In this document: positions 1 to 64,000 of the stretch, piece by piece
How the letters are laid out: every line of letters begins with the position of its first letter
Numbering within the stretch: position 1 is the first letter of the stretch
Sequence record: MT366760.1
Strand: one strand, 5' to 3'
DNA length: 64,000 bases
Made by a program: the position numbers and the translations under genes
Notes under the pieces: model-generated
The model's input: only the letters and a program-made list of their open reading frames with translations
Told to the model about the DNA's origin: nothing
Databases searched by the model: none

Positions 1-3000
1 TTCATCTTGAGTTTCTTCAACATCTTCTTCATCAACGTCGAATGGGTCGATGGATACAACACCTAGTTCAAGTATTTCAGCTAAGCGCTCTTTGACTGGA
101 CGTGTATCAGATGATTCAATGATGAAAGTAGCTAGCTTGGATACGGATACCTTACCACCGATGTCTAGTTCAACGTTCACACGGTGTTTAGAACCTGACG
201 TTACGATACCGTCACCGTATTCTGTATGAACTCGCATACCTTTCATGTCCAAGTTTTCAACTTCTAAACCTGCATCCGACAAGTAGTCATTTAGCGGGAT
301 GATGCCGAGCTCTTGGGTATATGGTAGTTGCATGTTGTCGATGTAAGGAACATCCATTAGAGCTGAACCTGGAAGCATACCCGCACTCGGTACTGGAACT
401 GGTTCAGTCGGACCTTTATATGCAGTAGCCCAGTTAGCGTAGTCTTGCTTACGAGCACGCGCCACATCTTGGTACGCTTCTAAGTATTCCCAAAGTGACC
501 CAGGTTCGTCAGCGGAACCAAACTCGTTATCTTCTAAGATGCTGTTAAGCGTCATCGAAACAAGTTCTAGGTTAGGAATATCAGCGTAGAGCGGGTTGTT
601 CTCTTCATTGAAACGGGTAGTGTCTAGGAGCTTACTAATTAAGCGACCACATTTAGTAACGTCGATAGTACCATCACAAATTAACCAGTCGAAGAATATG
701 TTGGTACGCTTCTCGAATAGTTGTTTAGGGTCTGGACGGTTCAAACGTGATGCAGCCTGTTCCAAGTCACCAGGGTTCCAAATGTTTTCAATACGAATCA
801 GGCGGTTAACGAACTGGAAGTTGTGACCAGTGTTAAGCGACATTTCTGTACCGATTAAGTAACGGTAGTTGTTGTCTCTTTCGAAACGCTTAGTAGCTTT
901 CACGCCGTCTGCTGCGTAGTACAGCATGGTCTTTTCTTTGATTTCCGGTGGTAGTGCGTTGTAGATTGATTCAGCCGACTTAATGTAGGACGTGAATATC
1001 AGTACTTTACCGCTCTGAGCACCGTGTTCATTACCGGATAAGTCAGTGTAACCAGATTCGTGGTTGCGAAGAATCTCGATAACCTTCTTAGCTTTAGGTG
1101 ATACTAAGTCGTCACCTTGAAGTAACGTTTCACCCAACTCATCTGTATCTGGGGCAGCTAGGAACTTCTCAAGACGTTGCAAGTATGGACGTAGCATCAT
1201 CTCGATAGCAGCGGAGTCTTCTTCGTTACCCGCTTTAAGCTTAGCCATCAACTGAGGGTTGTTCTTGATTTCTTCAATCGCTTTTTCTAATAGCGACTGA
1301 TAAACGTCTCGTTGTGCACGGGATAAATCAAGACGGTGGAACTCTTCCGTTGCGGGTGGTAGTAGTGCTGCCCATTCCTTACGGGAAATACGGATGAAGT
1401 TAGAATGTTCACGAACCTTCTCTGACACTTTAGGTACAGCGTCATCATGCCAACGAACAACCTTACCACGGTCAACTTCGGCAGCGTATTCTTCGATGAA
1501 TGCTTTTTGCGAACCAAAGACCGTTGGGTCAAGTTGTGCGAATTGTCCCGCAGCATCTTGCAACATACCATGAATGAATGTACCTGTTGCAATACGACGT
1601 TTGTCGATGTCTGCTGTTAGACGACCAACGAAAGAACTACGTTTTGAACCAGTGTTCTTAAGTAAGTGCGATTCATCGCCTGATACGTAAATCCAATCGA
1701 ATTGGCGCATAAACTCACAGTTCAGAGACATATCAACAGTAGTGTTACCATAAGCGAAGTTGACAGGTTTGTTACGCATGAAGTCGAACTCTGAAATGAC
1801 TAGAGTGTTGACCGGAGCCTTCTCAATCATTTCGGCTAGCTTCTCTTCACCGTATTGGTTCATCGTCTTAGTGTTAACAACAATGATGTTGACTTTACCT
1901 TGCGTCATGAAGATTGTGTCTTCGACGTAGTTCTTAATCAAGTTGTTTGGACACATCAGAAGTGGTCTACGCTTACCACCAAGTTTTTTATCTTGGAATA
2001 AACGACCCATCTGTCTAAATACGTCCGCTAGGATGATGTGTGTTTTACCACCACCTGCATCAACGTGTAACACACCATTCTCTGGGTCACGGTTTAGCTC
2101 AGCATCTGCACGCACTTGGTGTGGTAGGTATGCGTAACCATCGAACAGGAATGGAATAGGTTGTGGTTTATAGTTGCTATCAATATCAATTGATGCCTGA
2201 TAAGCTGAACGCTCTGATTTGTCTTGCTCTAATACTTCAGCATAACGAGGAGTGTACTTAGCACAAACCGTGATACGCGCAATACCCATCATACCTGCGA
2301 CTACTGAACGTGATTCGAATACATCGTCTAGGTCTTCAAGTACTTTGTCATTGATGAAGTCGAATGCTCTACCAATGCAGCGTAGTGGAACTAGGTTTGA
2401 GTTAGGAGCTAGGTCGCGTAGTTGAAGTAGATCTGAGCTAGTTAGAGTTTCTAGTGCTTCAATGTACTGTTGCGGTGGGTTCTGACCAAGTGCTTCACGT
2501 GCATTGTTAGAGACTCGCTCGATAAACAATTCAAAGTTGCTATTGTCTAGGTAACGACGTAACCACTTAACGCTTTGTTCTTTAGCTTCATCGTTCTCAT
2601 AGAAGTAAAGCATATCGAACTCAGATTCATCAGCAAATTCACCAAGTGATTTACCCGACTTCTGAAGTACTGTTCGCATGTAACCGAACATCTTAACGTT
2701 TACGTCTTCTTCTACTTTAGACTCTAGGATTTTACGAATACCGAATGCGTTTGCCTTACGGTAGTTGGCTAAATCTAGAATAGAAACTTCACCGTCTGTA
2801 TTGGTGTAAGACATCTTGTTAAGTGCCCAATCCAAATACAATAGTTTGTTTGCAGGTTTCTTAGCAAGCTTCTTACGGGGTGCGTCTTCTGTCGGCATTG
2901 GTTCGCCAACTGAACGAGCATTCGTAGCCAAAGTGAAGGGACTACGCATAACCCATTCTTCTTCGTCACCGTCTTGAAGTGCATCCTGCATTAAGCTGTA

Positions 3001-4236
3001 GTATTCTTCGATGTTGTCGAACTGTGGGATAAATACGACGTTACCATCTGGGTTAACAGCTAAGCGTTCTTCATTGATGCGTGGACGTTGAACCATTTCT
3101 TGCGTGATGCGACGAACGTTAGTAAGTGGGTTAACGATTTCGATTTCTTCAGTACCATTCATAGAGTGGTTGAAGATTGCCGTTGCCCATGCGTGAATAT
3201 CAACAGGGTTGATTTCTTTAGCTTTAGTCTGAACTAGGTACTCGGAAATTTCAGCGGGTATTTCAACCTGAACAAAAGCAGCAAAGTTCTGACGGGCGTT
3301 AGTAGCACTGATAATCGACTTATCAAGGAAGTTGTCAACGTATTCCTTCTTGATTTCATCAGAGATATGCGCCATAGCATTAATCTCTTCTACTGAAGTC
3401 GGGATTACGTTTTTACCATCAGGCATCGGGATTTCAACAAAACCGCTATAGTTGTAACCTTCAATGATACGAGCGGGTAATGCAGTAGCAGTGAAGCGGA
3501 TACCCTTGATAAATGACAAATACATATCAATGTCTTCATCATCGTAGTCAGTGAGGATACCGGCAGCGTCTACAAATCTGCTGTTAAGCAGTAGATCTTT
3601 GGAAACGGGTAGTGTGAAGTCGATAGGTTTAGAGAAGTCACCAAGTGCACCACCAGTTAGCTTAGACATCTGTTTGGCAAACGCCATACGCTGTTGCTTA
3701 AGGAGTGGCTCTTGGTCTAGATATGAAATACCCATCAGTCTAGGTCGCGAATTCGCGTAACCTAGCGATTGATACATACCGTCGATACCTTGAAGAATAG
3801 GTAAGTTAACTGAACAAGGAATATCCATGGTGAAACCACGACCTTGTCGGCTAATCATCAAGTTGTTTATCTTAGCACCAAGTTGTTCAAACTGAGTGTC
3901 CCACTTATCTTCGTTAGGAACTAGATTAACAGTATTAGCCTCTCCGAAGTGGTTAGACTTCATGTCCTTAATCAGTTGCTCGTGATTAGTGAAGTTCTTT
4001 TTGTAGTACTCAGCGATTACGTCTGGTGTGTTAGACAAGTTATCGTAGAGAGCTGATTGAGCTGCTACATAAGCTAGGTAAACGATGTCTGCGAAGTTGC
4101 TCGATACGTAATCGTAGAACTCGTCATAACCTTCTGGAGCGTCAATAGCTGAATCCGTAAAGGACGCGGCTGTTGCCAGTTCTCTTTCATCGTCTAGTGT
4201 GGCTTCTACTGCCTCAGCTAGTTTTTTCTTCTTCAT
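1..4236 (-). CDS. SNF2/SWI2-family (SF2) helicase/ATPase with ~690 aa unique N-terminal region; partial, runs off left edge
   Basis: Missing from the ORF track because it is incomplete. ATG at 4236 follows AAGGA. Manual translation of stretches gives PHQVRADAEL..VLHVDAGGGKT (motif I), YVSGDESHLLKN (DExH), GKVLIFT and TGHNFQFVNRLIRIENIWNPGDLEQAASRLNRP (helicase C lobe). The frame is still open at position 1. Confidence 0.85.
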   Translation of the reverse strand, partial: MKKKKLAEAVEATLDDERELATAASFTDSAIDAPEGYDEFYDYVSSNFADIVYLAYVAAQSALYDNLSNTPDVIAEYYKKNFTNHEQLIKDMKSNHFGEANTVNLVPNEDKWDTQFEQLGAKINNLMISRQGRGFTMDIPCSVNLPILQGIDGMYQSLGYANSRPRLMGISYLDQEPLLKQQRMAFAKQMSKLTGGALGDFSKPIDFTLPVSKDLLLNSRFVDAAGILTDYDDEDIDMYLSFIKGIRFTATALPARIIEGYNYSGFVEIPMPDGKNVIPTSVEEINAMAHISDEIKKEYVDNFLDKSIISATNARQNFAAFVQVEIPAEISEYLVQTKAKEINPVDIHAWATAIFNHSMNGTEEIEIVNPLTNVRRITQEMVQRPRINEERLAVNPDGNVVFIPQFDNIEEYYSLMQDALQDGDEEEWVMRSPFTLATNARSVGEPMPTEDAPRKKLAKKPANKLLYLDWALNKMSYTNTDGEVSILDLANYRKANAFGIRKILESKVEEDVNVKMFGYMRTVLQKSGKSLGEFADESEFDMLYFYENDEAKEQSVKWLRRYLDNSNFELFIERVSNNAREALGQNPPQQYIEALETLTSSDLLQLRDLAPNSNLVPLRCIGRAFDFINDKVLEDLDDVFESRSVVAGMMGIARITVCAKYTPRYAEVLEQDKSERSAYQASIDIDSNYKPQPIPFLFDGYAYLPHQVRADAELNRDPENGVLHVDAGGGKTHIILADVFRQMGRLFQDKKLGGKRRPLLMCPNNLIKNYVEDTIFMTQGKVNIIVVNTKTMNQYGEEKLAEMIEKAPVNTLVISEFDFMRNKPVNFAYGNTTVDMSLNCEFMRQFDWIYVSGDESHLLKNTGSKRSSFVGRLTADIDKRRIATGTFIHGMLQDAAGQFAQLDPTVFGSQKAFIEEYAAEVDRGKVVRWHDDAVPKVSEKVREHSNFIRISRKEWAALLPPATEEFHRLDLSRAQRDVYQSLLEKAIEEIKNNPQLMAKLKAGNEEDSAAIEMMLRPYLQRLEKFLAAPDTDELGETLLQGDDLVSPKAKKVIEILRNHESGYTDLSGNEHGAQSGKVLIFTSYIKSAESIYNALPPEIKEKTMLYYAADGVKATKRFERDNNYRYLIGTEMSLNTGHNFQFVNRLIRIENIWNPGDLEQAASRLNRPDPKQLFEKRTNIFFDWLICDGTIDVTKCGRLISKLLDTTRFNEENNPLYADIPNLELVSMTLNSILEDNEFGSADEPGSLWEYLEAYQDVARARKQDYANWATAYKGPTEPVPVPSAGMLPGSALMDVPYIDNMQLPYTQELGIIPLNDYLSDAGLEVENLDMKGMRVHTEYGDGIVTSGSKHRVNVELDIGGKVSVSKLATFIIESSDTRPVKERLAEILELGVVSIDPFDVDEEDVEETQDE

Positions 4237-4245
4237 GCGATGTCC

Positions 4246-4692
4246 TTAATAATCAAATTTGCCGTCGGACTCAAGTACAGTACGCCAGTAACTAAGGGGC
4301 GGTGCTGTATTTGAATCGTCGAAAAACCCTAAGATAGTTTCACAAATTCGTACACGTTCCACTGGACTTCTGACTTCTAAGAAAGCAGGTCCGTACATGG
4401 CGGAAGCAATGTTGCAAGCTTCACGAATTGAACGATTTTGTAAGTTATCTTTGATTATATCACATACTTTATCAATTGACAAATTTTTATCATCAGACTT
4501 CATGTGACGTTTAATTTCACGTAAGTTGTTACGTGCCTTGCGGAGTGCAGCGATTAAGCGACGGTTCATAACCGTACCCATCTCAGCTTCCACGTCAGCA
4601 GTGGCAGACTCAACAATTTCGGGTACATCGGCTTCCATTTCAGCCAGTACCTTGTCTATCTGCATATCTAGGGGGACGCTCTTAATAGCCAT
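4246..4692 (-). CDS. hypothetical protein (148 aa)
   Basis: ORF tightly packed between neighbours; AAGG RBS; CTGTAAA motif 34 nt upstream. Confidence 0.7.
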   Translation of the reverse strand: MAIKSVPLDMQIDKVLAEMEADVPEIVESATADVEAEMGTVMNRRLIAALRKARNNLREIKRHMKSDDKNLSIDKVCDIIKDNLQNRSIREACNIASAMYGPAFLEVRSPVERVRICETILGFFDDSNTAPPLSYWRTVLESDGKFDY

Positions 4693-4725
4693 ATATCGCC
4701 TTTTGTATTAGTTGATACGTGTATA

Positions 4726-4732
4726 TTTACAG
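4726..4732 (-). promoter_or_regulatory. CTGTAAA intergenic motif (candidate phage promoter element)
   Basis: One of ~10 copies in or at the edge of intergenic gaps, mostly oriented toward the downstream gene. Confidence 0.5.
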
Positions 4733-4740
4733 GATTTGCG

Positions 4741-5124
4741 CTATGCTAAACGCTCCTTATTACGCTTCGTTTTGTGCTTTTTTCTAATATGTCCGTGAAG
4801 GTATAAGGAACCATGACATTTAGGATAACACAAAGTTCTCAGGTTTGACTTCTTATCCGTACCGCCTCTAGAGACTGGTTTGATGTGGTCAACTTGTAAG
4901 CACTCTCCTGCTTTAAGTTCAGACTTGTGTCTGCCACACTTCGTACAACAGTAACCATCCCGCTTAAGGATGATTTCGCGTAAGTCACGCCACTCTTTAG
5001 ATTTGGTTGTACCCGCACCACCGTAGGTTGCTCGCTTAATACGAACAACTCCACTTTTATTGCGACGAGGACCACCTGGGTAAAAACGTCTAACTTTGGT
5101 TGGTCTAACTCTCTTCTTAGTCAT
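4741..5124 (-). CDS. HNH endonuclease (McrA-like, Zn-binding)
   Basis: CTKCG...LQVDHIKPVSRGGTDKKSNLRTLCYPKCH is a canonical HNH motif. Confidence 0.85.
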   Translation of the reverse strand: MTKKRVRPTKVRRFYPGGPRRNKSGVVRIKRATYGGAGTTKSKEWRDLREIILKRDGYCCTKCGRHKSELKAGECLQVDHIKPVSRGGTDKKSNLRTLCYPKCHGSLYLHGHIRKKHKTKRNKERLA

Positions 5125-5869
5125 CGAAGAACTTGTCCATCTTTTCCTGTATCTTTATGAAACGTTCTTCAACACCACGACACATCTCTTTAGTTGCGTC
5201 ATCAATTGCACGGATACCTTCGTTTTCACGGTCGGAACGTAAATCACTTTGTAGTGACTTCTTAAGTGCGAACATCTGGTCTATGAATAATTGTCCGAAA
5301 GATTGGAACACTGGTTGAACTACCTTAGTGATAACGGCAGCAGCCATGTTGGACTGAGCATCGTTAGCCTGCATGTCACCAATTAACTCACGTACTTGTG
5401 AGATTAGTGCATTCATAGCATAAAGGTCATTAGCAATACCCTTGTCACGATACTTAGCTTCAGCTTCTGGGATTAAGTCTACTAGAGTCCTAATCATTGA
5501 TACTTGGAACTTAGCGACACCCTTGTCTTTTTCCGCAGCGGACTCAAGCATGTCTTTGATACGCTCGGCATCATCACCGAACAAACTAGCGAGGGACTTT
5601 TTGAATTCCTTTTCGGTCTTCTTGACGTATTTCGGGTCTACTTTAACGTCCTCTTCTACTACAGCTACGGGAAAACCCGAGGATTTTTCGTCCTCAGGTT
5701 CACCGTTGTCGCAGTGCTCACATTCAGGTCGCTTGCGGATAGCTTTGGTGCTGAACCTACGTTTCTTTTCACAATAGATACATAGGCAACCCCATTCGTC
5801 ATCCTCTAATTTCTTAGCAACGCGAAATGAGCCGAGGATAAGACCCTTTTTAATTTTGGTCTTAGCCAT
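5117..5869 (-). CDS. hypothetical protein with N-terminal CxxC..CxxC Zn ribbon and helical C-terminus
   Basis: CIYC and CEHC pairs; overlaps neighbours at start/stop (translational coupling). Confidence 0.7.
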   Translation of the reverse strand: MAKTKIKKGLILGSFRVAKKLEDDEWGCLCIYCEKKRRFSTKAIRKRPECEHCDNGEPEDEKSSGFPVAVVEEDVKVDPKYVKKTEKEFKKSLASLFGDDAERIKDMLESAAEKDKGVAKFQVSMIRTLVDLIPEAEAKYRDKGIANDLYAMNALISQVRELIGDMQANDAQSNMAAAVITKVVQPVFQSFGQLFIDQMFALKKSLQSDLRSDRENEGIRAIDDATKEMCRGVEERFIKIQEKMDKFFDD

Positions 5870-6333
5870 TATTTATTAACCTTCTTCTTATCAAGCTTAT
5901 TGCCGATTTTAAGTTTCTTAACATTATAGTTCTGGATAAACCTGTCAGTTGGCGGGTTCATAGTGTAAGCAGTTAAGTCTGTTGGTTTAACCCATTTAGA
6001 CTTTGAATGCTCAGGGTTGAGTTTAGGGTCAAACTCTTGTGGAACGTCCAACAGGTAATAACGGTTTAGGCGGGAACCATCAGAGAACTCCATGAGCTTA
6101 ACAATCGGACCTCGGATAACCATACCAAGTTCTTCTTTTAGCTCACGGAGTGCGCCTTCGATAAATCTCTCACCTTTGTCAACACCACCGCCAAAGAAAT
6201 TCCAGTTGCCGGAGTTGTTAACGTGTTTTGACCTTTTACCTATTAGTATTCGTCCAGTGTCCAGTGCGCGAATAATCATCCATGCACCCATCTTTTCTTT
6301 ACTCGCCAAAACAGTAAGCCTCTTTATCGTCAT
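5869..6333 (-). CDS. NUDIX hydrolase
   Basis: Nudix box GGGVDKGERFIEGALRELKEELG; C-terminal EHSKSKWV. Confidence 0.9.
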   Translation of the reverse strand: MTIKRLTVLASKEKMGAWMIIRALDTGRILIGKRSKHVNNSGNWNFFGGGVDKGERFIEGALRELKEELGMVIRGPIVKLMEFSDGSRLNRYYLLDVPQEFDPKLNPEHSKSKWVKPTDLTAYTMNPPTDRFIQNYNVKKLKIGNKLDKKKVNK

Positions 6334-6339
6334 TATTCG

Positions 6340-8148
6340 TTACGCCTTTTTCCAGATAGCCGTGATGTCTACCCAGTTTTGTTCAACGCCATCGTCGTCT
6401 GGAGTCTTACGCTCTGTAACTCGTAATTCGCTAGCCACGTGATTACGAGATTGTAGCCAACTGCTTACCCAGTTCTTAGCTACACGTGATGGGGTTGACA
6501 TAAAGGAGAATTTAAGCGCGGGATATTTCTCAGCATCTACTTCACTATAAATGATTTCAGTTGGTAGACCACTTACGTAATCAGTACCGCGAGCCATAGC
6601 GTTCTGGAAGTCGGATGTTTCAAAACGTTGTAGCTCTTTAGTTAGTTTCTTACGTGAAGCTTGCTTGTCTTCCTTAGCGTCTAGTACGTACTCTTTAAAG
6701 TTGAAGTCGTCTGACAGACTTTCCATGAATTCGTAACGACGTTGGTATTGAGTCTTACCCATGATGATAAGTGACCAAGAACGTGCGCCAGTTTTGAATA
6801 CTGCATACGTACCATCGTCACCTGAATGTTTCATGAGGAAGTAAATATCACCACTATCATCAAAGTATTTACCAACTTCTTTGAACTTCTCGCGTTTTAA
6901 TTTCGGGAAATATTCGGAAATTGCTTCAGTTGGGTCAGATGATGCGCTTACACTTGCACCCAATACTGTTTTAGCTAGACCACCGAACTTCTTAGCCCAT
7001 TTCTTATAGATGGACTCTGCTTCGTCTTCGTCACCTAGTGTGATGTTGTCAGCACGTTGGTTTGGTACAGACTTAATAGGTGGCTTAGCTTTACGAAGTT
7101 CTTTAAGGAATGCAGTTAGACCCTTAGCAGACTTAAGGTCTTGCATTTCGTTAGCGATGTACACTGACTTAGTGACTGCTACAGACTTAGAGTTCCTGAT
7201 GAGTTCAGCAGCTTTCTTGTAGTCAACTTCAACGGCAGGTGAACCCTTCATGATGTATTTAACTTTGTCGCCTTCGAAGCAAATCTTTTGCTTACCACGG
7301 TCAAGGCTAACAACACCGTATACACCACCACGTTCATCTGGTGATTTAGTAGCTTTACCCGATTCATTATCAACCGAGAAGCCACCCTTCTTGTTGTCGT
7401 CTACTTTCGGTTCAGGGATTGGATTCATTACGTCTGGTGTTTCAATCCACTTCATAAGGTTTTGTGGTTTGATAGCTTTATCACGGAGCTTTTCACCTTT
7501 ACCCGCTTGGATGAAACCAACTAGGACATTGGTAGAAACCATATCCGTCTTGTCACCTTTGTCTAGTGCAATGGTCATCATCTTAGTTGCTTTGCTATAG
7601 GTCTTAACAGTAGCAGCCATTAGCTTCTTACCGCGACGTACAATAATACGTTTACCCTTAGCAAGCTTAGCAGGGTTACAAACTAATTCACCCTTAAGCA
7701 ATTTAGTCATTTGTTCTTTAGGGAGTTCAGTGACTTTGCCTACTTTGGATTTACCACCGTCTTTCTTACCCTTCTCTTTCATATCACCAACTGGTCGCTT
7801 GCCTTTGCCAATTGCAACTTCAAGCCATTTGTTGATTTCATTTTCAGGGATTGGGCTAACACGTTTACGTTTGATCTTAGCTTTACCAACTAAACCAACT
7901 AGTGAACGGGTTGCCTTATATGACATCTTGATTCCATCATCGAATACGATGAAGACAAGGTTGTCTTTCTTGTTAAGACGTGTTACCGACGCAGGATAAT
8001 ACTCGGGTTCCTTTGTAGTGTTATCATTGATAATAACACGGTCACCCCGTTTTAAATCGTCGATTAGCCCCGCTTCTTCAATGAATGCAGCAATCTCAAT
8101 AGGCTTATCATTGTGTGTAGCAGAGGCAACTGTGACTTGTTTAATCAT
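6340..8148 (-). CDS. Lys-rich protein with repeated Tudor/KOW/SH3-like beta-barrels; putative internal virion protein
   Basis: KRGDRVIINDNTTKEPEYYPASVTRL..VFIVFDDG and KGKRIIVRRGKKLMAATV.. repeats; N-terminal MIKQVTVAS motif. Confidence 0.6.
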   Translation of the reverse strand: MIKQVTVASATHNDKPIEIAAFIEEAGLIDDLKRGDRVIINDNTTKEPEYYPASVTRLNKKDNLVFIVFDDGIKMSYKATRSLVGLVGKAKIKRKRVSPIPENEINKWLEVAIGKGKRPVGDMKEKGKKDGGKSKVGKVTELPKEQMTKLLKGELVCNPAKLAKGKRIIVRRGKKLMAATVKTYSKATKMMTIALDKGDKTDMVSTNVLVGFIQAGKGEKLRDKAIKPQNLMKWIETPDVMNPIPEPKVDDNKKGGFSVDNESGKATKSPDERGGVYGVVSLDRGKQKICFEGDKVKYIMKGSPAVEVDYKKAAELIRNSKSVAVTKSVYIANEMQDLKSAKGLTAFLKELRKAKPPIKSVPNQRADNITLGDEDEAESIYKKWAKKFGGLAKTVLGASVSASSDPTEAISEYFPKLKREKFKEVGKYFDDSGDIYFLMKHSGDDGTYAVFKTGARSWSLIIMGKTQYQRRYEFMESLSDDFNFKEYVLDAKEDKQASRKKLTKELQRFETSDFQNAMARGTDYVSGLPTEIIYSEVDAEKYPALKFSFMSTPSRVAKNWVSSWLQSRNHVASELRVTERKTPDDDGVEQNWVDITAIWKKA

Positions 8149-8261
8149 TTCTATCTCCAGTTACTTCACCAAAGTCTACAGGTTTAGAGGTCTAAAACCC
8201 TATTCCCGTGTTATGTGTTCATATGACTAAATTAGCCAGATTTCTAACTATTGTCCAGATA

Positions 8262-8289
8262 AATAAAGGGACAATGAAGTCCCTTTATT
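8262..8289 (-). terminator. intrinsic terminator
   Basis: 11 bp perfect stem AATAAAGGGAC/GTCCCTTTATT directly after the stop of 8295..8600. Confidence 0.7.
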
Positions 8290-8294
8290 GGTGT

Positions 8295-8600
8295 TTATCG
8301 GCGGTTTTTAACCCTAATAGAGAGCTTCTTACGCTTCATATTAGACTTGCGCTTTTCAGCAGCAGTCTTCTTATCCGTACGAGTAGTACGAGTATCACCA
8401 CGCTTCTTACGAATAGCCGCCTTCTTAGCACGACGTTTAATTTCGTTTTTATTCTTGCGGTAGTACTCTTTACGTTTTTGTTTAAGCTTTTGCTTATTCT
8501 TCTGACGGTAACGCTTAGCAGCTTTCTTGTCAGATTCAGTACGTTTTTTAGTGCGGCGTGTATCAGTCTTAGACTTCAGTTTCCGCTTCTTCATGACCAT
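8295..8600 (-). CDS. small highly basic K/R-rich protein (histone/protamine-like)
   Basis: Roughly half of the residues are K or R; in-operon position after the ligase. Confidence 0.7.
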   Translation of the reverse strand: MVMKKRKLKSKTDTRRTKKRTESDKKAAKRYRQKNKQKLKQKRKEYYRKNKNEIKRRAKKAAIRKKRGDTRTTRTDKKTAAEKRKSNMKRKKLSIRVKNRR

Positions 8601-8611
8601 AAGTTAAAGTC

Positions 8612-10510
8612 CTATATTGTGGGGTTATACTCCTTAGTAAATTCAGTTAACGTGAACTTATCACCAGAGAACCCATCTATTTTCTTATTGGTAGCACCAT
8701 CTTTGTAGACAAGCATAGTCGTCTTACCAGATAGATTACCAACGGTTCCACCTTCTTGCGTAATCCATTCAACTAGTTCAGGGTTACGGAAGCTTGTGAG
8801 TGTTACATGCTGACCACTCATGCAACCATCTTCGTTAACTTCAACTTCTTCTGGTTCTTCTGGCATGTGATATTCAATGCCAGATTTGATAAGCTTTTTC
8901 ATAAACTTCTGGAATGGTTTTAGACCATCGACAAAAGTCTGTGCCGTTTTATTCCAACCACCATTTGCCTTTAAGCGTTCAACCAACTCAGTGTCCTTAG
9001 GTGACAACTCCATTGGGTCGCCCAAACATAGGACAGCGTCTCTGAGTTTAGTGTCACCCATGCCACGACCGAACAGTGCACTCGCTACCATGTAGTCAAC
9101 AATGTCGCCATGCTTGAGTTCCTCAATAGCTCGACGAACGTCCTTAACTTTTGAAGTACCGAAACCGTCAATCTTAATCAAGTTGCTTTCCTTGATTTTA
9201 AGGAACTTAAATATATTGGAGTAACCCTCTTCAACTAACTTGGCTAATGTACCGTGTTTGATACCTTCAACGCCCATAGTAGAAATGAAGTGAGTAAGTT
9301 CCTTAATGATTTGAACGTCAGTCTTAGAGGTTGACACAATATGTACTTCTTCACCATCTTCGTTAGTCGTCCATGTATAATCAAGGTCAGGCATATCCGC
9401 TTTCTTGTTACCTTTAATGACGGACATCACATAGGGTATCACGTCACCAGAACGGATGACTTCAATTGTCGAACCTTTACCTATCTTATTATCAAGGATA
9501 TACTTAGCATTGTGACCAGTAGCATGGTTAACCATGACGCCACTCAACTCAGTTTCTTCTATGATAATTCTAGGGATAAGGTAACCATAACGACTTTGAT
9601 TCCATTCAACCTCTAGCACTTTAACTTGCTTGATTGCATCAGGGTCATGTGCCTTGAAAGCTACTGACCACTCAGGATTACCACTTTTGTTGATTGGGTG
9701 AACTTGGTCTTGGGTTAGAATGATACCATCTAGGGCAAACGCTGACTTCTTACGACGTTTCATCAAGTATTCATATAGAGTGTCTTCGTCTAGCTCCGTG
9801 AACTTCTTGTGTTTAGGTGTGATGAAGCCGCGCTTTTCAAGTTCTTTGAATTGTTTGGATGGTTTCATACGAGGACGTACAATCTCGTAGGCAATTAATG
9901 TAACGTGTTTAGTTAGTGGGTGGATGTCTTTACGCATCGGGTTAGTTAAACCCACGACAGCACCACGAGGGTCGTTATAGTCGTCAGAGAAATGGGAGGT
10001 GTACACTGCGTCTGCTATTTCTAGCTCACCGCGAATTTGCCACCCATCAGGTAATTTACCCATACCACTTATATGGGGTATAAGACGACTAATGTTGTGA
10101 CCCTCAGCACCACTACTACGTTTGTAAGCTGATATCTTTTTACCAGTTCGCTCTAAACCGATTGAGACACCGTCTTCTTTATCAGAGGCTCTCCATGGTC
10201 CTGGGTACTTTTTGGCGTATAGGTCTAGCGCTTTCTGCGTTTTAACCTTATCCATTGAACCCATGTAAAATGGCAGCTCTTCCTTTTCAGCTTTGTCATC
10301 AGATGTACCGACGGCAAGTGCTGATGAATCGGGTTTTCTCTCACGTAGTGCATCTTCGAAAATGTCGTATACGTGGTCGGGTACGAGAGTTTTAGAAGTT
10401 GAGTAATATGCATGTTTGAATTCACGCACGTATTCTTCTAACTTTTTGAGGGAGAGTGAAGCAACAAACTTTTCGGGTTGCTTCAAAATTTTCTTTATAT
10501 CTTTACTCAT
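8612..10510 (-). CDS. ligA: NAD+-dependent DNA ligase
   Basis: KEDG adenylation motif, IRGE, DGII, VAFK, OB fold (WNQSRYGYLIP), HhH repeats, C-terminal BRCT. Start moved to the ATG at 10510 (AAGG RBS). Confidence 0.95.
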   Translation of the reverse strand: MSKDIKKILKQPEKFVASLSLKKLEEYVREFKHAYYSTSKTLVPDHVYDIFEDALRERKPDSSALAVGTSDDKAEKEELPFYMGSMDKVKTQKALDLYAKKYPGPWRASDKEDGVSIGLERTGKKISAYKRSSGAEGHNISRLIPHISGMGKLPDGWQIRGELEIADAVYTSHFSDDYNDPRGAVVGLTNPMRKDIHPLTKHVTLIAYEIVRPRMKPSKQFKELEKRGFITPKHKKFTELDEDTLYEYLMKRRKKSAFALDGIILTQDQVHPINKSGNPEWSVAFKAHDPDAIKQVKVLEVEWNQSRYGYLIPRIIIEETELSGVMVNHATGHNAKYILDNKIGKGSTIEVIRSGDVIPYVMSVIKGNKKADMPDLDYTWTTNEDGEEVHIVSTSKTDVQIIKELTHFISTMGVEGIKHGTLAKLVEEGYSNIFKFLKIKESNLIKIDGFGTSKVKDVRRAIEELKHGDIVDYMVASALFGRGMGDTKLRDAVLCLGDPMELSPKDTELVERLKANGGWNKTAQTFVDGLKPFQKFMKKLIKSGIEYHMPEEPEEVEVNEDGCMSGQHVTLTSFRNPELVEWITQEGGTVGNLSGKTTMLVYKDGATNKKIDGFSGDKFTLTEFTKEYNPTI

Positions 10511-10552
10511 TTTGTTGCCTTGATGGTTAATGGGTATACCCACCAATTTACA

Positions 10553-11230
10553 TTAAGATATTGGATACTTACCGATTCTGTCGTAACGGTTGTCTACCCA
10601 TTCAAAGAACTTATCTAATTTACCTTTAGATTTATTTTTTACGTTCTTTGCAAAACCATTGGCAAGTAGTTGCGTCGCCATGGGTACTGTCTCAATGTAA
10701 TTACCTAGCATGTAAGTGTCAGAAGCCCACTTACCACCCGCAATGCCCATATCAAGGAGCTTAGCTAAGTATTCGCCATTCTGCTTAGTAGTGGTGTAAT
10801 CGTTAGCACTGTCAGAATAGCGCTTTTTCCACTTATCGAACTTAGGGTCTCTTGGGTTTTCACCAAGCAACCTTAATAGCAGTTCACCGTTCTTAAGCAT
10901 GGCGTGAGTTTGTTGTTCTTGGAATAAGACAGCGTGTAAACATTCATGAAGAAGAATGCTCCAACCATATTTATCCTTAAACACTTTGGGAGTTACTTTG
11001 ATTATCCGCTTATTCGTCTTACCAGACCACTCAATTGAGTAAGCAGCAAAACCCCCACCTGGTAATGATTTTACCGCAGTGAAGGGTTTGATGCGTAACC
11101 AACTCTGAATAGGTGGTTTATATTTGGCGGGTACTTTCTTAAGCATAGCTCGTACAGCGTCATCCTTAATAGGGGTACCCTTTTCAGTGACCAATAGGGA
11201 ACGGGCGGCAATGACCTCAATCCGTTTCAT
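10553..11230 (-). CDS. HExxH zinc metallopeptidase (SprT/zincin-like)
   Basis: ILLHECLHAVL motif; N-terminal MKRIEVIAA motif. Confidence 0.65.
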   Translation of the reverse strand: MKRIEVIAARSLLVTEKGTPIKDDAVRAMLKKVPAKYKPPIQSWLRIKPFTAVKSLPGGGFAAYSIEWSGKTNKRIIKVTPKVFKDKYGWSILLHECLHAVLFQEQQTHAMLKNGELLLRLLGENPRDPKFDKWKKRYSDSANDYTTTKQNGEYLAKLLDMGIAGGKWASDTYMLGNYIETVPMATQLLANGFAKNVKNKSKGKLDKFFEWVDNRYDRIGKYPIS

Positions 11231-11309
11231 AGAATATAAACCTATTGGGTATTAACCGATAGTCGGGGTATAGGCTTAGCTGAGAAAGCAGCTAATATCT
11301 CTTTAATCA

Positions 11310-11813
11310 TTATGACCAATCCTTCTTAATAGGTTGTGCTTGTTCACGGTACAACTTAATTTCAGTATCTTTTAGAACTGAGTCAAGTTCTTCACGAACC
11401 TTCTTAGGCACATTAGCTTCACCCATTGAAAGAGTGATGTGTGGTTGATAGTCAGGCCATGTTGGTTTACCACCCGCTTTCTTCCACTTCTTATGAACTT
11501 TCTGAAGTTCTGGTGATTCTAGTTTAAGAACTAATACGTCTTTGTCCTTACCGAACATATCAGTACCCATAACTTTAGAAGGATAAATGTAATCGGGTTT
11601 AGCCAACTTCATTTGTTTATCTTTAGGGATGTTCTCCGTTGAATACATTGCGGTTACATGCAAAGAACGTGGGTCAACTAACTTGAACCCTGATTCATCA
11701 AACTTATTCAGTACACGGTGTACCTTAGTAAGCAACTGAAACATCGAACTAGGATGTATCCGCAATTCAACATAGGTGCCCCCAATCGCGGAGGCAGCTA
11801 CTTCTTTAATCAT
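11310..11813 (-). CDS. acb1: 2H phosphodiesterase, homologue of anti-CBASS nuclease Acb1 (T4 gp57B)
   Basis: Two HxT motifs (LHVTAMYS; DYQPHITLS), VLVLKLES and C-terminal REQAQPIKKDW parallel the T4 57B motifs as recalled (HSTICYS, DYTPHITLS, LVLVLDS, REYKEPLKLDW). Confidence 0.8.
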   Translation of the reverse strand: MIKEVAASAIGGTYVELRIHPSSMFQLLTKVHRVLNKFDESGFKLVDPRSLHVTAMYSTENIPKDKQMKLAKPDYIYPSKVMGTDMFGKDKDVLVLKLESPELQKVHKKWKKAGGKPTWPDYQPHITLSMGEANVPKKVREELDSVLKDTEIKLYREQAQPIKKDWS

Positions 11814-13642
11814 ATGTTACCTTTAAGTCTTTCTATTTCTTTCTTGATACGGTTGGCTTCTATATTAAGTTCAACCTTACGATTCATTTGTACTTCGTTG
11901 GCAATTCGCCTACGAATTATTTCCAATTCAGATGTTAATTCGCGTAGCCTACGTAATTCAGTTGAAACCCCAATATCGTCAGGGTCTTTTAAATGGTCTA
12001 GCAGTGTTCTTGCTGTGGTTTTTTGTACTTGACCGAATTCAGAAGATATCCCAATGAATCGAGCTATATTATGTTCTAGTACTAGAACATTAGCTGAGAC
12101 TGAATTAGGAGGGAACCCATATTTATCTATGAGTAAAGCAGCTTTATTATCCGCGTTAGACCTAGCAGCACTTTCTTTATGATAGATCTCAGTCCAGTGT
12201 CTACCATCATAATTTGGTGCCGCCCATAAAACTACGTAGTAAGGATCTAGCACACGTCTCCCCTCGGTTAACTCTGAAAACTCAGTATCATCAAAATATT
12301 GGTACGGAGTAGCCATCTTACTATTGTTTTCAGCAATTGCATCGAACTTAGGTGACACGGGTTTGTTCTTATCCACTGAGTCAGAGAACTTTTCAAGCAT
12401 ACCAAAAATAGGTGGCTTGATAGGTTTCAATGTGTAGGTCTTTTTGGGTTGTGTTATTTCAGTTCCACCGAGTCCATAAGGGAATGTATAAATACCCACA
12501 AACTTAACCTTGTCATTGTCTACGAATAATGATGCACCCCTATAGGCTAAATTTCTATCCTTAAATGCCATAGCATATTTAAAGGTTGAACCACCCGTGG
12601 GTTCATAAACAACTACAAAATTAGGTTTGGCTATCCTACGACCTGAAGGTTCAATGTAATCTAATTTAACGAATTCTTCAAACTCTTCGGCAGTGTTGGT
12701 CTGTGCAAGTGGAACCTTCAACTTATTTTCCAACTTAGATTGCCACGAATGGAACGTCTTACCGTGCCATCCGTTATCCTCGACGAAGTCAGGTCCGAAT
12801 TGTTCATATTGCCATTGATGCACCATTTCATGCGCTAGAGTACTAATCATAAGCCATGCTGTTTGTAGCTTAATTGAATTTAAACGTATCTTTGTGTCGG
12901 GTGAATTATATACTCCACGAGGCCACGAGAATACACCTAAATTCTTTTTATTTTTAAGTGTTAATATGAACTCAGGTATTTCTTTTAATGTACCTTTGAA
13001 CACCTCTGAATCAATGTAGTAGAAACCTGATCTTACTAGAGCTTGTGACAACACTATTTTCTGAGATTTGTCTCGGAAGAATTCTATGATAGGCTGATCT
13101 GTGATAGTAAGTGATTCATAAGCAACGGCTCTTGAAGTCATTTTCCAGTCACGAACACGCAAAACGTTAGAGTCCCTTTCAAGTAACCCATTATACTTAA
13201 CGTTTACTTCAGTGTATGCGTCAGTTTCTATAACTAAGGAAGAACCCTTGGCGTAAACTACAACACCGTAAGTATATTTGTCGGAGCCCTTATTTTTAAA
13301 AGCAACACGCTCACCTGCGGTTATATCCCTAGTCTTATTAGATGACTTATCATTCTTAGAAGTAGAGAGCCATTTGTCTAAGTTTCTTGGTTTTATCTCT
13401 GATTTACGTTTTTTAGATTTAAGCGCGTGTCCGAGTATCCCGACTTTAGAGGATGTAGCTTTATATTGCCACTTCTCACCGTCATCAAACAAAACGTAAA
13501 CTAGATTATTAGCACGTGATATCTTAGTAACAGAAGCAACGTAGTACTCAGGTTCCTTTGTAGTATTGATGTTTACAACTACACGGTCACCCTTAGAGTA
13601 ATTATCAATAAGGGCACTAACTATGATGTGTTTAAATGACAA
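11810..13642 (-). CDS. two Tudor/SH3-like domains fused to a SprT-like metalloprotease
   Basis: LAHEMVHQWQ..HGKTF SprT motif; N-terminal domain paralogous to 6340..8148. Start moved to the TTG at 13642 (AAGGAG upstream), which removes the overlap with 13701..15050 and gives MSFKHIIVSA. Confidence 0.75.
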   Translation of the reverse strand: MSFKHIIVSALIDNYSKGDRVVVNINTTKEPEYYVASVTKISRANNLVYVLFDDGEKWQYKATSSKVGILGHALKSKKRKSEIKPRNLDKWLSTSKNDKSSNKTRDITAGERVAFKNKGSDKYTYGVVVYAKGSSLVIETDAYTEVNVKYNGLLERDSNVLRVRDWKMTSRAVAYESLTITDQPIIEFFRDKSQKIVLSQALVRSGFYYIDSEVFKGTLKEIPEFILTLKNKKNLGVFSWPRGVYNSPDTKIRLNSIKLQTAWLMISTLAHEMVHQWQYEQFGPDFVEDNGWHGKTFHSWQSKLENKLKVPLAQTNTAEEFEEFVKLDYIEPSGRRIAKPNFVVVYEPTGGSTFKYAMAFKDRNLAYRGASLFVDNDKVKFVGIYTFPYGLGGTEITQPKKTYTLKPIKPPIFGMLEKFSDSVDKNKPVSPKFDAIAENNSKMATPYQYFDDTEFSELTEGRRVLDPYYVVLWAAPNYDGRHWTEIYHKESAARSNADNKAALLIDKYGFPPNSVSANVLVLEHNIARFIGISSEFGQVQKTTARTLLDHLKDPDDIGVSTELRRLRELTSELEIIRRRIANEVQMNRKVELNIEANRIKKEIERLKGNI

Positions 13643-13700
13643 ATTTAGCACTCCTTTGAAGTTAGGAAGAGGGGTGATGGTGTACCACCCCTCGTGTTCA

Positions 13701-15050
13701 CTACTGGCGAACCTTCTTACGAAGCTCCACACGGTCTTTAACAGCACATAATTTACCATAGGCGTCTTGCATTTCTGCATAATCCTCGGTAGTCATGTAT
13801 TCATAACCGGATTCAAGCATCTTAGTAGCGTCCATGATTCGACCCATTAGGGGAACAGAATCATCCTGCATTGCAGTAACAACGCTCGCCATTTGCTCTT
13901 GAACGGATGCCCATTCAGACATAGGACGTTGTTGTTGGTAGCGCATACCATCTGGCATACCCATCCCTGCTGCGCGTGGTGAATTGAATTGACCAACACC
14001 CATTGGGATTTGTAGACCTTTAGTGAAGGACTCGTTGATATCGAATTCGTCGTCACCGTCAGCTTGTTCACCACCTGAAGCGTGATTAAGAATAGAGTTC
14101 TTAAGCGTTGCTTCGAATAGTTGTGCAGCTTGTTGCATCTGTTCCAACGACATAGGATAGCTACTCTGGCGCATTGCTTCCATTAGGTATCCAGTGATAT
14201 CATAGGTCATCTTGTTATCTGAATCTAGGGCTGCTAATGTGTCACCACCACCAGTGTAGTAGCCTTCCGGATTAGCCGCAGGGTAACCGAAGAAGTACGC
14301 ACATGATGGGCAGTAGCCAGTCGAAGGCCAAATTTGTTTCAATTGACAGCGTGGGCATGTCATGTTCAGAGCAACTGAAGACTCTTCTTTTTCCATACCG
14401 TCGTTGGTTTGTGTTGAACCATCATTATCAACTTCTTTGTCTTCTAGTTCTTTGACTTTTTCGTCAACGACCTGCGGAGCATCTTCTTCACCTTCGCCAC
14501 CCATATGCATTGTTTGGTCAGGGCGGTTAGATGGGAAGAAAGGACTGTCATTGTGCTTACCAAAAGGTGTACCGTAGTACTGACATGATGCATCAAGATA
14601 CATGTGCACGTCTTCCTGTTTAACACCATCAGTAGATACATCACCATTCCAACGACCAATGATACCTATACCGCTGTTTGTTGGGGCGAATGTTTCTGTT
14701 TCACCGTTGATGCTAACTGATACCTTCTTACCAACGCGAGTAATTTCACCCGCGTGGAATTGTGGGTTACCCCAAGATGGTCCTTTGTTGACAAGTACTT
14801 TTTCGCCTTTGTTGTAGCGAATGTTACCTGCTTCTTCTTTAACCATCCCGTCTTGACCAGGTTCCTTTTTAGTATTCCATGAGGAATCTAACTCATTATA
14901 GAACTCAATCTTTTGTGATGGTGTTAGTTGATTAGGAGAAGTAACGTTGTACTTCTTCAACATGTTTTCGAAAAGCTCTTGATATGAAGAAGCTACCACG
15001 TTCATGCGACTAGCGACGTTAGCAGCTACCTGTTTAACTCCGTTTCTCAT
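13701..15050 (-). CDS. hypothetical probable head-associated protein (SH3-like domain, CxxC Zn ribbon, acidic linker)
   Basis: YNKGEKVLV..AGEITRVG barrel; CPRC/CPSC; N-terminal VKQVAA/NVVAS motif. Confidence 0.6.
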   Translation of the reverse strand: MRNGVKQVAANVASRMNVVASSYQELFENMLKKYNVTSPNQLTPSQKIEFYNELDSSWNTKKEPGQDGMVKEEAGNIRYNKGEKVLVNKGPSWGNPQFHAGEITRVGKKVSVSINGETETFAPTNSGIGIIGRWNGDVSTDGVKQEDVHMYLDASCQYYGTPFGKHNDSPFFPSNRPDQTMHMGGEGEEDAPQVVDEKVKELEDKEVDNDGSTQTNDGMEKEESSVALNMTCPRCQLKQIWPSTGYCPSCAYFFGYPAANPEGYYTGGGDTLAALDSDNKMTYDITGYLMEAMRQSSYPMSLEQMQQAAQLFEATLKNSILNHASGGEQADGDDEFDINESFTKGLQIPMGVGQFNSPRAAGMGMPDGMRYQQQRPMSEWASVQEQMASVVTAMQDDSVPLMGRIMDATKMLESGYEYMTTEDYAEMQDAYGKLCAVKDRVELRKKVRQ

Positions 15051-15059
15051 GGTAGCTCC

Positions 15060-15884
15060 TTATACTAGGCTTGAGTTCTCTAGTTCAGTTTCTAATTGGA
15101 CATAGAAGTCTGGGTTAGATTGAGCTACAGCAACAAAATAGTCTTTAAGTTGTTGTGGGTCAGACAGGTCATCAAAGTTAGAAGCGATTTCTGCGTTAAC
15201 ATCCATGCCATTCATATTAACTACCTGAACAACTTGTGATGCGTCAACACCTGCTACTACTGTGAATGAGTCAGTTGAGATGATTGAATTTTCAGTAACA
15301 CGGTAACCGTAATCAACCGCCGCTGTTTCTGTATTAACGAAAGCAACGTATTCTGCGGCTTCGATAGAAACCTCACTGCCGATAGGTTCAATAGTTGCTT
15401 CAACGTTAGCTACTTCTTTGTTACGAGTAGAAGCAAGTGAAACCAATTCACTTAAGTCTTCTTGGAACTGACGTGTGATGAATTTAGCACCAGACTCGGA
15501 AGCAGACACCTGCCACATTGAGCTATCAACTTCATCCATCAGGATGTTGCTAGACATCTCACGCATACGGCTTGCTACTTCTTCAGTAAGCGGCATTGAT
15601 TCAACGTTAGGTGCAATGAAACCAGATAGTACTACGCGACCAGTGTATGGTGAGATATCAATTGTACGGAATGAATCACGAACTGGACTAACCTTGTTTC
15701 CGAACACGTTAGCAATCGCAGTGTTAGCTTCTTCGCGTGTTTTTGGTGTACTCGAAAGAGTGACAATAACTTTAGCAAGTGCAGGGTTGACTAGGTGATG
15801 GCTAGTAACCTTCGCGATTGCGCCTTGTTGTGTTTTAGCGTGTACGCGAGTTGCAATGCTCTTCATATTAAGACGATTAGACAT
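15060..15884 (-). CDS. hypothetical probable virion structural protein
   Basis: Codon bias like the capsid genes; GGAG RBS; EVAS/EIAS motifs. Confidence 0.55.
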   Translation of the reverse strand: MSNRLNMKSIATRVHAKTQQGAIAKVTSHHLVNPALAKVIVTLSSTPKTREEANTAIANVFGNKVSPVRDSFRTIDISPYTGRVVLSGFIAPNVESMPLTEEVASRMREMSSNILMDEVDSSMWQVSASESGAKFITRQFQEDLSELVSLASTRNKEVANVEATIEPIGSEVSIEAAEYVAFVNTETAAVDYGYRVTENSIISTDSFTVVAGVDASQVVQVVNMNGMDVNAEIASNFDDLSDPQQLKDYFVAVAQSNPDFYVQLETELENSSLV

Positions 15885-15909
15885 CGTGTGTCTCCTGTGT
15901 GTTTAGCGT

Positions 15910-16626
15910 TTATTCAATATTCATATTAGGGTGCCAGTCTTGACCGGATAGGTTACCACCGCCGCGAATCATTGGGGATAGTGTAGCACCAGTAGCACCT
16001 TGAACTCGACCTTTCCAAGCGGAGCCGTCACCCGACGAAATACCTTTCTTGGCTAGATAAGCTTTGTGATTTTCGATACCCTTCTCGATTTGTTGCTCGA
16101 TGAAAGATGCTTGATTTTCTAGGTATTGAGTTACGTCCACGGTTAACTGAATTGCCGCACCTTGATAATCGAATGAAGTTAGACCTTCTTCTAGGTAACG
16201 GATTCTTAATGCAACTAGTTGGCTATACATCATCCAATAACCATAAATAGCGCCTCGAGCGTTGGTCATGGTGATGTAGGTTGGACGTGCAGCGGAATTG
16301 TACATATCCATGCCTGATTTCAACCAGTTCATGTAGTCAACATCAGAAAACTCTAAGCTATCTAGTCTCAAATGTTTATTGAGTCGGTCAACATACAAAC
16401 GTAGCTCTTGGGCTGCTTGCATGATAACTGGACTCTGTACGTAGACGTTCTTAGACGTGTAATTAGACGTTCCGTCCTCAGTAAATACCACGTTATATGG
16501 AATTAGTGAGGGTTGTAGCAAATCTTCGCTTATAGTCAAAGATACATCGCCTAATGCGTTAGTTTCTAGTGCTTGTTCCTGCACTAGTGTGTTACCTGAG
16601 TATACTTTAGCTGTGATACTAGCCAT
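15910..16626 (-). CDS. probable head-tail adaptor / neck protein
   Basis: ELRLYVDR..FSDVDYMNWL..GMDMYN and SFDYQG..LTVD pattern typical of adaptor proteins; context. Confidence 0.45.
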   Translation of the reverse strand: MASITAKVYSGNTLVQEQALETNALGDVSLTISEDLLQPSLIPYNVVFTEDGTSNYTSKNVYVQSPVIMQAAQELRLYVDRLNKHLRLDSLEFSDVDYMNWLKSGMDMYNSAARPTYITMTNARGAIYGYWMMYSQLVALRIRYLEEGLTSFDYQGAAIQLTVDVTQYLENQASFIEQQIEKGIENHKAYLAKKGISSGDGSAWKGRVQGATGATLSPMIRGGGNLSGQDWHPNMNIE

Positions 16627-16634
16627 GGTATTCC

Positions 16635-18044
16635 TTAATCAAATATAATGCACTTGGCGGTTACAATTGAACCAGGTTTCAATGCGTGACCAGTTGCGGT
16701 ATTACCTGTTGGGTTTTCCAACTTGACCTCAAAGTATCGTGCGTTAGCGGGAACAGCACGAGTAAGAGTAGGGATGGAAATGGTGAATTGGTCTGAAACG
16801 TCGGCTGACGATTGAGAAACTTGGAGTGGTAATGCAGACGATGGGTAATCAACATCGACGAATGCAGTTACGTCTGTTACTGCAATGTCTATTGTGTGGT
16901 CAGATCCAGTATCACCAGTGTTCACGACGACGGATAAAGGACTACCCATTTTAGCGTAGTACTCATTAGCAGTGAAGGAGTAGAAGTAGTCGTCTTCCTT
17001 CACAGTGGCTGAAGCTTCTGCTGTACCACGAGTAGCGTTATCCGAAACAGAATTCACTAGAAGTTTGAATAGTAAGTCACCTTGAGATATTTCATCATTA
17101 GTGATTACTACATGAACCTGAGCTGTTGTTTGACCCGTAGGTATAACAACACTACCAGTAGCAGCAACGTAGTCTGTACCCGCAATTGCAGTTGAGTCTT
17201 GAGTAGCATAGTTGATAACAACCGGACTAAGGACTGCGAAGCTCGCAGTGAACGTGAAGGTTGCTGTTGATGCGTCCTCATTAACAACGATATCCGCAAC
17301 GGTGATGATAGGCAAATCGTTATCTTGAATAGTACATTTGAAACTAGTTGTTGAATGTGATGCACCCTCAACATTAAAGATATCTAAAACGAATGCTCTA
17401 TCAAGTTCACCAAGTGAATTGTCAACAGTAGGTACTGAAACGGTGAACGATGTTGAACCTGCCGGTATGGTTACATGACCTGACTGAGGAACGAAATCAC
17501 CGCTAGTCGTGGTCAACGCACGTGTTGCATAGACAAAGGTAACGTCAGACGTAGAGGCAACTGATAAGTTGAAAACAAAATCAGCGACTTCACCTTCGTT
17601 AATCGTGATATCTGAACTGGACAACACGGGTACGGTATGGGCTAGGTGTGGGAAGTTAACACTAACGACAATAGGTACACCCTGCATTTCTACAAGTGTG
17701 TCATCAACGGCAGCCGTGTCCATATCTGCAACGGTGAAGGTTACCGTGTTAGTATACTTAGTGCTACTGGTCTTAGCGGTGACATTGAACTTGATGAAAT
17801 AGGTTGTGATTGTCTCGATGGGTAAGTTAACTGGAACCATAACCCTAGCTTTAAGAGACATACTGGTTTGACCGGATGGTAAGGCATTTACTACAGGTGG
17901 TTCACAAACACCTTGTGCGTATAGAACACCGGATTCATCCATTAGTTCCCAGAGACAACTTGAGTTAATCAAGTCTTCTTCATTGGCGACAAAAATAGTC
18001 GAATTGAAGATGTGTGTATCACCTATTGATAATTCAGGTGTCAT
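16635..18044 (-). CDS. Calx-beta (Ig-like) repeat virion protein
   Basis: Two clear Calx-beta repeats (ITINEG..VYAT..GDF..SG.VTIPAG.T..V...DN..E.D..F; IVVNED..YATQDSTAIAGTDY..GSVVIPTGQT..ITNDEI) and a third degenerate one. Confidence 0.8.
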   Translation of the reverse strand: MTPELSIGDTHIFNSTIFVANEEDLINSSCLWELMDESGVLYAQGVCEPPVVNALPSGQTSMSLKARVMVPVNLPIETITTYFIKFNVTAKTSSTKYTNTVTFTVADMDTAAVDDTLVEMQGVPIVVSVNFPHLAHTVPVLSSSDITINEGEVADFVFNLSVASTSDVTFVYATRALTTTSGDFVPQSGHVTIPAGSTSFTVSVPTVDNSLGELDRAFVLDIFNVEGASHSTTSFKCTIQDNDLPIITVADIVVNEDASTATFTFTASFAVLSPVVINYATQDSTAIAGTDYVAATGSVVIPTGQTTAQVHVVITNDEISQGDLLFKLLVNSVSDNATRGTAEASATVKEDDYFYSFTANEYYAKMGSPLSVVVNTGDTGSDHTIDIAVTDVTAFVDVDYPSSALPLQVSQSSADVSDQFTISIPTLTRAVPANARYFEVKLENPTGNTATGHALKPGSIVTAKCIIFD

Positions 18045-18474
18045 TTTCGTTATCCTCCCGTTCTACTAACTCTTCAAGATCATTCTCACTTAAGAAGTCT
18101 TTTACGTTTAAAGATTCAACGGGTTTCATCCAAATTGGAACACCGTTACGTTCTCGGTATTGGTAGCTATGCTTACCATCATCATCAGGAATAAACTTAC
18201 CGTGTTTATTCCAGAAGAAGTCAGCGCGTATCTCATCGTTAGAATCAACTACGATAGCATGGGTGACGAATACACTGTTCTTTTCCTTAGAACCCAATAG
18301 GTGTATTGTCTCTGTACCGTCAGCGTATTTGGTCAGATACTTAGCGATAAGTCCGTGGCAGTCTTTGCCGTGCGCGGGTGCCATCGGGTCATTAATACCC
18401 TTAAGCGTATTAACCATGCGCTTCTTCCATGAGTGACCAGTCATAGCTAGAGTGGCAGCGTGTTCTTTTATCAT
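18034..18474 (-). CDS. hypothetical protein (146 aa)
   Basis: Coupled ORF overlapping both neighbours. Confidence 0.65.
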   Translation of the reverse strand: MIKEHAATLAMTGHSWKKRMVNTLKGINDPMAPAHGKDCHGLIAKYLTKYADGTETIHLLGSKEKNSVFVTHAIVVDSNDEIRADFFWNKHGKFIPDDDGKHSYQYRERNGVPIWMKPVESLNVKDFLSENDLEELVEREDNENDT

Positions 18475-19268
18475 AGGAACCCTTCCGACGTTAGCAGTGA
18501 TTTTAAAGTTGTGATTGCGTCATCAACAGAGGAAACTTGACGACCATGTGGGAAAGTTGCAGGAGCACGGAACCCAGGTAATGTGTTAACATAGAATGTA
18601 TCCTTACCAGAGCTGTCCTTAATGTGTGTTGCTACCACACAGTAGTTCTTATACGTGAAACCGGATACGTCTTCAAGACTGCTGAATTCTAAGTATGTTG
18701 TGTAGCGCATACTGGTCTTGTTGTTGGCGTAAACATCAAGTATTTTAGCTTCTGATGTAGTTCGTGCTTTATCGTTAAGAGCAACGTGAGCCATATCGAA
18801 TGTACGTTGAACAAATTCGGAGAAGTCCTGAGTCACATATGATTCGTAGTTGGACTTAAGTAGGGATTTGTATTCGGTCATACGCATTGCGACGTTTGTC
18901 TTGAGTGCCGCAACGTTTGACATGACGGAATCATATAGGTCGTCATCCTTGAATTTGTATTTGACTAGAGACTCAATTGATTCTAGTTGTGACATCAATT
19001 CTTGTAGTGCGGAGAGTCTAGCAAAGTTGTTATCAACTTCACCGATGTCAGGGATGTGTGACCTCCAGTCATAAGTAGGTTGCTCTTCTAGGCTACTTAC
19101 TTCTAGACATTTAGATGCATTTCGCGGGTCAAACGAGTTAGCCAACTCTTCGTCGCTAGCCACCTTATTCAAAATGTTAGATAAGGCAGTGAGTACCTCG
19201 CTTGTATTTCTAAATCGAAATGCATCCAACTTAGAGAACGAAGCTACTTCAATTCGTTTAATACTCAT
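18471..19268 (-). CDS. hypothetical protein
   Basis: Start at 19268 (AAGGA RBS) gives MSIKRIEVAS, the shared N-terminal motif. Confidence 0.7.
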   Translation of the reverse strand: MSIKRIEVASFSKLDAFRFRNTSEVLTALSNILNKVASDEELANSFDPRNASKCLEVSSLEEQPTYDWRSHIPDIGEVDNNFARLSALQELMSQLESIESLVKYKFKDDDLYDSVMSNVAALKTNVAMRMTEYKSLLKSNYESYVTQDFSEFVQRTFDMAHVALNDKARTTSEAKILDVYANNKTSMRYTTYLEFSSLEDVSGFTYKNYCVVATHIKDSSGKDTFYVNTLPGFRAPATFPHGRQVSSVDDAITTLKSLLTSEGFL

Positions 19269-19277
19269 AAGCATTCC

Positions 19278-20342
19278 TTATAGAATGTCGTGTACGTTTT
19301 CTTGTTCATGTACAAGTCTGGTGTTAAGTTCCCAGTTGATTACGGTCTTAGCCGAATCATAGACGGGTGTCATTTCAGTGACTTGCCATATTCTGTTGTA
19401 TTTGTTTTCTTTTACGATACTCCACCGAGGAAGGCTAGGTACATCAGCACCAATGTGCATTTCAGTCTCGCCGTTATCACCAAGTAGATTCTTGGAGAAA
19501 GTTGAGGTTGCGAACTGTGGAAAATCAATGTACGTAACACTATTATTTACAATATAGTTAGCCTCGAAGTGGGTGAACTTACGTGAGGTTGTAATTCGGA
19601 AATTACGAGGAACTCCCGTAGCTAAATCACTAAGGTTAGTTACTGTCACCCAAGAAGTTCCGTCAAACACAAACATCTGATACTCAGCATAAGGTATAGT
19701 GTCGTGATTGTTTCTTAAACGGAACTTAGATATCGTAGCACCAAAAGGTACAACACAAGTAAAGTCAACTGTTGAGGTCTCACCGGATTTAGGAGCGAAA
19801 GCATGTGGAGATACAGTTGAATCCACGGTGAAACCACTACCCATATGCGGTGAAGGTGTGGCTAGCACAAGTCGGTAACCATTAAATAAGTCGTAACCAC
19901 CAACCCAACCGGAGGAATAACACACGGAGCAAGACACAGCACCAAACTCCAAGAAGTCGAAATCCATGTCGTCATCTATCCCATCACCGTCTAAGTCAGA
20001 TTCTACAATGAACCCGTCACTGGTGTTCTCATCACGGTCGAAGTCATCAAAGCTGAACGTTTGACGGTTCGTAACGCCCTGAGTACCTTTGAGTACGGTT
20101 TGGATAGAGTCTTCTGTTAAGTTACCTGATGTATCTAGTAGTTGGGTTTCACCAGAACACGTGCACTCTAAGCCACCAGACTTCCTAATATAAATAGAAG
20201 CGGTTATTTGTCCGGCTTGGAGTGTGTTTAACACCTTTTGCTGTTGTAGTTCGCCATAGAATGGTGTACCCTGAACGGTAGGGTTTACAGCCCTGCGGTT
20301 CATAACATGTAAAGATGTTTTATTCTTCTGAAGTTTAGGCAT
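19278..20342 (-). CDS. probable neck/head-completion protein with Zn-binding motif
   Basis: CTC...CSVCYSSGWVGGY motif; beta-barrel C-terminus (WQVTEM..NWELNTRLV); context. Confidence 0.45.
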   Translation of the reverse strand: MPKLQKNKTSLHVMNRRAVNPTVQGTPFYGELQQQKVLNTLQAGQITASIYIRKSGGLECTCSGETQLLDTSGNLTEDSIQTVLKGTQGVTNRQTFSFDDFDRDENTSDGFIVESDLDGDGIDDDMDFDFLEFGAVSCSVCYSSGWVGGYDLFNGYRLVLATPSPHMGSGFTVDSTVSPHAFAPKSGETSTVDFTCVVPFGATISKFRLRNNHDTIPYAEYQMFVFDGTSWVTVTNLSDLATGVPRNFRITTSRKFTHFEANYIVNNSVTYIDFPQFATSTFSKNLLGDNGETEMHIGADVPSLPRWSIVKENKYNRIWQVTEMTPVYDSAKTVINWELNTRLVHEQENVHDIL

Positions 20343-20368
20343 AAATTACCCCATTTTTAGAGAAAAAA

Positions 20369-20408
20369 CTGTAAATAACTACTATAACCAAATTAGTTTA
20401 GTTTACAG
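20369..20408. promoter_or_regulatory. divergent pair of CTGTAAA motifs (+ at 20369-20375, - at 20402-20408)
   Basis: One copy on each strand, located exactly between divergently transcribed units. Confidence 0.55.
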
Positions 20409-20441
20409 ATATTTACTGAAACGATTAATAAGGCGTTAATA

Positions 20442-20510
20442 ATGGCTGATACAGGTATATATCGGGTATTATCATTCGACCCTGGTAAAATAAATGGACT
20501 ATCACGGTAA
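20442..20510 (+). pseudogene. 22-codon remnant of the original resolvase 5' end (MADTGIYRVLSFDPGKINGLSR*)
   Basis: 14 codons encode exactly GIYRVLSFDPGKIN, as at 21344-21385; AAGG RBS upstream. Confidence 0.85.
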
Positions 20511-21339
20511 GGGAAATATCAAACGCACAACCGAAGGTTACAACATAGAACTTGCTGATAAGGGTAAGACGATGCGTGCTATGGAAGAGTACGTAAATGT
20601 GGACACACCGATATTACATGAGTGCGTTAGGTGTGGTGATAGCCGAGTAACTAAACCCTATTACATATTGACAGCATCTAAAAATGGTTGTAGGTCATGT
20701 AGTAAGTGGGGGAGCATTACAGATTATAATGAAAGGCTACGTAGTGATAAAAGGAAGCTACGTACTTTTGAACAACCTAAGGGTTGTAATGTTAAAATTG
20801 GACATCTTTGTTTAGTGTGTCACCACGTGTGGGAAGCAACACCGAATAGGGTCTTGACGGGTAAGACTGGCTGTCCAGAATGTGCAAAAGCATTACAGCA
20901 GGGTGTGAGGCGGAACTTCAAAGAATACGTATTAGACGGTAGGAGTGTGGTAGTCGAAGGTTATGAACCCCAAGCTATAGACTATCTAATTAACGTTCTA
21001 GGGGTTAAACCTAAACAAATCAGTGTGGCTAGTGAAAAAGTTGTACCCATCATCAAGTATAAGGAGAAGGGAAAGCAACGTCAACATTTCCCCGATATTT
21101 ATATACCTAAGTTGAACAGAATTGTTGAAGTTAAAGGTTCGTATACATTCTGCGGTAATAAGACGTTATTCACTAATATATGTCGTAAACGGAAAGCAGC
21201 TAAGAAATCAGGATATGAGTATTATGTATTCATCATGACCAAGGGTGGTACTAGAATTATGCTGCCTAAAGGTTGGTGGAAAATGAAGTATACTGAAGTA
21301 GCTAACCTTGTAAATAAAGGGGAGTGGGAAAGTGAGTAA
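20494..21339 (+). mobile_element. free-standing homing-type endonuclease (Zn-ribbon repeats + PD-(D/E)xK nuclease)
   Basis: CVRC..GCRSC and CLVC..WEATPNRV..GCPEC repeats; HFPDIYIPKLNRIVEVKG; flanked by the duplicated resolvase 5' end. Confidence 0.8.
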
Positions 21340-22006
21340 TGATGGTATATACCGAGTGCTGTCTTTCGATCCTGGAAAGATAAATTTTGCCTTCAGCTAC
21401 AATGAGCACAAGGTTAAGAATGGTAAGTTAATTACCCGTGTATTAGAAACTGGTATCATGAAGGTTCCCCTCGACAAATTAGGTGACGCTGATTTTTCTA
21501 AGCAATGTTTTAAGTTCTCTCAAGAGTTTGAAGGAATGCTTAAGAGGTTTGAGCGATTGTACGGTCGTGTTAACTTAATTACCCTAGAAAGGTATATGGG
21601 TCGCGGCACAATGGTCGGAACAACTATTGAGGTATGTGGTATCATGATTGGTATTATGACCAACGTTGTTCAGTTCCTTGGGTACTCAGCAGATATACAA
21701 CTCGTAACATCCGCGATATGGAAGAATGCATTCAACCGTATCAATACAAAAGAATACGAAAGCAGTGGTAAGAAGAAAACTGCCCAATGGTTAAACTTGT
21801 CCTATAATTTATGTAGGACATCAGCGCATGAACTTGACGCAACCCTCATAGGTTTATATGGAGCTTACAAATCCTTCGGGATTAAGCCGTACACGACTCA
21901 GGCTTCCGAGTATGAGCGTGACAGGATGTTAGGTATGGTTGAGGACGCATCAATGCTGCCACTTGAAAACAGGAGGCGCAAGCGCACGCATTTCATTGAG
22001 GACTAG
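21332..22006 (+). CDS. RuvC-like Holliday junction resolvase
   Basis: VLSFDPGKINFA, ITLERY, WKNAF, HELDATLIG acidic catalytic pattern. Confidence 0.75.
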   Translation: MSNDGIYRVLSFDPGKINFAFSYNEHKVKNGKLITRVLETGIMKVPLDKLGDADFSKQCFKFSQEFEGMLKRFERLYGRVNLITLERYMGRGTMVGTTIEVCGIMIGIMTNVVQFLGYSADIQLVTSAIWKNAFNRINTKEYESSGKKKTAQWLNLSYNLCRTSAHELDATLIGLYGAYKSFGIKPYTTQASEYERDRMLGMVEDASMLPLENRRRKRTHFIED

Positions 22007-22008
22007 GT

Positions 22009-22452
22009 ATGTGTAAGTTGGTCGAGAATGCTACGCAACTCGATATTGAAAATTCACTACGCGATGGTATAACGCAGAAGCAAGCGCAGTACCGACGTAT
22101 CGAAGGTGAAAAGAAAATTAAGTCTATCCTTGTGTTAGATGATTACATCGAATGGCTAGAATCTAGACCATACAGACGTATTGATGAAAACCTCATAGAT
22201 ACTGTAAATTATCACGTTATGGAAAGTACATTAAACAGGTATCCGTTTGACGGTGGTCACTTTAATGTAAACGTGCATACTTTACTAAGACTACTCAACA
22301 AAAAGAACTTAAAAAGATACTGCAAGTTTAAAGGTATCGAAACAACTTTCAATTCCCTTTTAAATGTGACGGATAAAGAACTGCGAGTAATGCAGTCGTC
22401 ACGTACAATTTTGTTAACCCTCTCAATATTCATGGAGAAGCAACATGGCTAA
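22009..22452 (+). CDS. hypothetical protein
   Basis: Coupled ORF with GAGGA RBS. Confidence 0.65.
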   Translation: MCKLVENATQLDIENSLRDGITQKQAQYRRIEGEKKIKSILVLDDYIEWLESRPYRRIDENLIDTVNYHVMESTLNRYPFDGGHFNVNVHTLLRLLNKKNLKRYCKFKGIETTFNSLLNVTDKELRVMQSSRTILLTLSIFMEKQHG

Positions 22453-23056
22453 GACCCTAATGGTTCAAGATATCACACCTGAAACTCGCAACGTGTTCGT
22501 TACTAACAACACTGAAGGTAGAGAACGAGGACCTATATTTTTCACTGTTCATCAACTAAAGGGCAATGGTGTTGACAACGTGGTTGTACCTAACACTTGG
22601 ATGGCAGTTGACCTAACGTCACAAGTTCACCCACAGCAGCTTCTGGAGTCTAACACATTCCGTCGTCTAGTTAACAGTAACCTAGTTACTATCTTGACTG
22701 ACGAAGAAGCTGACAAAATCAATAGCCGTGAAGGTGCGGAATCAGAAATCCAACGTCTACGTAAAGAAGAGTTCAACATTGAAGCTACGCTAAGCGGAAA
22801 CGGTCTGGGTTCACGTGGTAGTGTTGAAGCTAAGCCAACTGTAGAGCAAACCAACATTGGTCAACCATCAATGAAGGTTGAAGTACTTATGGCTGAAGCA
22901 GAGAAGACTGACGAAGTTTCTCTAATTAACGCACTACGCAACATCAAGTCTGAACTAGTTGAACCAGACTACAAATTCGTACGTAAAGTTGCTAAGGGTC
23001 TAGGTTACAAATCACTTACTCGTTGGTGTAACAACCAACTTAAAAAGATTAAGTAG
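22445..23056 (+). CDS. hypothetical protein (highly expressed codon bias)
   Basis: GGAG RBS; ends before a bidirectional terminator. Confidence 0.7.
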   Translation: MAKTLMVQDITPETRNVFVTNNTEGRERGPIFFTVHQLKGNGVDNVVVPNTWMAVDLTSQVHPQQLLESNTFRRLVNSNLVTILTDEEADKINSREGAESEIQRLRKEEFNIEATLSGNGLGSRGSVEAKPTVEQTNIGQPSMKVEVLMAEAEKTDEVSLINALRNIKSELVEPDYKFVRKVAKGLGYKSLTRWCNNQLKKIK

Positions 23057-23077
23057 TTTACCAAAGTCCGAAGAAAT

Positions 23078-23111
23078 AAAAAGCGCAGCCCGTTTGGGTT
23101 TGCGCTTTTTT
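23078..23111. terminator. bidirectional intrinsic terminator
   Basis: AAAAAGCGCA-GCCCGTTTGGGTT-TGCGCTTTTT between convergent genes. Confidence 0.85.
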
Positions 23112-23116
23112 AGTCT

Positions 23117-23425
23117 CTAAAGTTGGTCGATGGATACCCTACAATTAAACTTTTCTAGTTCACGGGTAACATAACCCGCAATCTTCTTAGGATTACCCTT
23201 TATCGGGTTAACTATCACCCTCTCGCTTTCACTAAGCGGTGAGAACATTTCCCAAGTATGCTTACCATTGTTCGATATGCAGTTAACAATAAGGTGTGTC
23301 GATGTGGTACGTACATGTTCCTCTCTAAATTCCCTATTACCCATTGCATGACCAAAACAATTGTCTGTGGTGACTACTGTGTTCTGACCAAGTCGGGATA
23401 TAGTGACTTGAACTTTACTTCTCAT
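23117..23425 (-). CDS. hypothetical protein (102 aa)
   Basis: ORF with GAGG RBS ending at the terminator. Confidence 0.6.
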   Translation of the reverse strand: MRSKVQVTISRLGQNTVVTTDNCFGHAMGNREFREEHVRTTSTHLIVNCISNNGKHTWEMFSPLSESERVIVNPIKGNPKKIAGYVTRELEKFNCRVSIDQL

Positions 23426-23477
23426 GAGAACCTCGGATAAAACAATACCCCGTTCCTTTCGGTTCGGGGTAAATCTA

Positions 23478-24095
23478 TTAGTCTAAATAGTGGTCTTCTA
23501 CTATTCTACGATAACACATCTTAATGCGCTCGGTTAATACCGTTTGTTGTTGTGGAATGACGAAGGTGTGAGTCATCCCATTAGCAGCAACGCGCTGTAA
23601 CGCACCCAGAACGATGTAGTTGAGTTTGTCGATATACGTAGCATCCATAAACCCACGACCGTCTCTGTCTTCTAGGGGAACCCCTGGCTGCACTACGGTT
23701 ACTTGACCAAAGTAGCGGTCAGTTAGTGCAATACAGTGGTCTGCGTAAGTACTGACAGCGTGAGCCTCAATGTCCGTTAGACTAGTCATTGAGATATCAC
23801 CGTAGACATACATCAGGAAGTCTAGTGGTGTACGGTCAATTAAGAAACCCTTAGCGTCAGGGTTATCAGTTAACCATTTATCAAGTGTGTCTTCATATTC
23901 ACCGATGACACAGTTCTGAATTTCCATGCGTTCTTCTAACGACATTAGAACATTTGTGGAGAACCCGTTGTCTTTGAAAACGCGGCTAACAGAGAACGGG
24001 ATGATTGGTAGACCCGTTTGTTCTGAAACGTTTTGTACTAGTGTGGTTTTGCCAGTGCAATGTGCTCCTGCAAACCCTATACCTTTCTTACCCAT
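23478..24095 (-). CDS. P-loop nucleotide kinase (AAA_28/NadR/dNMP-kinase-like)
   Basis: GFAGAHCTGKTTL Walker A; LIDRTPLDFLMY. Confidence 0.75.
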   Translation of the reverse strand: MGKKGIGFAGAHCTGKTTLVQNVSEQTGLPIIPFSVSRVFKDNGFSTNVLMSLEERMEIQNCVIGEYEDTLDKWLTDNPDAKGFLIDRTPLDFLMYVYGDISMTSLTDIEAHAVSTYADHCIALTDRYFGQVTVVQPGVPLEDRDGRGFMDATYIDKLNYIVLGALQRVAANGMTHTFVIPQQQTVLTERIKMCYRRIVEDHYLD

Positions 24096-24245
24096 TGGAT
24101 TAGTCCTCTTCGTCTATATGGATATTGTGTAGTTTGTTAAGGGTGTGTTGATTACGCATACGTCGGAATCCGTGTTCCTTTTTGTCCCGACGACCCGTAG
24201 CGTGTTTCTTTTTCTTCTTTACATAATGGTTCTTCTTTTTAGACA

Positions 24246-25328
24246 TTACGCTAACACCTCACGTAGCTCAGTTAGGAACACGGCTGATTCTTTGTTACTA
24301 AAGTCAAGGAACTCACTTACTAGTTTGATATAACGAGTCATAGCACCACGACGCTGAAGACGAACGAATAAGTCATCATTTTGTTCTTCAGTGTAGCGAG
24401 TGTTACGAGATAGCCAACGAGTAAATGAACCACTGTATGTCCCTGATAGAAGTTTAATGAACTTCTTCTCCCGACCACGGTACTTTTTCAGTAGCTTGTG
24501 GTAAGTAACACACAAGTCTGATTCAGTATCACCCGTAGTTGTCAGAGAACCATCAATCGAAGTTACTAATGAACAATCAGATGGTCCTGTTGATTCATCA
24601 AACACGTCTAGGCTAACCTTGAGTGAAGTGAATGTACCGTCGTCACCTTTGACTAGAACTGAGTTACGTTGAGAAGTGTATTGGAATATCAAGTTAATAC
24701 CTTGGTTGTGAATAGTGCGCTTAGCAATGTTCAAGGCGTGTAGTTCATTATCCATAGCAGGATATGCTTTCATTAAACCCTGAATACCCAACAAGCGTAG
24801 TTCACTCGCAATGTCTTCAATACGTAGGTGAGAACCAAGTGTAGCGAAACGGAGTTTCTTACCCGCGAACTTAGCGGTGTACGTAAACAACTGACTGTTT
24901 ACCTGAACAAGTAAGTCGTCCATCTCTCGTAGGGTAATCGGCTTTTCCACTTTACTGCATAGCTTCTGTAGTTGTTTCCAACTGCCGTTATCCTTTTTAA
25001 GCATCCATATTAGCTTAGCATCTTCTAGTGTAATCTTGTAAGCTTTCGCCCATTTAATAAGATGTGCACTAGTCTTGAACTCTTGGTGTGCCATAGCCAG
25101 TAAGTACAGCTTTAGGTTCTTCAATAAATAACCACGGTTAGAAAGTTCTGCTTGGAACCCAATGACACGAGCGTCCCTACCGTAAACATCACGCAAAGCT
25201 GATTTGTTCTTTGATGATGAATCAATACGGAGCAGGTGTCTTAATGTACTAAGTAAAACTTTCTTTCTTTGGTGTTTAGTTAGTTCTTTGTCGAAGTGCT
25301 CAGTGAGCAATGTATCTAAGATAGTCAT
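24246..25328 (-). CDS. hypothetical protein, possibly a divergent sigma-factor-like regulator
   Basis: EDIASELRLLGIQGLMKAYP..AKRTIHNQGINLI loosely resembles sigma region 2. Confidence 0.35.
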   Translation of the reverse strand: MTILDTLLTEHFDKELTKHQRKKVLLSTLRHLLRIDSSSKNKSALRDVYGRDARVIGFQAELSNRGYLLKNLKLYLLAMAHQEFKTSAHLIKWAKAYKITLEDAKLIWMLKKDNGSWKQLQKLCSKVEKPITLREMDDLLVQVNSQLFTYTAKFAGKKLRFATLGSHLRIEDIASELRLLGIQGLMKAYPAMDNELHALNIAKRTIHNQGINLIFQYTSQRNSVLVKGDDGTFTSLKVSLDVFDESTGPSDCSLVTSIDGSLTTTGDTESDLCVTYHKLLKKYRGREKKFIKLLSGTYSGSFTRWLSRNTRYTEEQNDDLFVRLQRRGAMTRYIKLVSEFLDFSNKESAVFLTELREVLA

Positions 25329-25338
25329 GAGTCACCTA

Positions 25339-26265
25339 TTAAACTGAAAAGCCTTTTGATGGACGAACTGGTTTGCGGCTCTTACGCACGGCACGTTTAG
25401 TTGCAACGGCACTTACAGGAGCTTTCTCTTTCTTACCTTTCTTGGCTTTCTTAGATGAATCTTCGGCTAGTCGTGGGTCAAGAACTTGAACTGCTCGGCT
25501 ATCAAGCCACTTAGTAGGGACAGTATCAATAGTTGGTACATCAGCGATGTCTGTCTTCTTAGTAGGTTTACCGCGATTAGCTTGTTCCCAAAGCATGTGC
25601 TTCTCTCGCTTAGCTTTAGGTGTGTTAATGCGATCTTCCTTCTTAAGTTTCTTAGCAAGTTTCTTAAACTCAGACTTAGTGAGGAGTGCTTCACGTGGGA
25701 CGGATAGGATGATACCTTTCTTGCCGTTTAGACTATCAATGTTGCCACAGATATGGATGAGTGCATCAGGTTTAGCTGACTCAACACCAATAACGTGTGC
25801 TTTGAAGTAGCAGTCTAGGTAATCAATGTGTGGTGCGGATAGGTTGATGTAAACGGGTTGTCCGAAGTCAAGACTGTGGTTCTTAATCATCGAACTGTTA
25901 TTGATGATAACTGATAGGATGCGTAGTTGCGACTTGTCTAATCCAAGAACCGCACTACCTAATGCACCAAAGATGTCACTGTCAGCTTCTGCTAGCTTGC
26001 GGAAGTTTGGAATGAACCCTGCTTTAGGTGCTGTAGCAAACGCCTGATAACCGTCGTCTTTTAGAGAACGTCCAGTGCTAGGCTTCTTAACATCAAAGTA
26101 TAGTGAGTCTTCGGCTCTTAGTGTCAAGTTAAGTTTGAACTTGCTATCCTGCTCTTGTTGCTCGGCTAGTTGTTGTGCACGGGCGTCAGCTCTCTTGATA
26201 GCTTTTTTAGCTTTGTTCACTTCTTTGAATTGTTTGTTTGCGTTGTTATCAGTATTCTTAGTCAT
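25339..26265 (-). CDS. hypothetical Lys-rich protein
   Basis: Long ORF in operon orientation with GGAG RBS. Confidence 0.7.
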   Translation of the reverse strand: MTKNTDNNANKQFKEVNKAKKAIKRADARAQQLAEQQEQDSKFKLNLTLRAEDSLYFDVKKPSTGRSLKDDGYQAFATAPKAGFIPNFRKLAEADSDIFGALGSAVLGLDKSQLRILSVIINNSSMIKNHSLDFGQPVYINLSAPHIDYLDCYFKAHVIGVESAKPDALIHICGNIDSLNGKKGIILSVPREALLTKSEFKKLAKKLKKEDRINTPKAKREKHMLWEQANRGKPTKKTDIADVPTIDTVPTKWLDSRAVQVLDPRLAEDSSKKAKKGKKEKAPVSAVATKRAVRKSRKPVRPSKGFSV

Positions 26266-26277
26266 CGTCTTCTCCGA

Positions 26278-26772
26278 TTATCTTTTGTAGTATCGTTGAT
26301 GCAACTGTTTGAGGGCTAATCGAATAACCTTGTCTTGGTTACGGATTCCAGTTGCGTTTTTAAGGTCGCTGATTATCTTTCGATATTCACCTGACCATGT
26401 TGTACTGTATTTCGCTGTCTTGTTATCATCGCCCTTAACATGTTGGGCAGCACTTCTAATAACAGATGCTAACAAGTACGACTTTAGAAGTTGCGTCTCG
26501 GTAGTCCATGCAGCGTTGAATGTTTTGAGTTCTGCGTTACCCGCTACCCATTCACCCTTAACACACTTGGCGGATATTGCTGCCTTGTGTATTGCGCTGT
26601 GACAAACTGAGCATATGCGTACTTGAGGACCGTTCTCGCCACCGGAACAACGTGGGATGATATGGTGATCTTCCAACGAGTTCTTAGTGGGACACATCCA
26701 ACAGGTTTCACCAATATTGATGTATCCGTTCTCAAGCTTCAAACCCAGTTTAGTCAGGGGTTCCCAATACAT
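26278..26772 (-). CDS. HNH endonuclease with C-terminal ribbon-helix-helix-like segment
   Basis: CWMC..LEDHHIIPRCSGGENGPQVRICSVCHSAIH. Confidence 0.8.
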   Translation of the reverse strand: MYWEPLTKLGLKLENGYINIGETCWMCPTKNSLEDHHIIPRCSGGENGPQVRICSVCHSAIHKAAISAKCVKGEWVAGNAELKTFNAAWTTETQLLKSYLLASVIRSAAQHVKGDDNKTAKYSTTWSGEYRKIISDLKNATGIRNQDKVIRLALKQLHQRYYKR

Positions 26773-26774
26773 GA

Positions 26775-27008
26775 TTAAGCGACTTCCAGTAACTCACTTA
26801 GTTCCTGAACGTCTTGTTTCGTTGAGGACATCATGTTGTCATTGTCCCAACGTGCGATTGCCTTTCGCAACCAACTAACGTTTCTACCTGAGCGGTCGAT
26901 ACTACATTTGTGCTGTGGTAGATTAACGTGTTGTGCAATAGCTTCAAGAAGTTCATTAATACGCTCAACTTTAGTGAGGTATAGTGGTGTGTTACTTTTA
27001 GACATCAT
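26775..27008 (-). CDS. hypothetical protein
   Basis: AAGGAG RBS before the ATG at 27008. Confidence 0.6.
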   Translation of the reverse strand: MMSKSNTPLYLTKVERINELLEAIAQHVNLPQHKCSIDRSGRNVSWLRKAIARWDNDNMMSSTKQDVQELSELLEVA

Positions 27009-27052
27009 GTGTCTCCTTATCATTTAATGATTGGCTTATGTTACGATTTAAG

Positions 27053-27880
27053 TTACAGTGCAAGACCCCATTCAATGTCGCCACTGAAGTAGATCTTGTC
27101 TTTAAGGTAATCAATGCGTGGTGCTTCCATTACCCAAAAGAATAAGTGTGAAGTACAAGCTGCCTGACGTACTGGCGATTCTTCTACCAATGTCACTTCA
27201 CAGTTGAGTTCTTTAGAGAAAGTCGCTAGTGCTTCCTCAACCGCTTTCATACCGTCCTCACGATACACCGTTGTTTTGATGGCTAACACGAATTGATTGT
27301 TCAGGACAACATAGTCGCTGTTATTGCCGTCACCTAGATAGGCAAAGTCAATCTTCAGTTCGGATAGTGCATTCTCGTTAACTGAAAAGCGGTTGAACGG
27401 TGCGATGATTGGTAGGTTAACTAAAGCAAGTTTCGCTTTCTTCTTAGGCAACGACTTAGTGAACTTAGCAGAATCAGCAATAATGGTTTCGGAAGCCTTA
27501 ATCGCTAAGTCTTCTTCTTTCTGCTTCTTCTTCCCAACCTTAACGTTTTCATCTAACCATGCGTCAACCGACTTTAGAAGTGGTTTGAATCCAGTGTGGA
27601 ATTCTTTGAGCATATCCGACTCGATGAAACCCTCATCGGAGTTGAACTGTTGGATGGAACGTAAATGGTTGTACCCTTGTTTATAGACACCCTTAAGCGG
27701 GGATGAATTAAAGTCGTCAGGGGGGAAACAACCCTTCAGGATTTTCAATGACTCAAGCATGTTGCGAACTAGCTGAGGGTATGACTTAGGTGAAACCGTA
27801 GAAAACTTCTTAATCTTCTTCAGCTTCTTATTCGTATCCTCTAACGCGTCGAGAATCAATTCACGTTGTTTAGGATTCAT
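27053..27880 (-). CDS. hypothetical protein
   Basis: AGGAG RBS before the ATG at 27880. Confidence 0.7.
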   Translation of the reverse strand: MNPKQRELILDALEDTNKKLKKIKKFSTVSPKSYPQLVRNMLESLKILKGCFPPDDFNSSPLKGVYKQGYNHLRSIQQFNSDEGFIESDMLKEFHTGFKPLLKSVDAWLDENVKVGKKKQKEEDLAIKASETIIADSAKFTKSLPKKKAKLALVNLPIIAPFNRFSVNENALSELKIDFAYLGDGNNSDYVVLNNQFVLAIKTTVYREDGMKAVEEALATFSKELNCEVTLVEESPVRQAACTSHLFFWVMEAPRIDYLKDKIYFSGDIEWGLAL

Positions 27881-27987
27881 AATCACTCCTGATCTTCAAG
27901 TTACAATTTTGGTACGCATGTCCATTATACAGGAGTACGACTTCCGTGTCAAACACTTTTTTACCATGTGACATGAGTCACAAAACG

Positions 27988-29535
27988 CTATTCAGCTTCA
28001 CCTGCTGCTTCCATGATCTTATCCAATGAAGTCAGTTGTTTAGCTACCACGCTAGCAGGGTCTTTCTCAAGCTTCTTGATTTCACGGATAACGGCTTTCG
28101 TATCGTTGATGTCAGATTTGAGTTTGTTACCTTCTAGCTTGCGCAATGAATCAACGCGAAGGGTACCAATGAACTTCGCTTCATCCAAACTGATACTAAG
28201 CTTCTTAGATAGGAACTCGTAAGTGTCCTTACGCTTAAGTGCATCGGCAATTAGGTCGATGGATAAACAAGCTAGGTGTTTAAGTTCCAATTCACGAAGT
28301 TTATCTTGAGCTTTACCACGACGGTATTCAAGAACCTTAGCTTCTAGGTCTACACGCCATGCAACCCAGTCTTCGATTAGTGAAGGTATTGTACATGGTT
28401 CGAAACGTGCGCGAACTTCAGGTACACCATCCTCGTCTTCTTCGTCACGGTAGACATAGCGTTCTGTTACGTTACATTTGAAGTGTTGAGTCACACCAAA
28501 CATGTCTGCCATTTCGTCAGCTACTTCAGCAACAGACTTCTTAGCAACGTTGTTCTTTAGCTGAATGGTGTAAGCAACATAGTCAGAACCGGTTTTAACA
28601 TTGATGTCTGAGTCGTCTACAACAGCAGCGACACGTTCGTCGTCTTCAAGCTTAGTGACTACTTTGTTCACGTCTTTCATTGGACAGAACGTGTCGATTG
28701 TTACAGTGCGCTCATCTTCATCGTAAGTGTAATCGGGATAGAAGTAAACGGAACCGTGACCTGTTTTGTAGAAGTCTTTTAATTCTTCTACAACGTCAGC
28801 ATCGTCTAAGTCCTGATAGGCGATTGCACCATTAGTAGTTTTGAACACTAGGTTCTTAACACAGTCATTGACAGTTACACGCTTACCAGTCAACGCTTTC
28901 TTAACTAGCTTAGCGACGCCATCGTATTCATAGGATGGTAGCCAACCAGTTACACCTACCGCGATACCATAACTACCATTAAGGAGGATGTTGGGTACGA
29001 GTGAGGGTAGCACGAAAGGTTCTACGGATGAACCATCGAAGTTAGGTAACATCTCTGTTACTGCCATGTATTCACGGTTACAGAATGTGTTGTAGGCAAA
29101 TGGGGTTATACGTGTCTCAGTGTAACGCATCGCAGCATAACCTTTAGGGTTTTTAATGTTACCCCAGTTACCCTGACCTGCGAAGAAGGAGAACGGCATA
29201 CCTTTAGTTAACTTGACGTGAGTACCGTAGAGCGACGTGTCACCATGCGGGTGATACTTACCCATAGTTTCACCGATAAGTCGAGCAGACTTAATCAGCT
29301 TACCGCCTGGGGTCATGCCAAGTTTATAAGCAGCCCAGAGTAGGCGACGTTCAACTGGCATTAGACCATCACGGTAATCAGCTAGAGCACGGTCACCGAT
29401 TGTTTTCTCTGCATAGATGTCAATGTACTGTTCACGGGTGAAGTCCATCAAGTCTACGTTAATGATGTTCTCTTCTTTGTTTTGTTTCGCACGAGCCGCT
29501 TTGCCCGTTGTGTTCTTTTGTTTTCTAGGAGCCAT
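27988..29535 (-). CDS. gyrA: type IIA topoisomerase subunit A (GyrA/ParC-like, no C-terminal pinwheel)
   Basis: DGLMPVERR, KSARLIG..GKYHPHGD, AAMRYTE catalytic Tyr. Confidence 0.95.
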   Translation of the reverse strand: MAPRKQKNTTGKAARAKQNKEENIINVDLMDFTREQYIDIYAEKTIGDRALADYRDGLMPVERRLLWAAYKLGMTPGGKLIKSARLIGETMGKYHPHGDTSLYGTHVKLTKGMPFSFFAGQGNWGNIKNPKGYAAMRYTETRITPFAYNTFCNREYMAVTEMLPNFDGSSVEPFVLPSLVPNILLNGSYGIAVGVTGWLPSYEYDGVAKLVKKALTGKRVTVNDCVKNLVFKTTNGAIAYQDLDDADVVEELKDFYKTGHGSVYFYPDYTYDEDERTVTIDTFCPMKDVNKVVTKLEDDERVAAVVDDSDINVKTGSDYVAYTIQLKNNVAKKSVAEVADEMADMFGVTQHFKCNVTERYVYRDEEDEDGVPEVRARFEPCTIPSLIEDWVAWRVDLEAKVLEYRRGKAQDKLRELELKHLACLSIDLIADALKRKDTYEFLSKKLSISLDEAKFIGTLRVDSLRKLEGNKLKSDINDTKAVIREIKKLEKDPASVVAKQLTSLDKIMEAAGEAE

Positions 29536-29546
29536 CTTTAGTTACC

Positions 29547-31502
29547 TTAATCCGCTGCAATGCCCAATAGTTTCTTACGGTATTCAGCAGAGCTGCCCAT
29601 AAGTTCGTGTAGTTCGCCAAGCTCACTACGAGACGGTGCATTAATCTTGTAGAGTTTACGTGTCTCAGGGTCGAACGCACATTGACGTAGTGCCAACGCA
29701 GACATTTCACCAAGACCTTTCAAGTAGCTTGGTTTTAATTCAACACCCTTCGGAGCTTGTGCACGTATTTCCTTTACAGTATTTCCGAAGTATAGTGTAC
29801 CTTTATGTTCAGCCATGTACTTAGGCAGGATAGCAATGTACACCATACCACGTGTGAACATTTCTGGTAATAGTTCAGCAATCGTAGTCAGTACAAGCGT
29901 GTTGATGTGCCCACCATCAGGGTCAGCATCGGCAGTCAAGATGAGCTTACCACAACGCAAGTCTTTCATTGGATCTTTAGATGACGGGTTGAAACCAATA
30001 GCCGTAAGGATGTTCAATACTTCTTCCGATTCCCAAACTGCATCGCCTTTACCTTGGTCAATGAGTTTAGCAGCGTTAGCGATTTTACCCTTTAGAGCTA
30101 GTGTCTCTTGATAGCGGTATGGTTTGTTCATACGAGCTGCATCAGCAGTACCACCCGCAGAGTCACCCTCCACTGTGAATATTTCACGTTCGTTAACTGG
30201 ACAGTTCTTAACTTCGGTTAGCTTACCAGGGAGCAATGATTTTTGACCACGCTTAGGTTTGAGCTTAGCAGCAACCTTCTTGTTAAGTGCGAACTTGTTC
30301 TTGATTTCACGTAGCTTAGCTGCACGTTCACAAATCTGTTCAGCAATGTCCTTGTGTTTTCTAAAGTACTTAACTAGATAGTTATAAATTTCGTCGTAAC
30401 ACAGTTCTTCGAAACGAGCGTCGGATAAACGTTCTTTTGTTTGGGATGCAAACTTAGGCGTATCAATCTTAAAGTTGATGACACCGACCAAACCTTCGCG
30501 TAAGTCCATTACGTTGTATTCGTGCTTACCCGCGTATTTCTCAAGGGCTTCGGAAATAGCAATGAACGTTTCTTTTAGATGACTACCACCGTTCGAGTTG
30601 TACAAGGTGTTAGTATAACCTTCCACTTTACACCCATCGGCATCGGAGAATGCCAGTAGCATATCAACGTGCTTGGTGCGAAGCAAGATGTGTTCGTCGA
30701 TAATTGGAGTAGCTTTGTTTTCCTTCAACTTAGCTTGAAGGTATTCGGACATACCGTCCTTGTAGCACAATTCAATCTTGTCGAATTGACCTTTCTTACC
30801 ACCGTGAGTTGGATACTCAAGGATGAATTTAACTTTAGAGTTGAAGTAAGCAGACATCTGAGTCCAGTTACGCAAGTCAGCGAGTGGTAAGTTACTACCT
30901 TTATCAAATTGCTTGAGATCCGGTTTGAACCAAATGATTGTACCCTGTTTAGGAACCTTACTACCCATAGCTTTTTCTAAGTCAGTGATTTCTTTCTTAG
31001 TAGCTACGTGAGTATCGCCCGTCATCTTAGCTTTAGCGTATTGGATTACGTACCACTTCTTATTGCGGAACGTATACACATTGAAGAACTCGGATAGTGC
31101 GTTGGTCGCTTTGATACCTACACCGTGTGTACCACGTGAAGAGTCATAGGCACCCGCATCTTTAAACTTCGCACCACCGTGAATATGTGAGGTTACGATT
31201 TCTAGTGCGGTACGCGGGTCATTCTTAGACGTTTTCTCAACAGGGATACCAGTACCATTGTCAATTACGAAACAGTCGTCTGGGATGAATGCACTACCTT
31301 TGTAGGCTCCCGTTACTTTAATGTGACAAAGGTTGTTACGTCCAACCAATGCTTCATCAACACAGTTATCTGCGGGTTCACGGACGATAGTAAACACACC
31401 ATCAGAAGCGGAACCTCCAACATACATTGATATATTATTCTGAATAATTTCAAGACCAGATAGTGCACGGACGGCACTAGCGTCATAACCTTTTTTAGCC
31501 AT
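29547..31502 (-). CDS. gyrB: type IIA topoisomerase subunit B (GyrB/ParE-like)
   Basis: GHKL motifs (E..DNCVDE, DNGTGIP, GTHGVG), TOPRIM VEGDSAGG, LKGK, DADPDG. Confidence 0.95.
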   Translation of the reverse strand: MAKKGYDASAVRALSGLEIIQNNISMYVGGSASDGVFTIVREPADNCVDEALVGRNNLCHIKVTGAYKGSAFIPDDCFVIDNGTGIPVEKTSKNDPRTALEIVTSHIHGGAKFKDAGAYDSSRGTHGVGIKATNALSEFFNVYTFRNKKWYVIQYAKAKMTGDTHVATKKEITDLEKAMGSKVPKQGTIIWFKPDLKQFDKGSNLPLADLRNWTQMSAYFNSKVKFILEYPTHGGKKGQFDKIELCYKDGMSEYLQAKLKENKATPIIDEHILLRTKHVDMLLAFSDADGCKVEGYTNTLYNSNGGSHLKETFIAISEALEKYAGKHEYNVMDLREGLVGVINFKIDTPKFASQTKERLSDARFEELCYDEIYNYLVKYFRKHKDIAEQICERAAKLREIKNKFALNKKVAAKLKPKRGQKSLLPGKLTEVKNCPVNEREIFTVEGDSAGGTADAARMNKPYRYQETLALKGKIANAAKLIDQGKGDAVWESEEVLNILTAIGFNPSSKDPMKDLRCGKLILTADADPDGGHINTLVLTTIAELLPEMFTRGMVYIAILPKYMAEHKGTLYFGNTVKEIRAQAPKGVELKPSYLKGLGEMSALALRQCAFDPETRKLYKINAPSRSELGELHELMGSSAEYRKKLLGIAAD

Positions 31503-31813
31503 TATTGTGTCCCATTTAATTTTTCGTTAGCCATGTCTCGTATACGCTGTTGTACGAGAGGGTCATATTCGGCTAGTTTAGTATGGATCTTAGCGAGCTT
31601 GTCGCTGTTACTCTCGCGCATTGCATCAGCCAGAGCGTCACTTGCTTTTTCGAAGTCTGTACCCTCAACCACTTGCATGTATTGAGCGGGACATGAATCA
31701 TTACCTTGTTCGTAATGACACTTTTTAAACTTCTTAACACCCAGTTCACCACAGAAGTGTTTGCAGTAGAGACACTTTGGAGAATGAATAACAATTCTAT
31801 CTTTGTCCATCAT
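31502..31813 (-). CDS. small Cys-rich hypothetical protein
   Basis: CLYCKHFC..C..C; GGAG RBS before the ATG at 31813. Confidence 0.6.
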   Translation of the reverse strand: MMDKDRIVIHSPKCLYCKHFCGELGVKKFKKCHYEQGNDSCPAQYMQVVEGTDFEKASDALADAMRESNSDKLAKIHTKLAEYDPLVQQRIRDMANEKLNGTQ

Positions 31814-31839
31814 GTACTCCGATAAAAGGTACAAACGAA

Positions 31840-31871
31840 AAAAGCTGACACAGTTTCCCGCATCAGCTTTT
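31840..31871 (-). terminator. intrinsic terminator
   Basis: AAAAGCTGA/TCAGCTTTT stem with U-tract on the minus strand after 31894..32376. Confidence 0.65.
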
Positions 31872-31893
31872 CTCTATTTAACGAGATCGGGTA

Positions 31894-32376
31894 TTAGTCG
31901 TCCCACTCATCTTTCTTGCCGCCTTTCTTGCCGCCTTTCTTTTCTTTGGCAGGCTTTTTGTCAGCCTTTTTGTCTTTCTTAGCAGCCGCTTTTTTCTTAG
32001 GTGCTGCTTCTTCTTCAACGTCTAGCTCAGTAATTTGTGCTAGTGCTGCAGGTACGTGATGTACTGCGCCGTCTACGTCTGTTGCTACGATGAATTCACC
32101 TTGAACTTCGAACTCTTCGATTTCGATTGAAGTGTATGGAGTCGCTAGTTCTTGAACTGCTACGAAACCTGAGTCAGCATCACCGTTGCCTTCAGTCAAC
32201 ATAAGGATCTGTTGGCTTGGGATGAAACGACGGTCGCGTTTCTGAGTACGTGGACGAGTGTATTCAACCAATGCACCGCCTTCATCGTGCTCAATGATAG
32301 TTAAACCTTTTGGTGCGAAACCATCATCTACTACGTTAGCTACGGTTGACATGTAAACGGTAAGTGTCTTTGACAT
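31894..32376 (-). CDS. hypothetical protein with Lys-rich low-complexity tail
   Basis: GGAG RBS; strong codon bias; KKAAAKKDKK tail. Confidence 0.75.
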   Translation of the reverse strand: MSKTLTVYMSTVANVVDDGFAPKGLTIIEHDEGGALVEYTRPRTQKRDRRFIPSQQILMLTEGNGDADSGFVAVQELATPYTSIEIEEFEVQGEFIVATDVDGAVHHVPAALAQITELDVEEEAAPKKKAAAKKDKKADKKPAKEKKGGKKGGKKDEWDD

Positions 32377-32544
32377 GATATGTCTCCAATTTGTTTTTTA
32401 ATTGAGGGTGTAATCTTTCTGTAGTGGTTGGTCAGTGGGAGCTGATCTTGCTACCCACTTTCCGTTGCACCACTACTTTACATTTTTATTCCAAAAGAAC
32501 TCAAAATTAATTTAAAAGACCTTTTGGAGTACTGATACTACTTA

Positions 32545-32551
32545 TTTACAG
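32545..32551 (-). promoter_or_regulatory. CTGTAAA motif
   Basis: Immediately after the GNAT stop, upstream of the structured leader of 31894..32376. Confidence 0.5.
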
Positions 32552-32553
32552 AT

Positions 32554-33033
32554 TTACTTAGACTTCGATGAACTTTCTTTATAAGTCATCAACCAAGCGT
32601 CACCTTCAGCGTCATACATTGGGCACAAGTGATTCTTAGTAAAGCCAATTGCTTCATAAACACCGATAGCTCTTTCGTTTTTATCGGCGACATAAAGAAC
32701 TGTTAGGGGTGCAAAGGTAATCGCGTATGCAGTAAGTGCGTAACCCAAACCAAGTCCTTCCCAATCTTTATGAATGAATAAGCTTAGTAAGTGAGCACGC
32801 TTCTTCTCTACACGTAGCGTCAACATTGCTACGACTTCACCGAGACCAGTGCGAACCAAGTATAAGTCATCACCCTCTTCAATTGCGTCTTCGAGATAAG
32901 TGATGGAATCGAGTTCGGGGTCTTCACGAAGTGTTCGTAGTTCATGAATATCTTCGCGTGAACGGATAACGTCAACTAAGAAACCATGTTCGTCGTTAGC
33001 GTTACCCAATATTAGAGGAATGGGTTGTTCCAT
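32554..33033 (-). CDS. GNAT acetyltransferase (RimI-like)
   Basis: LFIHKDWEGLGLGYAL (AcCoA motif A), NERAIGVYEAIGF (motif B). Confidence 0.85.
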   Translation of the reverse strand: MEQPIPLILGNANDEHGFLVDVIRSREDIHELRTLREDPELDSITYLEDAIEEGDDLYLVRTGLGEVVAMLTLRVEKKRAHLLSLFIHKDWEGLGLGYALTAYAITFAPLTVLYVADKNERAIGVYEAIGFTKNHLCPMYDAEGDAWLMTYKESSSKSK

Positions 33034-33038
33034 GTGTG

Positions 33039-34187
33039 TTACTCCGCATCTAATAAGAAGGTATGGTCACATTGTTTACCTTCGAAGTTAGTAGCAACTA
33101 GACGTTCATTACCGTTCTCGTCAGTTATTACTTTAGCGTAATCAGGTTGGATAGGCATCTTACCTAAACCACCAATACCATCCAAAATGAATGTAGGCAT
33201 TGCAGGACCTGATATCCAACCGCGCAACTTGTGAATGATTTCAAGAGTGCGATGATAGTTAACTTGAATGTGACTATTACCTGGAGCAGGATCCATAGTG
33301 TATACGTAATAGGGTCTTACACCATGTGACATAAGTTCCATGAATAGTTCTTTCAAGATTACGGGGTCGTCGTTGACACCTTTCCATAGTACGCTTTGGT
33401 TACCAACAGGAATACCGCCACGGGTCAACATTCGAATATGTTTGATGAATAGTGGTGTAATCTCCTTCGGGTGATTTACCTGAATATTAACTAGAGTCAC
33501 ATCGTGCTTGTGCAGGATATCTACTAGCTCTTGGTCAATACGAGTAGGAAGATGTACGGGTAGTCGTGTGCCGATGCGTAGGATCTTTAAGTCTGGACGC
33601 GCTTCACGAATCATACCAAGTATCTTATCCAATTTAGCATTCGGGAACATTAAAGGGTCACCACCGGATAGTAGTACGTCTTCAATGTTCTTGTTTTCAC
33701 GTAACCATTCAACACCGTTACGAATCTGAGTCATATCAATATGAGCATCAGGGTCTAGAACAATACGCTTTCTTGTACAATGACGGCAGAGTGCAGCACA
33801 TATTGTGTTCATAAGGAACAGTACGCGCTGAGGATAACGGTGTGTGATAGAAGTCCCTGGGATTTCCATGTGATGCTCACCTAACTGGTCACCTTCTTCG
33901 TGTGGTGCGATGTGTCGTTCTGCTTCAGTCGGTAGGAACTGTAAGCGGATTGGACAATTAGGGTCATTTTCATCCATCAGTTGAGCAAGGTATGGCGTAA
34001 TTGCCACTTCAGACTCTTGGTAGAATGAATCATCAACACGAGGAACATTATTCATCACTAGCTCTGCGTGTCCGTTTGTTTTAAGTCGGCGGTTATAGAC
34101 CTTTGTCCATGGAGTGTTCTCCACGTCGTAATTCATAAGCTCTTCACGTGTAGCGAAAGGAGCCCCTGTCATTGCAAGTAGTGACAT
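33039..34187 (-). CDS. kamA: lysine 2,3-aminomutase (radical SAM/PLP, KamA/AblA/EpmB family)
   Basis: HRYPQRVL, CAALCRHCTRKR, LLSGGDPL, RIGTR, NQSVLWKGVND, PYYVYTMD, PTFILDGIGGLGK (PLP Lys). Confidence 0.9.
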   Translation of the reverse strand: MSLLAMTGAPFATREELMNYDVENTPWTKVYNRRLKTNGHAELVMNNVPRVDDSFYQESEVAITPYLAQLMDENDPNCPIRLQFLPTEAERHIAPHEEGDQLGEHHMEIPGTSITHRYPQRVLFLMNTICAALCRHCTRKRIVLDPDAHIDMTQIRNGVEWLRENKNIEDVLLSGGDPLMFPNAKLDKILGMIREARPDLKILRIGTRLPVHLPTRIDQELVDILHKHDVTLVNIQVNHPKEITPLFIKHIRMLTRGGIPVGNQSVLWKGVNDDPVILKELFMELMSHGVRPYYVYTMDPAPGNSHIQVNYHRTLEIIHKLRGWISGPAMPTFILDGIGGLGKMPIQPDYAKVITDENGNERLVATNFEGKQCDHTFLLDAE

Positions 34188-34240
34188 TGTTCGTATCCTT
34201 GTTGTGTTAGTGGGGCTGCAATGAGCCCCTTATTATCAAT

Positions 34241-36334
34241 TTACAATAATAGTAGTTTAGGTGCAAACTCGTGATTGTGGTCGAATAGCATACCAATATG
34301 AGGTTCTTCACGGAACGCACCGTACAACACGTTCTGTTGACGTGCTACGTGGATGGCTAGAACGTAAGCATCTTGTGGTGAAGTGTCTGAGTAACCTTGA
34401 CCGATACCGTAACGGGTGTTCGAATCTGCGATTGCGTAGTCAGCACCACAGAATGAAGCAGCATCAATCAAGTCGAAACCACAATCGTCTTCGGAGAAGT
34501 AGTTGAATAGTGATCTTGTTACACAGTAGTCTGCTTCACCACCACCGCAAAGCGGTACGGTATAGATAGACACACCACATGAGAAGCGAGCACGCCATTC
34601 AGGGTCGATGTGTTTCTTAGCTTCTAAGTGTTCGAGTACTACGGGTAATGGACGACCCATCTGACGGGTTAGTGTTGAGTTGTTTGAACAACCCATTCTG
34701 ACCATCCATTCAGTGAAGTAAGGAACGTCATCAACTACCATAAAGCTTGCGTCAATCCAACCGAACAGACCATCTACTTCTTTGTGAAGTGAACGCATCT
34801 TCTCGGCTAGTTCTTCTACGATTGGATAGTTTTGAATCTTGGTATCGTGCAGCGTTGTAGTATCGCCACCTTTACCACCCGTGTCATTGTGCATCAGCTT
34901 ATTAACTTCCCACAAGATACACATTGGTTGTACGTGGTCTTCGTTAATCAGGAAGCTAACGTTGAATTCGTTGTCTCCGCGACCTAGATATTGTTCGATG
35001 AATAGCGCACCACCATTCAAGAGGTTTGGTAATGTTAATTCGAAACCATCTTTATCGAAAATATCAATGAAGTGAGTCTTCAGATATTTAACTGCGATCT
35101 TATCCGTTGGGATACGGTCTTTTTTCGCGTGCCAATCTTCTAGGGACTTGACGACGATTGATGCGGGTACGTTAAAACCAATTGCTTCTGCACATTTGTG
35201 ACCGAATACACGGTTACGTTCCAACGCACGGGCGTCCTGAGTATGGAAGTGAGTCAGGTAGTCGAGTAACGGTGGTACAATTTCTTCGTTGTAGCCCAAC
35301 GTTGAGAAGTATTGACCGCGTTCGTAATCACCTACACGTTCCATCAGCTCGATGAATTCAGGGTCATCAAAGTCTACACAGTTAGGTAGTTCTGATGGTT
35401 CGATGTCGGGGAACAACTCACGTAGTTGGTGCATGTTAACTTGAGGAATGGTAACTAGTTGTACGTCAGCAATACCTTCTGAGGTATTACAATTGTAACG
35501 TGTTGCACTAGTACCACCTGAACCTTCTTCTATTCGAAGGTGGACAATTTTATCGCAGTTGATACCGTCTTCTACCAATAGGCGAGCCTGAGCGATGTAA
35601 TCGTATTGCTTGCGTAGTCGAAGTTTCGGCATGTTCTGGGGTTCACTACGTTCATTAACTTCTGCGTTACCAAGAGGCATCATGAAGTCAACGTATTCAC
35701 GGGAATCTAGACCTTGCCAAATATCAACCCATTCCTGAGTGTCATAAATAGGTCGGGATAGCTTGTAACCCGCAAGTACGAAGTTACTTTGATCTTCGTC
35801 ACTTAAATTAGCAAAGAACAACGTAAACATCCCATCATCTTTTTCAACATGTGCCACATGTGAGATATGTGATGTGAGCATCGGTACAAGTTTGGTCTGC
35901 GCAAATGGAATTGAAGGATACGTTGCTTCATCACGTAGCCCTTGGAGTGTGATAAAGTCAGCAGGTTCCATTGGTCGTAGGTTGTAGAGTGGTGAACCAC
36001 TAGACCAACCAGATATCATTTGCTGCGACTCGTAAATAATAGGGTCACCTGAGTGAACGGTGTAGGGTGCCAGACGTTGTTGGTAGATAGTCGGAAAGTC
36101 TGGGATTGTTGATACCCCACCGAATTGTGCAAAGTGGACTACGCAATCTGATAGCCCATTGTTGTAGATCAAAGTTGTAGGGAACTGAGCTAGGTAGTCC
36201 GATAGCAGTGGGATAAAATAATCACCTCTGACGTAACGACCAGGACTGCTCAAGTAATTCGCTGTTGTCACACGTTTGCCTGTGAAGTCTAATTTCTTCA
36301 CCATGTCAAATAGTGGGTTTAATAATGATTTCAT
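34241..36334 (-). CDS. PurD-like ATP-grasp amide ligase with ~330 aa unknown N-terminal region
   Basis: LERNRVFGH, IAVK, FIEQYLG, EVNKLMHNDTGGKGG, FTEWMVRMG parallel the PurD ATP-grasp motifs. Start moved to 36334 (GAGG RBS). Confidence 0.7.
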   Translation of the reverse strand: MKSLLNPLFDMVKKLDFTGKRVTTANYLSSPGRYVRGDYFIPLLSDYLAQFPTTLIYNNGLSDCVVHFAQFGGVSTIPDFPTIYQQRLAPYTVHSGDPIIYESQQMISGWSSGSPLYNLRPMEPADFITLQGLRDEATYPSIPFAQTKLVPMLTSHISHVAHVEKDDGMFTLFFANLSDEDQSNFVLAGYKLSRPIYDTQEWVDIWQGLDSREYVDFMMPLGNAEVNERSEPQNMPKLRLRKQYDYIAQARLLVEDGINCDKIVHLRIEEGSGGTSATRYNCNTSEGIADVQLVTIPQVNMHQLRELFPDIEPSELPNCVDFDDPEFIELMERVGDYERGQYFSTLGYNEEIVPPLLDYLTHFHTQDARALERNRVFGHKCAEAIGFNVPASIVVKSLEDWHAKKDRIPTDKIAVKYLKTHFIDIFDKDGFELTLPNLLNGGALFIEQYLGRGDNEFNVSFLINEDHVQPMCILWEVNKLMHNDTGGKGGDTTTLHDTKIQNYPIVEELAEKMRSLHKEVDGLFGWIDASFMVVDDVPYFTEWMVRMGCSNNSTLTRQMGRPLPVVLEHLEAKKHIDPEWRARFSCGVSIYTVPLCGGGEADYCVTRSLFNYFSEDDCGFDLIDAASFCGADYAIADSNTRYGIGQGYSDTSPQDAYVLAIHVARQQNVLYGAFREEPHIGMLFDHNHEFAPKLLLL

Positions 36335-36336
36335 AA

Positions 36337-37479
36337 TTATGCCTCGTCGCCTAATACTACGACACTTTCTGGAAGTTCCCAACCGTTTTTCTCTGAGTAG
36401 AGCGGTGGTGTTAAGTAACCTGGGTTTTCACGACACACACAGATTGTCGTGTTCGTGTTATTGTCATTTACAATAAGGCGCTTGTATGTCTCGATACTTT
36501 CACCACCTGACACATTGGTACGGCAAGTTGGGTCAAGATAAAGCACTGGATGTTTTGAGTCTTCAATGTAGTACTTGACCATACTACCTAGCATTAGTGC
36601 GCCTACATTGTGGTGTGACTTATCACGAACATTAGCTTGGAAGAACGCGGTTACTTCTTTGTTTTCCGGATTGAAACGATTGACGAAGGAACCAATGGAA
36701 ATGATTTCATTAGTTTCTTTGTCAGTTACCACACAGAACTGAGTAGTACCCTTAGGCATATTGACGACACATGCCCACGCCCACATGGATTGGAGTAGAG
36801 CGTATTCGAATTCTAAGTAATCGGGGTACGACTTACGTAGTAGTTCGATGGTGCGTTCTTGAAGCGTACGTATATCTAGGAAACCACCACCATTGTATGA
36901 ATGAAGGTTACCGTGGAAGTATTCATCAAAGATATCTACGTGGTATCGGTCTTGGTTAAGTGCTTGACGAACTTTGTAACGGCGCTTCTTAGTCAAGGAT
37001 GCTAGGTACTCGTCGAATGTCTCGTGGTTTAAATTAGCCACGGGACTATTCAACCAAAGTAAGTTCTCTGATTTGTATTCGTGTGCATCAGATAACGTCA
37101 CTGTCTCTGTTGATAGCATGTTGTAGCCGTGAGAACCAAGTACTTCGAGTAGTGCTTTGCATGATTCTTCACAAACCAAGTCAGCTTGTGTGTAAGGTAA
37201 ATATGGATGACATAACACGTGTGATAGTGGTAGTTCCCATTCGGAGTCTTTACGTTCAGTACTGTGGACGAATGGACTAGGATTAAAACCCAAACCCGCT
37301 AAACGTCCCTCAGTAATCATAGTAATAGGAGTGTTAAGGGTAGCACCACAATTGAATTGACGTAGGTACGTGTCAAATGTGGAAATAACTTCACTGTTAA
37401 GTTCTGGAGTAAGTGTTGAGGAATAACCATGAAGTTTACACCAGTTGTATAGGTATTCTGTTATTGATACTGTTTTCAT
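36337..37479 (-). CDS. FemAB-like / Acetyltransf_6 GNAT-fold acyl- or aminoacyl-transferase
   Basis: TFDEYLASLTKKRRYKVRQAL signature; VGALMLGSMVKY. Confidence 0.65.
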   Translation of the reverse strand: MKTVSITEYLYNWCKLHGYSSTLTPELNSEVISTFDTYLRQFNCGATLNTPITMITEGRLAGLGFNPSPFVHSTERKDSEWELPLSHVLCHPYLPYTQADLVCEESCKALLEVLGSHGYNMLSTETVTLSDAHEYKSENLLWLNSPVANLNHETFDEYLASLTKKRRYKVRQALNQDRYHVDIFDEYFHGNLHSYNGGGFLDIRTLQERTIELLRKSYPDYLEFEYALLQSMWAWACVVNMPKGTTQFCVVTDKETNEIISIGSFVNRFNPENKEVTAFFQANVRDKSHHNVGALMLGSMVKYYIEDSKHPVLYLDPTCRTNVSGGESIETYKRLIVNDNNTNTTICVCRENPGYLTPPLYSEKNGWELPESVVVLGDEA

Positions 37480-37487
37480 TTTTAGTC

Positions 37488-38510
37488 CTATAGTGAAGTA
37501 CGGTCTTTGTTGTAACCGTGGTCACAAGCTTCAGGGATTAAGTCAAGTAGTTGTTGTGGGATGTCATTGTTGAATTGAATACCCTTATGGTATTTCTCCT
37601 CTTCACACCACATGCGCTTCCAATCATAGTAACCTACACCAAAGTTGTAGTATTTACAACCAAGTGCCTTAGCCAATAAGTATCCGTGGTAGAGTAGTAC
37701 GTTACCAATGTTGTTACCGACAGTACGGCGCGAGAAGTCCCAGTATAATTCTTCACCATTATCAGTTACGGAAAATACGGCGAGACCTGAACAGTCGCCT
37801 AGGTCAATTTCAGCAGTTATCCAACGGTCGAAATTGAATCCAGTGAAGAAGTTTAGGAAAAGTAATTGATCTTCGGATACTGTGTGATGTTTACCCGTAC
37901 TTTCCCAATACTTAAGGAAGTCTTCTTTGTAGCGTTCACAATCTGCGGCAATTTCATCAGTGTGATGTGGATGAGATACTTCTACACCTGCATTACGTAA
38001 TGTCGTAACGTCTACGGCATTGTACGCCTTGTTGATAATTGGTAATTGTGGGGTTTCAACAAGCTTCTTGAATGGGCGGTAGAAGCGTTTTAGGTTTTTC
38101 TCTTCAACGTTCATACGTAATGTCATCAGACCATGGTCGTGAGTAGACATTCCGAATTCTTCTAGGTTGAAACCTTTTGTCCAAAAGTTAACGTAGTCGT
38201 CAGCGGAGGACGATTCCCCCATGATGATTGTAATGAATTTAGTCTTGTCGTGCTCTATTTCATCACGAACAATCTGAATAGGCATTACGTTGTTATGGGA
38301 ATCACGCAGGAACACGGGTTCCGTACATCGGTAGTATTTAGAACCTTCGATTTCTTCGGCAGTTAGATAATAAAGACCACTATAACTAGGAATCTTCATA
38401 CCGCCTAAAGAATCAGTGCCGAGTTTATTAGTGTACCATTGTTGATCTACAACGTGACCGAAAGGTTCTTCAGCAATGTCACCATGTTTATTCATTACTT
38501 TAACTAACAT
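37488..38510 (-). CDS. second FemAB-like / Acetyltransf_6 GNAT-fold transferase
   Basis: IGNVLLYHGYLLAKALGCKYYNFGVGYYDWKRMW C-terminal signature. Confidence 0.6.
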   Translation of the reverse strand: MLVKVMNKHGDIAEEPFGHVVDQQWYTNKLGTDSLGGMKIPSYSGLYYLTAEEIEGSKYYRCTEPVFLRDSHNNVMPIQIVRDEIEHDKTKFITIIMGESSSADDYVNFWTKGFNLEEFGMSTHDHGLMTLRMNVEEKNLKRFYRPFKKLVETPQLPIINKAYNAVDVTTLRNAGVEVSHPHHTDEIAADCERYKEDFLKYWESTGKHHTVSEDQLLFLNFFTGFNFDRWITAEIDLGDCSGLAVFSVTDNGEELYWDFSRRTVGNNIGNVLLYHGYLLAKALGCKYYNFGVGYYDWKRMWCEEEKYHKGIQFNNDIPQQLLDLIPEACDHGYNKDRTSL

Positions 38511-39204
38511 TGTCTAACGCTCCCTGACTGTCCGTGCATTGTGAACAAATACCACAAGGTGGGTAGAACTCACAACTAATACGGTTTGAATAATCTTCAC
38601 CAAATGTACGACCTAGTGCAACTACTTGTTCTTTTGACATGTGCATTAGGGGTGTATCAATGACGAATGGTTTAGAGAACGATTGGAATAACAGTTCGTT
38701 CATCGTCTTAACGAAGTGAGGATTAATATCTGCACCGCGAGTTGCACCATTGGTACGAGTACCTACATCTAACTCAGGGTCATTTAGCTGAATACCAAAC
38801 GTCAGTTTATTACAACCTGCGTAGATTGCTTCGATTGATGCTTGTAGGAGGAATGCAGCATTACGACCTTCCAACCAAAACCAGTCAGGATGCTCAGCTA
38901 GTGAGTCACAATCTTCAGTTAGAGAATCACGGGAGAAACCTTGCTTTGGTTTGTACCCTTCATGGAAGACACCGAAGTCTGAGATATCGTGTCCGTTGCG
39001 TACCATGATTTCAGGATACGCAACTTCTAAGACGCGAGTAGAACAACCCCAGAAGTGTGCATAGTACTCCATGATGCGTTGTTGTTCTTCAAATACAGCT
39101 TGTCCATAGTTAACGAGGATAAGCATTTTAAGTTTGCCAGTGGCATTGATTAGGTGACCCGCGACGATGCTGTCAATCCCACCTGAGAATAATAGTGCGT
39201 TCAT
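38500..39204 (-). CDS. divergent QueC-like PP-loop ATP pyrophosphatase
   Basis: LLFSGGIDS, NYGQ, EGRNAAFL, TPLMHMSKEQVV, C-x5-CGICSQC; lacks the YPDC motif. Confidence 0.8.
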   Translation of the reverse strand: MNALLFSGGIDSIVAGHLINATGKLKMLILVNYGQAVFEEQQRIMEYYAHFWGCSTRVLEVAYPEIMVRNGHDISDFGVFHEGYKPKQGFSRDSLTEDCDSLAEHPDWFWLEGRNAAFLLQASIEAIYAGCNKLTFGIQLNDPELDVGTRTNGATRGADINPHFVKTMNELLFQSFSKPFVIDTPLMHMSKEQVVALGRTFGEDYSNRISCEFYPPCGICSQCTDSQGALDNVS

Positions 39205-39234
39205 TATAGTGCTCCTTTAGTTCACTATATTTAT

Positions 39235-39241
39235 TTTACAG
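39235..39241 (-). promoter_or_regulatory. CTGTAAA motif
   Basis: Directly after the queC terminator, 31 nt before the QueC-like ATG (AAGGAG RBS). Confidence 0.55.
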
Positions 39242-39244
39242 AAT

Positions 39245-39273
39245 AAAAATGGGCAGCAAGAGCCACCCATTTT
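39245..39273 (-). terminator. intrinsic terminator after queC
   Basis: AAAATGGGTGGC-TCTT-GCTGCCCATTTTT on the minus strand. Confidence 0.65.
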
Positions 39274-39283
39274 AAATTAGCGT

Positions 39284-40090
39284 TTAGCAGTCTTCTGGAC
39301 TAACGAATTCACTGTCAGACCCACCTTCAACTACCCACTGGTAGCGAGCACGTGCAGGGTCATCAATACCCGCTTCATCAAAACCACGCTTACGTAACAA
39401 GCAGCTATGACAAGAGCCACAACCTAGAACAACGTTACCGTTTTCACCACGAGTGAAATCTTTGCCGTTGTAACAGGTATGGGTAAAGCTGATAGCTTCC
39501 ATACATTCATCACCTAGCTCTTGTGCAAGTTCGACAGTAGCCTTCTTAGACAAGTGCATTAGTGGGGTTGTGATTTTAATCAAGTGATCTTCACCGAAGT
39601 CTTCTTCAAGGAACAATGCTGCATTAGTAGCTGCCTGTAACTTGTCGATGAAAACTTGGCGGCAATCTGGGTAACCACCGAAATCTTCTTCACAAACACC
39701 GGTAACAATGTGACGCAGACGATGTACGTAAGCACGGTTGCTAGCAATCGTAAGGAATACTAAGTTACGTGATGGAACAAATGTATTTTCCAAACCACCA
39801 GGGAGTGAGTCAGCATCTGCATATTGCTCAACCTTTTCGTTGCGGTTAGTCAGTGGGCTTGTACCCTGTAGGATATCGTGACCCAAAGCGATGATCTCAA
39901 ACGGAACTTGCGCACGGTCTGCAATTTTACGAGCCAATATTGTTTCAGTGATATGGCGTTGACCATAGTTGAAACAGATAGCACGAACGTTCTCACGACC
40001 ATATTCACGAATTGCCCAATGTAGACAAGTCGTTGAGTCTTGTCCGCCTGATAGTACAACGACTGCACCTTCTTTCATTTCATTGCTCAT
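39284..40090 (-). CDS. queC: 7-cyano-7-deazaguanine (preQ0) synthase
   Basis: VVVLSGGQDSTTCL, FNYGQRH, TFVPSRN, GGYPDCR, PLMHLSK, THTCYNG, GCGSCHSCLLRKRGF. Confidence 0.95.
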   Translation of the reverse strand: MSNEMKEGAVVVLSGGQDSTTCLHWAIREYGRENVRAICFNYGQRHITETILARKIADRAQVPFEIIALGHDILQGTSPLTNRNEKVEQYADADSLPGGLENTFVPSRNLVFLTIASNRAYVHRLRHIVTGVCEEDFGGYPDCRQVFIDKLQAATNAALFLEEDFGEDHLIKITTPLMHLSKKATVELAQELGDECMEAISFTHTCYNGKDFTRGENGNVVLGCGSCHSCLLRKRGFDEAGIDDPARARYQWVVEGGSDSEFVSPEDC

Positions 40091-40101
40091 TTTGTATTCC
40101 C

Positions 40102-41109
40102 TTACTGTTCGATGTGGCTTAGGTCGTCTTCTTCGTCTTCTTCATCTTCTTCGCGGATTTCAAGTAACGCGTTACGGAGTGAACAGATTAGAGACGTGCT
40201 GCTTAGATTTAGGTAGTCTGAATAGAACTTAACTTCATTCACGAACTTAACCTGTGGAATGATACCGCCTGCCCATAGGTTGTTATGTGTTAGTTCGTCA
40301 AACGCTGCTTTAATCGCTAGGTTATAGAAGTCACAGTAAACAACAATAGTATCATGTTCATGTTTAGAGAAGTAATCAACAAAGGTCTTTTTCAGACGCC
40401 ATTCGTACGGGATACCCGAATCATAGTGTGGCATAATAGCCCAAAGATCTTGAGGTACGATACCCAGTACGCCAGTCGCATTCGCAATGTAAGTATCTGA
40501 AGAACAACCAGTTGCTTCAAGGCAGTCAATAACTGCTGAGTGCATTGGTGCAGGGTACGGTTTGTCGGGTGCGCATGGAACAAGAACCAAATTACGTTTG
40601 GTTGGTGTATAATCGTCAAGAGTTTCGAAGTAATCCAAAACTTCTTTACGATGGAATGAACCATTGTTAGTAATGATGAACTCTTTACGCTCATGTTGTA
40701 GGTTCTTAGTGAGTTGTGGAAGTTTGGTCTCCCACTGCATATCACTTTTCCATAGTGCGTCCACCAACTCTGGGCGGAATCCACACACAACTTCGATAGA
40801 GGTACGGTCTAGGAATGGATAACGGCAGAACTGAGTTGACTTGTCTACGTTAAGTAAACGAGAAACTTGTTCGTCGTGCTCAAAGTGAACTTGAGGTGTA
40901 CTACAATCCGCACCTAAATAGTTAAGTAGTGGAACCCAAGAAGCGGGTGGTCGAGTAACCGTCCACGGCTCCGAAGACTCTGCTACCACTTTGAAGATAT
41001 CTAGGTATGAACCATAGCGATCTTCGTATCGACCACCCGATGGCATTTGGGATAAGTCGATGTGACGGTCTTCTTTATCAATGACCGTTTCTGAGGAGTT
41101 TACTGTCAT
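40102..41109 (-). CDS. archaeosine synthase ArcS/TgtA2 core (DUF5591)-like protein
   Basis: RKEVLDYF..YTPTKRNLVLVPCAPDKPY..H and GVLGIVPQDL..PHYD match the recalled ArcS core motifs PCSxxKPY and LGLVPREL..HYD. Confidence 0.7.
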   Translation of the reverse strand: MTVNSSETVIDKEDRHIDLSQMPSGGRYEDRYGSYLDIFKVVAESSEPWTVTRPPASWVPLLNYLGADCSTPQVHFEHDEQVSRLLNVDKSTQFCRYPFLDRTSIEVVCGFRPELVDALWKSDMQWETKLPQLTKNLQHERKEFIITNNGSFHRKEVLDYFETLDDYTPTKRNLVLVPCAPDKPYPAPMHSAVIDCLEATGCSSDTYIANATGVLGIVPQDLWAIMPHYDSGIPYEWRLKKTFVDYFSKHEHDTIVVYCDFYNLAIKAAFDELTHNNLWAGGIIPQVKFVNEVKFYSDYLNLSSTSLICSLRNALLEIREEDEEDEEDDLSHIEQ

Positions 41110-41160
41110 AGTAGTGTTTTCCTATAGTGGTATTTTGGTGGGTGGAATTACCCACCGCAA

Positions 41161-42483
41161 TTAGTTTACAGAATAATGTGAGTATGTTTCTTCCCACGCT
41201 AAAAATTTATTTATTCCCCTTAGAAATAGTATTACGGTGATGTCACCGATACCTTTCTTATTCATAAGCCTATTATACATCTGACCACGTGTAAGGGAAG
41301 CGGGTTCATCACCTAGGTCTTTGAATATCTGAGTGAGTTTAGCGGGTGGGATGGTAGCTCCCTCTTGTGTGACGAAAGCACCAGACACAAGTGCACGCTG
41401 TGTTAATGTCAGCCTTCTAACTGAGTTTTGGAGTGCGTTGTAGAGTATACGAATTGTCGTAGTACCAAAGCCGTTTAGCTTAGCTAAGTCTTCTTCGGTG
41501 GCATCCATTAAAGCAAAGATGTCACTATATTTACGTGATATTTCACTAACCTTGGCATCAGAAATGTTACGTATCGAAAGCACGGAGGATAGTGCGTAAT
41601 TTAAATGGGCTTTTTTCCTACCGTCACAGTCTAAGTTATAGCAGAACAGTCGATGGTCATCTTCAAATATGTCACCACGGCACGACGGACACTTCTTAAG
41701 ATTCTCGGTTGCGTGTGGTGAGTGATATACCTTTTCTATTGACGGTGGTAAGTTCTTAGGTTTGTTAACGTTCAGCATGATTGCTGTACCAACACCAACA
41801 CCAAGGTCATGAAGCACCTTGCATGATTGCAGTGGTATGTTGCTGTAGGACGTATGATTAGTCGTCAGCTTTTCTATTTCCAAGGTTGGTCGGATTTCAC
41901 CAGTACGCTGAACCTTATAACGAATGTGGGTTACGACAGTTACTAGATGTGTCTTATCTTTCTTCTTCCAGTACCAATAGAAATTACCATTAGCGACGAC
42001 CACACCCTTGCGTGCTTTGACGTTCACCAATACATCTTTTAGTTTTGAACTGGAAACGGAACAACGCAGGGGTGATAAATGGTCAGCGGGGATGAAGCCA
42101 TCCTTAACTGCTGAAAGTTCATTACTATGCAGGAATATGAAGTCAGTATCTCCAGATTTCAAACCGCGCATAACCTCTTTAGGTTTAGAAGCACTTATCG
42201 GGTTCACTATCTGAGTAGTTAGGATTCCCAACACTTGTCCTTTTGGATGCGCAATGCGGTTGGGGATAAGACCGTTATCAACTATTCTATGGAAGTCTAT
42301 GGCTTTGAGTCTATTGTATTTCTTGTGGTCGTAAGCTATCCAAGCACCAATAGGTGTGTGTGCTTCATACACCACTTTAATAGGTACACCGCTCAACCCA
42401 GGATATACATGATAATGAACCACCTTAGACTTTTCTAATTCGCGTTGGTGGTTCTTATTGAATTTCTTAATTTGAGAGTTCAT
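41161..42483 (-). CDS. catalytically degenerate NAD-ligase paralogue (OB fold, C4 Zn finger, HhH)
   Basis: VQRTGEIRP, CPSC..FCYN.DC, HhH GFGTTT; KxDG region reads PGLSGVP. Start moved to 42483 (GGAGG RBS). Confidence 0.7.
   Translation of the reverse strand: MNSQIKKFNKNHQRELEKSKVVHYHVYPGLSGVPIKVVYEAHTPIGAWIAYDHKKYNRLKAIDFHRIVDNGLIPNRIAHPKGQVLGILTTQIVNPISASKPKEVMRGLKSGDTDFIFLHSNELSAVKDGFIPADHLSPLRCSVSSSKLKDVLVNVKARKGVVVANGNFYWYWKKKDKTHLVTVVTHIRYKVQRTGEIRPTLEIEKLTTNHTSYSNIPLQSCKVLHDLGVGVGTAIMLNVNKPKNLPPSIEKVYHSPHATENLKKCPSCRGDIFEDDHRLFCYNLDCDGRKKAHLNYALSSVLSIRNISDAKVSEISRKYSDIFALMDATEEDLAKLNGFGTTTIRILYNALQNSVRRLTLTQRALVSGAFVTQEGATIPPAKLTQIFKDLGDEPASLTRGQMYNRLMNKKGIGDITVILFLRGINKFLAWEETYSHYSVN
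41165..41171 (-). promoter_or_regulatory. CTGTAAA motif
   Basis: In the last codons of 41161..42483, 56 nt before the ArcS-like ATG. Confidence 0.45.
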
Positions 42484-42922
42484 GGAATACTTCCTCCCAT
42501 GTCCCGACGTTACCACGATGGATAAGTACACCTAGACGGAATTCAAGTGTTGCACGTTCCAAGTCTTGGCGGATTAGTTCTTCTATGTTCATACCATCAG
42601 GTAGTCTACGGTTGACGACTTCAACGTCTAAGTCTTCTTCGACAGCTTTCCACATAAAGTAGGATGCTAGGAAGTTGCGAACCAATGTAGGTCGGGTATG
42701 TGTTGTGAAAGTAGACTTAGGCTTCATTAAGTCTCGGGCTTTACTGAGGTACTGCGGAAGTAGCTTACCGGCTACATGTAATTTGTCACGGTCTGTATTG
42801 ACCAATGCTTCTAGGAAACCGAAGTCTCCTTCATCCGCTAGCTTTTCAACTAACGAGATATCAACTGTTGACTTTACATAGGTGAAAGTTTCCTCAGCAA
42901 GAGCGACTATGGTTTTGTCCAT
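42467..42922 (-). CDS. hypothetical protein
   Basis: AGGA RBS; CTGTAAA at 42974-42980 upstream. Confidence 0.65.
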   Translation of the reverse strand: MDKTIVALAEETFTYVKSTVDISLVEKLADEGDFGFLEALVNTDRDKLHVAGKLLPQYLSKARDLMKPKSTFTTHTRPTLVRNFLASYFMWKAVEEDLDVEVVNRRLPDGMNIEELIRQDLERATLEFRLGVLIHRGNVGTWEEVFHELSN

Positions 42923-43002
42923 ATTTATCGTCCTCTACTAATTATAGTTGTGATAGTTATTTCATACTATTACTTTACAGAGTCTCTACTAGGAGGTTCA
43001 TT

Positions 43003-43587
43003 ATGAATCACTCTAAAGAACATTTACTTGATATCTCGACTAATCGTACGATTAAGGTCATTGCCGCTTTTGATGAAGAGGGTGCGTTGGGCTTTAGACA
43101 TAAACTGCTCTATCGTATACCGGATGACTTGCGTAGATTCAAGGAGCTCACTAATGGGCATTGGTTAATCATGGGTCGCAAGACCTACGAATCGTTAGAA
43201 GAAGGATTCTTAAGAGGACGAAACATTATTGTGGTAACCAGTAAACGTGGTTACTACCTACCACTAGTTACCGACGAGGGTTCATCAGTTCAGCTTGCGG
43301 CTTCATATGAGGATGCCGTTGTTATGTTTGATGAATTAGCTAGTGAAGATCAGATTCTTTGGGTTGCGGGTGGTGAGTCGATTTATCGGCAAGCACTACG
43401 TAGCCCACGTGTCAAGTTAAGTGGCTATGAGATAACTCTCATCTATGAGTCAGCTATTAACTTTGATGCAATGTTCCCAGAAAACAGAGAAGGTGACTTG
43501 AATGATATGGAGCTTTACGAATGTCAGTTTTCTCGACCAATGCAACATGGTGATACGTGGTTCGAATTTGCTAGTTTGACCTTGTAG
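43003..43587 (+). CDS. folA: dihydrofolate reductase
   Basis: IAAFDEEGALG, DDLRRFKELT, IMGRKTYES, GRNIIVVT, VAGGESIY, FDAMFP. Confidence 0.95.
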   Translation: MNHSKEHLLDISTNRTIKVIAAFDEEGALGFRHKLLYRIPDDLRRFKELTNGHWLIMGRKTYESLEEGFLRGRNIIVVTSKRGYYLPLVTDEGSSVQLAASYEDAVVMFDELASEDQILWVAGGESIYRQALRSPRVKLSGYEITLIYESAINFDAMFPENREGDLNDMELYECQFSRPMQHGDTWFEFASLTL

Positions 43588-43595
43588 AGCTATTT

Positions 43596-43628
43596 AAACC
43601 CTGTGTACTTACGTGCATGGGGTTTTTT
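43596..43628 (+). terminator. intrinsic terminator
   Basis: AAACCCTGTGTAC/GTGCATGGGGTTT stem plus T-tract; followed at once by CTGTAAA (43632-43638). Confidence 0.7.
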
Positions 43629-43673
43629 ATTCTGTAAAGTTGGTGTAGTTTACCCATCATTAAAGACAAGAAG

Positions 43674-45170
43674 ATGACTAAGATTAAATTGTCCAAGTAC
43701 CAGAAGGACGTAAAGAAACATGTGAAAAAGCGCATGTTTAAAAAGAAGAAGCTTAGTAACTTGGTTGTTCAAGCGTGTGCGGGTTCTGGTAAGTCATTTA
43801 CTCTTTGGAATGTCGTTGACGACTTAGTAAGGGCTCACCCGTCCAAAACAATCAAGTTCTTAGCGTTCAACACTGAAATTGCTAAAGAAGGTAACGCTAA
43901 ACTAAAAGAACTAGGTTATGACAATGTAGAGGTCATGACTATCCATAGTTTTGGTTTATCATTGATTCGTGAACTATGGAAAGAGCCACCGTCGATTGAC
44001 CAATCTAAGGTTTGGCGTTATTTAACACACAAGAATCTAGGGAAGAATCTAGGTCACTTTGCATTTACTCTAAATAAGATACGTGATTTAGGTATCACGG
44101 AAACCCGACCTAAGAAACTTAAGAAGTTACTTAAGGATGAGTGGTGTGATTTCCTAAACATTGATTCACCAATGGGTTCTTCAGTATTGAAAAACATAGA
44201 TGTACTTTGTGATATGCTGAATGAACTTGATAGGGATTTCAAACACATTGACTTCAATGATATGTGTAGATACCCGATTATCCATGACCTAGTCAAGCGT
44301 GTTAAACATCTAATACCTGACATACTACTGATAGACGAAGTCCAAGATCTCAACGGTTATCAAATTGGTATGGTTAGTAAGATGTTAGAAGCTAAACCAC
44401 ACATGAGGGTTATGGCGGTTGGTGATGATTGGCAGGCTATATACGGATTCAGGGGTGCTATTGATAGTATGAGTAAAGTTAAATCTTTACTTGACGCAGA
44501 AGAATTACCTTTGTCTACAACGTACCGTACTCGAAGTAAAATTGTTGATTGGATTAAACAACATCTGGGTGGTGCCGACCACTTGGAAGCTGAGAGGGAG
44601 GGTGGTGAGGTTTTCGAAGTCAATGGTCTTGAGTCGGATACTTATGCAGTTAAGTTCATGATGCACCATAAGATTGGTATGGTGGTCAGCCCGAAAAACA
44701 AACACCTTATTCGAATTGCTATCACTCTCATTGATAACGAAGTTGACTTCACTATGAGGAAGTCGGGTGTGTTAGAAGAAGTGCGGTTGCTAATTAAAAA
44801 ACAGGATTCTAAAACAATGACTGGTCTTCGTAAAGGTCTAGGTCTGGAGAAAAAGAATGCTCCGAGTGGTATGAAGGGTAGGGAAATCAAAGACTTAGTG
44901 GAAACTACGCTGTTCTTCTTAAACCACTTTTCATTCGCAACGCCCCTTGATGCCTTGAGTAAAATCACTAGTCTTAAGCGTAGGGATAGGGGTAGGGGTA
45001 TCCAACTACACACGGGGCATTCTTCAAAAGGGTTAGAAGCTCCGGTTGTCGCGGTCATTGAGGACTTCTTCAAAATGGAAGGTGGTCAGAAAAAGAATCT
45101 TAAGTATGTATCTTACACTAGGGCTATCGACAAATTAATTGTTATAGAACCTTATTCAGGAGGAAAGTAA
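43674..45170 (+). CDS. UvrD/Rep-like SF1 helicase
   Basis: ACAGSGKS, IDEVQD, VGDDWQAIYGFRGA, TTYR, HSSKGLE, YVSYTRA. Confidence 0.9.
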   Translation: MTKIKLSKYQKDVKKHVKKRMFKKKKLSNLVVQACAGSGKSFTLWNVVDDLVRAHPSKTIKFLAFNTEIAKEGNAKLKELGYDNVEVMTIHSFGLSLIRELWKEPPSIDQSKVWRYLTHKNLGKNLGHFAFTLNKIRDLGITETRPKKLKKLLKDEWCDFLNIDSPMGSSVLKNIDVLCDMLNELDRDFKHIDFNDMCRYPIIHDLVKRVKHLIPDILLIDEVQDLNGYQIGMVSKMLEAKPHMRVMAVGDDWQAIYGFRGAIDSMSKVKSLLDAEELPLSTTYRTRSKIVDWIKQHLGGADHLEAEREGGEVFEVNGLESDTYAVKFMMHHKIGMVVSPKNKHLIRIAITLIDNEVDFTMRKSGVLEEVRLLIKKQDSKTMTGLRKGLGLEKKNAPSGMKGREIKDLVETTLFFLNHFSFATPLDALSKITSLKRRDRGRGIQLHTGHSSKGLEAPVVAVIEDFFKMEGGQKKNLKYVSYTRAIDKLIVIEPYSGGK

Positions 45171-45171
45171 A

Positions 45172-45645
45172 ATGAAATTAACAGCAGAAGAAGCTATGTT
45201 CTTACGAACGCATATAGTTAAACCAGAAGGTAAGACAATGCGTGATGTTGCGTCTGCCATATGTGAAATATCAATTGAACCCGTAAACAGTTATCCATCA
45301 GAATATCGTGATGCAGTCAGTGGATTGCTAGAGAAGTTCAAAAGTAACTTTGAATCACTGAGGGGAGAAACATGTGCGAGTTTTACTGACGTCGAAGACT
45401 ATAAGTTCGATATATTCCAAGGTCGCCACGATGGATCTTCAGCTATCTGTATGTTGGTATGTCAACAATGTACTATTTCACCGAGTGGTTTCACATACAC
45501 ATATGGGATACAATGTGAGCGATATACGAAACCTAAACAGGATCCAATCTTACAGATAAATACTAAAGTGTCTATTCAAAGTCATACACCAGTGATAGAT
45601 ACTTTCCGTTTGCCAAATCTAAGGCAAGAAGTTATGTTTTTCTAG
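45172..45645 (+). CDS. hypothetical protein
   Basis: AGGAGG RBS; coupled to the helicase stop. Confidence 0.65.
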   Translation: MKLTAEEAMFLRTHIVKPEGKTMRDVASAICEISIEPVNSYPSEYRDAVSGLLEKFKSNFESLRGETCASFTDVEDYKFDIFQGRHDGSSAICMLVCQQCTISPSGFTYTYGIQCERYTKPKQDPILQINTKVSIQSHTPVIDTFRLPNLRQEVMFF

Positions 45646-45647
45646 AT

Positions 45648-45675
45648 AAAAGCCATCCTTAGGGGTGGCTTTTTT
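45648..45675 (+). terminator. intrinsic terminator
   Basis: AAAAGCCATCC-TTAG-GGGTGGCTTTTTT. Confidence 0.75.
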
Positions 45676-45730
45676 ATCTCTAACCTAATTTAAATTGCAA
45701 TATTGCACAGAACAAAATGAGGACAGAGAT

Positions 45731-46015
45731 ATGCCAATGATGGATGTTCCACAAATGAACAAGAAGCTTAAGGAGCTTAAGAAGATTGCTAAGAACGCTA
45801 CGGGTGTCCGTAAAGATCCGGCAATTAAGAAAGTTAAGTCGATGGAAGCCAAAATCAAGAAGGCTCGTTCGATGAAAGCTAAAGAAGGAGCGAAGGGTCG
45901 CAAGAAGATGGCTAAAGCAGGTGTCAGTTGCGACCGCAAGCGCGTAGAGGCTGCACTCAAGGGTTGGAAGACTCGCCGCAAACTCCACGGAAAATCAGGT
46001 TGTAAAAATAAGTAA
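45731..46015 (+). CDS. small Lys/Ala-rich basic protein (histone H1-like composition)
   Basis: GAGGA RBS before the ATG at 45731; monocistronic between two terminators. Confidence 0.7.
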   Translation: MPMMDVPQMNKKLKELKKIAKNATGVRKDPAIKKVKSMEAKIKKARSMKAKEGAKGRKKMAKAGVSCDRKRVEAALKGWKTRRKLHGKSGCKNK

Positions 46016-46028
46016 CAGATCACAAATT

Positions 46029-46051
46029 ACCGCCTTTCGGGGCGGTTTTTT
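46029..46051 (+). terminator. intrinsic terminator
   Basis: ACCGCC stem, TTCG loop, GGCGGT, T6. Confidence 0.85.
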
Positions 46052-46765
46052 GTTCTCTAAAATCGGAAAATCAAAAATCGTCTAAATAGAGGTTTAGAGC
46101 GTCTAGACCTCAAAAGTTTGATAGCAAAAAACCCTGATAGTGTTGTGCCCGTATAGGGCAAAAATGCCCTCTCAAAATCGCGTTTACAGGTGTCAAATCG
46201 TCCCACAGATGCCTCTACAGAACACCCCGTTCACCCAATTTTTCGCCAAACACCCCAAAATCATCGAGGCACAATTTTTTAGACATGATATATCACTTAT
46301 CAGTGAATATAACCGAAATGTCTTCTATCTATCTACTGATCTCCACCTCTCTGGTCTGACCTCCGACTAAGTCTGGTCTACCTATAAGCATGGAGTAACC
46401 AAATATCATATATCATTAAACTACCCACTTAGACATAGATATAGATACCATATTTATAAATAGGAGGTGGTCTAGACGATTTAGAGATTTGCACAAAATT
46501 GAGTTTTTTAACGTTTTTTAACGTTTTTTATAACCCCAGATATCATCCCTTATTTCCACACTAATTTGATATAATTCAAATATGCTTGATTATGTAAATA
46601 CGTTATGAAGTTAATGGGGACAGGAGCCGCAACTCTTGGGATAACGATAGTGGATTGATGACCCGCGAACACTGGGTAGTTTTTCATAGCTAGCTATTCA
46701 GCACTCAAATCCCTAACCTGTTAACTTCCATCACCTATTCAACATAATTTATTAGGACTTTAGCT
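46052..46765. other. long non-coding region (candidate origin/packaging or regulatory locus)
   Basis: No credible ORF; A/T tracts, palindromes, tandem repeat. Confidence 0.55.
46503..46530 (+). repeat. 10-bp tandem repeat (GTTTTTTAAC x ~2.8)
   Basis: gttttttaac gttttttaac gtttttta. Confidence 0.85.
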
Positions 46766-48622
46766 ATGAAAAGCAAAAAGACAACCAGTAAGGCTTTTAT
46801 CGAAGCTATTGAAAAGCTCACCAAATACCCAGAACACCCAGTCACACTCCTCCACGATGTTGTAACAGCTTACCTAACAGACTTAGGTGTCCCAGAAAAG
46901 AAACTGGCTTTATGTGAGAAACACATGTGCCACCTCTTCGGTCACCATATCGCAAGTCGCCATGATCTTGCTCGGTCTAAAAAAGGCAGCCACAACATCA
47001 ACCCTTGGATTCCACTACCCTACACTTTGCTCAATAGCGAATTCTATTCTTTGTACAAAGAAAAGTTCAAAGATGGTAAATCTATTTGGCAACACCTTAT
47101 GGAATCCAAAGACAACCCACTCTTTGTAATAGACACCTACTACTACCAATCAACTAAAGCTAAGCGCGGCAAATGCCGTAGATACAAATTGAATGAACAG
47201 TTACTGAATTTGTTTTATACTCTATGTGTCAAAACATTTACTGACCTAGAAAAGAAAGAGCCTAAAATGAATTTTTTATCAGGTGCCTATGGGAGGACGT
47301 TTTGTATTGCAACTGGTATTGACATCGCCTCTGAATTGAAACGCTTGCAATTACACGTAAAATCAAAAGTAGGTGCATCCGGTCATCGCGTACTCTACAA
47401 AGATCGCGGACGTAGTATCCGAACATCCGACTACCTTAAGGATAAGACTCGTGTTCAATTCCCTAGGTTGCAAACACAAGCTATCAATAATGCATGTGCT
47501 TCCTTCCCCATCGACATGGTTGAAATATTTGATTACCTAGACGAAGAGGGTGCCAAACTAGTTGATGGTCGTATGCCAGTAGGTGGTAAGGACTACTGCA
47601 AATTCATGAACAACTTCTGGGCTGTTCAAAGGATGTGTGAATGTAAATACATCGCACAATCCCCTCGACGTGTTGAATTTTATCCTAGCTATGACACACG
47701 AGCAACTTTTGGTAGCCGAACGTTCGGCAATCCTACTCAGAACATTTCAAGTAAGTTGAAACAACGTGCAGCAGGTCCGTACCTGAAATCAGAAGATAAT
47801 CCTTATGGTTGGCATATTATCAACTACGACATCGAAAGTTCTCAGATGTATTTTCTTAGCGTTATATTGAAAGCGTATAACATTGATTGCCCTTGGTTAA
47901 CTGACTTCCTTGCTAATAGTAGTAAGAAAGATCTAGCACGTAGTCTAGGTATAAACGTTAAGACTCTTAAAATTATAATGTACGCACTGGTATTCGGAGC
48001 ACCCCTGAACAAAAATTTCAATATAAAGGTGCTAAAACATAAACGACACATCTTAGTAGATGAAATGTATAGTGGTCTAGTTGACCATGGTTACCTACAA
48101 AGTGATGATTTCGAAATAGAGAATGTCCTAGGTGGGGCTATTATAGAAGCTATCTACTCCTGTGTTGGTTCTAAATCCAAAACTAAAGAAGTCTATGAAA
48201 ATGTTTATACCGAGTTCATTGGTCTTTATGAAGCACTAAATGAATTAGACTCCAGACTATACGAAGATTCCTACAAACCAAAACGAACAAAAGGAACGGG
48301 TCGTCATTGGAAAAATTCAGTTGGCTCCATAATATCTGAAGCAGACCTCCGTGGTGATGCACGTAAGCGAAAAGCATCCTTGCGTGCCCACATACTTCAG
48401 GGTATGGAAGCAGCATGGGTTTACTATATCATTAATAAACTATCTGAATTCTACGAGCACGCAGTTGTCTGTGGCATTGAACATGACGGGTTCATCTCAC
48501 GTCGTGTGGTTACACCAGAATGCATAGAATATGCTAATAACGAAGTGAACAAATTAACTTCTCTAACCAGATTGAAAAATGTGCGGGTAAAAGCAAAATT
48601 AATCGAGAAACCTTTTGCATAA
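46766..48622 (+). CDS. family-A DNA polymerase-fold protein without exonuclease domains, N-terminal HTH-like region
   Basis: SRTFGNPTQNIS, YDIESSQ (motif A), KTLKIIMYALVFG (motif B), ILQGMEAA, EHDG (motif C). Confidence 0.55.
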   Translation: MKSKKTTSKAFIEAIEKLTKYPEHPVTLLHDVVTAYLTDLGVPEKKLALCEKHMCHLFGHHIASRHDLARSKKGSHNINPWIPLPYTLLNSEFYSLYKEKFKDGKSIWQHLMESKDNPLFVIDTYYYQSTKAKRGKCRRYKLNEQLLNLFYTLCVKTFTDLEKKEPKMNFLSGAYGRTFCIATGIDIASELKRLQLHVKSKVGASGHRVLYKDRGRSIRTSDYLKDKTRVQFPRLQTQAINNACASFPIDMVEIFDYLDEEGAKLVDGRMPVGGKDYCKFMNNFWAVQRMCECKYIAQSPRRVEFYPSYDTRATFGSRTFGNPTQNISSKLKQRAAGPYLKSEDNPYGWHIINYDIESSQMYFLSVILKAYNIDCPWLTDFLANSSKKDLARSLGINVKTLKIIMYALVFGAPLNKNFNIKVLKHKRHILVDEMYSGLVDHGYLQSDDFEIENVLGGAIIEAIYSCVGSKSKTKEVYENVYTEFIGLYEALNELDSRLYEDSYKPKRTKGTGRHWKNSVGSIISEADLRGDARKRKASLRAHILQGMEAAWVYYIINKLSEFYEHAVVCGIEHDGFISRRVVTPECIEYANNEVNKLTSLTRLKNVRVKAKLIEKPFA

Positions 48623-48730
48623 TCTGTAAAGTAGTATTGACGACGACACGATTAGGGTACGCTGTTTAATAGACCAGAAGAGTATACGTTCTTTTTCCTT
48701 TCTGGCGTATGTCTATTATCCGTTGTACTC

Positions 48731-48771
48731 GCCAACCTATTGCATCCTTGCGATTGCGGCAATAGGTTGGC
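48731..48771 (+). promoter_or_regulatory. 13 bp perfect hairpin in the RNase H leader
   Basis: GCCAACCTATTGC/GCAATAGGTTGGC followed by pyrimidines. Confidence 0.55.
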
Positions 48772-48820
48772 TCTCTTTCTTAATTGTATTTGCGAATATA
48801 ATCAATAAAGAGAATTCCAC

Positions 48821-49471
48821 ATGGCGGGTTTCGGTAAGATAAATCCTGACCAAGGTAAGTACCGAGCAAGGTCAGGTAACTTGAATATATTACCACACCT
48901 CGATAGAAAGCTAGTAACTGAGTCACCACTAAAGACTCCCATCATTTTCTACACTGATGGCTCCTGTCTAGCGGACGATGGTTGTGGTGGGTTTAGTATC
49001 ACCCGATGGATTAAACACCCTAAAACAAAAGATACAATCGAAGTAAGTTCCTCGTGGTCATATTCAACAGACACCACTATATCAATCATGGAACTAGGTG
49101 CAGCACTGATAGCACTTAGACAAGTTGAGGGGACACAAAGACCAATCTACATTTACACCGACAGCCAATATGTTCAGAAGGGCGTCGAAGAATACCTAGC
49201 AGGTTGGGTTCGTAGTGGTCGTAGTTCACGTGGGGAAATAAAGAACCTAGGATTATGGCAGGAAATGGTAGACCTAATTAATAGGCACCATGTCGAATTC
49301 AGATGGGTTAAAGGTCACTCCGGTATAAAAGAAAACGACCGTGCTGATTTTTTGGCGGGTAATGGTCGTGCACTAGCTCTTAAGGAATCGGGGCTAGCGC
49401 ACAAAGTAAATGAAGACTACAGAATGATAGAAAATGAAGATGTACCTGGATTCATCTATCATAACTTATAA
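48821..49471 (+). CDS. rnhA: ribonuclease HI
   Basis: FYTDGSC, MELGAAL, IYTDSQYV, KNLGLW, WVKGHSG..ENDRADFLA. Confidence 0.95.
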   Translation: MAGFGKINPDQGKYRARSGNLNILPHLDRKLVTESPLKTPIIFYTDGSCLADDGCGGFSITRWIKHPKTKDTIEVSSSWSYSTDTTISIMELGAALIALRQVEGTQRPIYIYTDSQYVQKGVEEYLAGWVRSGRSSRGEIKNLGLWQEMVDLINRHHVEFRWVKGHSGIKENDRADFLAGNGRALALKESGLAHKVNEDYRMIENEDVPGFIYHNL

Positions 49472-49495
49472 ATAATAGGGGACTTTAGTAGTCCC

Positions 49496-49560
49496 TATTG
49501 GGAAGGGCACTCACCTCAGGTGTTACTGAGTTCAAAAGCGACCGAGTGTCTTTCCCAATA
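49496..49560 (+). ncRNA. candidate structured RNA: 17 bp stem with an inner hairpin, ending 1 nt before the tRNA-like gene
   Basis: TATTGGGAAGGGCACTC/GAGTGTCTTTCCCAATA (2 G-U pairs); CTCAG/CTGAG. Confidence 0.45.
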
Positions 49561-49561
49561 T

Positions 49562-49646
49562 GGTGTGGTAGTTCAACTGGATAGAACAGCAGGGTGCACC
49601 GTTAACAGACTGCCAGTTATTGGTTCAAAGCCAATCCACACCACCA
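49562..49646 (+). tRNA. tRNA-like gene (85 nt) with an 8-nt-expanded anticodon loop; identity uncertain
   Basis: Acceptor GGTGTGG/CCACACC + A + CCA; D arm GTTC/GAAC; T arm ATTGG-TTCAAAG-CCAAT; anticodon stem GCAG/CTGC. Confidence 0.8.
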
Positions 49647-49648
49647 TA

Positions 49649-49924
49649 TGCGACCTGCAACAGATTAAGTCGCAGACCGTTCCACTCAATATCTGTTGCA
49701 TTAAATCCAACGTACGCCAATACGTTGGTCAGGTCATGCCTCTGATGTCCTGGTAGTTATGTGGCTTACAGAAAACTCGTCCTATCGTCTAAAACTTAAG
49801 ACAGGGTTGGTGGCACGCCTCCCTAAACCCCGTGCCGTCATGAGAACCAACCTGAATATGGGTGCTTACCCGAATTCCCATCGGGGCGTGCGTCAACCGC
49901 AAATACAAGACTGTAAGTTTGGGG
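49649..49924 (+). ncRNA. candidate pseudoknotted structured RNA
   Basis: Multiple 6-10 bp stems, including an H-type pseudoknot at 49649-49700. Confidence 0.4.
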
Positions 49925-50056
49925 TACTACGAAAAACAGATGCATAGATACTGTGCATACCTTTACGCTGACAACGGTATGATTACTGTACCTTTACTAG
50001 ATAACTTTAAATATTATGTGGTGAATGAGAACGGCACCACGTTTGCTAAACTTTAA
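49862..50056 (+). CDS. possible small hypothetical protein (64 aa)
   Basis: Protein-like composition, ends just before the terminator; weak RBS and overlaps the predicted RNA stems. Confidence 0.35.
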   Translation: MLTRIPIGACVNRKYKTVSLGYYEKQMHRYCAYLYADNGMITVPLLDNFKYYVVNENGTTFAKL

Positions 50057-50062
50057 AGAAAT

Positions 50063-50095
50063 AAAAAGCGCAAACCCAAACGGGCTGCGCTTTTT
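50063..50095. terminator. bidirectional intrinsic terminator
   Basis: AAAAAGCGCA-AACCCAAACGGGC-TGCGCTTTTT. Confidence 0.85.
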
Positions 50096-50277
50096 AGTCC
50101 CTAATTACAGTGTTCCAAATATTCGTGCGAACTCCTGCATATTAACACCTGCTTGCTTCAGCTCTTCATCAAGCCGTGTAGCATTCGCTTGCTCAATACT
50201 TCTTCTCTCATCCGAAGCAGTTGCCGCTCTCTTTAATTTTCTACGGGCAATAGCAGCCGTATTAACTGTTCTTATAC

Positions 50278-50703
50278 TCACTTCTTAAGATCCTTCTTAA
50301 TTTCACGCCATAAACCCCTTAGATGTTTACACATACCTGCATACTCAACATGACGTTGTGTCCCGCTACCTTTTATATCTACATCTGAATAGTCATGTTC
50401 ACGGTAAGCTAATCCATTATCCTGAAGAAATGGTGCGAAGGTAAACTTGTGGTCACAGCAATCACAGTAAACCTCGAACTGGCTTTTATCAATGCGGACA
50501 CCCTTCTTAGTATCTACACAATTTTTACCATAAGCTTCCTTAGTTCGCTTGAACTTAATCTGTGCTTCGTATACTGCACCACCTGAACCCTCGAAGTCAG
50601 TTGAAAACAATACTGACTTCCTACTAACTGACATTTCCCATTCTTCTACGTCAGCACATCCGCGAACACCCTCAGTGTTTCTAAACAACTTGTTAATCTT
50701 CAT
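50278..50703 (-). CDS. SWIM-type Zn-finger protein
   Basis: VYCDC..F...MCKHL. Confidence 0.55.
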   Translation of the reverse strand: MKINKLFRNTEGVRGCADVEEWEMSVSRKSVLFSTDFEGSGGAVYEAQIKFKRTKEAYGKNCVDTKKGVRIDKSQFEVYCDCCDHKFTFAPFLQDNGLAYREHDYSDVDIKGSGTQRHVEYAGMCKHLRGLWREIKKDLKK

Positions 50704-51017
50704 AACTTAGCCCTATTTGGCTTTATCCATATATACATCATGATTATACCAGAATATCCCCCGAATTTCAATAAAAACCTCAATAAACCACTGATTCTTA
50801 CCAATTTTCTAAACTTTTTCATAAATTCCAACGGGTTACACCACTGGATAAATATGTAACAGAATCAATAACTTAGCAAATATACGCCAATATCCCCGCC
50901 CAAAACACCTAATATCCACAAAGATGCCCCAAAACTAGCGATATACAGCCTGCACACGCCCAATACTATATGGCGCGGGGATTTACCCCAAAGATAAACC
51001 CTAATAGGAGCTTTGCC

Positions 51018-52484
51018 ATGAAGCGTAAGATTAGTGTAATCGCTTCACACGCATCGAGCCTCGATGACGTGGTTCGCGTAGAACTTGCAAAATTCGGTTG
51101 TGATGACTGTGGTCACGAAACAGTGACTGTGGCAGGAACTAGCCCATTTTGTATTCATTGTTCTAGCGAGAACACCCACGAAGTCGAAGTAGTTGAGTCA
51201 AATCTGTATGACACACCGGAAGAAGAACTTTCATCAGTTACTTGTCCGCACTGTCAAACAGCTAACATCCTACCGGATGTTGAGTTGGCTTCACTAGAAG
51301 GCAAGATGGGTTGTGTGACTTGCGGTACTGAGTTATCATTATTCGTTGCAGAAACTGTTGCTGAGTCTGAAGAAGAAACTAAAGACGACGAAATGGAATC
51401 TAAAGACGAAATGGATGATGACAAGTCCGAAGAAGAATCAACGGCAGGCGAAGAGTCTGACGATGATAAGTCGGACGATGAAAAACCTGAAGACAACGAA
51501 ATGTCCGAAGACGAACCAGACGAAGACTCTGAAGAAGAAGCAAGCGTTGAAACTGAAGAAGCTGCTACTGAAGAAGAAACTGCGGGTGGTTACGGTAAAG
51601 ACATGGATGAAAGTGAAATGGAAGAAGACGAAGATGAAGACGAAGTTGCTTCATTGGAAGCTGAATTCAGTGAAGAGGCTTCAACTGAAATTCCAGAAGT
51701 AACTGAAGCTAAGATTCTAGACATCGTTATGGCAAGCATCGAAGATGATGCAACTGCTAGCGTGGACTTTGTTCCTCACGGTGACATGATTCTAGCACTT
51801 GTCGATAAGGTTCATGTTGCAACTCTAACTAAAACTGAAGAAACTGCTAACGCTGATATCTTCGGTAGTGACGAGTACATGCAAGCCCTAGCTTCTACTT
51901 TTGAGTCCGCAGGACTAGAAGGTGTTATCGAGCAGTACAACTTCGTACAATCTTCTATCAATGTTAGCGGAGAAGCACTGGCTAAATACGGCGAAGAACG
52001 CGCTAAGCTAGAAGTTGAAGCTAATGTTGAACAGGTACTAGCTGACTTTAAAGCTGACCTACGACAATCAGTTGAAATCGCTGCAAGCGGTTTAACTCGT
52101 AACTTCTTCGTTGACCACGCTCACGTAGTCAAGGAACGTTTGGTTAAAGACTTAACAGCGGCAGGTGTACGTAATGCACAAGTCCTAGTAGACACTGCTT
52201 ATGCTGAAACTGAAGACCAACACAACTCAACGATCTTCGCAATCGCAAGCGACCTAGTTGGTCGTTCACGTGATTCACGTAATGATCTATCGGATGCCGT
52301 TGCTCGTGTTCGTGCACCAATTGCTGAATCTGAAGATACTGCAAGCACAGTAGAACAACAACTTGAAACTCCGTTGGTAATCCAACAACCTCAAGTAGCT
52401 ACAGCATCACTCGTAACTAAAGGTGAAAAGACTACTAGCCGTGTTCGCGCACTTGCTAGTAAATCTCGTTTCACTTCTCGCTAA
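51018..52484 (+). CDS. probable prohead scaffold/core protein with N-terminal Zn ribbons and an acidic linker
   Basis: Four CxxC pairs; D/E-rich tract; coiled C-terminus; two genes upstream of the MCP. Start moved to 51018 (AGGAG RBS). Confidence 0.6.
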   Translation: MKRKISVIASHASSLDDVVRVELAKFGCDDCGHETVTVAGTSPFCIHCSSENTHEVEVVESNLYDTPEEELSSVTCPHCQTANILPDVELASLEGKMGCVTCGTELSLFVAETVAESEEETKDDEMESKDEMDDDKSEEESTAGEESDDDKSDDEKPEDNEMSEDEPDEDSEEEASVETEEAATEEETAGGYGKDMDESEMEEDEDEDEVASLEAEFSEEASTEIPEVTEAKILDIVMASIEDDATASVDFVPHGDMILALVDKVHVATLTKTEETANADIFGSDEYMQALASTFESAGLEGVIEQYNFVQSSINVSGEALAKYGEERAKLEVEANVEQVLADFKADLRQSVEIAASGLTRNFFVDHAHVVKERLVKDLTAAGVRNAQVLVDTAYAETEDQHNSTIFAIASDLVGRSRDSRNDLSDAVARVRAPIAESEDTASTVEQQLETPLVIQQPQVATASLVTKGEKTTSRVRALASKSRFTSR

Positions 52485-52552
52485 GGTTAAACCTTTTGCC
52501 ATTGATAACTCCGGTTATCCCGAATTTATAATCCATCTTAAGGATAGACATT

Positions 52553-53263
52553 ATGTTAAATTTCGACCGTTTACATTTCCGTACAAGTGATAATATGAAG
52601 GTCGCTCCTGGAGCGGTTATTGCGGCAGAGGGTCAAGCTCTAGTCGCAGAATACGTTGGTGGTGAACTTCATGTTAAACCATCTACTGGCGCTGCTACCG
52701 AACGCTTCGTTGGTCTTGCTATCGCGGAAACAATGACTCAAGCTTACCTACCTTTCGTAGAAGAGCACGCTGTTTCTAACTCAGCTTCAGCAACAGACAC
52801 TGTTACTCTAAGCAAAACTCCGGTTGCGGGTTCCTTACTAGTTCAAACTGTGGCAGCAGACGGAGCAGTAGCTACTCTCACAGCGGGTACACCTGGGGGT
52901 AGTGCAGCAACAACTTATAGCATCTCGGGTGCCACTGTTACGTTCTGGGCACCAACACTAGATGGTAAGTCACTACGTGTAACTGCTCGTTACGCACCTA
53001 CTGTTCTTCAGCTACGCGAGCTTCAAGGTGACCAAGCTCCAGGTTCAACTGCTTCTGCTACACTAAACGTAGTTGGTGCACTAGAACAAGGTGACTTCGA
53101 AACTTCAGAATTCGATACTACTCAAGTTTGGGATGCTAACGCAGACGTTAAACTTGGTGCGAATGGTCGCTTCACTCAAACAGGTTCAGGTAAAGTAGTT
53201 GACTGCCTAGTCACTCGCGTACCATCTGTTGATAACCCATTCCTAGGTCTAAAACTAAAGTAA
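52553..53263 (+). CDS. probable capsid decoration/stabilising protein
   Basis: Beta-rich (FVGLA, VKLGANGRFT); immediately upstream of the MCP. Confidence 0.55.
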   Translation: MLNFDRLHFRTSDNMKVAPGAVIAAEGQALVAEYVGGELHVKPSTGAATERFVGLAIAETMTQAYLPFVEEHAVSNSASATDTVTLSKTPVAGSLLVQTVAADGAVATLTAGTPGGSAATTYSISGATVTFWAPTLDGKSLRVTARYAPTVLQLRELQGDQAPGSTASATLNVVGALEQGDFETSEFDTTQVWDANADVKLGANGRFTQTGSGKVVDCLVTRVPSVDNPFLGLKLK

Positions 53264-53326
53264 TAGGCTAAGATCCTAGCTTATTTCGCTTAACCGATTT
53301 TTCCTCTTACTTAAGGAACTTTTCAC

Positions 53327-54418
53327 ATGAAAAAATTACAATTAGCAGGTCTTAATGCTAACCGTCCTACTCTAGTATCAGACCTAACACTAGCAGGTTC
53401 TAACAGCCGACTAGTCGGTCAGAATGGTGAATTCAACGTTTCGAACAACGCTGAACTTCTACAGGTTGTTGCGCAAGTAATGAGCCTAGCACAGGGCGGT
53501 CAAAAGATCGTAACTGAAGCACAAGCAGTTGAAGCAGAATCAGCAGCTAAGACTCACAAAGAAATGATTATGGCAGCTTTCGAATCGAAAGATGAACTAA
53601 TCGCACTTGGTGAAGTTATCGCTGAAGACGTACAAATCACACAGAACCGTGATGGTTTCATGCGTCGCTTCCTAGCTAAGCAAGAACTTGAGCAAGGTCA
53701 AATCCCACAAATCCGCATCAACCAGAAAAACGTTGCGGGTGTGATTGCTACTTCAGCTACTCAGACTCAAACTCAACTTCTACGTGACAACACTCAATAC
53801 CCTAACGAGTTCTATGTAACAGCTCGTCCGTTTATTGAGCAGAAAGACATCAGCCGTAGCACGACTGACATCCTAGAAGAAAAATACATCGACACTCTTG
53901 AAGCTGTAATGGTTCAAGAAGACCGCATTTGGAAACAAATGGCAGATGAAACTCTAGGTCTTTCTAACGAGTTCACTAACATCGTCGGTACAATGAATAC
54001 AGCGGCACTTGCTGCTCTAATCAACAAGGTAACTCGTTGGGGTCTACCTGCTAAATACTGGCTAATCGCTAACGACATCTGGACTGACGTAATCGCAGAT
54101 GCTTCGTTCCGTGACCAGTTCAACGCAACATCATACGCTGAAGAACTAGTTCAGACTGGTACTATCGGTAACATCTTCGGTCTAGAAGTTGTATCAGATC
54201 AGTTCCGCCATGAAGCTCACAAAGTTCTAGACGCAGGTGAAATGTACGTACTATCTAGCCCAGAAATGCATGGTCAATACACTGACCGTGATGGTCTAGA
54301 TGTTCGTCCAATCGACGACACTCATGAAAACGTTCCAGGACGTGGTTGGGTGATGACAGAGCAAATGTCTATGGCTATCGTGAACAGCCGTACTGTTGCG
54401 AAGGCTAAACGTCAATAA
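53327..54418 (+). CDS. major capsid protein (HK97 fold)
   Basis: Extreme codon bias, strong terminator downstream, E-loop/P-domain-like pattern (MRRFL..QELEQGQIPQI; IGNIFGLEVVSD), position in the head module. Confidence 0.8.
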   Translation: MKKLQLAGLNANRPTLVSDLTLAGSNSRLVGQNGEFNVSNNAELLQVVAQVMSLAQGGQKIVTEAQAVEAESAAKTHKEMIMAAFESKDELIALGEVIAEDVQITQNRDGFMRRFLAKQELEQGQIPQIRINQKNVAGVIATSATQTQTQLLRDNTQYPNEFYVTARPFIEQKDISRSTTDILEEKYIDTLEAVMVQEDRIWKQMADETLGLSNEFTNIVGTMNTAALAALINKVTRWGLPAKYWLIANDIWTDVIADASFRDQFNATSYAEELVQTGTIGNIFGLEVVSDQFRHEAHKVLDAGEMYVLSSPEMHGQYTDRDGLDVRPIDDTHENVPGRGWVMTEQMSMAIVNSRTVAKAKRQ

Positions 54419-54445
54419 GATCTGACAATTAGACTTTAATGACCT

Positions 54446-54475
54446 AAATGGGTGGCGAGACTGCCACCCATTTTT
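54446..54475 (+). terminator. intrinsic terminator after the MCP
   Basis: AAATGGGTGGC/GCCACCCATTT plus T-tract. Confidence 0.85.
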
Positions 54476-54492
54476 GTATGAGGACAAAACTT

Positions 54493-54735
54493 ATGTTGGA
54501 GAAGCATAATAAATCCCTTGATTTTGTTTTGTCAGCTCTCGTTAAAGTAAGTGATGGTAATTTAGAGGGTGCACTAGCGAACTTAGTTTCCGCTAGTAAA
54601 ACATCTGATTTCAATGAAGCTATTAAAGCTATGGATGCTCGTCAACAAGAGTTATTCGATAAAGATAATTCTGATGATGATACCACAGATGACGGAATGG
54701 AAGCACCCGATTATAAAAGTAAGAAAGAATTGTAG
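54493..54735 (+). CDS. small hypothetical protein
   Basis: GAGGA RBS before the ATG at 54493. Confidence 0.55.
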   Translation: MLEKHNKSLDFVLSALVKVSDGNLEGALANLVSASKTSDFNEAIKAMDARQQELFDKDNSDDDTTDDGMEAPDYKSKKEL

Positions 54736-54744
54736 GTACCCCCT

Positions 54745-55392
54745 ATGAGTAAACGTATTGATGAATTAACATTCTATGGTATCTGCCGTATGCTTGAACG
54801 TGTTTTCAAAGTACCAGAAGACACCATCAAGATTCGTACCCGTGACGACGCTTATGACGTTTTCGTTCAGAAGCATGACAAAAAACCTAACTACCCCTTC
54901 GCTTACTTGACGTTTACAAGTGGCGAGACTAACACTCGGGAAACTCGTGCAGACGTACCCGCACGCGAAGGTATTAAATCACGTATGGTAAACGTAGGTA
55001 CTACGGACACTGGTGTAATGTCCACTGGTTACCAGATAGGTGTTGTTCCCTATACGTTTAATCTTACTTTTAACTACGTCACACAAGATTACCTTGACGT
55101 ACTGACTTTTAATGCGCGAGCTGCATTCGCACGTACAAAGTCTAAATTAGACTTCGACCTTAACTTCAAAGATGGGCGGTACCCGATAAAAGTAGAACCT
55201 GAACAAACCGTCAGCATTCCTCTCAAATCAAAACTTGGGTTGGACGCAGGCGCGTATGAACTAGAATTGGGTTTGGTAATTAGTGGGTTCGTCTCATCAC
55301 CTGAGGGTGAAGACGACTTTGAAGTTCCACTAATCCGTGAAGTCAATCTTGAAGTTAGAGTAGAAGACAGACCTACTACGACGGAGACTTAA
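54745..55392 (+). CDS. probable tail terminator/completion protein
   Basis: YPFAYL and VPYTFNLTFNYVT beta pattern; precedes the sheath. Confidence 0.5.
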   Translation: MSKRIDELTFYGICRMLERVFKVPEDTIKIRTRDDAYDVFVQKHDKKPNYPFAYLTFTSGETNTRETRADVPAREGIKSRMVNVGTTDTGVMSTGYQIGVVPYTFNLTFNYVTQDYLDVLTFNARAAFARTKSKLDFDLNFKDGRYPIKVEPEQTVSIPLKSKLGLDAGAYELELGLVISGFVSSPEGEDDFEVPLIREVNLEVRVEDRPTTTET

Positions 55393-55394
55393 TC

Positions 55395-55622
55395 ATGTCT
55401 AAGACAAAGAAAGAGGTGGCGGCTGAAGCACAAGTGTCAGTCCAACCTCAAGTTGCTCAAATACGGTTGTGTTCCCTACATAATCGTATGAACTACGCAC
55501 AACCAGTTTCCTACAATGGCGATACACTCTTCGTTCCACCAAACGGTAGCGTTGATAAGGTCGTTGTAGAGCACCTCCCTGCCGAACTACCTCGTGGTAT
55601 TGTTCGTTCAGAAATTTACTAA
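55395..55622 (+). CDS. small hypothetical protein preceding the sheath
   Basis: GGAG RBS; tight packing. Confidence 0.6.
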   Translation: MSKTKKEVAAEAQVSVQPQVAQIRLCSLHNRMNYAQPVSYNGDTLFVPPNGSVDKVVVEHLPAELPRGIVRSEIY

Positions 55623-55643
55623 TACACGGTTGGAGATTAATAC

Positions 55644-58145
55644 ATGACTGCACCTAGAGTCACCATCCAAGAACGTGATTTATCAACCACCGTCCCATCG
55701 TTCCCAGGGGTTTATGGTTACATAAACTTACCTGGCGCGGTTCGAGGTCCGATTGATGACGCCACGTTAGTAACCTCCGAAGCTGAACTACTCCAGAAAT
55801 TTGCGGTTAACGACCGTATTGGTGTAGGATACGATTTAGCGTATTACTCAGCGGTAAATTACTTGCAGAAATCTAACAAGTTGTGGGTTACACGTACTGT
55901 CAACGGAGCCCTTTACGGTGGTATCATCGTTCCTAAGAATTCATCTACGGATTCAATCCGTGCTGTAACAGCAGGTTTCAGTGATCCTCAAACGTGGACG
56001 TTTACAACTGACGACTTATTCCTAATCTATGGTACTAACCCTGGGGCGTGGAATAACAGTATCTCGATTAAGATTAGTCAGAACACTGTTGAAGATCAAG
56101 CTAACTACCCCTTCGACATTCAGGTATATCATCTGAATGTTCTGGTGGAGACATTCACTGTATCCCGTAACAAAGATGCTAAGAATGGTTATGGTCAAAA
56201 TATGTATATCCAAGATGTGGTAGAGGGTTCCTCATACATTCGCGTATTGGATAATACAACCATTCCACTAGCAGAACGTCCTAAGTCAACTACACCTACA
56301 ACGCTGACATTCGCTGACATCTTCATTAGTCAGGCTTATCAATCAGCTAAAGCTGCCGTTGCTAAACAGCAATCCTTCTCAATCACTCAAGGTAACACTA
56401 AGGGTGTTGACGAAGTATACACAGTAGCAGGTGTTGACGTTACTATTCCTTCAACTGCTACTACGCCACAGACAGTTGCAACTACTATTGCTGCCGCTAA
56501 CTTTAGTTCAGTTACAGAGATTGATTCGGTTACGGCTATTGGTAACGTGATTACAATTACGTCTACTACAGCCGCAGGTGATTGGGCACTACCTGCGCTA
56601 CCAATCCCAGAAACAATTCAAACTTCTAACTACACTATCGAACAGGTATCAACTGTAACCGATAAGAAGATTATCAGCTTTACTGTTACTGCTGCTAATA
56701 CCTCAGGTGTTGTAGAAAACTTCGACTTAGCAGGTGTAACAACTGCGGTTGCTGCTTCTGCTACACTACCTGCTACGGTGGCTACTGCTATTGCTACAGC
56801 CAACTACTCAGGTGTATCAACAATCGAGAGTGTTGTGGCTTCTGGTGCTAAAGTAACAATTACGTTTACCCTAGCAGCAGGTGATGCTGCCAACCCCGCC
56901 AAAACAATACCGAGTACTATCCGTGCATCCGCTATCGGTGTATCTCGTGACTTTGCTGCTGAGGTTGCCGCTGTTCCACAGATCCAAAGCTTACGTGTTA
57001 CTGCTGCCAACTCATCTGGTCTACCAGAGACTATTTCCGTAGCGGGTGTTAATACTGTAGTATCGGAAACTGACGATACAGTTGGTGAGGTAGCTATCGC
57101 AGTAGCTGCAACCAACTACTCCTCAGTAACTACTATCGACTCCGTCAATGCTGTAGGTGATACGGTTACTTTCACTATGACTCAGACTGCTGCAAATGCT
57201 GCATTGCTCGTGGTTAGTGATGGTTCTCAACCCTACGGTATCTTCATTGAAAATGGTGATGATGGTGCCCCTGTAACTGATTCAGATTGTGTACTACAGC
57301 TTGATAAACTTGACGGTCGTCAGTGTACCTTGCTGTTGGATGGTGGTCGAACCACACCTGCTTATCAGAAAGCGCTTATCGCACTTGCTGAAAATCGTCA
57401 GGATTGTGTTGCTATATTGTCTACCCCATACTCTGCTGAAGTTTCATCGAACTTCATCAATGAGATCATCGACTACCGCGATACTCAGCTTAATGCTAAC
57501 AGCTCTTATGCTGCACTGTACACACCGCACGTTAAGATTCTGGATAAGTACAACGACCGTCAGATCTTTGTTGCACCAGATGGTTTCGTTGGTGCCGTTG
57601 TCAGCCAGACTGCGTCACAATACGAGCTATGGTATCCACCTGCGGGTTTCCGTCGCGGTATTCTAACAACCGCTTTGGACACTGCACGTCGCTTCTCAGA
57701 TGGTCACATGGATGCACTTTATGATAAAGGCATCAACCCTATTTGGTTCGCCAAGGGTCGTGGTATCGTTATTTGGGGTCAGAAAACTCTACTTAACCGC
57801 CCATCAACTCTTAACCGTTTAGGTCCTCGTTTCCTACTAATCGTAGTAGAACCCGCTATTAAGACTTCACTTGAAGACTACGTCTTCGAATTGAATACAG
57901 CGGCTACTCGACTAGAAGTCAAAACCTTGATTGACTCCTTCATGGAAAGCATCAAGGGTCGTAACGGTGTTTATGACTTCTACACGGTATGTGATGACTC
58001 TAACAACACCGCCAACGACATCGAGAATAACCGTATGAATGTATGGCTATTCCTGAAGCCAACACAATCAGCCGAATTTATCAAGTTCGTTCCTGTTGTT
58101 ACGCGCTTTGGTGTGGACTTCTCACAAGCCTTCGGTCAAGTATAA
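55644..58145 (+). CDS. contractile tail sheath protein with a three-repeat insertion
   Basis: APRVTIQERDLS, PGAWNNSI, AALYTPH, WYPPAG..RG, LYDKGINPI, IWGQKT, NRMNVWLFLKP. Confidence 0.92.
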   Translation: MTAPRVTIQERDLSTTVPSFPGVYGYINLPGAVRGPIDDATLVTSEAELLQKFAVNDRIGVGYDLAYYSAVNYLQKSNKLWVTRTVNGALYGGIIVPKNSSTDSIRAVTAGFSDPQTWTFTTDDLFLIYGTNPGAWNNSISIKISQNTVEDQANYPFDIQVYHLNVLVETFTVSRNKDAKNGYGQNMYIQDVVEGSSYIRVLDNTTIPLAERPKSTTPTTLTFADIFISQAYQSAKAAVAKQQSFSITQGNTKGVDEVYTVAGVDVTIPSTATTPQTVATTIAAANFSSVTEIDSVTAIGNVITITSTTAAGDWALPALPIPETIQTSNYTIEQVSTVTDKKIISFTVTAANTSGVVENFDLAGVTTAVAASATLPATVATAIATANYSGVSTIESVVASGAKVTITFTLAAGDAANPAKTIPSTIRASAIGVSRDFAAEVAAVPQIQSLRVTAANSSGLPETISVAGVNTVVSETDDTVGEVAIAVAATNYSSVTTIDSVNAVGDTVTFTMTQTAANAALLVVSDGSQPYGIFIENGDDGAPVTDSDCVLQLDKLDGRQCTLLLDGGRTTPAYQKALIALAENRQDCVAILSTPYSAEVSSNFINEIIDYRDTQLNANSSYAALYTPHVKILDKYNDRQIFVAPDGFVGAVVSQTASQYELWYPPAGFRRGILTTALDTARRFSDGHMDALYDKGINPIWFAKGRGIVIWGQKTLLNRPSTLNRLGPRFLLIVVEPAIKTSLEDYVFELNTAATRLEVKTLIDSFMESIKGRNGVYDFYTVCDDSNNTANDIENNRMNVWLFLKPTQSAEFIKFVPVVTRFGVDFSQAFGQV

Positions 58146-58157
58146 GGGGATTAGAAC

Positions 58158-58682
58158 ATGGCAGGTATTACACATGACAATGTCCGTGGTGTGGGTGACT
58201 ACGCTACTCTTGTCAAATGGAACTTCAAAGTTCTTAAAGCTCCGGCAGGAGTTACTACCCCACCTAACATCAACTTCCGCGTACTATCAACAGACGTCCC
58301 TAAAACGGACGCAGGTCAAACAACTGACATCTGGGTTCGTGGTCACCGTGTTCGCCAACCTGGTATCTACAAATCAATGGATACCTTCACAGTTACTCTA
58401 GCAGAAACTGTGGATAACGCAATCTCTACATGGATTCGCAATTGGCGTGAACAATGTTGGGCGACTAAGACTGGTATCCAAGCACTAAAATCTGACACTG
58501 AAGCAATCATTCAGATTGAACGTTTGAACCGTCAGAACACAGCTATTTGGCAATACACTTGCCACGGCGTGTTCCTAGAAGACTACGACCCAACAGGTGG
58601 TCCTTTGGATGGTGAAAACTCGGACATCTTACGTCCGACTATGACATTATCAATGGATTACTTCGAAGATAGCGCAGTCTAA
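58158..58682 (+). CDS. tail tube protein
   Basis: Follows the sheath; 174 aa; FTVTLAETVD..W.., PTMTLSMDYF. Confidence 0.8.
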   Translation: MAGITHDNVRGVGDYATLVKWNFKVLKAPAGVTTPPNINFRVLSTDVPKTDAGQTTDIWVRGHRVRQPGIYKSMDTFTVTLAETVDNAISTWIRNWREQCWATKTGIQALKSDTEAIIQIERLNRQNTAIWQYTCHGVFLEDYDPTGGPLDGENSDILRPTMTLSMDYFEDSAV

Positions 58683-58689
58683 AGTTGAG

Positions 58690-58725
58690 AAAAGCCCCTT
58701 TAGCTTCGGTTATTGGGGCTTTTTT
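58690..58725 (+). terminator. intrinsic terminator
   Basis: AAAAGCCCC/GGGGCTTTT plus T-tract. Confidence 0.8.
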
Positions 58726-58792
58726 ATCTTTATCAAAACGTAAAATTAAACTAATTCAATGGTAGCTTAATAAACAAAATACAGGGGCTCCT

Positions 58793-59320
58793 ATGGCTAA
58801 CGATAACTGTTTCCTTGAATCAATTGACCAATTAAGGTTGGTTGAATGGAATACTGACCACCTCTGGGATATCAGGTTACCTAACATTGATGCAAATAAG
58901 TTAGGTGAGTTACCCTCTTACTTTCAGAACTGGCTTCCAGTAATAGATATTGAAGAAAATCTAGCTACGATGAACACACAGAAGTTCGACTTGTACAATT
59001 CGAATACTTCTATACCCATCGGAACTGGTGAATTTGATATGACCCTCATCTTCGCTGACGACCATGAGAATAAGCTGTTAACTTACTTTAAGAACTGGAT
59101 AAACCGCGACATACTTGGAAGCAATAACCAAGGTAGGGTAACGCCCGTCTTTGATGCTGCACGCCAGATATGGGTACGCAAGTTAACCAGACAAAAAATA
59201 AATGTAGAAACTAGACGATACTGGGTGATACCCGAAGGGAGCGTAGACTTCTCAGGTAAATCACAATCCGAACTATCACAGTATCAGGTAAAACTAGTTG
59301 TAGTTGGAATCCCCGAATAA
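58793..59320 (+). CDS. tail-tube-like protein (tube initiator/baseplate)
   Basis: MTLIFADD..LLTYFKNW tube-fold pattern. Confidence 0.55.
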   Translation: MANDNCFLESIDQLRLVEWNTDHLWDIRLPNIDANKLGELPSYFQNWLPVIDIEENLATMNTQKFDLYNSNTSIPIGTGEFDMTLIFADDHENKLLTYFKNWINRDILGSNNQGRVTPVFDAARQIWVRKLTRQKINVETRRYWVIPEGSVDFSGKSQSELSQYQVKLVVVGIPE

Positions 59321-59332
59321 GGATTAACCATT

Positions 59333-60253
59333 ATGTTTTTAAGAAAAGATGAACCCTCAAAAGAAAATACCGAAAAGTTCACTGTTGATCTACCTAGTGA
59401 ACCAACAGACGAAATCGTAGAAACACCCAAAGCTGAGAACAAAGAAAATCCTAAGAAAGGTACATGGGTAGAAATAAATGGTCTACCCTCACGTAACTTA
59501 GCGTACCCAGAAGGGTCAATCGTTCGCTACCGTCCCTACAATTTCGACGAAATTGAAGATATCTCAGACTCCGAATTGAGTTTCGAAGACCACTACGAAA
59601 TGGTATTGAACGGGATTGAAACCGTAGGTTTTGATAAACGCGATTTAACCTTAGGTGATTTTCTATTCATCATGTTAAACCGCAAGATAACAACACTCGG
59701 CACAGATGAATTCGTCGTACACTTCTCTTATAATGGTGAAGCACACAAGCACATCATGAGAGTATTCGATGTGAAGTATGATGACATTGAAGCCCCTGAA
59801 CTACCTATCATTATTACAACGGGTGATGGTACGGAAGTTGAATTCATGCCGATAACCGTAGGTCAATACTTAGACTACATGGCGGATAAAGATAAACTTT
59901 CTAAAACTAAAGAAAGCAGAGCGCTGCTAGCTTGTGGTGTAACAAACTTAGATTTCTGGGATGCTTATAAACTCATTACAGAATCAATGGGTATGGATGC
60001 TAAGTACTTTGCTACTGTGGACAGACTACTTTACCACTCTATTCAGGACTTCCGCCTACCAGTAAAAGAATACGTTGATAATCCCAAGTATTCCGAAGAC
60101 CTAACTGATGAACAAAAAGAATTTATTCCTAAACAACTTGAGCAAATTAAGGAGTGGGTTAACATAGAGGTTAATGATGACTCTATGTTGCTCATGCCCT
60201 TTCGTCGCGAGGGAAGTGCTACAGGAGATGGTATTAGATTTGGCAAAGGCTAA
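59333..60253 (+). CDS. tail assembly chaperone / baseplate hub assembly protein (T4 gp26-like)
   Basis: LPSRNLAY, YRPY, LTLGDFLFIML.RKI; directly upstream of the tape measure. Confidence 0.55.
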   Translation: MFLRKDEPSKENTEKFTVDLPSEPTDEIVETPKAENKENPKKGTWVEINGLPSRNLAYPEGSIVRYRPYNFDEIEDISDSELSFEDHYEMVLNGIETVGFDKRDLTLGDFLFIMLNRKITTLGTDEFVVHFSYNGEAHKHIMRVFDVKYDDIEAPELPIIITTGDGTEVEFMPITVGQYLDYMADKDKLSKTKESRALLACGVTNLDFWDAYKLITESMGMDAKYFATVDRLLYHSIQDFRLPVKEYVDNPKYSEDLTDEQKEFIPKQLEQIKEWVNIEVNDDSMLLMPFRREGSATGDGIRFGKG

Positions 60254-60407
60254 TATCGGTGACATAACTGTGATACGTACTCTGTGTTTTAAGAAATGTA
60301 GAGAACTACAACAACGTATTATTGCACACGCCCAAAAAGACTTAGAAGAATCTAATCAGATGCTTCAAGCTCTATTTAAGTTGTTAGGTAAAATACCGAG
60401 AAGCTAA
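60228..60407 (+). CDS. small +1-frame ORF after the chaperone (separate gene or frameshift extension)
   Basis: Overlaps the 3' end of the chaperone; ends 13 nt before the tape measure ATG. Confidence 0.55.
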   Translation: MVLDLAKANIGDITVIRTLCFKKCRELQQRIIAHAQKDLEESNQMLQALFKLLGKIPRS

Positions 60408-60420
60408 GGGGTAATCAATA

Positions 60421-62721
60421 ATGGCATTCCGACCACAAGACGACCCTAGTATCATGGAGGATACTAAGGGTAAAGCTGTTGGTTCCTTTGCGTCTAGACT
60501 TGGCGCACGGGCGAAAGCAGCTAAGGACTTTGAGCCTATACGTAACTTGAATACATTAGGTGACAAAATAGCTAGCTCTCTGCCTACTGTATTACAAGGC
60601 TCAAAGTTACACGACCAATTAACCACCGTTCTTAGTTCCATCGACGTATCTAGCGCATTACTAGATACTGACAAAACCCTGAAAGATTTGCAAAAACGCA
60701 TGGACATGGCTGTAAAGAAAAATGATGTAGCCTTGCAGCAAAAAATACAGGAACAAATGGACGCGGTAGAACGCATATCTAATTTCCGTGACGGTGAAAA
60801 CAGAGAACTACTGGACAAAGTTCTTAACCGTGAGAAGTTGGATAAAGACCAAGCTTCAGAACTATTGGATACAGTTAAAGCTGTAACAGCCGACATAACT
60901 CAGGTATCCGATATCCGTTCAGTAAGTTCTTTGGACATGCTACGTCAATCTTCAAATGTGGTTGGTGACTCACGACTATCCTCGTCACACCGACGCCAAG
61001 TAGCTGATGACATGTATAGCTCTTTGCAGCAACAGGACTCACTGAAGCAAACACAAGAGCTAATGGACATTGGTAACATTCTGAAGTCTAGCGCAAAACT
61101 AACGGAAGATCAATTCCAACGTATCACGGGTGCACTGCAATCCTTAGAAGATACTGAGAAGTCAAAGCAAAAAGTTAACGAAAAAGTTCGTGAAACTCAG
61201 ATGCTTCTTAAGACAGCTAAGACAACAGAATCAAAAGACTACGCCATTCAGGAATTAAATAAAACACTTGAAAACTTCCCTGAATACATTGGTCAAGTAC
61301 AAGAGCTTCAACAATCTTATTCCGACGACGGTAAGATGAATGCTCACACCATGCGTAAAGTTACCAAGATTCTGGATAAACTTAACGCTGATACCACTGA
61401 AACAAAAACACTCTACACTCTTAATGAACTTAATGAAAAGTTCGATGCATCTATACTTAACAATGAAGAACTGAGTGAAGCCCTATCCAAGAACTCATTA
61501 AGTGAAAAGTTCATGGAGAACCCCGAGCTTATCTCTACTGGTCAAGGGTTAGCTAGTGGTGCCATATCTATGGTTCTACAATCTATGGGACTCGGTAACT
61601 TAGACGCAATGCTAGGTCTGAGTGACATGATAACTTCTGGTGCGGGTTCACTGCTATCAGTCGGTAGTGGTGCAATGCTTGGTAAGATGGCGGGTAAGGG
61701 TGGCATGTTGGGTTCAGCCGCTAAGATGCTCGGTCACTCCGATGATGACTCAGCTATGTCCTATAGGGAAGGCTACCGTGATGCAAACCAAGACACTCGT
61801 CGTACTCGTGACAAAAGAATGAGTCGCACTGGTCGTCGTGGTAAGGGTAAATTGGGTAGACTTGCTAGTAAGGTTGGTGGTAAATTAGGTTTTATAACCG
61901 CAGGTATGGATGGTGCTGCTGCCCTAGCTGATACTGCTGACCCACTTAGTTCACTACCCCTAAGCACAGGTGGCTCAGCTCCTATGACCACCGCTGCTAA
62001 AGGTTCATCCAAACTAGGTAAGCTTGGTAAGATGGCGGGTAAGCTAGGTGGTAAAGCACTTAAAGTACTCGGACCTTTGGGTATGCTCGCCTCAGTTGGT
62101 ATGGATGCTTTTTCTGGATGGGACGACGCTTCAGCTATCTCCGGTAAAGAACAAAAGGACTTATCATTCGGTGACAAAGCTCAAAGTTCATTAGCCTCCA
62201 TTGCTTCCGGTCTTACTTTCGGTATGGTAGACCCCGAAACCATGTTTAAAGGGATGGACTTCTTTACCAACAATTCTATGTTTGGAACAGAAGACAAACC
62301 CGCTACCATGAAGGAAGCAAACTTAGAAACTTCTAATGTGGTAATCAAAGCTGACTCACTAGAACCCATCGAACCCATCGCTGCTGTTGACCAAGGAATG
62401 ATGACTCAATCAATGAGGACACCTAAAGCTAAAGCAACGATGACTTCGATAGAAACTCCTAGTACAGCTCCACCGATGTCCGCCAATCAAATTGAAACTG
62501 AATCTAGGTCAGTACAACGACAGGCTAGCATGGCAGCAACTACCGCTCAGGTTACCGCTTCACAACAAGCGGGTAAAGAAGCAGCCCAAGCAACGAAAGA
62601 AACACCACCTGTTATCATGCAGGGTGGTAAGAAAGACGATGGTGGCGCAGGACTGGTACGTGCTAAACCACAAGTTGACGACATTTCAATTGCGGTTATG
62701 AATTCCGCCAATTATACATAG
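60421..62721 (+). CDS. tape measure-like protein
   Basis: Long helical N-terminus, Gly/Ala-rich hydrophobic segments (GKLGGKALKVLGPLGMLASVG), position. Confidence 0.7.
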   Translation: MAFRPQDDPSIMEDTKGKAVGSFASRLGARAKAAKDFEPIRNLNTLGDKIASSLPTVLQGSKLHDQLTTVLSSIDVSSALLDTDKTLKDLQKRMDMAVKKNDVALQQKIQEQMDAVERISNFRDGENRELLDKVLNREKLDKDQASELLDTVKAVTADITQVSDIRSVSSLDMLRQSSNVVGDSRLSSSHRRQVADDMYSSLQQQDSLKQTQELMDIGNILKSSAKLTEDQFQRITGALQSLEDTEKSKQKVNEKVRETQMLLKTAKTTESKDYAIQELNKTLENFPEYIGQVQELQQSYSDDGKMNAHTMRKVTKILDKLNADTTETKTLYTLNELNEKFDASILNNEELSEALSKNSLSEKFMENPELISTGQGLASGAISMVLQSMGLGNLDAMLGLSDMITSGAGSLLSVGSGAMLGKMAGKGGMLGSAAKMLGHSDDDSAMSYREGYRDANQDTRRTRDKRMSRTGRRGKGKLGRLASKVGGKLGFITAGMDGAAALADTADPLSSLPLSTGGSAPMTTAAKGSSKLGKLGKMAGKLGGKALKVLGPLGMLASVGMDAFSGWDDASAISGKEQKDLSFGDKAQSSLASIASGLTFGMVDPETMFKGMDFFTNNSMFGTEDKPATMKEANLETSNVVIKADSLEPIEPIAAVDQGMMTQSMRTPKAKATMTSIETPSTAPPMSANQIETESRSVQRQASMAATTAQVTASQQAGKEAAQATKETPPVIMQGGKKDDGGAGLVRAKPQVDDISIAVMNSANYT

Positions 62722-62730
62722 GGTAACATT

Positions 62731-63366
62731 ATGGCTGCATTCGACTTAGAATCCTTAAAGGAAGATCCCAACAAACAGGTGATACTAACAAACGGTAGTC
62801 TAACCGTAACCGGATATCTCGAACAGGATTTTGAGGTAGGGGGATCTGCTGTGTACGACAATCCTTTCGAACAATTTTTGGATGATAAATCAGCTAAGCT
62901 CCAACAGGCTGCTGCTATTGGTAATCAGTTTGGTATGACAGACATGAGTTCGTTTCAACTTAAATCTAGGTTGAACACAATATCATTGTGGACGGGTTCA
63001 GAAAGACCAACATTTAATATACCTTTCACACTTGTACGTAAGAGAGCAACTGACCAACCAGTAACAGCCGTTACAAGTCAGCTAACATCCTATCTATATC
63101 CAATAGCCGAAAGCGGATTAGAAGGTTTACTTTCCGCCCCAGGTGGTTACGCTACTGCCGAAGGTGGTAGTGCAACTGGTACGTGGACACTGAAGATTGG
63201 GCGTTGGTTCCGAGCAACAGGGTTAATACTACTTAACGCTAGTTTCACCCATAGCAAAGCTGTCACTACAGATGACTCCCCTCTTTACGCAACGGGAACT
63301 GTTTCAATGCAACCCTACCGTATGATTAGTGCATCTGAATTCCGTAACTACTTCCTAATCAAATAA
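62731..63366 (+). CDS. baseplate tube-like protein
   Basis: LWTGSERPTFNIPF, TLKIGRWF, ATGTVSMQPY. Confidence 0.55.
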   Translation: MAAFDLESLKEDPNKQVILTNGSLTVTGYLEQDFEVGGSAVYDNPFEQFLDDKSAKLQQAAAIGNQFGMTDMSSFQLKSRLNTISLWTGSERPTFNIPFTLVRKRATDQPVTAVTSQLTSYLYPIAESGLEGLLSAPGGYATAEGGSATGTWTLKIGRWFRATGLILLNASFTHSKAVTTDDSPLYATGTVSMQPYRMISASEFRNYFLIK

Positions 63367-63378
63367 AGGGGTTATACT

Positions 63379-63762
63379 ATGGCTTTTGTAATCAATGCTT
63401 CACTTAAAACTGAAGAACGATATGCCTTTGAAAAGTTCATGGAGAAAATAACTTCATCGGATAACTCACAGACGTATGACCCTTTTACATCACTGTTTCT
63501 AGCTAGACTACTTAAACTAGAACCTAACGGTGAAAGGTACGTAGGCGCTGTAGCTGAACAACGACCAGACCTATTATCCTACGAGATTTATAGGGACAAC
63601 CAATATTGGTCATTGCTACTCTACTACAACAACATATCAGACTTCAGGACACTGACAAGTGAATTACGGATAAGACATTTCGCCCTGAACGATTTAGAAA
63701 ATTTGTACTTCCGACTTCAAGCACTTAAGAAGAGTGATGTACCTCAATCAGTAAGGTTGTAA
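63379..63762 (+). CDS. baseplate wedge gp53/LysM-like protein
   Basis: RPDLLSYEIY..QYWSLLLYYNNI. Confidence 0.7.
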   Translation: MAFVINASLKTEERYAFEKFMEKITSSDNSQTYDPFTSLFLARLLKLEPNGERYVGAVAEQRPDLLSYEIYRDNQYWSLLLYYNNISDFRTLTSELRIRHFALNDLENLYFRLQALKKSDVPQSVRL

Positions 63763-63763
63763 C

Positions 63764-64000
63764 ATGATAGGAACTGAAGGTCAATGGTTGATGACTTTCT
63801 CAATTGGTGAAACACTAACTGATTTCATTAAAGGTGAAGACTTAACAGAATTCACACTGATTGAGAACGCGGGTGGTGGTCTACCAACATACGAATTAGT
63901 ATTTCAAACAAGTAACCCACTAGTTTTAGGTTACTTGAATGAGGGGCAAATAATCACAGTGTCCTATGGTAAGAATGCTAATGACTTGGTAGACTCATCA
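63764..64000 (+). CDS. probable baseplate hub protein, partial
   Basis: ATG at 63764 after AAGG; open to the window end (MIGTEGQWLMTFSIG..IENAGGGLPTYEL); position after the gp53-like gene. Confidence 0.55.
   Translation, partial: MIGTEGQWLMTFSIGETLTDFIKGEDLTEFTLIENAGGGLPTYELVFQTSNPLVLGYLNEGQIITVSYGKNANDLVDSS

Follow-up and report, generated by a model that had tools for sequence, protein, structure and literature searches.

A lysine 2,3-aminomutase-type gene of Vibrio phage vB_VcorM_GR7B belongs to a recurrent module of putative amide ligases and QueC paralogues and may supply beta-lysine for a conjugated 7-deazaguanine

KamA genes adjoin genes of amide-bond-forming enzymes and of 7-deazaguanine synthesis in at least 10 phage lineages, one of which is the marine Vibrio phage vB_VcorM_GR7B (MT366760.1), whose copy is GR7B_00113. 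We consider it probable, with some reserve, that free beta-lysine made by this enzyme serves to build an amino-acid-conjugated 7-deazaguanine, and we infer both this product and its presence in DNA. A supply of beta-lysine to the adjacent pathway was among the uses named in the original prediction, made from the letters of the window (the whole stretch of 64,000 nucleotides analysed here). It is the best-supported reading, considering the conserved linkage to the module, the lysine-type residues of KamA and its phylogenetic placement.

GR7B_00113 has an ATG start with an AAGGA ribosome-binding site 9 nt 5' of it, and the record already annotates it as 'lysine 2,3-aminomutase'. The protein matched Radical_SAM (PF04055, 3e-11) and LAM_C (PF12544, 6e-8), both above the Pfam cut-offs, as well as the NCBIfam KamA-family model TIGR00238 (231.8 bits, cut-off 199.2), scores that indicate homology and not a chance match. 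Comparison by phmmer with the KamA of C. subterminale (2A5H) gave E=1e-73, with residues 59-371 of the query on 55-361 of the chain. The cluster motif C130-x3-C134-x2-C137, followed by T-R139 (CAALCRHCTRKR), aligned through its cysteines with the cluster cysteines of 2A5H in CSMYCRHCTRRR, while D299 (in YTMD), D336 (in FILD) and K343 (in GGLGK) aligned with the D of YIYQCD (D293), the D of FVVD (D330) and the K of GGGGK (K337). R139 was aligned to the Arg that comes after C-T in 2A5H, which we take to be R134 of the KamA numbering. In KamA, R134 binds the alpha-carboxylate of the substrate, and D293 and D330 bind the lysine epsilon-amine. The phage protein therefore has in common with clostridial KamA the fold, the CxxxCxxC motif, the PLP lysine, the carboxylate Arg and both epsilon-amine Asp, and these catalytic residues were invariant in an alignment of 9 relatives (six phage and three bacterial). 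Judged by its sequence, GR7B_00113 is a KamA-family radical SAM enzyme with a [4Fe-4S] cluster and PLP, and the lysine-specific residues for which it had been called a lysine 2,3-aminomutase (both Asp, CxxxCxxC and the PLP lysine) are indeed in place. At the C-terminus it lacks ~55 residues of the clostridial enzyme, a stretch that presumably contains the zinc site of the latter; the same shortness was found in context-validated proteobacterial KamA. A pseudogene was ruled out by the intact ORF and by strong purifying selection, as dN between the KamA of GR7B and that of phage GR11A was 0.10 with dS saturated, and the two proteins were 86% identical in amino acids, compared with 60% for topoisomerase II.

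The substrate was approached through models, residues and trees. AblA/lysine 2,3-aminomutase (TIGR03820, 316.7 bits) was the best NCBIfam model for GR7B_00113 and outscored the glutamate, arginine and EpmB models, as it did for six other cluster-linked phage copies. This score is below the equivalog cut-off of TIGR03820 (525.4); context-validated KamA of ablAB and lysine-fermentation operons scored 323-332 bits on the same model, near the phage protein, meaning that the cut-off leaves out the whole proteobacterial clade. Glutamate 2,3-aminomutase, which has Lys/Asn and not Asp at the two epsilon-amine positions, was rejected on the Asp found at both and on a TIGR04368 score of 280.7 against a cut-off of 650, and an arginine aminomutase was likewise ruled out by residues and model scores. 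The nearest relatives were the KamA (ablA) of Shewanella, Ferrimonas and Psychromonas, at 58-61% identity; the operons of Shewanella and Ferrimonas contain a transporter and a GNAT passing the AblB equivalog, thus a true ablA-ablB. At 49% identity and equal length followed betaproteobacterial KamA located in kamA-kdd-kamDE-kce lysine-fermentation clusters. In trees rooted with EpmB as outgroup (two were made), GR7B_00113 was sister to the marine-gammaproteobacterial ablA clade (support 96/86), inside a 100/100 clade of 33 rows that holds ablA-operon and betaproteobacterial lysine-fermentation KamA. The phylogeny proposed as a check in the original prediction hence places the phage protein with the ablA and lysine-fermentation enzymes and EpmB as a distant outgroup. 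The best explanation for GR7B_00113 is that it functions as a KamA/AblA-type L-lysine 2,3-aminomutase, an activity predicted from these comparisons. It differs from the lysine-fermentation KamA in being virus-encoded and in having neighbours that are not catabolic, with neither Kdd nor Kce.

The other cluster-linked phage KamA had the enzymes of Lysobacter, Betaproteobacteria or Myxococcales as their neighbours in the tree, and monophyly of the phage sequences was rejected (p-AU 2.7e-4 with 3 rows, 1.2e-24 with 7 rows). This implies that generic KamA activity is what gets recruited, and the polyphyly points to repeated capture of host-type enzymes. Nothing in the phage sequences departs from the free-lysine enzymes, whose length they share without any added domain. 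The module would offer a clean case in which a viral pathway retains a place for a metabolic enzyme that is itself exchanged, time and again, for copies of host type.

Table 1. Genes of the KamA cluster in the window; 62000 added to a window position gives the position in MT366760.1
Feature	Window position	Strand	Remarks
102-aa protein	31502-31810	-	kept between cluster and topoisomerase II in several lineages
160-aa protein	31894-32376	-	kept downstream of cluster in Vibrio and P. putida phages
GNAT N-acetyltransferase, 159 aa	32554-33033	-	Acetyltransf_1, 6e-11
KamA (GR7B_00113), 382 aa	33039-34187	-	intact ORF
697-aa protein with PurD-like ATP-grasp	34241-36334	-	ATP-grasp at residues ~240-697; N-terminal domain ~240 aa
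380-aa protein, possibly FemAB/Acetyltransf_6-like (tandem GNAT fold, aminoacyl-transferase type)	36337-37479	-	ESM Atlas
340-aa protein, possibly FemAB/Acetyltransf_6-like	37488-38510	-	ESM Atlas
Divergent QueC paralogue, 234 aa	38500-39204	-	QueC, 63 bits
Canonical QueC (preQ0 synthase), 268 aa	39284-40090	-	185 bits, NCBIfam equivalog cut-off 150
ArcS2-like protein	40102-41109	-	DUF5591 core
LigA-like protein	41161-42531	-	OB-fold and helix-hairpin-helix DNA-binding parts

The genes around KamA are listed in Table 1. The profile of the ATP-grasp protein matched structures of PurD, the phosphoribosylamine-glycine ligase (E=1.9e-22), and its larger part is by this homology a putative PurD-like amide ligase; its AlphaFold model had a pLDDT of 61, with residues 16-240 of the N-terminal part below 50. 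The assignment of the two proteins upstream of it as FemAB-like is of low confidence, as it comes from ESM Atlas matches and from models with pLDDT ~0.5-0.6 (the AlphaFold model of the 380-aa protein reached 62), and their profile gave nothing meaningful against PDB sequences. The divergent QueC paralogue retains the SGGxDS PP-loop and four Zn cysteines and is, by analogy, a candidate ATP-dependent amidoligase acting on 7-carboxy-7-deazaguanine. In the ArcS2-like protein the PC-x3-KPY part of the motif is kept as PCAPDKPY and the remainder is degenerate. The LigA-like gene stands at the head of the cluster in both Vibrio and P. putida phages, and no adenylation domain was recognisable in its product. 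An Rfam search of the window gave no match, and scans for promoters and terminators yielded nothing informative.

The conserved core of the module consists of QueC paralogues, the PurD-like ATP-grasp ligase and KamA. We found it in GR11A, in nine P. putida phages, in the IMG/VR contigs L005, L099, L100 and L101 and on the metagenome contigs L165, L171 and L172. The ATP-grasp copies came from an exhaustive profile search, a word-based protein search having given the GR11A copy only; scanning viral contigs with the ATP-grasp alignment in back-translated form gave no match. On all contigs of at least 10 kb that bear the PurD-like ATP-grasp (10/10), KamA was present within ~6 kb. QueC-family genes, interleaved with the other module genes, occurred in 9 of the 13 compared loci, and the module lies amid replication genes adjoining topoisomerase II in 6 of these 13. 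The clusters of different phages are otherwise filled by four gene families among which hhalign detected no relation, and 20 cluster proteins from other phages had no match in Pfam.

GR7B has preQ0 pathway genes and a TGT/DpdA-family protein, as phage systems for deazaguanine DNA modification require. FolE was clear (PF01227, 1e-52), the QueD-like and QueE-like proteins were weak matches, and the TGT-domain protein, 52% identical to its P. putida phage counterpart, matched the TgtA model at 4.5e-11 and the TGT superfamily at 7e-5. Compared with the phage deazaguanine systems described so far (DpdA with FolE/QueD/QueE/QueC, ArcS2, Gat-QueC, QueF, DpdL/M/N), GR7B shares FolE, QueC, the ArcS2-like gene, the TGT-domain protein and, as weak matches, QueD-like and QueE-like proteins; those systems have neither a lysine aminomutase nor PurD-like ATP-grasp or FemAB-like genes, whereas the GR7B module has KamA and the ATP-grasp. 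Phage DNA is known to contain eight 7-deazaguanine derivatives, all with small substituents at C7 (PMC10516641), and our literature search found nothing relevant linking KamA or beta-lysine with deazaguanine. Gene order suggests that the KamA module may be tied to 7-deazaguanine. Phage nt-1 ArcS2 alone yields dG+ in E. coli (PMC10516641), and deazaguanine genes could consequently function without amino-acid genes. Against such a tie it also counts that the early-gene regions of phages generally hold many genes of nucleotide metabolism that have nothing to do with one another.

In the pathway that we propose, KamA would use its [4Fe-4S] cluster, SAM and PLP to turn free L-lysine into beta-lysine (3,6-diaminohexanoate), in which the alpha-amino group has moved to C3. 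This would be supplied to a module of amide-bond-forming enzymes, the PurD-like ATP-grasp and the divergent QueC paralogues, to which the window would add the two possibly FemAB-like transferases, the ArcS2-like lysine/ammonia transferase and the small GNAT. The output would most likely be a 7-deazaguanine base bearing a beta-lysine-derived side chain. The linkage would be either an amide to 7-carboxy-7-deazaguanine, made by the ATP-grasp or a QueC-like enzyme, or an amidine to preQ0, made by ArcS2. Extension or N-acetylation of the side chain could follow, and inserting the conjugated base into phage DNA, so as to block host nucleases, would fall to the TGT/DpdA-like enzyme of the phage. We suggest, tentatively, that these phages swap some of their DNA guanines for a 7-deazaguanine bearing beta-lysine (or 3,5-diaminohexanoate in the case of L171), with a side chain that is maybe aminoacylated or acetylated. 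Equally tentative is the idea that an amino-acid-conjugated purine, built by a portable module of QueC-like amidoligases, PurD-like ATP-grasp and repeatedly captured lysine aminomutase, would be a hitherto undescribed type of DNA hypermodification.

If true, a lysine-derived side chain would put a bulky, cationic and extendable group on a purine. Comparable hypermodifications, with amino acids or polyamines, have so far been known on thymidine. The side chain could also bear on how the phages evade restriction enzymes and CRISPR nucleases. This compact module is shared by Vibrio phages, Pseudomonas phages and several uncultured lineages, and it has a simple signature, the PurD-like ATP-grasp always with KamA, plus QueC paralogues; the hypothesis is therefore directly testable on cultured phages (GR7B, GR11A and the vB_PpuM series).

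Among the other explanations, the one that survives best is that the product is not destined for DNA and is instead a free peptidyl-deazapurine small molecule, or a deazaguanylated or beta-lysylated protein as in Cap9/QatC. The amide-ligase content of the module resembles natural-product logic, as in the blasticidin and streptothricin pathways, and peptidyl-nucleoside antibiotics combine an aminomutase with an ATP-grasp ligase and a tRNA-dependent aminoacyl transferase. The QueC-like gene of L171 matches QatC, if weakly. In addition, the QueC-like Cap9 couples 7-carboxy-7-deazaguanine with a primary amine (bioRxiv 10.1101/2025.04.06.647259), and QueC-like enzymes join this base to protein N-termini (bioRxiv 10.1101/2025.04.06.647259; see also PMC13279940). 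The phage arrangement is similar in that divergent QueC paralogues with PP-loop and Zn site adjoin amine-supplying genes; it differs in that Cap9/QatC are a bacterial defence acting on a protein N-terminus, while here the genes belong to phages and a free diamino acid would serve as the amine. Several features speak instead for DNA as the destination: the phages have a TGT/DpdA-like enzyme, whose gene adjoins the module in L005 and shares a 21-kb locus with it in L101; in two lineages the gene at the head of the cluster encodes a LigA-like DNA-binding protein; in part of the loci the module sits with the replication genes as described above; and every known phage deazaguanine system modifies DNA (PMC6884629, PMC10516641). 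We regard a non-DNA product as unlikely, though with some real chance of being correct.

The original prediction had also raised a repurposing of the enzyme in the manner of RaSEA, so that ArcS2 would put L-lysine on preQ0 (as free base, as nucleotide or in DNA) and KamA would act on the tethered lysyl group. KamA would then either isomerise this group in situ to a beta-lysyl adduct or help its cleavage to dG+ in the place of RaSEA; both variants appear to us improbable. The strand block of KamA does include, five genes upstream, an ArcS2-like gene with the PC-x3-KPY motif, and L100 has one as well; archaeal ArcS transfers lysine to preQ0, giving preQ0-Lys, and requires a radical-SAM partner (PMC11298593). 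The GR7B block thereby resembles ArcS-RaSEA in pairing an ArcS-core homologue and a lysine-handling radical-SAM enzyme with preQ0 genes; it differs in that this enzyme is a PLP-dependent KamA and in that the tRNA-binding PUA domain is absent. The alpha-amino and alpha-carboxyl groups of preQ0-Lys are free, and its cationic amidinium epsilon-N could perhaps still bind the two Asp. KamA chemistry, on the contrary, takes place at C2/C3, and RaSEA cleaves the epsilon C-N bond. The ArcS2-like gene was found in three of the ten KamA-bearing cluster loci (the window, GR11A and L100), a count in which L101 and L165 stop short of the upstream end of the cluster, not reaching upstream of the ATP-grasp, so that absence there is not established. 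No RaSEA homology appeared among the NCBIfam models matched by GR7B_00113 at E<=0.01 (KamA-family, NrdG and FxsB only), and it is the KamA-family models alone that the protein resembles in NCBIfam or the PDB. Moreover, the phage KamA are polyphyletic captures of ordinary cellular enzymes, interleaved with the bacterial free-lysine KamA. L171 adds to KamA a lysine 5,6-aminomutase, with an alpha subunit above its equivalog cut-off, which argues for free-amino-acid chemistry and, together with the scarcity of the ArcS2-like partner, against the repurposing.

The acetyltransferase gene downstream of KamA had suggested an ablAB-like order, and with it a module making N-acetyl-beta-lysine as compatible solute in a marine host, apart from the deazaguanine genes. 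As had been noticed from the sequence, the GNAT ORF begins exactly 5 nt (CACAC) past the TAA stop of KamA, and GGAG lies inside the last KamA codons; this spacing makes translational coupling of the two genes probable. The pair recurs in L171, where the GNAT is analogous, and the closest cellular relatives of the phage KamA are, as said, marine ablA in ablA-transporter-ablB operons, the part of the osmolyte idea that holds. The phage GNAT is, however, not an AblB. Neither it nor its GR11A orthologue matched the AblB model TIGR03827 (cut-off 205), on which the GNATs beside the nearest bacterial KamA homologues scored 302 and 305 bits and bacterial KamA-neighbour GNATs overall 238-313; BLASTP against the Shewanella AblB gave no similarity (E=0.14), and AblB-type proteins have ~270-320 aa (290-323 aa for the AblB compared in this respect) against the 159 aa of the phage protein. 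The phage has no transporter, and the pairing is rarely kept: this GNAT was found in GR7B and GR11A only, and it is missing from the P. putida phages, which come from river water, and from most metagenomic versions of the cluster, where KamA stands without GNAT and always with the ATP-grasp. A captured ablAB unit was rejected on these grounds, and an osmolyte role is unlikely, in our estimate very much so. Should the product be beta-lysine or its acetyl derivative only, the gene would be an ordinary auxiliary metabolic gene.

The last use proposed earlier, an EpmB-like supply of (R)-beta-lysine for host EF-P that would boost translation in infection, has almost no probability left: apart from a common superfamily and a C-terminal shortness like that of EpmB, the phage protein was only 33% identical to Salmonella EpmB over 72% of the query and ~32% to Acinetobacter EpmB, the EpmB model was its lowest (193.4, cut-off 369.3), EpmB was an outgroup with a stem length of 2.3-2.9 in both trees, tblastn of the whole GR7B genome gave no EpmA or EF-P homologue (E>1), and the host should possess its own EpmB. 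Tree placement and the lack of EpmA and EF-P effectively refute such a role.

At ~60 further viral KamA loci the module is absent, indicating that phage KamA has other uses too; the genes next to KamA at these loci offered no hint of its function there.

By megablast, positions 31000–42000 of the window are identical (100%) to Vibrio phage vB_VcorM_GR7B (MT366760.1), and record positions are the window positions plus 62000. GR7B, a myovirus of Vibrio coralliilyticus (207,758 bp; source, oyster-hatchery seawater), carries in GR7B_00113 a gene whose annotation in the record is already 'lysine 2,3-aminomutase'. The protein matched Radical_SAM and LAM_C in Pfam and passed the NCBIfam KamA-family model (231.8 vs a cut-off of 199.2). 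Its motifs C130-x3-C134-x2-C137 followed by T-R139, D299 (YTMD), D336 (FILD) and K343 (GGLGK) align with the cluster cysteines, R134, D293, D330 and K337 of 2A5H, the C. subterminale KamA and sole solved relative (phmmer, E=1e-73); the CxxxCxxC, the PLP lysine and the 2 aspartates of the original prediction are thus all present and aligned to the ligands of that structure. These catalytic residues showed no variation in an alignment of 6 phage and 3 bacterial relatives. Compared with the related phage GR11A, KamA has a dN of 0.10, with dS saturated, and is under selection: no gene of the block is better conserved than the divergent QueC paralogue (92% amino-acid identity) and KamA (86%), which surpass topoisomerase II (60%) and the GNAT (54%).

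We also asked which member of the family this is. The best NCBIfam equivalog was AblA/lysine (316.7), followed by the glutamate type (280.7), the arginine type (about 254, as for AblA-like-2) and EpmB (193.4), and the protein fell under the cut-off of every one of these models. The sub-cut-off AblA score is a property of the clade and not of the phage protein, since cellular relatives supported by context score only 323–332. The closest of them, of about 397 aa and 58–61% identity, are from Shewanella, Ferrimonas and Psychromonas, in operons ordered MarR, KamA, Na-solute symporter and GNAT, where the GNATs pass the AblB equivalog TIGR03827 (302 and 305 vs 205). For the relatives that are 49% identical (Undibacterium, Ideonella, Accumulibacter; AblA-model score 326), the setting is a lysine-fermentation cluster, kamA-kdd-kamD-kamE-kce. 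Compared with clostridial KamA, the phage protein and its marine and betaproteobacterial relatives are all short of the C-terminal ~55 residues. Two trees were built, one of 110 rows and a careful one of 54, with Salmonella and Acinetobacter EpmB (each gene adjoining efp) as the root. GR7B_00113 was nested in the proteobacterial KamA clade (support 100/100), where the GR7B and GR11A proteins together form the sister group of marine ablA (96/86). We conclude that GR7B_00113 is a predicted lysine-type 2,3-aminomutase, a specificity that had been proposed and that agrees with the best equivalog, both aspartates and the placement among ablA and fermentation enzymes; glutamate-type and arginine-type identities are rejected.

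Every gene from 42531 down to 27988 is on the minus strand. The match of GR7B_00120 is confined to the OB-fold and helix-hairpin-helix of NAD-ligase (residues 196–370); no adenylation domain was found in it, its 195-aa N-terminus has no assignment, and the protein may serve the modification cluster as a DNA-binding accessory. The window also contains the gene for a full-length ligase, GR7B_00085. The ATP-grasp family profile matches PurD in the PDB (E=1.9e-22). The GNAT follows KamA at the spacing originally noted, which, with a GGAG within the last KamA codons ahead of the GNAT start, suggests translational coupling. The 53-nt gap between ATP-grasp and KamA contains a GC-rich hairpin with a perfect 6-bp stem (GGGGCT..AGCCCC) and no T-run on the minus strand, which could act in processing or attenuation.

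Features of the GR7B block, in minus-strand order, and of other sequences discussed
Feature	Sequence	Position	Strand	Remarks
LigA-like, GR7B_00120	GR7B window	41161-42531	-	first; annotated 'DNA ligase'
ArcS2-like DUF5591 protein	GR7B window		-	2nd; PC-x3-KPY part of motif kept, remainder degenerate
Canonical QueC	GR7B window		-	3rd
Divergent QueC paralogue	GR7B window		-	4th; PP-loop and Zn cysteines kept
340-aa and 380-aa proteins	GR7B window		-	5th, 6th; possibly Acetyltransf_6/FemAB-like folds (ESM Atlas, modest confidence; weak label)
697-aa protein	GR7B window		-	7th; PurD-like ATP-grasp in C-terminal 450 residues (Atlas)
Hairpin	GR7B window	34212-34229		
KamA, GR7B_00113	GR7B window	33039-34187	-	intact ORF, 382 aa
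GNAT, 159 aa	GR7B window	32554-33033	-	begins 5 nt past KamA stop codon
Two small conserved unknowns, then topoisomerase II	GR7B window		-	
tRNA-like gene	GR7B window	49562-49646	+	
KamA-to-aminomutase stretch	L171	8513-15377		
Topoisomerase II subunits with intein/Hint domains	L171	16908-19759		adjoining module
Intein_splicing and homing-endonuclease protein	L005	11165-12580		directly after KamA
Two-domain ATP-grasp, weak Amidoligase_2 match, QueC-family fragment	L167	3270-4145		short metagenomic contig

Searches by tblastn and contig look-ups found the module (QueC paralogues, PurD-like ATP-grasp and KamA) also in GR11A, in nine Pseudomonas putida phages (vB_PpuM-Aura and relatives; 51% identity), in four IMG/VR contigs (L005, L099, L100, L101) and, by way of the ATP-grasp family, in three metagenome contigs (L165, L171, L172). 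That family is small, with 26 clusters at E<=1e-30 among 1.84 billion representatives. KamA lay within ~6 kb of the ATP-grasp in 10/10 ATP-grasp contigs of at least 10 kb; the 3 contigs without KamA are each under 5 kb. QueC-family genes, interleaved with other module genes, were found in 9 of 13 loci, ArcS2 also in L100, and a TGT-like gene in L005 and L101. No module partner stood beside bacterial KamA in 80 loci, nor beside more distant viral KamA in ~60 loci. In the latter, IMG/VR contigs L102–L164, of which many exceed 100 kb, the KamA-family genes are 35–41% identical and each has its own small conserved neighbours (one group near a SET-domain protein, L138); phage KamA thus has at least one further use. 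Taken alone, GR7B_00113 is an ordinary enzyme of a known family; what we could not find described in the literature searched is its conserved placement in a phage 7-deazaguanine module, alongside QueC paralogues and a PurD-like ATP-grasp.

The phage KamA genes linked to the cluster do not form a single clade and are polyphyletic. Those of GR7B and GR11A belong with marine ablA, that of the P. putida phages with Lysobacter (65% identity, 97/92) and that of L099 with betaproteobacterial fermentation KamA (100/96); the L101 gene falls in another major clade, beside a Myxococcales enzyme (100/100). AU tests rejected monophyly (p=2.7e-4 for three rows, 1.2e-24 for seven), for groups named after tree inspection. 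A slot refilled with host-type enzymes would most simply require the ordinary activity, from free L-lysine to beta-lysine. In L171, a phage-like Logan contig (SRR29134027, 30.7 kb), the order is QueC, unknown, KamA, GNAT, ATP-grasp, unknown and lysine 5,6-aminomutase, giving a second, independent KamA-GNAT adjacency. The alpha subunit of this aminomutase scored 608 vs the NCBIfam equivalog cut-off of 600 (47% identity to Undibacterium KamD), and the B12-binding beta subunit 206 vs 280. This phage should take lysine on to 3,5-diaminohexanoate, a predicted free-amino-acid chemistry; that a phage should encode a B12-dependent aminomutase is already unusual.

Elsewhere GR7B encodes FolE, QueE-like radical-SAM and QueD-like proteins, anaerobic ribonucleotide reductase NrdDG and a TGT-domain protein common to all the P. 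putida phages (52% identity). By this preQ0-pathway and TGT-domain gene content, GR7B is classed as a 7-deazaguanine phage of the kind of Hutinet et al. and Cui et al. (PMC6884629, PMC10516641), papers in which ArcS2 is described and the aminomutase is absent.

We infer the whole mechanism from gene content; family and residues of KamA come from the alignments, and its activity is a prediction. KamA would make beta-lysine, and its strict co-occurrence with the ATP-grasp points to the PurD-like ligase as a user of this product. In the PurD reaction, the carboxylate of an amino acid is activated as an acyl phosphate and joined to an amine. Candidate enzymes for joining 7-carboxy-7-deazaguanine to an amine are the divergent QueC paralogues, as the QueC-like Cap9 couples it to a protein N-terminus (bioRxiv 10.1101/2025.04.06.647259); alternatively, ArcS2, where present, may add the epsilon-amine to the preQ0 nitrile, as archaeal ArcS adds lysine (PMC11298593). 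The possibly FemAB-like proteins and the GNAT would extend or cap free amino groups, and the TGT-domain protein would insert the base into DNA. The product could instead be outside DNA, a small molecule or a modified protein. A RaSEA-like, in-situ role of KamA, raised earlier, is unlikely considering that an ArcS2-like gene was detected in just 3/10 clusters (two of the other seven, L101 and L165, stop short of the upstream end), that the phage KamA genes are generic captures and that KamA chemistry is at C2/C3. Also unlikely is the ablAB-like osmolyte reading, as the phage GNAT is not AblB and is missing from most related clusters. An EF-P role, also suggested originally, is effectively refuted and EpmB identity rejected: EpmB is distant in the trees and gave the lowest score, and tblastn with Salmonella queries found no EpmA (GenX) or EF-P homologue in the whole GR7B genome (E>1).

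The NrdDG of GR7B fits oxygen-sensitive radical-SAM chemistry during infection, and outside the window the phage also encodes an acyl carrier protein, a polyphosphate kinase and a 324-aa protein with a weak QueD/PTPS match. Rfam gave no match at gathering thresholds throughout the window; ARAGORN reported the tRNA-like gene, in a ~800-bp gap after the RNase HI gene, as 'tRNA-???' (anticodon 'tg', abnormal anticodon loop). The arrangement of L167 is a hint that the module may have other amide-forming variants.

Follow-up and report, generated by a model that had tools for sequence, protein, structure and literature searches.

Marine Vibrio phage vB_VcorM_GR7B encodes two QueC-type proteins, a complete QueC (GR7B_00118) and a divergent paralogue (GR7B_00117, here called QueC-L), and the question raised by this locus is what reaction the second protein performs. 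The window, i.e., the whole stretch of DNA analyzed, comprises 64,000 nt of record MT366760.1; features of the QueC-L region are listed in Table 1. In the original prediction QueC-L was considered an amide-forming enzyme, linking CDG or another carboxylate to an amine of lysine or beta-lysine.

Table 1. Features of the QueC-L region in the GR7B window, in minus-strand order
Feature	Position	Strand	Length	Remarks
Stand-alone ArcS core (DUF5591, 'ArcS2'-type)	40102..41109	minus	335 aa	PF17884 28.2 bits; NF040592 E 9e-12
Canonical QueC (GR7B_00118)	39284..40090	minus	268 aa	complete signature
queC/QueC-L spacer	39205..39283	minus	79 nt	terminator-like hairpin, T-rich tail, second small hairpin
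QueC-L (QueC-like paralogue, GR7B_00117)	38500..39204	minus	234 aa	PP-loop ATP pyrophosphatase + Zn ribbon
p340	37488..38510	minus	340 aa	tandem-GNAT fold like FemX and MprF (aminoacyl-tRNA-dependent transferases)
p380, second Fem/Acetyltransf_6-like protein	36337..37479	minus	380 aa	ESM Atlas, features + structure
Long ATP-grasp ligase (p713 type)	34241..36382	minus	about 700 aa	C-terminal half PurD-like
KamA-family lysine 2,3-aminomutase-like radical SAM enzyme	33039..34187	minus	382 aa	TIGR03820, TIGR00238
GNAT N-acetyltransferase	32554..33033	minus	159 aa	PF00583 43.1 bits

The QueC-L gene and its transcription unit

The QueC-L open reading frame starts with ATG, a few bases downstream of a Shine-Dalgarno sequence (AAAGGAG). 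Its product matches the Pfam QueC family (PF06508) over residues 4-231 with 63.5 bits, and reaches 52.3 bits with TIGR00364, the curated preQ0-synthase equivalog with a cut-off of 150.3 bits, whereas the neighboring QueC scores 204.3 and 185.1 bits, respectively. As QueC-L reaches only one third of the equivalog cut-off, its GenBank name, 7-cyano-7-deazaguanine synthase, is unjustified, and the protein falls outside the equivalog; the same misnaming currently affects the QueC-L family. The AF2 model has the QueC fold (pLDDT 91.7), with the lowest confidence at residues 91-110 and 141-160, which form new loops at the pocket. Cap9 is both the best sequence match in PDB (E 1e-6) and the best structural match (VIA Z 20.9, rmsd 2.1 A over 177 of 181 residues), compared with Z of 19.9 and 19.3 for QueC and 15.1 for QatC.

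The orthologue from phage GR11A is 92% identical, so that no protein of the cluster is better conserved between these two phages; dN/dS for this pair is 0.045, with dS saturated at 1.22, against 0.074 for the canonical QueC. QueC-L is thus a real gene that is not decaying and is under strong purifying selection.

It was also proposed that QueC-L heads a second transcription unit. In agreement with this, the spacer upstream of the gene contains a terminator-like hairpin of 12 bp (39273-39246, minus strand; dG -23.3 kcal/mol, z -4.2), followed by a T-rich tail, while a second small hairpin covers the QueC-L ribosome-binding site. GR11A has the same terminator-like hairpin, differing in the loop and at three positions of the stem, where one pair is lost and in another G-U replaces A-U. 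However, no promoter of the QueC-L unit was identified, and in other lineages the gene is overlapped by queC or by the ArcS-core gene; therefore, a separate unit is no family feature.

Active site of QueC-L compared with known QueC-type enzymes

The signature of the canonical QueC of GR7B includes SGGQDS, YGQRHxxE, VPSRN, YPDC, K, CY, and the zinc cysteines (alignments A5, A6). SGGxDS, NYGQ, RN, and the zinc cysteines, all predicted to be retained in QueC-L, are indeed found there, as SGGIDS (residues 7-12), NYGQ (32-35), GRN (113-115), and C211, C217, C220, and C223, together with SK (190-191). In the 28-sequence alignment of the family (A2), G8, G9, S12, R114, D159, K191, and the four cysteines are invariant, and S7, D11, and N115 are kept in at least 90% of the sequences. 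The expected loss of YPDC was confirmed as well: GGYPDC of the neighboring QueC aligns with RGADIN, so that only Asp (D159) is left, and the same state, with the aromatic residue absent and Asp retained, was observed in 55 among the best 150 cluster representatives.

Several other positions have changed. In the motif VPxRN, which in canonical QueC contains the essential Arg99, Val-Pro is replaced by Glu-Gly. The motif YxQxHxxE (residues 35-42 in E. coli) reads YGQAVFEE in QueC-L, with Tyr, Gly, and Gln present; in the family, His is replaced by variable residues, Glu is not conserved, and Gln one residue later is common. According to alignment A6, Gly (G156) and Glu (Glu212) occupy the positions of Y131 and Y189 of E. 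coli QueC, and both the Y131A and Y189A variants of the latter are inactive (PMC13329287). Most members of the family, as well as Cap9-like proteins, have SCE at the latter site, where canonical QueCs have SCY or TCY. The zinc ribbon of QueC-L, SCEFYPPCGICSQCTD, reads CE-x4-C-x2-C-x2-C-x-D and corresponds to CE-x6-C-x2-C-x2-C-x-D of Cap9, being two residues shorter. On the other hand, the Cap9-type base motif H-x4-Y-x-D-C-x3-F is absent from QueC-L, which has Gln139 for His, 19 residues up to Asp, and neither Tyr nor Cys. Gln139 is invariant in the family, and a family-specific insert of 13 residues precedes Asp, beside the base pocket.

In Cap9, R86 of the RN motif and D117, the Asp of YPDC, sandwich or read deazaguanine (10.1101/2025.04.06.647259; PMC13279940). 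QueC-L possesses all known ATP- and pyrophosphate-binding residues and, with Arg and Asp, two of the three side chains by which Cap9 holds deazaguanine. As the stacking Tyr of Cap9 and QueC is missing, the base may bind differently, or the substrate may be another one. Structure prediction and active-site comparison with QueC, Cap9, and QatC, suggested as a check of the original prediction, hence gave a confident QueC fold from which the nitrile-forming residues are gone.

Four groups of known enzymes are relevant for comparison. First, canonical QueC (PMC13329287) shares with QueC-L the fold (Z 19-20), SGGxDS, Y-G-Q, R-N, the YPDC Asp, Lys, the four-Cys zinc site, and FolE, QueD, QueE, and TGT-like pathway neighbors. 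QueC-L differs from it in Gly or another small residue for Tyr131, Glu for Tyr189, loss of His39 and Glu42, C-x5-C (in full, C-x5-C-x2-C-x2-C) instead of C-x8-C, Gln139 and the insert, and in always being additional to a complete QueC. Second, Cap9 of type IV CBASS (PDB 9NTO) is a QueC-like ligase joining CDG to a protein N-terminal amine; it has the same Glu after the first zinc Cys, the ...PPCGxCxxCxD ribbon, RN, and the base-reading Asp, and QueC-L is expected to stop, like Cap9, at the amide stage. Unlike QueC-L, Cap9 keeps the stacking Tyr (H-x4-Y-x-D-C), has about 185 aa, and has a CD-NTase and the TGT-like Cap10 as gene neighbors, whereas QueC-L proteins have 225-250 aa, with two extra loops, and are encoded in phage preQ0 clusters. 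Third, QatC (PDB 9Y01 / 9Y02) has the QueC core with a similarly altered Tyr/Asp recognition pair (PMC13279940) and a loop inserted just before it, but also long N- and C-terminal extensions, Thr/Thr, and the partners QatA, QatB, and QatD; QueC-L gave no match with the PADLOC QatC model at the limit of 0.01. Finally, Gat-QueC and 'QueC*' (PMC6884629, PMC10516641) are phage variants as well, diverting the pathway to G+ and ADG (7-amido-7-deazaguanine); QueC-L has no glutamine amidotransferase domain and is not the sole QueC of GR7B, and phrog_10428 (phage Gat-QueC) is matched by the canonical GR7B QueC and not by QueC-L.

The QueC-L family and its gene neighborhoods

QueC-L is a member of a small, undescribed family, which this analysis encountered on phage-like DNA only. 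We defined the family by the signature SGGxDS, YGQ, GRN, G-x-Q, x-x-D that lacks an aromatic residue and is preceded by an insert, K, and SCE-x4-CGxCxQC, and by its being encoded along with a complete QueC in phage-like DNA; about 55 among the best 150 cluster representatives carry the signature. All 13 genomic contexts recovered were phage-like, and an intact canonical QueC was adjacent to or near QueC-L in 10 of them. GR7B QueC-L scores 294 bits with the family profile and 50 bits with the profile of co-resident QueCs, the former value being inflated, as this protein is one of the sequences in that profile; for members outside the profile the scores are 136-215 and 40-86 bits, respectively. 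One member is a QueC::QueC-L fusion, encoded between FolE and a TGT-like gene.

A search of IMG/VR with a 9-sequence alignment added a single member, L024, and tblastn over all phage records yielded no close relative beyond GR7B and GR11A. No member was found in 185,579 prokaryote species genomes with the 9-sequence alignment and one peptide pattern; this absence is weak evidence, as the scan hangs on that single pattern. Among the 14 prokaryote matches, 13 score better with the canonical QueC profile (the exception is L047), and none has ArcS-core or p340 neighbors. In a FastTree tree of 158 QueC-type sequences the carriers of the signature cluster together (9 changes versus 45 in shuffled data), but the deep branches are poorly supported, and therefore we claim no sister group of QueC-L. 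The 2026 survey of PF06508 analyzed only the ten largest clusters and did not cover this family (PMC13329287). In our literature search we found no publication on the GR7B cluster, and none that connects deazaguanine and phage with aminomutase or ATP-grasp.

The ArcS-core gene, whose GR7B product carries a PC...DKPY motif (alignment A4), adjoins QueC-L in GR7B, GR11A, lineages L016, L019, L022, and L024, the P0026 contig, and probably L021; in L019 and L022 the two genes overlap at the start of QueC-L. As for the downstream partners, these are amide-bond enzymes according to their domain and fold matches, namely the Fem-like p340 and p380 and the PurD-like ATP-grasp ligase. The start of p340 overlaps the QueC-L stop by 11 nt. 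The ESM Atlas assigns p340 to Acetyltransf_6 / FemAB_like / ATE_C, and its AF2 model (pLDDT 68.7) has FemX, L-PGS, A-PGS, MprF, and Sbb17 as the top Foldseek matches, with E from 3e-6 to 3e-3; its homologues follow QueC-L in L016 and L019. For p380, the ESM Atlas gives Acetyltransf_6, FemAB, and LPG_synthase_C, and among the 289/301/288-aa proteins of L016 and L019 the 289-aa family shows a weak profile link to it (E 0.011). Other profile comparisons of p340 and p380 with unassigned neighbors in other lineages were mostly insignificant, the alignments being shallow.

PurD-like ATP-grasp ligases were found in five QueC-L lineages. A homologue of the long ligase of GR7B (GenBank start at window position 36334) follows QueC-L in L024, and this ligase has a weak profile match to a PurD-like 400-aa family of L016 and L019, which in turn matches PurD 1vkz (E 4e-5). 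The KamA-like protein scores 316.7 bits with TIGR03820, below the cut-off of 525, and 231.8 bits with TIGR00238, above the cut-off of 199.2. GR7B also encodes FolE, QueE-like and QueD-like proteins, and a TGT-domain protein (GR7B_00174); the latter is the sole transglycosylase candidate and is very divergent (PF01702, 24.7 bits, below the cut-off). QueF is absent from both GR7B and GR11A, and preQ1 made by the phage was therefore rejected as the acceptor amine. Similarly, L019 and L040 have genes for SAM decarboxylase in the vicinity of QueC-L, but GR7B and GR11A lack such genes, which excludes a polyamine acceptor as a general explanation.

Proposed reaction of QueC-L and its alternatives

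Since the ATP site and the Arg/Asp pair are kept, Y131 and Y189 are lost, and Glu occurs as in Cap9, coupling to an amine without nitrile formation is the most economical reading. We give an even chance to the explanation as a whole, in which QueC-L is an active PP-loop enzyme of the QueC branch that couples an amine and no longer makes the preQ0 nitrile. The direction of the original prediction, an amide- rather than nitrile-forming enzyme, is plausible on the same grounds, while its beta-lysine acceptor was not supported (see below).

The fold, motifs, selection, distribution, and neighborhoods described above were computed, and from them we infer what QueC-L uses as substrate and acceptor, in which order the steps follow, and where the product ends up. 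QueC-L would bind ATP and a 7-deazaguanine intermediate from the phage FolE-QueD-QueE-QueC pathway and adenylate its C7 carbonyl, at the carboxylate if the substrate is CDG or, as a further possibility, at the amide oxygen if it is ADG; an amine other than ammonia would then capture the activated carbon, yielding an N-substituted 7-amido (or amidino) 7-deazaguanine. As CDG alone leaves the strict linkage of QueC-L to QueC and the ArcS core unexplained, the substrate may lie after preQ0 or ADG. This step, probably together with that of the adjacent ArcS core, would put a handle on the base, to be lengthened by PurD-like ATP-grasp ligases and by aminoacyl transferases of the FemX/MprF-like kind, which differ between lineages; in GR7B, the beta-lysine-making aminomutase and the acetyltransferase may be added to this set. 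The divergent TGT-domain protein could insert the finished base into nucleic acid. Thus, QueC-L probably performs an early step of base hypermodification, joining 7-deazaguanine to an amine.

A more specific version, which we hold tentatively and regard as possible though clearly less probable, is that QueC-L acts with the ArcS core as the committed ligase in a new class of nucleobase hypermodification, 7-deazaguanine with an amino-acid or short peptide side chain. Aminoacyl-tRNA-dependent Fem-like transferases and PurD-like ligases would assemble this chain, in GR7B with beta-lysine, and the divergent transglycosylase would insert the finished base into phage DNA. If true, neither peptidyl-7-deazaguanine in DNA nor tRNA-dependent aminoacyl transfer for modifying a base would have a precedent. 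The amine-coupling reading, if correct, makes QueC-L the third independent repurposing of the QueC family, this time on the phage side, after protein deazaguanylation by Cap9 and QatC in bacterial immunity. The conserved module of QueC, QueC-L, the ArcS core, and Fem-like and PurD-like ligases points beyond the eight 7-deazaguanines known in phage DNA (PMC10516641). Provided that the product is real, it would be a novelty in DNA or base chemistry, of relevance to the evasion of restriction, and QueC-L would be a new amide-forming biocatalyst.

Several alternatives were considered. QueC-L could be an ADG synthase, performing the first QueC half-reaction with ammonia and releasing ADG, as was proposed for 'QueC*', the QueC homologue of dADG phages (PMC10516641). 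The residues tied to completion of preQ0 are lost in QueC-L (PMC13329287), and its fusion to QueC suggests a division of labor on one substrate. However, the complete QueC beside it passes through ADG, so that a separate ADG maker seems redundant; the insert at the base pocket and the amide-forming neighbors suggest a bulkier acceptor, and the lack of close relatives in phage records beyond GR7B and GR11A also counts against this reading, which we consider unlikely.

An equally low probability is given to adenylation of some other carboxylate, such as the alpha-carboxylate of lysine placed on preQ0 by the ArcS core, followed by amidation or extension. In archaea, the product of ArcS is lysine joined to preQ0. 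Tight linkage of QueC-L to DUF5591, often with overlapping genes, the lost Tyr, and the new pocket loops at 91-110 and 141-160 agree with such a reaction, which would also account for the dependence on canonical QueC. At the same time, D159 and R114 are invariant, and in Cap9 their counterparts place the C7 of deazaguanine facing the ATP alpha-phosphate; moreover, the product obtained in E. coli with ArcS2 of phage nt-1 is plain dG+ (PMC10516641), an objection tempered by the divergence of the GR7B ArcS core, which is too great for tblastn to find nt-1.

The third alternative, in which beta-lysine from the downstream aminomutase provides the amino group to which QueC-L ligates CDG, retains some basis in gene order: in GR7B and GR11A, KamA belongs to the same string of genes and is encoded 4.3 kb downstream, and in L024 it is found 2.8 kb downstream of QueC-L. 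These are the only 3 of the 13 contexts with lysine 2,3-aminomutase; the gene is absent from the 10-20 kb around QueC-L in L016, L019, and L022 and from the 12.6-kb P0019 contig, and in all three contexts it is accompanied by the long PurD-like (p713-type) ATP-grasp ligase. Ligases of the PurD type activate the carboxylate of an amino acid; hence beta-lysine fits better as an acyl donor for this enzyme, which by its gene context is the more likely user of beta-lysine. The acceptor originally predicted for QueC-L is accordingly disfavored, and we rate this alternative as improbable, on a par with the previous two.

Still less probable is the deazaguanylation of a phage or host protein, e.g., in counter-defense, as performed by Cap9 and probably by QatC. 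Cap9 is the closest PDB relative in sequence (E 1e-6) and structure and has the SCE...PPCGxCxxCxD zinc ribbon in common with QueC-L, and the family insert is located where QatC has its partner-binding loop (PMC13279940). The neighbors, however, are small-molecule enzymes of the preQ0 pathway, with no CD-NTase, QatB, or conserved Met-Gly N-terminus among them, and with the PADLOC Cap9 model QueC-L (45 bits) does not outscore the canonical QueC (52 bits).

A non-catalytic partner or regulator pairing with QueC, or a redundant second preQ0 synthase, could be suspected from the QueC::QueC-L fusion, from the GenBank name queC, and from B. subtilis QueC, which forms a dimer in 3BL5. Both variants are very unlikely: a dead subunit is hard to reconcile with the ATP- and pyrophosphate-binding residues, invariant or nearly so in about 55 diverged representatives among the best 150, and with the dN/dS of 0.045, and a redundant synthase with the replacement of two residues essential in E. 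coli QueC (PMC13329287) and with the equivalog score at one third of the cut-off.

A divergent QueC paralogue beside a canonical queC

The window corresponds approximately to positions 62001-126000 of MT366760.1, the 207,758 bp record of Vibrio phage vB_VcorM_GR7B (host Vibrio coralliilyticus RE98); its segment 32500-42600 is 100% identical to the record, and its sister phage GR11A has the same string of genes. The paralogue studied here, QueC-L, matches Pfam QueC over its whole length (63.5 bits), but reaches just 52.3 bits with TIGR00364, the QueC equivalog (cut-off 150.3 bits), and shares 27% identity with the canonical QueC encoded just upstream. QueC-L is a real gene under constraint: the GR7B and GR11A proteins are 92% identical (dN 0.055, dS 1.22, dN/dS 0.045, compared with dN/dS 0.074 for QueC and 0.127 for the ArcS core, a DUF5591 protein).

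The original prediction placed QueC-L at the head of a second transcription unit. This is plausible for GR7B and GR11A, as the 79-nt spacer between queC and QueC-L holds a conserved terminator-like hairpin, but it is not a family trait. The GC-rich 12-bp hairpin is followed by a T-rich tail; in its GR11A counterpart, the loop and three positions of the stem are changed. The hairpin could serve for termination, attenuation or processing, and another small hairpin spans the ribosome-binding site of QueC-L. The protein encoded directly upstream of the modification cluster is annotated as DNA ligase; its matches to NAD-dependent ligase, below Pfam thresholds, are confined to the OB-fold and HhH parts, with no adenylation-domain match among its reported profile matches.

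Coordinates of features in the window and in related loci
Feature	Sequence	Position	Strand	Remarks
QueC-L ORF	window	39204-38500	-	234 aa
Canonical QueC, just upstream	window	39284-40090	-	Pfam QueC 204 bits, TIGR00364 185 bits
Spacer hairpin	window	39246-39273	-	
Spacer hairpin, GR11A	L002	12749-12776		
ArcS core	window	40102-41109	-	
p340	window	37488-38510	-	
p380	window	36337-37479	-	
p713	window	34241-36382	-	ATP-grasp protein
KamA	window	33039-34187	-	
DNA ligase-annotated protein	window	41161-42531	-	
TGT-like protein, GR7B	MT366760.1	154971-156587 (L009:4972-6588)		538 aa
P0046	L037	1014-2318		434 aa
SAM decarboxylase-like (PF02675)	L019	20290-20595		
SAM decarboxylase-like (PF02675)	L040	1718-2113		
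SAM-methyltransferase-like	L019	5604-6437		weak
SAM-methyltransferase-like	L022	6612-7184		weak
Intein-splicing and LAGLIDADG gene	L016 (P0002 contig)	2900-4987		695 aa

Active site and predicted structure

Published residue numbers were mapped by aligning QueC-L and the neighbouring QueC with E. coli QueC (from NC_000913). QueC-L keeps SGGIDS, Y33-G-Q35, R114-N115, K191 and the four cysteines, while the position of E. coli Y131-P-D-C is occupied by G-A-D-I, that of C188-Y189 by C211-E212, and H39 and E42 of YxQxHxxE are not conserved; the motif description made from the sequence alone (SGGxDS, RN and zinc cysteines present, YPDC absent) was thus correct. In E. coli QueC, the substitutions Y35A, R99A, Y131A and Y189A abolish queuosine formation, and Y131F is partly active (Libby et al., PMC13329287). 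In the Cap9-CdnD structure, Y115 and R86 sandwich the deazaguanine, and D117 reads the base (bioRxiv 10.1101/2025.04.06.647259; PMC13279940). Taken together, these data indicate that QueC-L keeps the Arg and Asp, but has neither the stacking Tyr nor the second Tyr essential in QueC. Two of the three contacts to the deazaguanine are hence kept in QueC-L, and residues needed for preQ0 synthesis are lost.

With an alignment of 28 family sequences as input, AlphaFold2 gave a model with a mean pLDDT of 91.7, the only low-scoring stretches (91-110 and 141-160) being two family-specific loops that flank the pocket. The predicted QueC fold was closest to Cap9 (9NTO_B, Z 20.9, rmsd 2.1 A, 177/181 residues), followed by QueC of B. 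subtilis (Z 19.9) and Pectobacterium (Z 19.3) and by QatC (Z 15.1), with other PP-loop enzymes at Z ~12; Cap9 was also the top PDB match by sequence (E 1e-6). QueC-L is an intact PP-loop enzyme of the ATP-binding type. It is tied to Cap9 by the Glu that follows the first zinc cysteine in both proteins, and, since its insert is located where QatC has a partner-binding loop, the insert may hold an acceptor or a partner protein.

An undescribed family on phage-like DNA

In a complete HMMER pass over 1.84 billion cluster representatives, 247 sequences matched at E <= 1e-3; 39 and 12 of them passed the limits of 1e-10 and 1e-30, respectively. Among the 150 best matches, 55 had the QueC-L signature at the motif positions: a G-x-Q (position 139), ~13 inserted residues, x-x-D with no aromatic residue, and S-C-E leading into a short C-x5-C ribbon. 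The others had Y/F-x-D-C and were either Cap9-like (~185 aa, SCE, G-x-H) or canonical (SCY). QueC-L scored 294 bits on its family profile and 50 bits on the profile of co-resident canonical QueCs, and the neighbouring QueC showed the reverse (55 vs 341 bits), although both are rows of their own profiles; better evidence therefore comes from family members outside the profile, with 136-215 vs 40-86 bits. This undescribed family falls within the QueC branch and is wrongly annotated as preQ0 synthase; the published PF06508 network survey was restricted to the ten largest clusters and contains no description of it (PMC13329287). One protein, P0046, is a tandem fusion whose gene, on a metagenome contig of 3 kb, is flanked by FolE and a TGT-like gene: its N-terminal domain, with GGGLDS for SGGxDS and FPDS for YPDC, leans towards canonical QueC (111 vs 90 bits), and its C-terminal domain towards QueC-L (135 vs 74).

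All 13 recovered contexts were phage-like (terminase, portal, DNA polymerase, ThyX, RNR or lysis genes nearby), and no member was found in 185,579 prokaryote species genomes by a scan limited by its search pattern. QueC-L combines an ordinary fold with an unusual predicted role, in a family found here on phage-like DNA only. A complete canonical QueC was adjacent or close in 10 of the 13 contexts, the remaining three being short contigs of 2-4 kb; these QueCs have invariant YPDC, VPxRN and H46 (alignment A5). One DUF5591 ArcS-core subfamily occurs in GR7B, GR11A, contigs L016, L019, L022 and L024, the P0026 contig and, probably, L021 (alignment A4); in L019 and L022, where QueC is elsewhere, the ArcS-core gene immediately precedes and overlaps QueC-L. 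At other sites of its genome, GR7B also encodes FolE, QueE-like and QueD-like proteins; it lacks QueF. Its sole TGT-like protein, with divergent TGT domain, matched only the last 65 positions of PF01702 (24.7 bits, below cut-off) and no DpdA-type PHROG, and so may represent a new transglycosylase subfamily.

Proposed reaction and neighbouring enzymes

QueC-L probably acts as a deazaguanine-amine ligase that opens an uncharacterised hypermodification pathway. It would adenylate CDG (or ADG) at the C7 carbonyl and hand the activated C7 to an amine other than ammonia, the reaction ending at an amide or amidine, a handle that Fem-like and PurD-like enzymes would lengthen. Among the relatives of QueC, amide-forming chemistry is proven for Cap9 alone. 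Loss of preQ0-essential residues, the Cap9-type Glu and the amide-bond-forming enzymes encoded nearby make amide rather than nitrile formation, as originally predicted, the best-supported direction. QueC-L is obligately associated with an intact QueC and, in most cases, with an ArcS core. Simple use of CDG does not account for so strict an association, which leaves room for two alternatives: the actual substrate may be a compound formed after ADG or preQ0, or QueC-L may act jointly with the ArcS core, the one activating and the other delivering the amine.

Among the neighbours of this putative ligase, p340 overlaps the QueC-L stop by 11 nt. It has no Pfam match, but was grouped with Acetyltransf_6, FemAB_like and ATE_C clusters in the ESM Atlas; the top Foldseek matches of its AlphaFold model (pLDDT 68.7, from four sequences) were FemX, L-PGS, A-PGS, MprF and Sbb17, an aminoacyl-tRNA-dependent peptide synthase (E 3e-6 to 3e-3, low TM scores). 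The next protein, p380, is similar in kind. In L016 and L019, too, QueC-L is followed by p340 homologues, and a related ~290-aa family is present there as well. Five lineages have a PurD-like ATP-grasp ligase: in GR7B and GR11A it is p713, in L024 a homologue of 555 aa, and in L016 and L019 a family of 400 aa (E 4e-5 to PurD 1VKZ). The KamA-type aminomutase was found only in GR7B, GR11A and L024, always alongside the long ATP-grasp form. Beta-lysine as the acceptor, the earlier suggestion, is not supported, since most lineages lack the aminomutase, which instead accompanies the ATP-grasp ligase; by analogy with PurD chemistry, beta-lysine would be the acyl donor.

All eight proteins of the GR7B modification cluster (32554-41109) are acidic (net charge -9 to -32), whereas the ligase-like, helicase, PolA-like and topoisomerase B proteins (27988-31502, 41161-48622) are strongly basic, which mildly favours action on small molecules (free base or nucleotide) rather than DNA. 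Just upstream of the L016 module is a gene with intein-splicing and LAGLIDADG domains. S-adenosylmethionine decarboxylase-like genes near QueC-L on two unrelated contigs, directly downstream of it in L040, hint at possible use of an aminopropyl or polyamine unit as a building block in some lineages; none was found in GR7B or GR11A. Methyltransferase-like genes within or beside the ArcS-core/QueC-L module in L019 and L022 suggest further lineage-specific decoration.

Follow-up and report, generated by a model that had tools for sequence, protein, structure and literature searches.

The window analysed here is a stretch of 64,000 nucleotides from sequence record MT366760.1, in which window position equals record position minus 62000. 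One of its open reading frames encodes a 335-residue product that matches GR7B_00119 of Vibrio phage vB_VcorM_GR7B (207.8 kb; hereafter GR7B) with 100% identity and is annotated in the record as a 'hypothetical protein'. The gene starts with ATG, has an AGGAA-type ribosome-binding site upstream, and lies between genes for a LigA-like protein and a QueC, as listed here with the parts of its product.

41161..42483, minus strand: LigA-like protein, GR7B_00120, the upstream neighbour (Pfam, NCBIfam)
40102..41109, minus strand: GR7B_00119, ArcS-like protein (ArcS2-type, long form), 335 aa (ORF, Pfam, NCBIfam, AF2)
40807..41109, minus strand: family-specific N-terminal region, residues 1-101 (family alignment, AF2 model)
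40333..40806, minus strand: ArcS-homologous core, residues 102-259, with the DUF5591 part at 160-259 (NF040592, PF17884, 2q07 profile match)
40540..40578, minus strand: catalytic-core motif PC-x3-KPY-..-H, residues 178-190 (family alignment)
40420..40476, minus strand: second conserved motif TGVxG-VP-..-W-..-P-YD, residues 212-230 (family alignment)
40123..40152, minus strand: acidic run EEDEEDEEDD, residues 320-329, in the C-terminal helix (residue count in alignment)
39284..40090, minus strand: QueC, GR7B_00118, separated by 11 nt from the end of the ArcS-like gene

Only the OB and HhH parts of GR7B_00120 are recognisable (NAD-ligase model positions ~307-489; Pfam, NCBIfam), and its homologues head the corresponding cluster in the phages GR11A and Aura.

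A stand-alone ArcS core with a conserved N-terminal extension

The earlier note had read GR7B_00119 as a stand-alone ArcS core next to queC, and database comparisons confirmed that it is a genuine stand-alone ArcS/DUF5591 core adjoining queC. Pfam DUF5591 (PF17884) matched residues 160-259 (E=2e-6; 28.2 bits, cut-off 26; model positions 4-109 of 150), and the NCBIfam ArcS model (NF040592) matched residues 102-256 (E=9.4e-12; model positions 226-386 of 575). The latter match scored 44.3 bits where the cut-off is 440, and the full ArcS architecture of TGT-like N-domain, C1, C2 and PUA is absent; as had been noted from the letters, neither a TGT barrel nor a PUA domain was found in the protein by Pfam or NCBIfam. 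PHROGs held no family for GR7B_00119, nor for three genes further downstream (GR7B_00116, GR7B_00115 and GR7B_00114), and single-sequence phmmer searches of the PDB with GR7B_00119 and with these 340-, 380- and 697-aa neighbours gave no useful match.

Comparison of structures, set in advance as a check on the ArcS assignment, gave a divided answer. With the full AF2 model of GR7B_00119 (pLDDT 91.5) as query, Foldseek returned nothing from the PDB at E<=1e-3; its output consisted of generic flavodoxin/Rossmann-like folds, all non-significant, and the archaeal DUF5591 structure 2q07 lay outside the top 50. But a Foldseek search of BFVD reached the DUF5591 protein of phage nt-1 (E=1.4e-4, probability 1.0, TM 0.51 on target), and a profile built from the family matched 2q07 at E=1.8e-5, the sole solved structure matched. 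Aligning GR7B_00119 to this nt-1 protein, ArcS2, with hhalign gave a probability of 88.9% (E=2.4e-6, 105 columns), and BLAST with the GR7B_00119 core across 50,697 phage genomes left nt-1 ArcS2 unreached even at E<=5.

The two motif stretches quoted in the earlier note were located at residues 178-190 (PCAPDKPYPAPMH) and residues 215-230 (LGIVPQDLWAIMPHYD). The published ArcS signature is PC-X3-KPY-X2-S-X2-H (PMC10516641). Across 52 aligned family members, P178, C179, D182, K183, P184, Y185 and P186 are invariant and H190 is kept in 51, and in the second motif T212, G213, V214, G216, P219, W223, P227, Y229 and D230 are invariant in all 52. Position 187 holds Ser in 29 members and Ala in the other 23, GR7B among them, and the first motif aligns to that of 2q07 with one residue deleted, so that its spacer is one residue shorter than the canonical one. 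The missing residue and the Ser to Ala change weigh against an amidine-forming role for GR7B_00119. The VP...P..YD segment of the family aligns to both 2q07 and nt-1 ArcS2.

The N-terminus had been described as about 140 residues of no known family. It is true that the N-terminal ~100-140 residues have no match in Pfam, NCBIfam or PHROGs, but the region is retained in more than 150 homologues and is confidently folded, with pLDDT >90 across most residues and six positions (Y28, E29, Y32, P55, W58 and F76) invariant in the 52 aligned homologues. The acidic tail reported with it is present as well, but it occurs in GR7B alone among the 52 aligned members and is missing from the sister phage GR11A; it is a lineage-specific appendage.

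A long-form subfamily constantly paired with QueC

GR7B_00119 belongs to a separate, long-form ArcS2 subfamily with its own conserved N-terminal extension. We found this subfamily in more than 150 metagenomic clusters, on viral or metagenomic contigs only, and PF17884 was present in nearly all of 120 homologues among the matches listed. Its cultured members are two, GR7B and GR11A, and a strict search with two family patterns through the genomes of 185,579 bacterial and archaeal species representatives recovered no long-form member.

We counted neighbouring genes in flanks of up to 10 kb around the ArcS-like genes. A QueC-type gene adjoins the ArcS-like gene in all 21 distinct loci, and often the two overlap or lie only a few bases apart. 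The QueC of GR7B scored 204 bits against Pfam QueC and 185 bits against TIGR00364, exceeding the cut-off of the latter. Elsewhere GR7B carries the rest of a deazaguanine pathway, namely FolE (GR7B_00072), QueD-like (GR7B_00040), QueE-like (GR7B_00075) and TGT/DpdA-like (GR7B_00174) genes. As radical-SAM genes the GR7B annotation names only NrdG, the QueE-like gene and a KamA gene, and no RaSEA-like gene is among its entries. A literature search on GR7B, including the DNA composition of GR7B and GR11A, returned nothing relevant.

Comparison with known ArcS-type and dG+-forming enzymes

Truncated ArcS homologues in deazaguanine-modifying phages, mentioned in the earlier note, are indeed published, under the name ArcS2 (PMC10516641). 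The ArcS2 of nt-1 (VPFG_00169; Cui, Hutinet et al., NAR 2023), expressed with DpdA2, produced dG+ in plasmid DNA; more than 99% of the dPreQ0 was lost and only 4-7 dG+ per million nucleotides appeared, and nt-1 virion DNA holds mostly dPreQ0 (PMC10516641). These co-expression data are compatible with a major ArcS2 product that went unseen. Like GR7B_00119, nt-1 ArcS2 is a stand-alone DUF5591 core in a large Vibrio phage, and nt-1 likewise encodes FolE, QueD, QueE, QueC and a DpdA-type transglycosylase. The two proteins nevertheless differ in length (226 aa against 335 aa) and share 17% identity; nt-1 ArcS2 does not have the ~115-residue N-terminal extension, only 45 residues preceding the point aligned to GR7B residue 162, and it has a degenerate motif, with Leu in place of Pro and Arg in place of Lys, where the GR7B family retains PC-x3-KPY. 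The nt-1 gene lies between QueD-like and FolE genes rather than directly beside QueC, and no KamA, ATP-grasp or FemX-like gene is annotated in its neighbourhood. Since nt-1 ArcS2 is a remote relative, transfer of its function to GR7B_00119 is weak.

Archaeal ArcS shares with GR7B_00119 a homologous catalytic core (NF040592) and the PC-x3-KPY part of the signature motif, and its addition of a lysine side-chain amine to the preQ0 nitrile is the mechanistic model for our proposal. That ArcS uses lysine, as the earlier note stated, agrees with the literature: the Thermococcus kodakarensis enzyme, the one ArcS for which this transfer is known, adds L-lysine to preQ0 in RNA, nucleoside or 5'-nucleotide and leaves the free base unmodified (PMC11298593). 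Canonical ArcS, by contrast, is a protein of ~575 aa with TGT-like N-domain, C2 and PUA, all missing from GR7B_00119; it acts on tRNA, whereas the substrate of GR7B_00119 is likely DNA or a deoxynucleotide; and it works with RaSEA, for which no counterpart is evident in the GR7B annotation. A split DUF5591-PUA protein, AF0587 of Archaeoglobus fulgidus (PDB 2q07), aligns with the GR7B family through PC-x3-KPY..S..H and VP..P..YD, but carries a PUA domain and no phage-type N-terminal domain, and the GR7B family has one residue deleted within the motif. The Gat-QueC of phage 9g, an alternative dG+ synthase, carries out the same pathway step from preQ0 to amidine in phage DNA; it is a glutamine amidotransferase-QueC fusion non-homologous to DUF5591, and the way it joins a module that delivers the amine to one of QueC type is reminiscent of the constant adjacency of ArcS-like and QueC genes.

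Amidine formation, proposed in the earlier note, is the most likely role of GR7B_00119, because it has the DUF5591 core, nt-1 ArcS2 yielded dG+, the phage encodes a full pathway and archaeal ArcS uses lysine. The published ArcS homologues of phages and viruses have also led to products other than expected, STSV-2 containing dCDG and nt-1 virions mostly dPreQ0, which weighs against this role. Another reaction, in which the enzyme would hydrate or hydrolyse the nitrile so that preQ0 becomes ADG or CDG with no amidine formed, strikes us as very improbable. An amidohydrolase role was raised for phage ArcS by Hutinet et al., STSV-2, with DpdA and ArcS, has dCDG and not dG+ (PMC10516641), and 23 of 52 members, GR7B among them, have Ala in place of the motif Ser. 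Yet the sole phage ArcS2 tested yielded dG+, the dCDG of STSV-2 is assigned by the authors to other STSV-2 proteins (PMC10516641), and, with PC-x3-KPY and His strictly kept, the GR7B family resembles canonical ArcS more closely than nt-1 ArcS2 does.

An apparent second gene unit from QueC2 to KamA

Downstream of queC the same strand continues through a terminator-like hairpin into a further group of genes.

39246..39273, minus strand: terminator-like hairpin (12-bp stem) followed by a T-run, lying between the genes for QueC and its paralog
38500..39204, minus strand: QueC paralog 'QueC2', GR7B_00117, 234 aa (weak Pfam QueC match, 63 bits)
37488..38510, minus strand: protein of no known family, GR7B_00116, 340 aa (ORF)
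36337..37479, minus strand: FemX-like aminoacyl-transferase candidate, GR7B_00115, 380 aa (AF2 and Foldseek)
34241..36334, minus strand: GR7B_00114, PurD-like ATP-grasp ligase with an additional N-terminal part, 697 aa when counted from the annotated start (profile against PDB)
33039..34187, minus strand: KamA-family radical SAM aminomutase, GR7B_00113 (TIGR00238, PDB 2a5h)

The hairpin is conserved in GR11A. QueC2 retains the PP-loop SGGxDS and four Zn cysteines and has an insertion relative to QueC. The 340-aa protein GR7B_00116 matched nothing in Pfam, PHROGs, NCBIfam or the PDB, and its single homologue found is in GR11A; we rejected it as a second GNAT/FemAB-like protein, its hhalign probability against the 380-aa family being 0.1% and a PDB profile search being empty. 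For GR7B_00115 the AF2 model has pLDDT 58.8, rising to 70-90 in the core (residues 146-320). Foldseek matched it in the PDB to FemX (E=1.8e-5), and also to Sba18/Sbb17, which are aminoacyl-tRNA-dependent peptide synthases, and to lysyl-PG synthase; weak matches to FemAB_like and Acetyltransf_6 occurred in single members of its family.

PurD is a ligase that joins an amino-acid carboxylate to an amine. The family profile of GR7B_00114 matched the GAR synthetases 5vev (E=1e-20) and 2yw2 (E=6e-19) in the PDB, and Pfam GARS_A and ATP-grasp were matched in some of its members. The family is small, with just 31 representative clusters in an exhaustive HMMER search of 1.8 billion proteins, and a word-indexed protein search with GR7B_00114 found only the GR11A orthologue. 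The KamA gene GR7B_00113 exceeded the TIGR00238 cut-off (231.8 bits against 199.2) and scored 316.7 bits with the lysine 2,3-aminomutase model, under its equivalog cut-off of 525. It matched PDB 2a5h at E=1e-73, with a conserved CxxxCxxC cluster, and the residues aligned to what we take to be the lysine-binding Asp pair and the PLP lysine of 2a5h are conserved.

The earlier note had suggested that beta-lysine from the nearby KamA could be the amine donor of the ArcS-like enzyme, giving a beta-lysine amidine of preQ0. Beta-lysine retains lysine's side-chain amine. The KamA gene, with its lysine-type pocket, lies ~6 kb downstream of the ArcS-like gene on the same strand, and the two occur together also in GR11A and in the unrelated metagenomic phage L020. 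Archaeal ArcS, moreover, links lysine through its side-chain amine (PMC11298593). The distribution of the genes speaks against this donor, which we now regard as improbable: KamA is near the ArcS-like gene in 2 of 21 distinct loci and absent from the flank in the other 19; a PurD-like ATP-grasp ligase, the constant partner of KamA, lies directly upstream of it in five of five lineages, in only two of which is an ArcS-like gene nearby; and the terminator-like hairpin falls between the ArcS-like/QueC genes and those that include KamA. Among the three lineages with KamA and no ArcS-like gene nearby are the Aura-like Pseudomonas putida phages, which have a full deazaguanine pathway together with the KamA, ATP-grasp and FemX-like set and no ArcS-like gene genome-wide.

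Since KamA is rarely near an ArcS-like gene and constantly with an ATP-grasp ligase, GR7B appears to carry two units, one of the ArcS-like and QueC genes and one of QueC2, the 340-aa protein, the FemX-like protein, the ATP-grasp ligase and KamA. The genes of the second unit point to an undescribed, amino-acid-decorated 7-deazaguanine; a literature search for aminomutase or ATP-grasp genes in connection with deazaguanine in phages returned nothing relevant. The Aura-like phages imply that this unit needs no ArcS-made handle, so the two units might be independent. The ArcS-like enzyme and QueC would then make plain dG+, and the downstream unit would form a separate branch, for example an amide made by QueC2 from CDG, the carboxy intermediate. 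This arrangement is unlikely in our judgement, if less so than the beta-lysine donor. It accords with the dG+ reported for nt-1 ArcS2 (PMC10516641), with the company of most long-form members, which is QueC and preQ0 genes only, with the hairpin that parts the units and with the intact PP-loop and Zn site of QueC2. Set against it, the two units are contiguous and in identical order in GR7B, GR11A and L020, and a QueC2-type paralog adjoins the ArcS-like gene in 6 of 21 loci, including a small phage without the other genes of the unit. In Xanthomonas phage PhiXhv-12, a FemX-like gene immediately follows a DUF5591-like gene, so that a second lineage also connects aminoacyl transfer with ArcS-like products, and GR7B has no annotated RaSEA-like radical SAM gene to free G+ from a lysine adduct.

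A proposed pathway in GR7B

We favour, as somewhat better than an even proposition, the reading in which GR7B_00119 is an ArcS2-type enzyme, paired with QueC, that makes the amidine of preQ0 in DNA, which the downstream unit would probably decorate further. The QueC of GR7B would produce preQ0, a TGT/DpdA-like enzyme of the phage would insert it into DNA, and the ArcS-like enzyme would add an amine across the nitrile of preQ0 to give an amidine. The product may be the archaeosine base (dG+) or an N-substituted amidine such as a lysine adduct, as with archaeal ArcS. The handle for the QueC2-to-KamA unit would probably be this amidine or, in a lysine adduct, its free amino-acid end, and the ATP-grasp ligase, not the ArcS-like enzyme, would use the product of KamA, which is most likely beta-lysine. 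What the analysis shows directly is the homology, motifs, predicted fold, gene neighbourhoods and distribution; we infer the substrate, donor, order of steps and final product of this scheme.

A farther-reaching reading, which we hold only tentatively, has GR7B, GR11A and their relatives go beyond archaeosine: the ArcS-like enzyme would leave a lysine-type amino acid on the C7 amidine, to be extended by the FemX-like protein, the ATP-grasp ligase and KamA, with beta-lysine among the additions. Because a RaSEA-type enzyme is absent from the annotation, the amino acid would stay attached to the C7 amidine. KamA was considered as a stand-in for RaSEA and set aside, as an aminomutase moves the alpha-amine and makes no side-chain C-N cut, and as KamA occurs without an ArcS-like gene in three lineages. 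If true, the extended product would be a peptide-like, polycationic hypermodification of 7-deazaguanine in DNA, a class undescribed so far.

Significance

Modification of DNA with 7-deazaguanines shields phage genomes from restriction and from some CRISPR nucleases. Eight 7-deazaguanine derivatives are known in DNA, and among the steps that form them the part played by phage ArcS homologues is the least settled. Stand-alone ArcS cores from phages have already been published; GR7B_00119 defines a large long-form ArcS2 subfamily. Of the two units that GR7B appears to carry, the one from QueC2 to KamA is the more interesting lead. In several large phages unrelated to one another, QueC2, the FemX-like protein, the ATP-grasp ligase and KamA again lie beside deazaguanine genes, and the genes of the downstream unit point to amino-acid-decorated deazaguanines, which would widen the known natural chemistry of DNA.

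GR7B_00119 is a homologue of the ArcS core

The window matched record MT366760.1 with 100% identity, placing it in Vibrio phage vB_VcorM_GR7B. This myovirus of Vibrio coralliilyticus has a genome of 207,758 bp; window positions equal record positions minus 62000. The gene, annotated 'hypothetical protein', has an AGGAA-type ribosome-binding site ahead of its start, and the sister phage GR11A (MT366761.1) carries an orthologue with 72% protein identity in identical gene order.

Features of the ArcS-like gene
40102..41109, (-) strand: GR7B_00119, ORF of 335 aa with an ATG start
Residues 178-190: ArcS signature region, PCAPDKPYPAPMH
Residues 320-329, window 40123-40152, (-) strand: acidic run EEDEEDEEDD

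The earlier note had recognized an ArcS/DUF5591 core, quoting what are residues 215-230, and profile searches confirmed this well beyond chance. Pfam DUF5591 (PF17884) matched residues 160-259 at 28.2 bits (E=2e-6), only just exceeding the gathering score of 26 bits, and the NCBIfam model 'archaeosine synthase subunit alpha' matched residues 102-256 at model positions 226-386 of 575 (E=9.4e-12), far under its equivalog cut-off because the protein has the core only. As had been claimed, neither a TGT nor a PUA domain was detected with Pfam or NCBIfam. The reported acidic tail is also real, though confined to GR7B (1/52 aligned family members) and missing from the 72%-identical GR11A protein.

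The family profile matched one solved structure, PDB 2q07 (E=1.8e-5), the split DUF5591-PUA protein AF0587 of A. fulgidus; PC-x3-KPY, the Ser and His of the published motif, and VP..P..YD were all brought into register with the phage family. Relative to 2q07, the long-form phage family has a one-residue deletion ahead of the motif Ser, a position holding Ser in 29/52 members and Ala in 23/52, GR7B among the latter. The structural comparison that the earlier note had proposed as a check was divided: Foldseek of the whole model found no significant match in the PDB, but against predicted viral structures it ranked the GR11A orthologue first and the DUF5591 protein of Vibrio phage nt-1 second (E=1.4e-4, probability 1.0, 193 columns, 17% identity). 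The nt-1 gene, VPFG_00169 (L043:14416-15096 in our nt-1 locus), encodes the experimentally tested ArcS2. Aligning the GR7B family to its product with hhalign paired GR7B_00119 residues 162-281 with nt-1 residues 46-164 (probability 88.9%, E=2.4e-6, 105 columns), a relation that BLAST did not detect. The nt-1 protein has a degenerate motif, whereas the GR7B family retains the canonical PC-x3-KPY. These profile, structure-model and hhalign matches therefore identify GR7B_00119 as a genuine ArcS-core homologue, belonging to a subfamily other than the tested nt-1 one.

A long-form ArcS subfamily in large phages

Stand-alone ArcS cores in deazaguanine phages are an already published kind, named ArcS2 by Cui, Hutinet and co-workers (PMC10516641); the GR7B_00119 family is a new, large, long-form ArcS subfamily having cultured members. 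A word-indexed search with GR7B_00119 returned 154 protein clusters at E<=1e-3, and the listed matches showed 43-54% identity, lengths of 275-335 aa and ~90% query coverage, nearly all with PF17884. The N-terminus, described earlier as unknown, proved conserved across the 52-member alignment, its invariant residues including Y28, E29, Y32, P55, W58 and F76; R102, E106, R112, P113 and E114 are also invariant. Strictly invariant, too, are core motif 1 (P178, C179, D182, K183, P184, Y185, P186) and core motif 2 (T212, G213, V214, G216, P219, W223, P227, Y229, D230). AlphaFold2 run on the family alignment gave a confident single-body model (pLDDT 91.5, pTM 0.86). Few members come from cultured phages: of 50,697 phage records, only GR7B, GR11A and a group of five Xanthomonas/Erwinia phages of ~227 kb (26% identity) matched. 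No family member turned up when 185,579 representative bacterial and archaeal genomes were scanned with two strict family patterns, and the long contigs carrying the gene resemble large phages.

QueC is the constant neighbour of ArcS-like genes

Excluding GR7B, 28 loci with an ArcS-like gene collapsed at 90% identity into 21 clusters. Six-frame ORFs in flanks of up to 10 kb were searched with HMMs built from the proteins of the GR7B cluster; since the GR7B KamA gene lies only ~6 kb from the ArcS-like gene, similar layouts were detectable within these flanks.

Genes near the ArcS-like gene in 21 distinct loci (L-numbers are handles of compared loci or contigs)
QueC-type gene: 21/21, often overlapping or a few bases off
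QueC paralog of the GR7B_00117 type: 6/21 (GR11A, L020, L023, L031, L032, L033)
KamA: 2/21 (GR11A, L020)
ATP-grasp ligase: 2/21 (GR11A, L020)
FemX-like gene: 2/21 (GR11A, Xanthomonas phage PhiXhv-12)

One QueC-paralog locus is a small phage with QueC, the ArcS-like gene and the paralog followed at once by structural genes. In PhiXhv-12 (PV764601.1, 118196-124144) the FemX-like gene directly follows a distant DUF5591-like gene. A few genes away are those for a 507-aa protein with a GlmS-like annotation, a PIG-L-type deacetylase, a glycosyltransferase and an L/F-transferase. Since the PHROG family that bears this GlmS-like name is also matched by GR7B QueC, the 507-aa protein is a candidate for the Gat-QueC type, and the locus is possibly another hypermodification cluster. 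On a phage-like contig (GCA_009772235.1, WNFQ01000021.1), an adenylosuccinate-synthase-like gene at 12842-14053 lies near a DUF5591-QueC pair and may be of the PurZ kind. PurZ serves 2-aminoadenine DNA; were this gene PurZ-like, two base replacements could share one genome.

GR7B itself is predicted to encode all that is needed to make preQ0 and place it in DNA, judged from the following genes.

Predicted preQ0 pathway of GR7B
GR7B_00072, outside the window: FolE
GR7B_00040, outside the window: QueD-like protein
GR7B_00075, outside the window: QueE-like radical-SAM protein
GR7B_00118: QueC
GR7B_00174, outside the window: TGT-like protein, 538 aa, weak match to archaeal TgtA

Outside the window (record 152570-156587; L011:37570-41587), the TGT/DpdA-like gene has an acyl carrier protein gene and two unknown genes immediately upstream. 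Homologues of GR7B_00172, one of these two unknowns, adjoin the TGT-like gene in Pseudomonas phage Aura and also occur near deazaguanine genes in metagenomic phages.

KamA travels with an ATP-grasp ligase

Beside the ArcS-QueC pair stands a second group of genes.

Features of the second group
33039..34187, (-) strand: KamA
34241-39204, (-) strand: QueC paralog, FemX-like and PurD-like ATP-grasp genes
39246-39273, (-) strand: strong terminator-like hairpin, 12-bp stem and T-run, between QueC and the QueC paralog

The hairpin lies in a 79-nt gap that is 89% identical between GR7B and GR11A, and is conserved in GR11A. The QueC paralog, GR7B_00117, retains the PP-loop together with four zinc cysteines; it carries an insertion. 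GR7B_00114 (697 aa) comes from a tiny family (31 representative clusters among 1.8 billion proteins) whose profile matched GAR synthetase (PurD) structures at E=1e-20; its C-terminal two-thirds is thus predicted to be an ATP-grasp ligase of the type joining an amino-acid carboxylate to an amine. For GR7B_00115 (380 aa; 8 known clusters), the AlphaFold model was moderate (pLDDT 58.8; core residues 146-320 at 70-90), and Foldseek consistently matched FemX, the aminoacyl-tRNA-dependent peptide synthases Sba18/Sbb17, and lysyl-phosphatidylglycerol synthase (E down to 1.8e-5, probability 1.0); weak Pfam matches to FemAB_like and Acetyltransf_6 came from single family members only. GR7B_00116 (340 aa) received no assignment from single-sequence and profile searches of the PDB or from hhalign against the 380-aa family.

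GR7B_00113 falls in the KamA family (TIGR00238 above cut-off; 2a5h, E=1e-73) with the Fe-S cysteines kept. It also retains the residues aligned to the two aspartates that bind lysine, and to the PLP lysine, in lysine 2,3-aminomutase of Clostridium, and its product is most likely beta-lysine. The earlier note had proposed this beta-lysine as the ArcS donor, KamA being nearby in GR7B. The wider distribution argues against that pairing: KamA is near an ArcS-like gene in just the two loci listed, and close KamA relatives fall into five lineages (GR7B/GR11A; the Aura type, nine Pseudomonas putida phages; and three metagenomic contigs, L020=L045, L044 and L046), of which 2/5 have an ArcS-like gene. 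An ATP-grasp family member lies just upstream of KamA in 5/5, and each of the five also has deazaguanine genes in the vicinity; between the ATP-grasp gene and KamA, GR7B, GR11A and Aura have a FemX-like gene or other short genes. The whole 199.5-kb Aura genome encodes homologues of the TGT-like protein (52% identity), FolE, the QueE-like and QueD-like proteins and two QueC-like proteins, together with ATP-grasp, FemX-like and KamA proteins, and the ArcS-like profile matched none of its ORFs (best E-value 0.23). On two more contigs, QueC, QueC, ATP-grasp and FemX-like genes occur without KamA or an ArcS-like gene. Beta-lysine as ArcS donor is therefore a possible but less economical reading, and the KamA product is best assigned to the ATP-grasp ligase.

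The set of QueC paralog, FemX-like and PurD-like ATP-grasp genes, often with KamA, recurs beside 7-deazaguanine genes in several unrelated large phages (also L010, L020, L038, L040, L044 and L046). The literature searched made no mention of this aminomutase/ATP-grasp/FemX-like context of deazaguanine genes.

Two other features of the window stood out. In the gene annotated 'LigA' (41161-42483, (-) strand, 440 aa), the match to NAD-dependent ligase was confined to the OB-fold and helix-hairpin-helix parts, with no adenylation domain recognised. GR11A and Aura have homologues of it at the head of the same cluster, and a full-length ligase is encoded separately in GR7B by GR7B_00085. The 'LigA' protein could serve the modification genes as a DNA-binding accessory. 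At 49562-49646, (+) strand, ARAGORN called a tRNA-like gene whose two-base anticodon is abnormal, and for which Rfam gave no tRNA at gathering score. Its homologue in GR11A, annotated as tRNA-Cys, occupies the corresponding position behind RNase HI, and the stems of the two differ by compensatory changes.

Two proposed modules and a predicted DNA modification

An earlier study did not settle what phage ArcS does (PMC6884629). Thermococcus ArcS adds L-lysine to the nitrile of preQ0 in tRNA, RNA fragments, nucleoside and 5'-nucleotide, with free preQ0 base no substrate, and its radical-SAM partner RaSEA then frees G+ from the lysine adduct (PMC11298593). In E. coli plasmids, nt-1 ArcS2 with nt-1 DpdA2 produced dG+, only 4-7 per million nucleotides, while dPreQ0 stood at 926-1607 with DpdA2 alone versus 0-11 with ArcS2 (PMC10516641). 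By our reading of those figures, the bulk of the preQ0 therefore goes to an unmeasured product.

The evidence fits two modules in GR7B. The first and widespread one, ArcS-like protein plus QueC, would by homology convert the preQ0 nitrile to an amidine. The rarer second, comprising QueC paralog, FemX-like transferase, ATP-grasp ligase and optional KamA, would form amide bonds, and may make an amino-acid-decorated deazaguanine. We favour the second module acting on the ArcS product over its running beside the first, because the modules are contiguous in three lineages, because the FemX-like gene follows the DUF5591-like gene in PhiXhv-12, and because no RaSEA candidate is visible in GR7B, where the annotated radical-SAM genes besides the QueE-like one are NrdG and KamA only. 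The free amino and carboxyl groups of a lysine-type adduct would offer sites for further ligation. The value of these findings lies mostly in a testable prediction, that of an amino-acid-decorated 7-deazaguanine in DNA.
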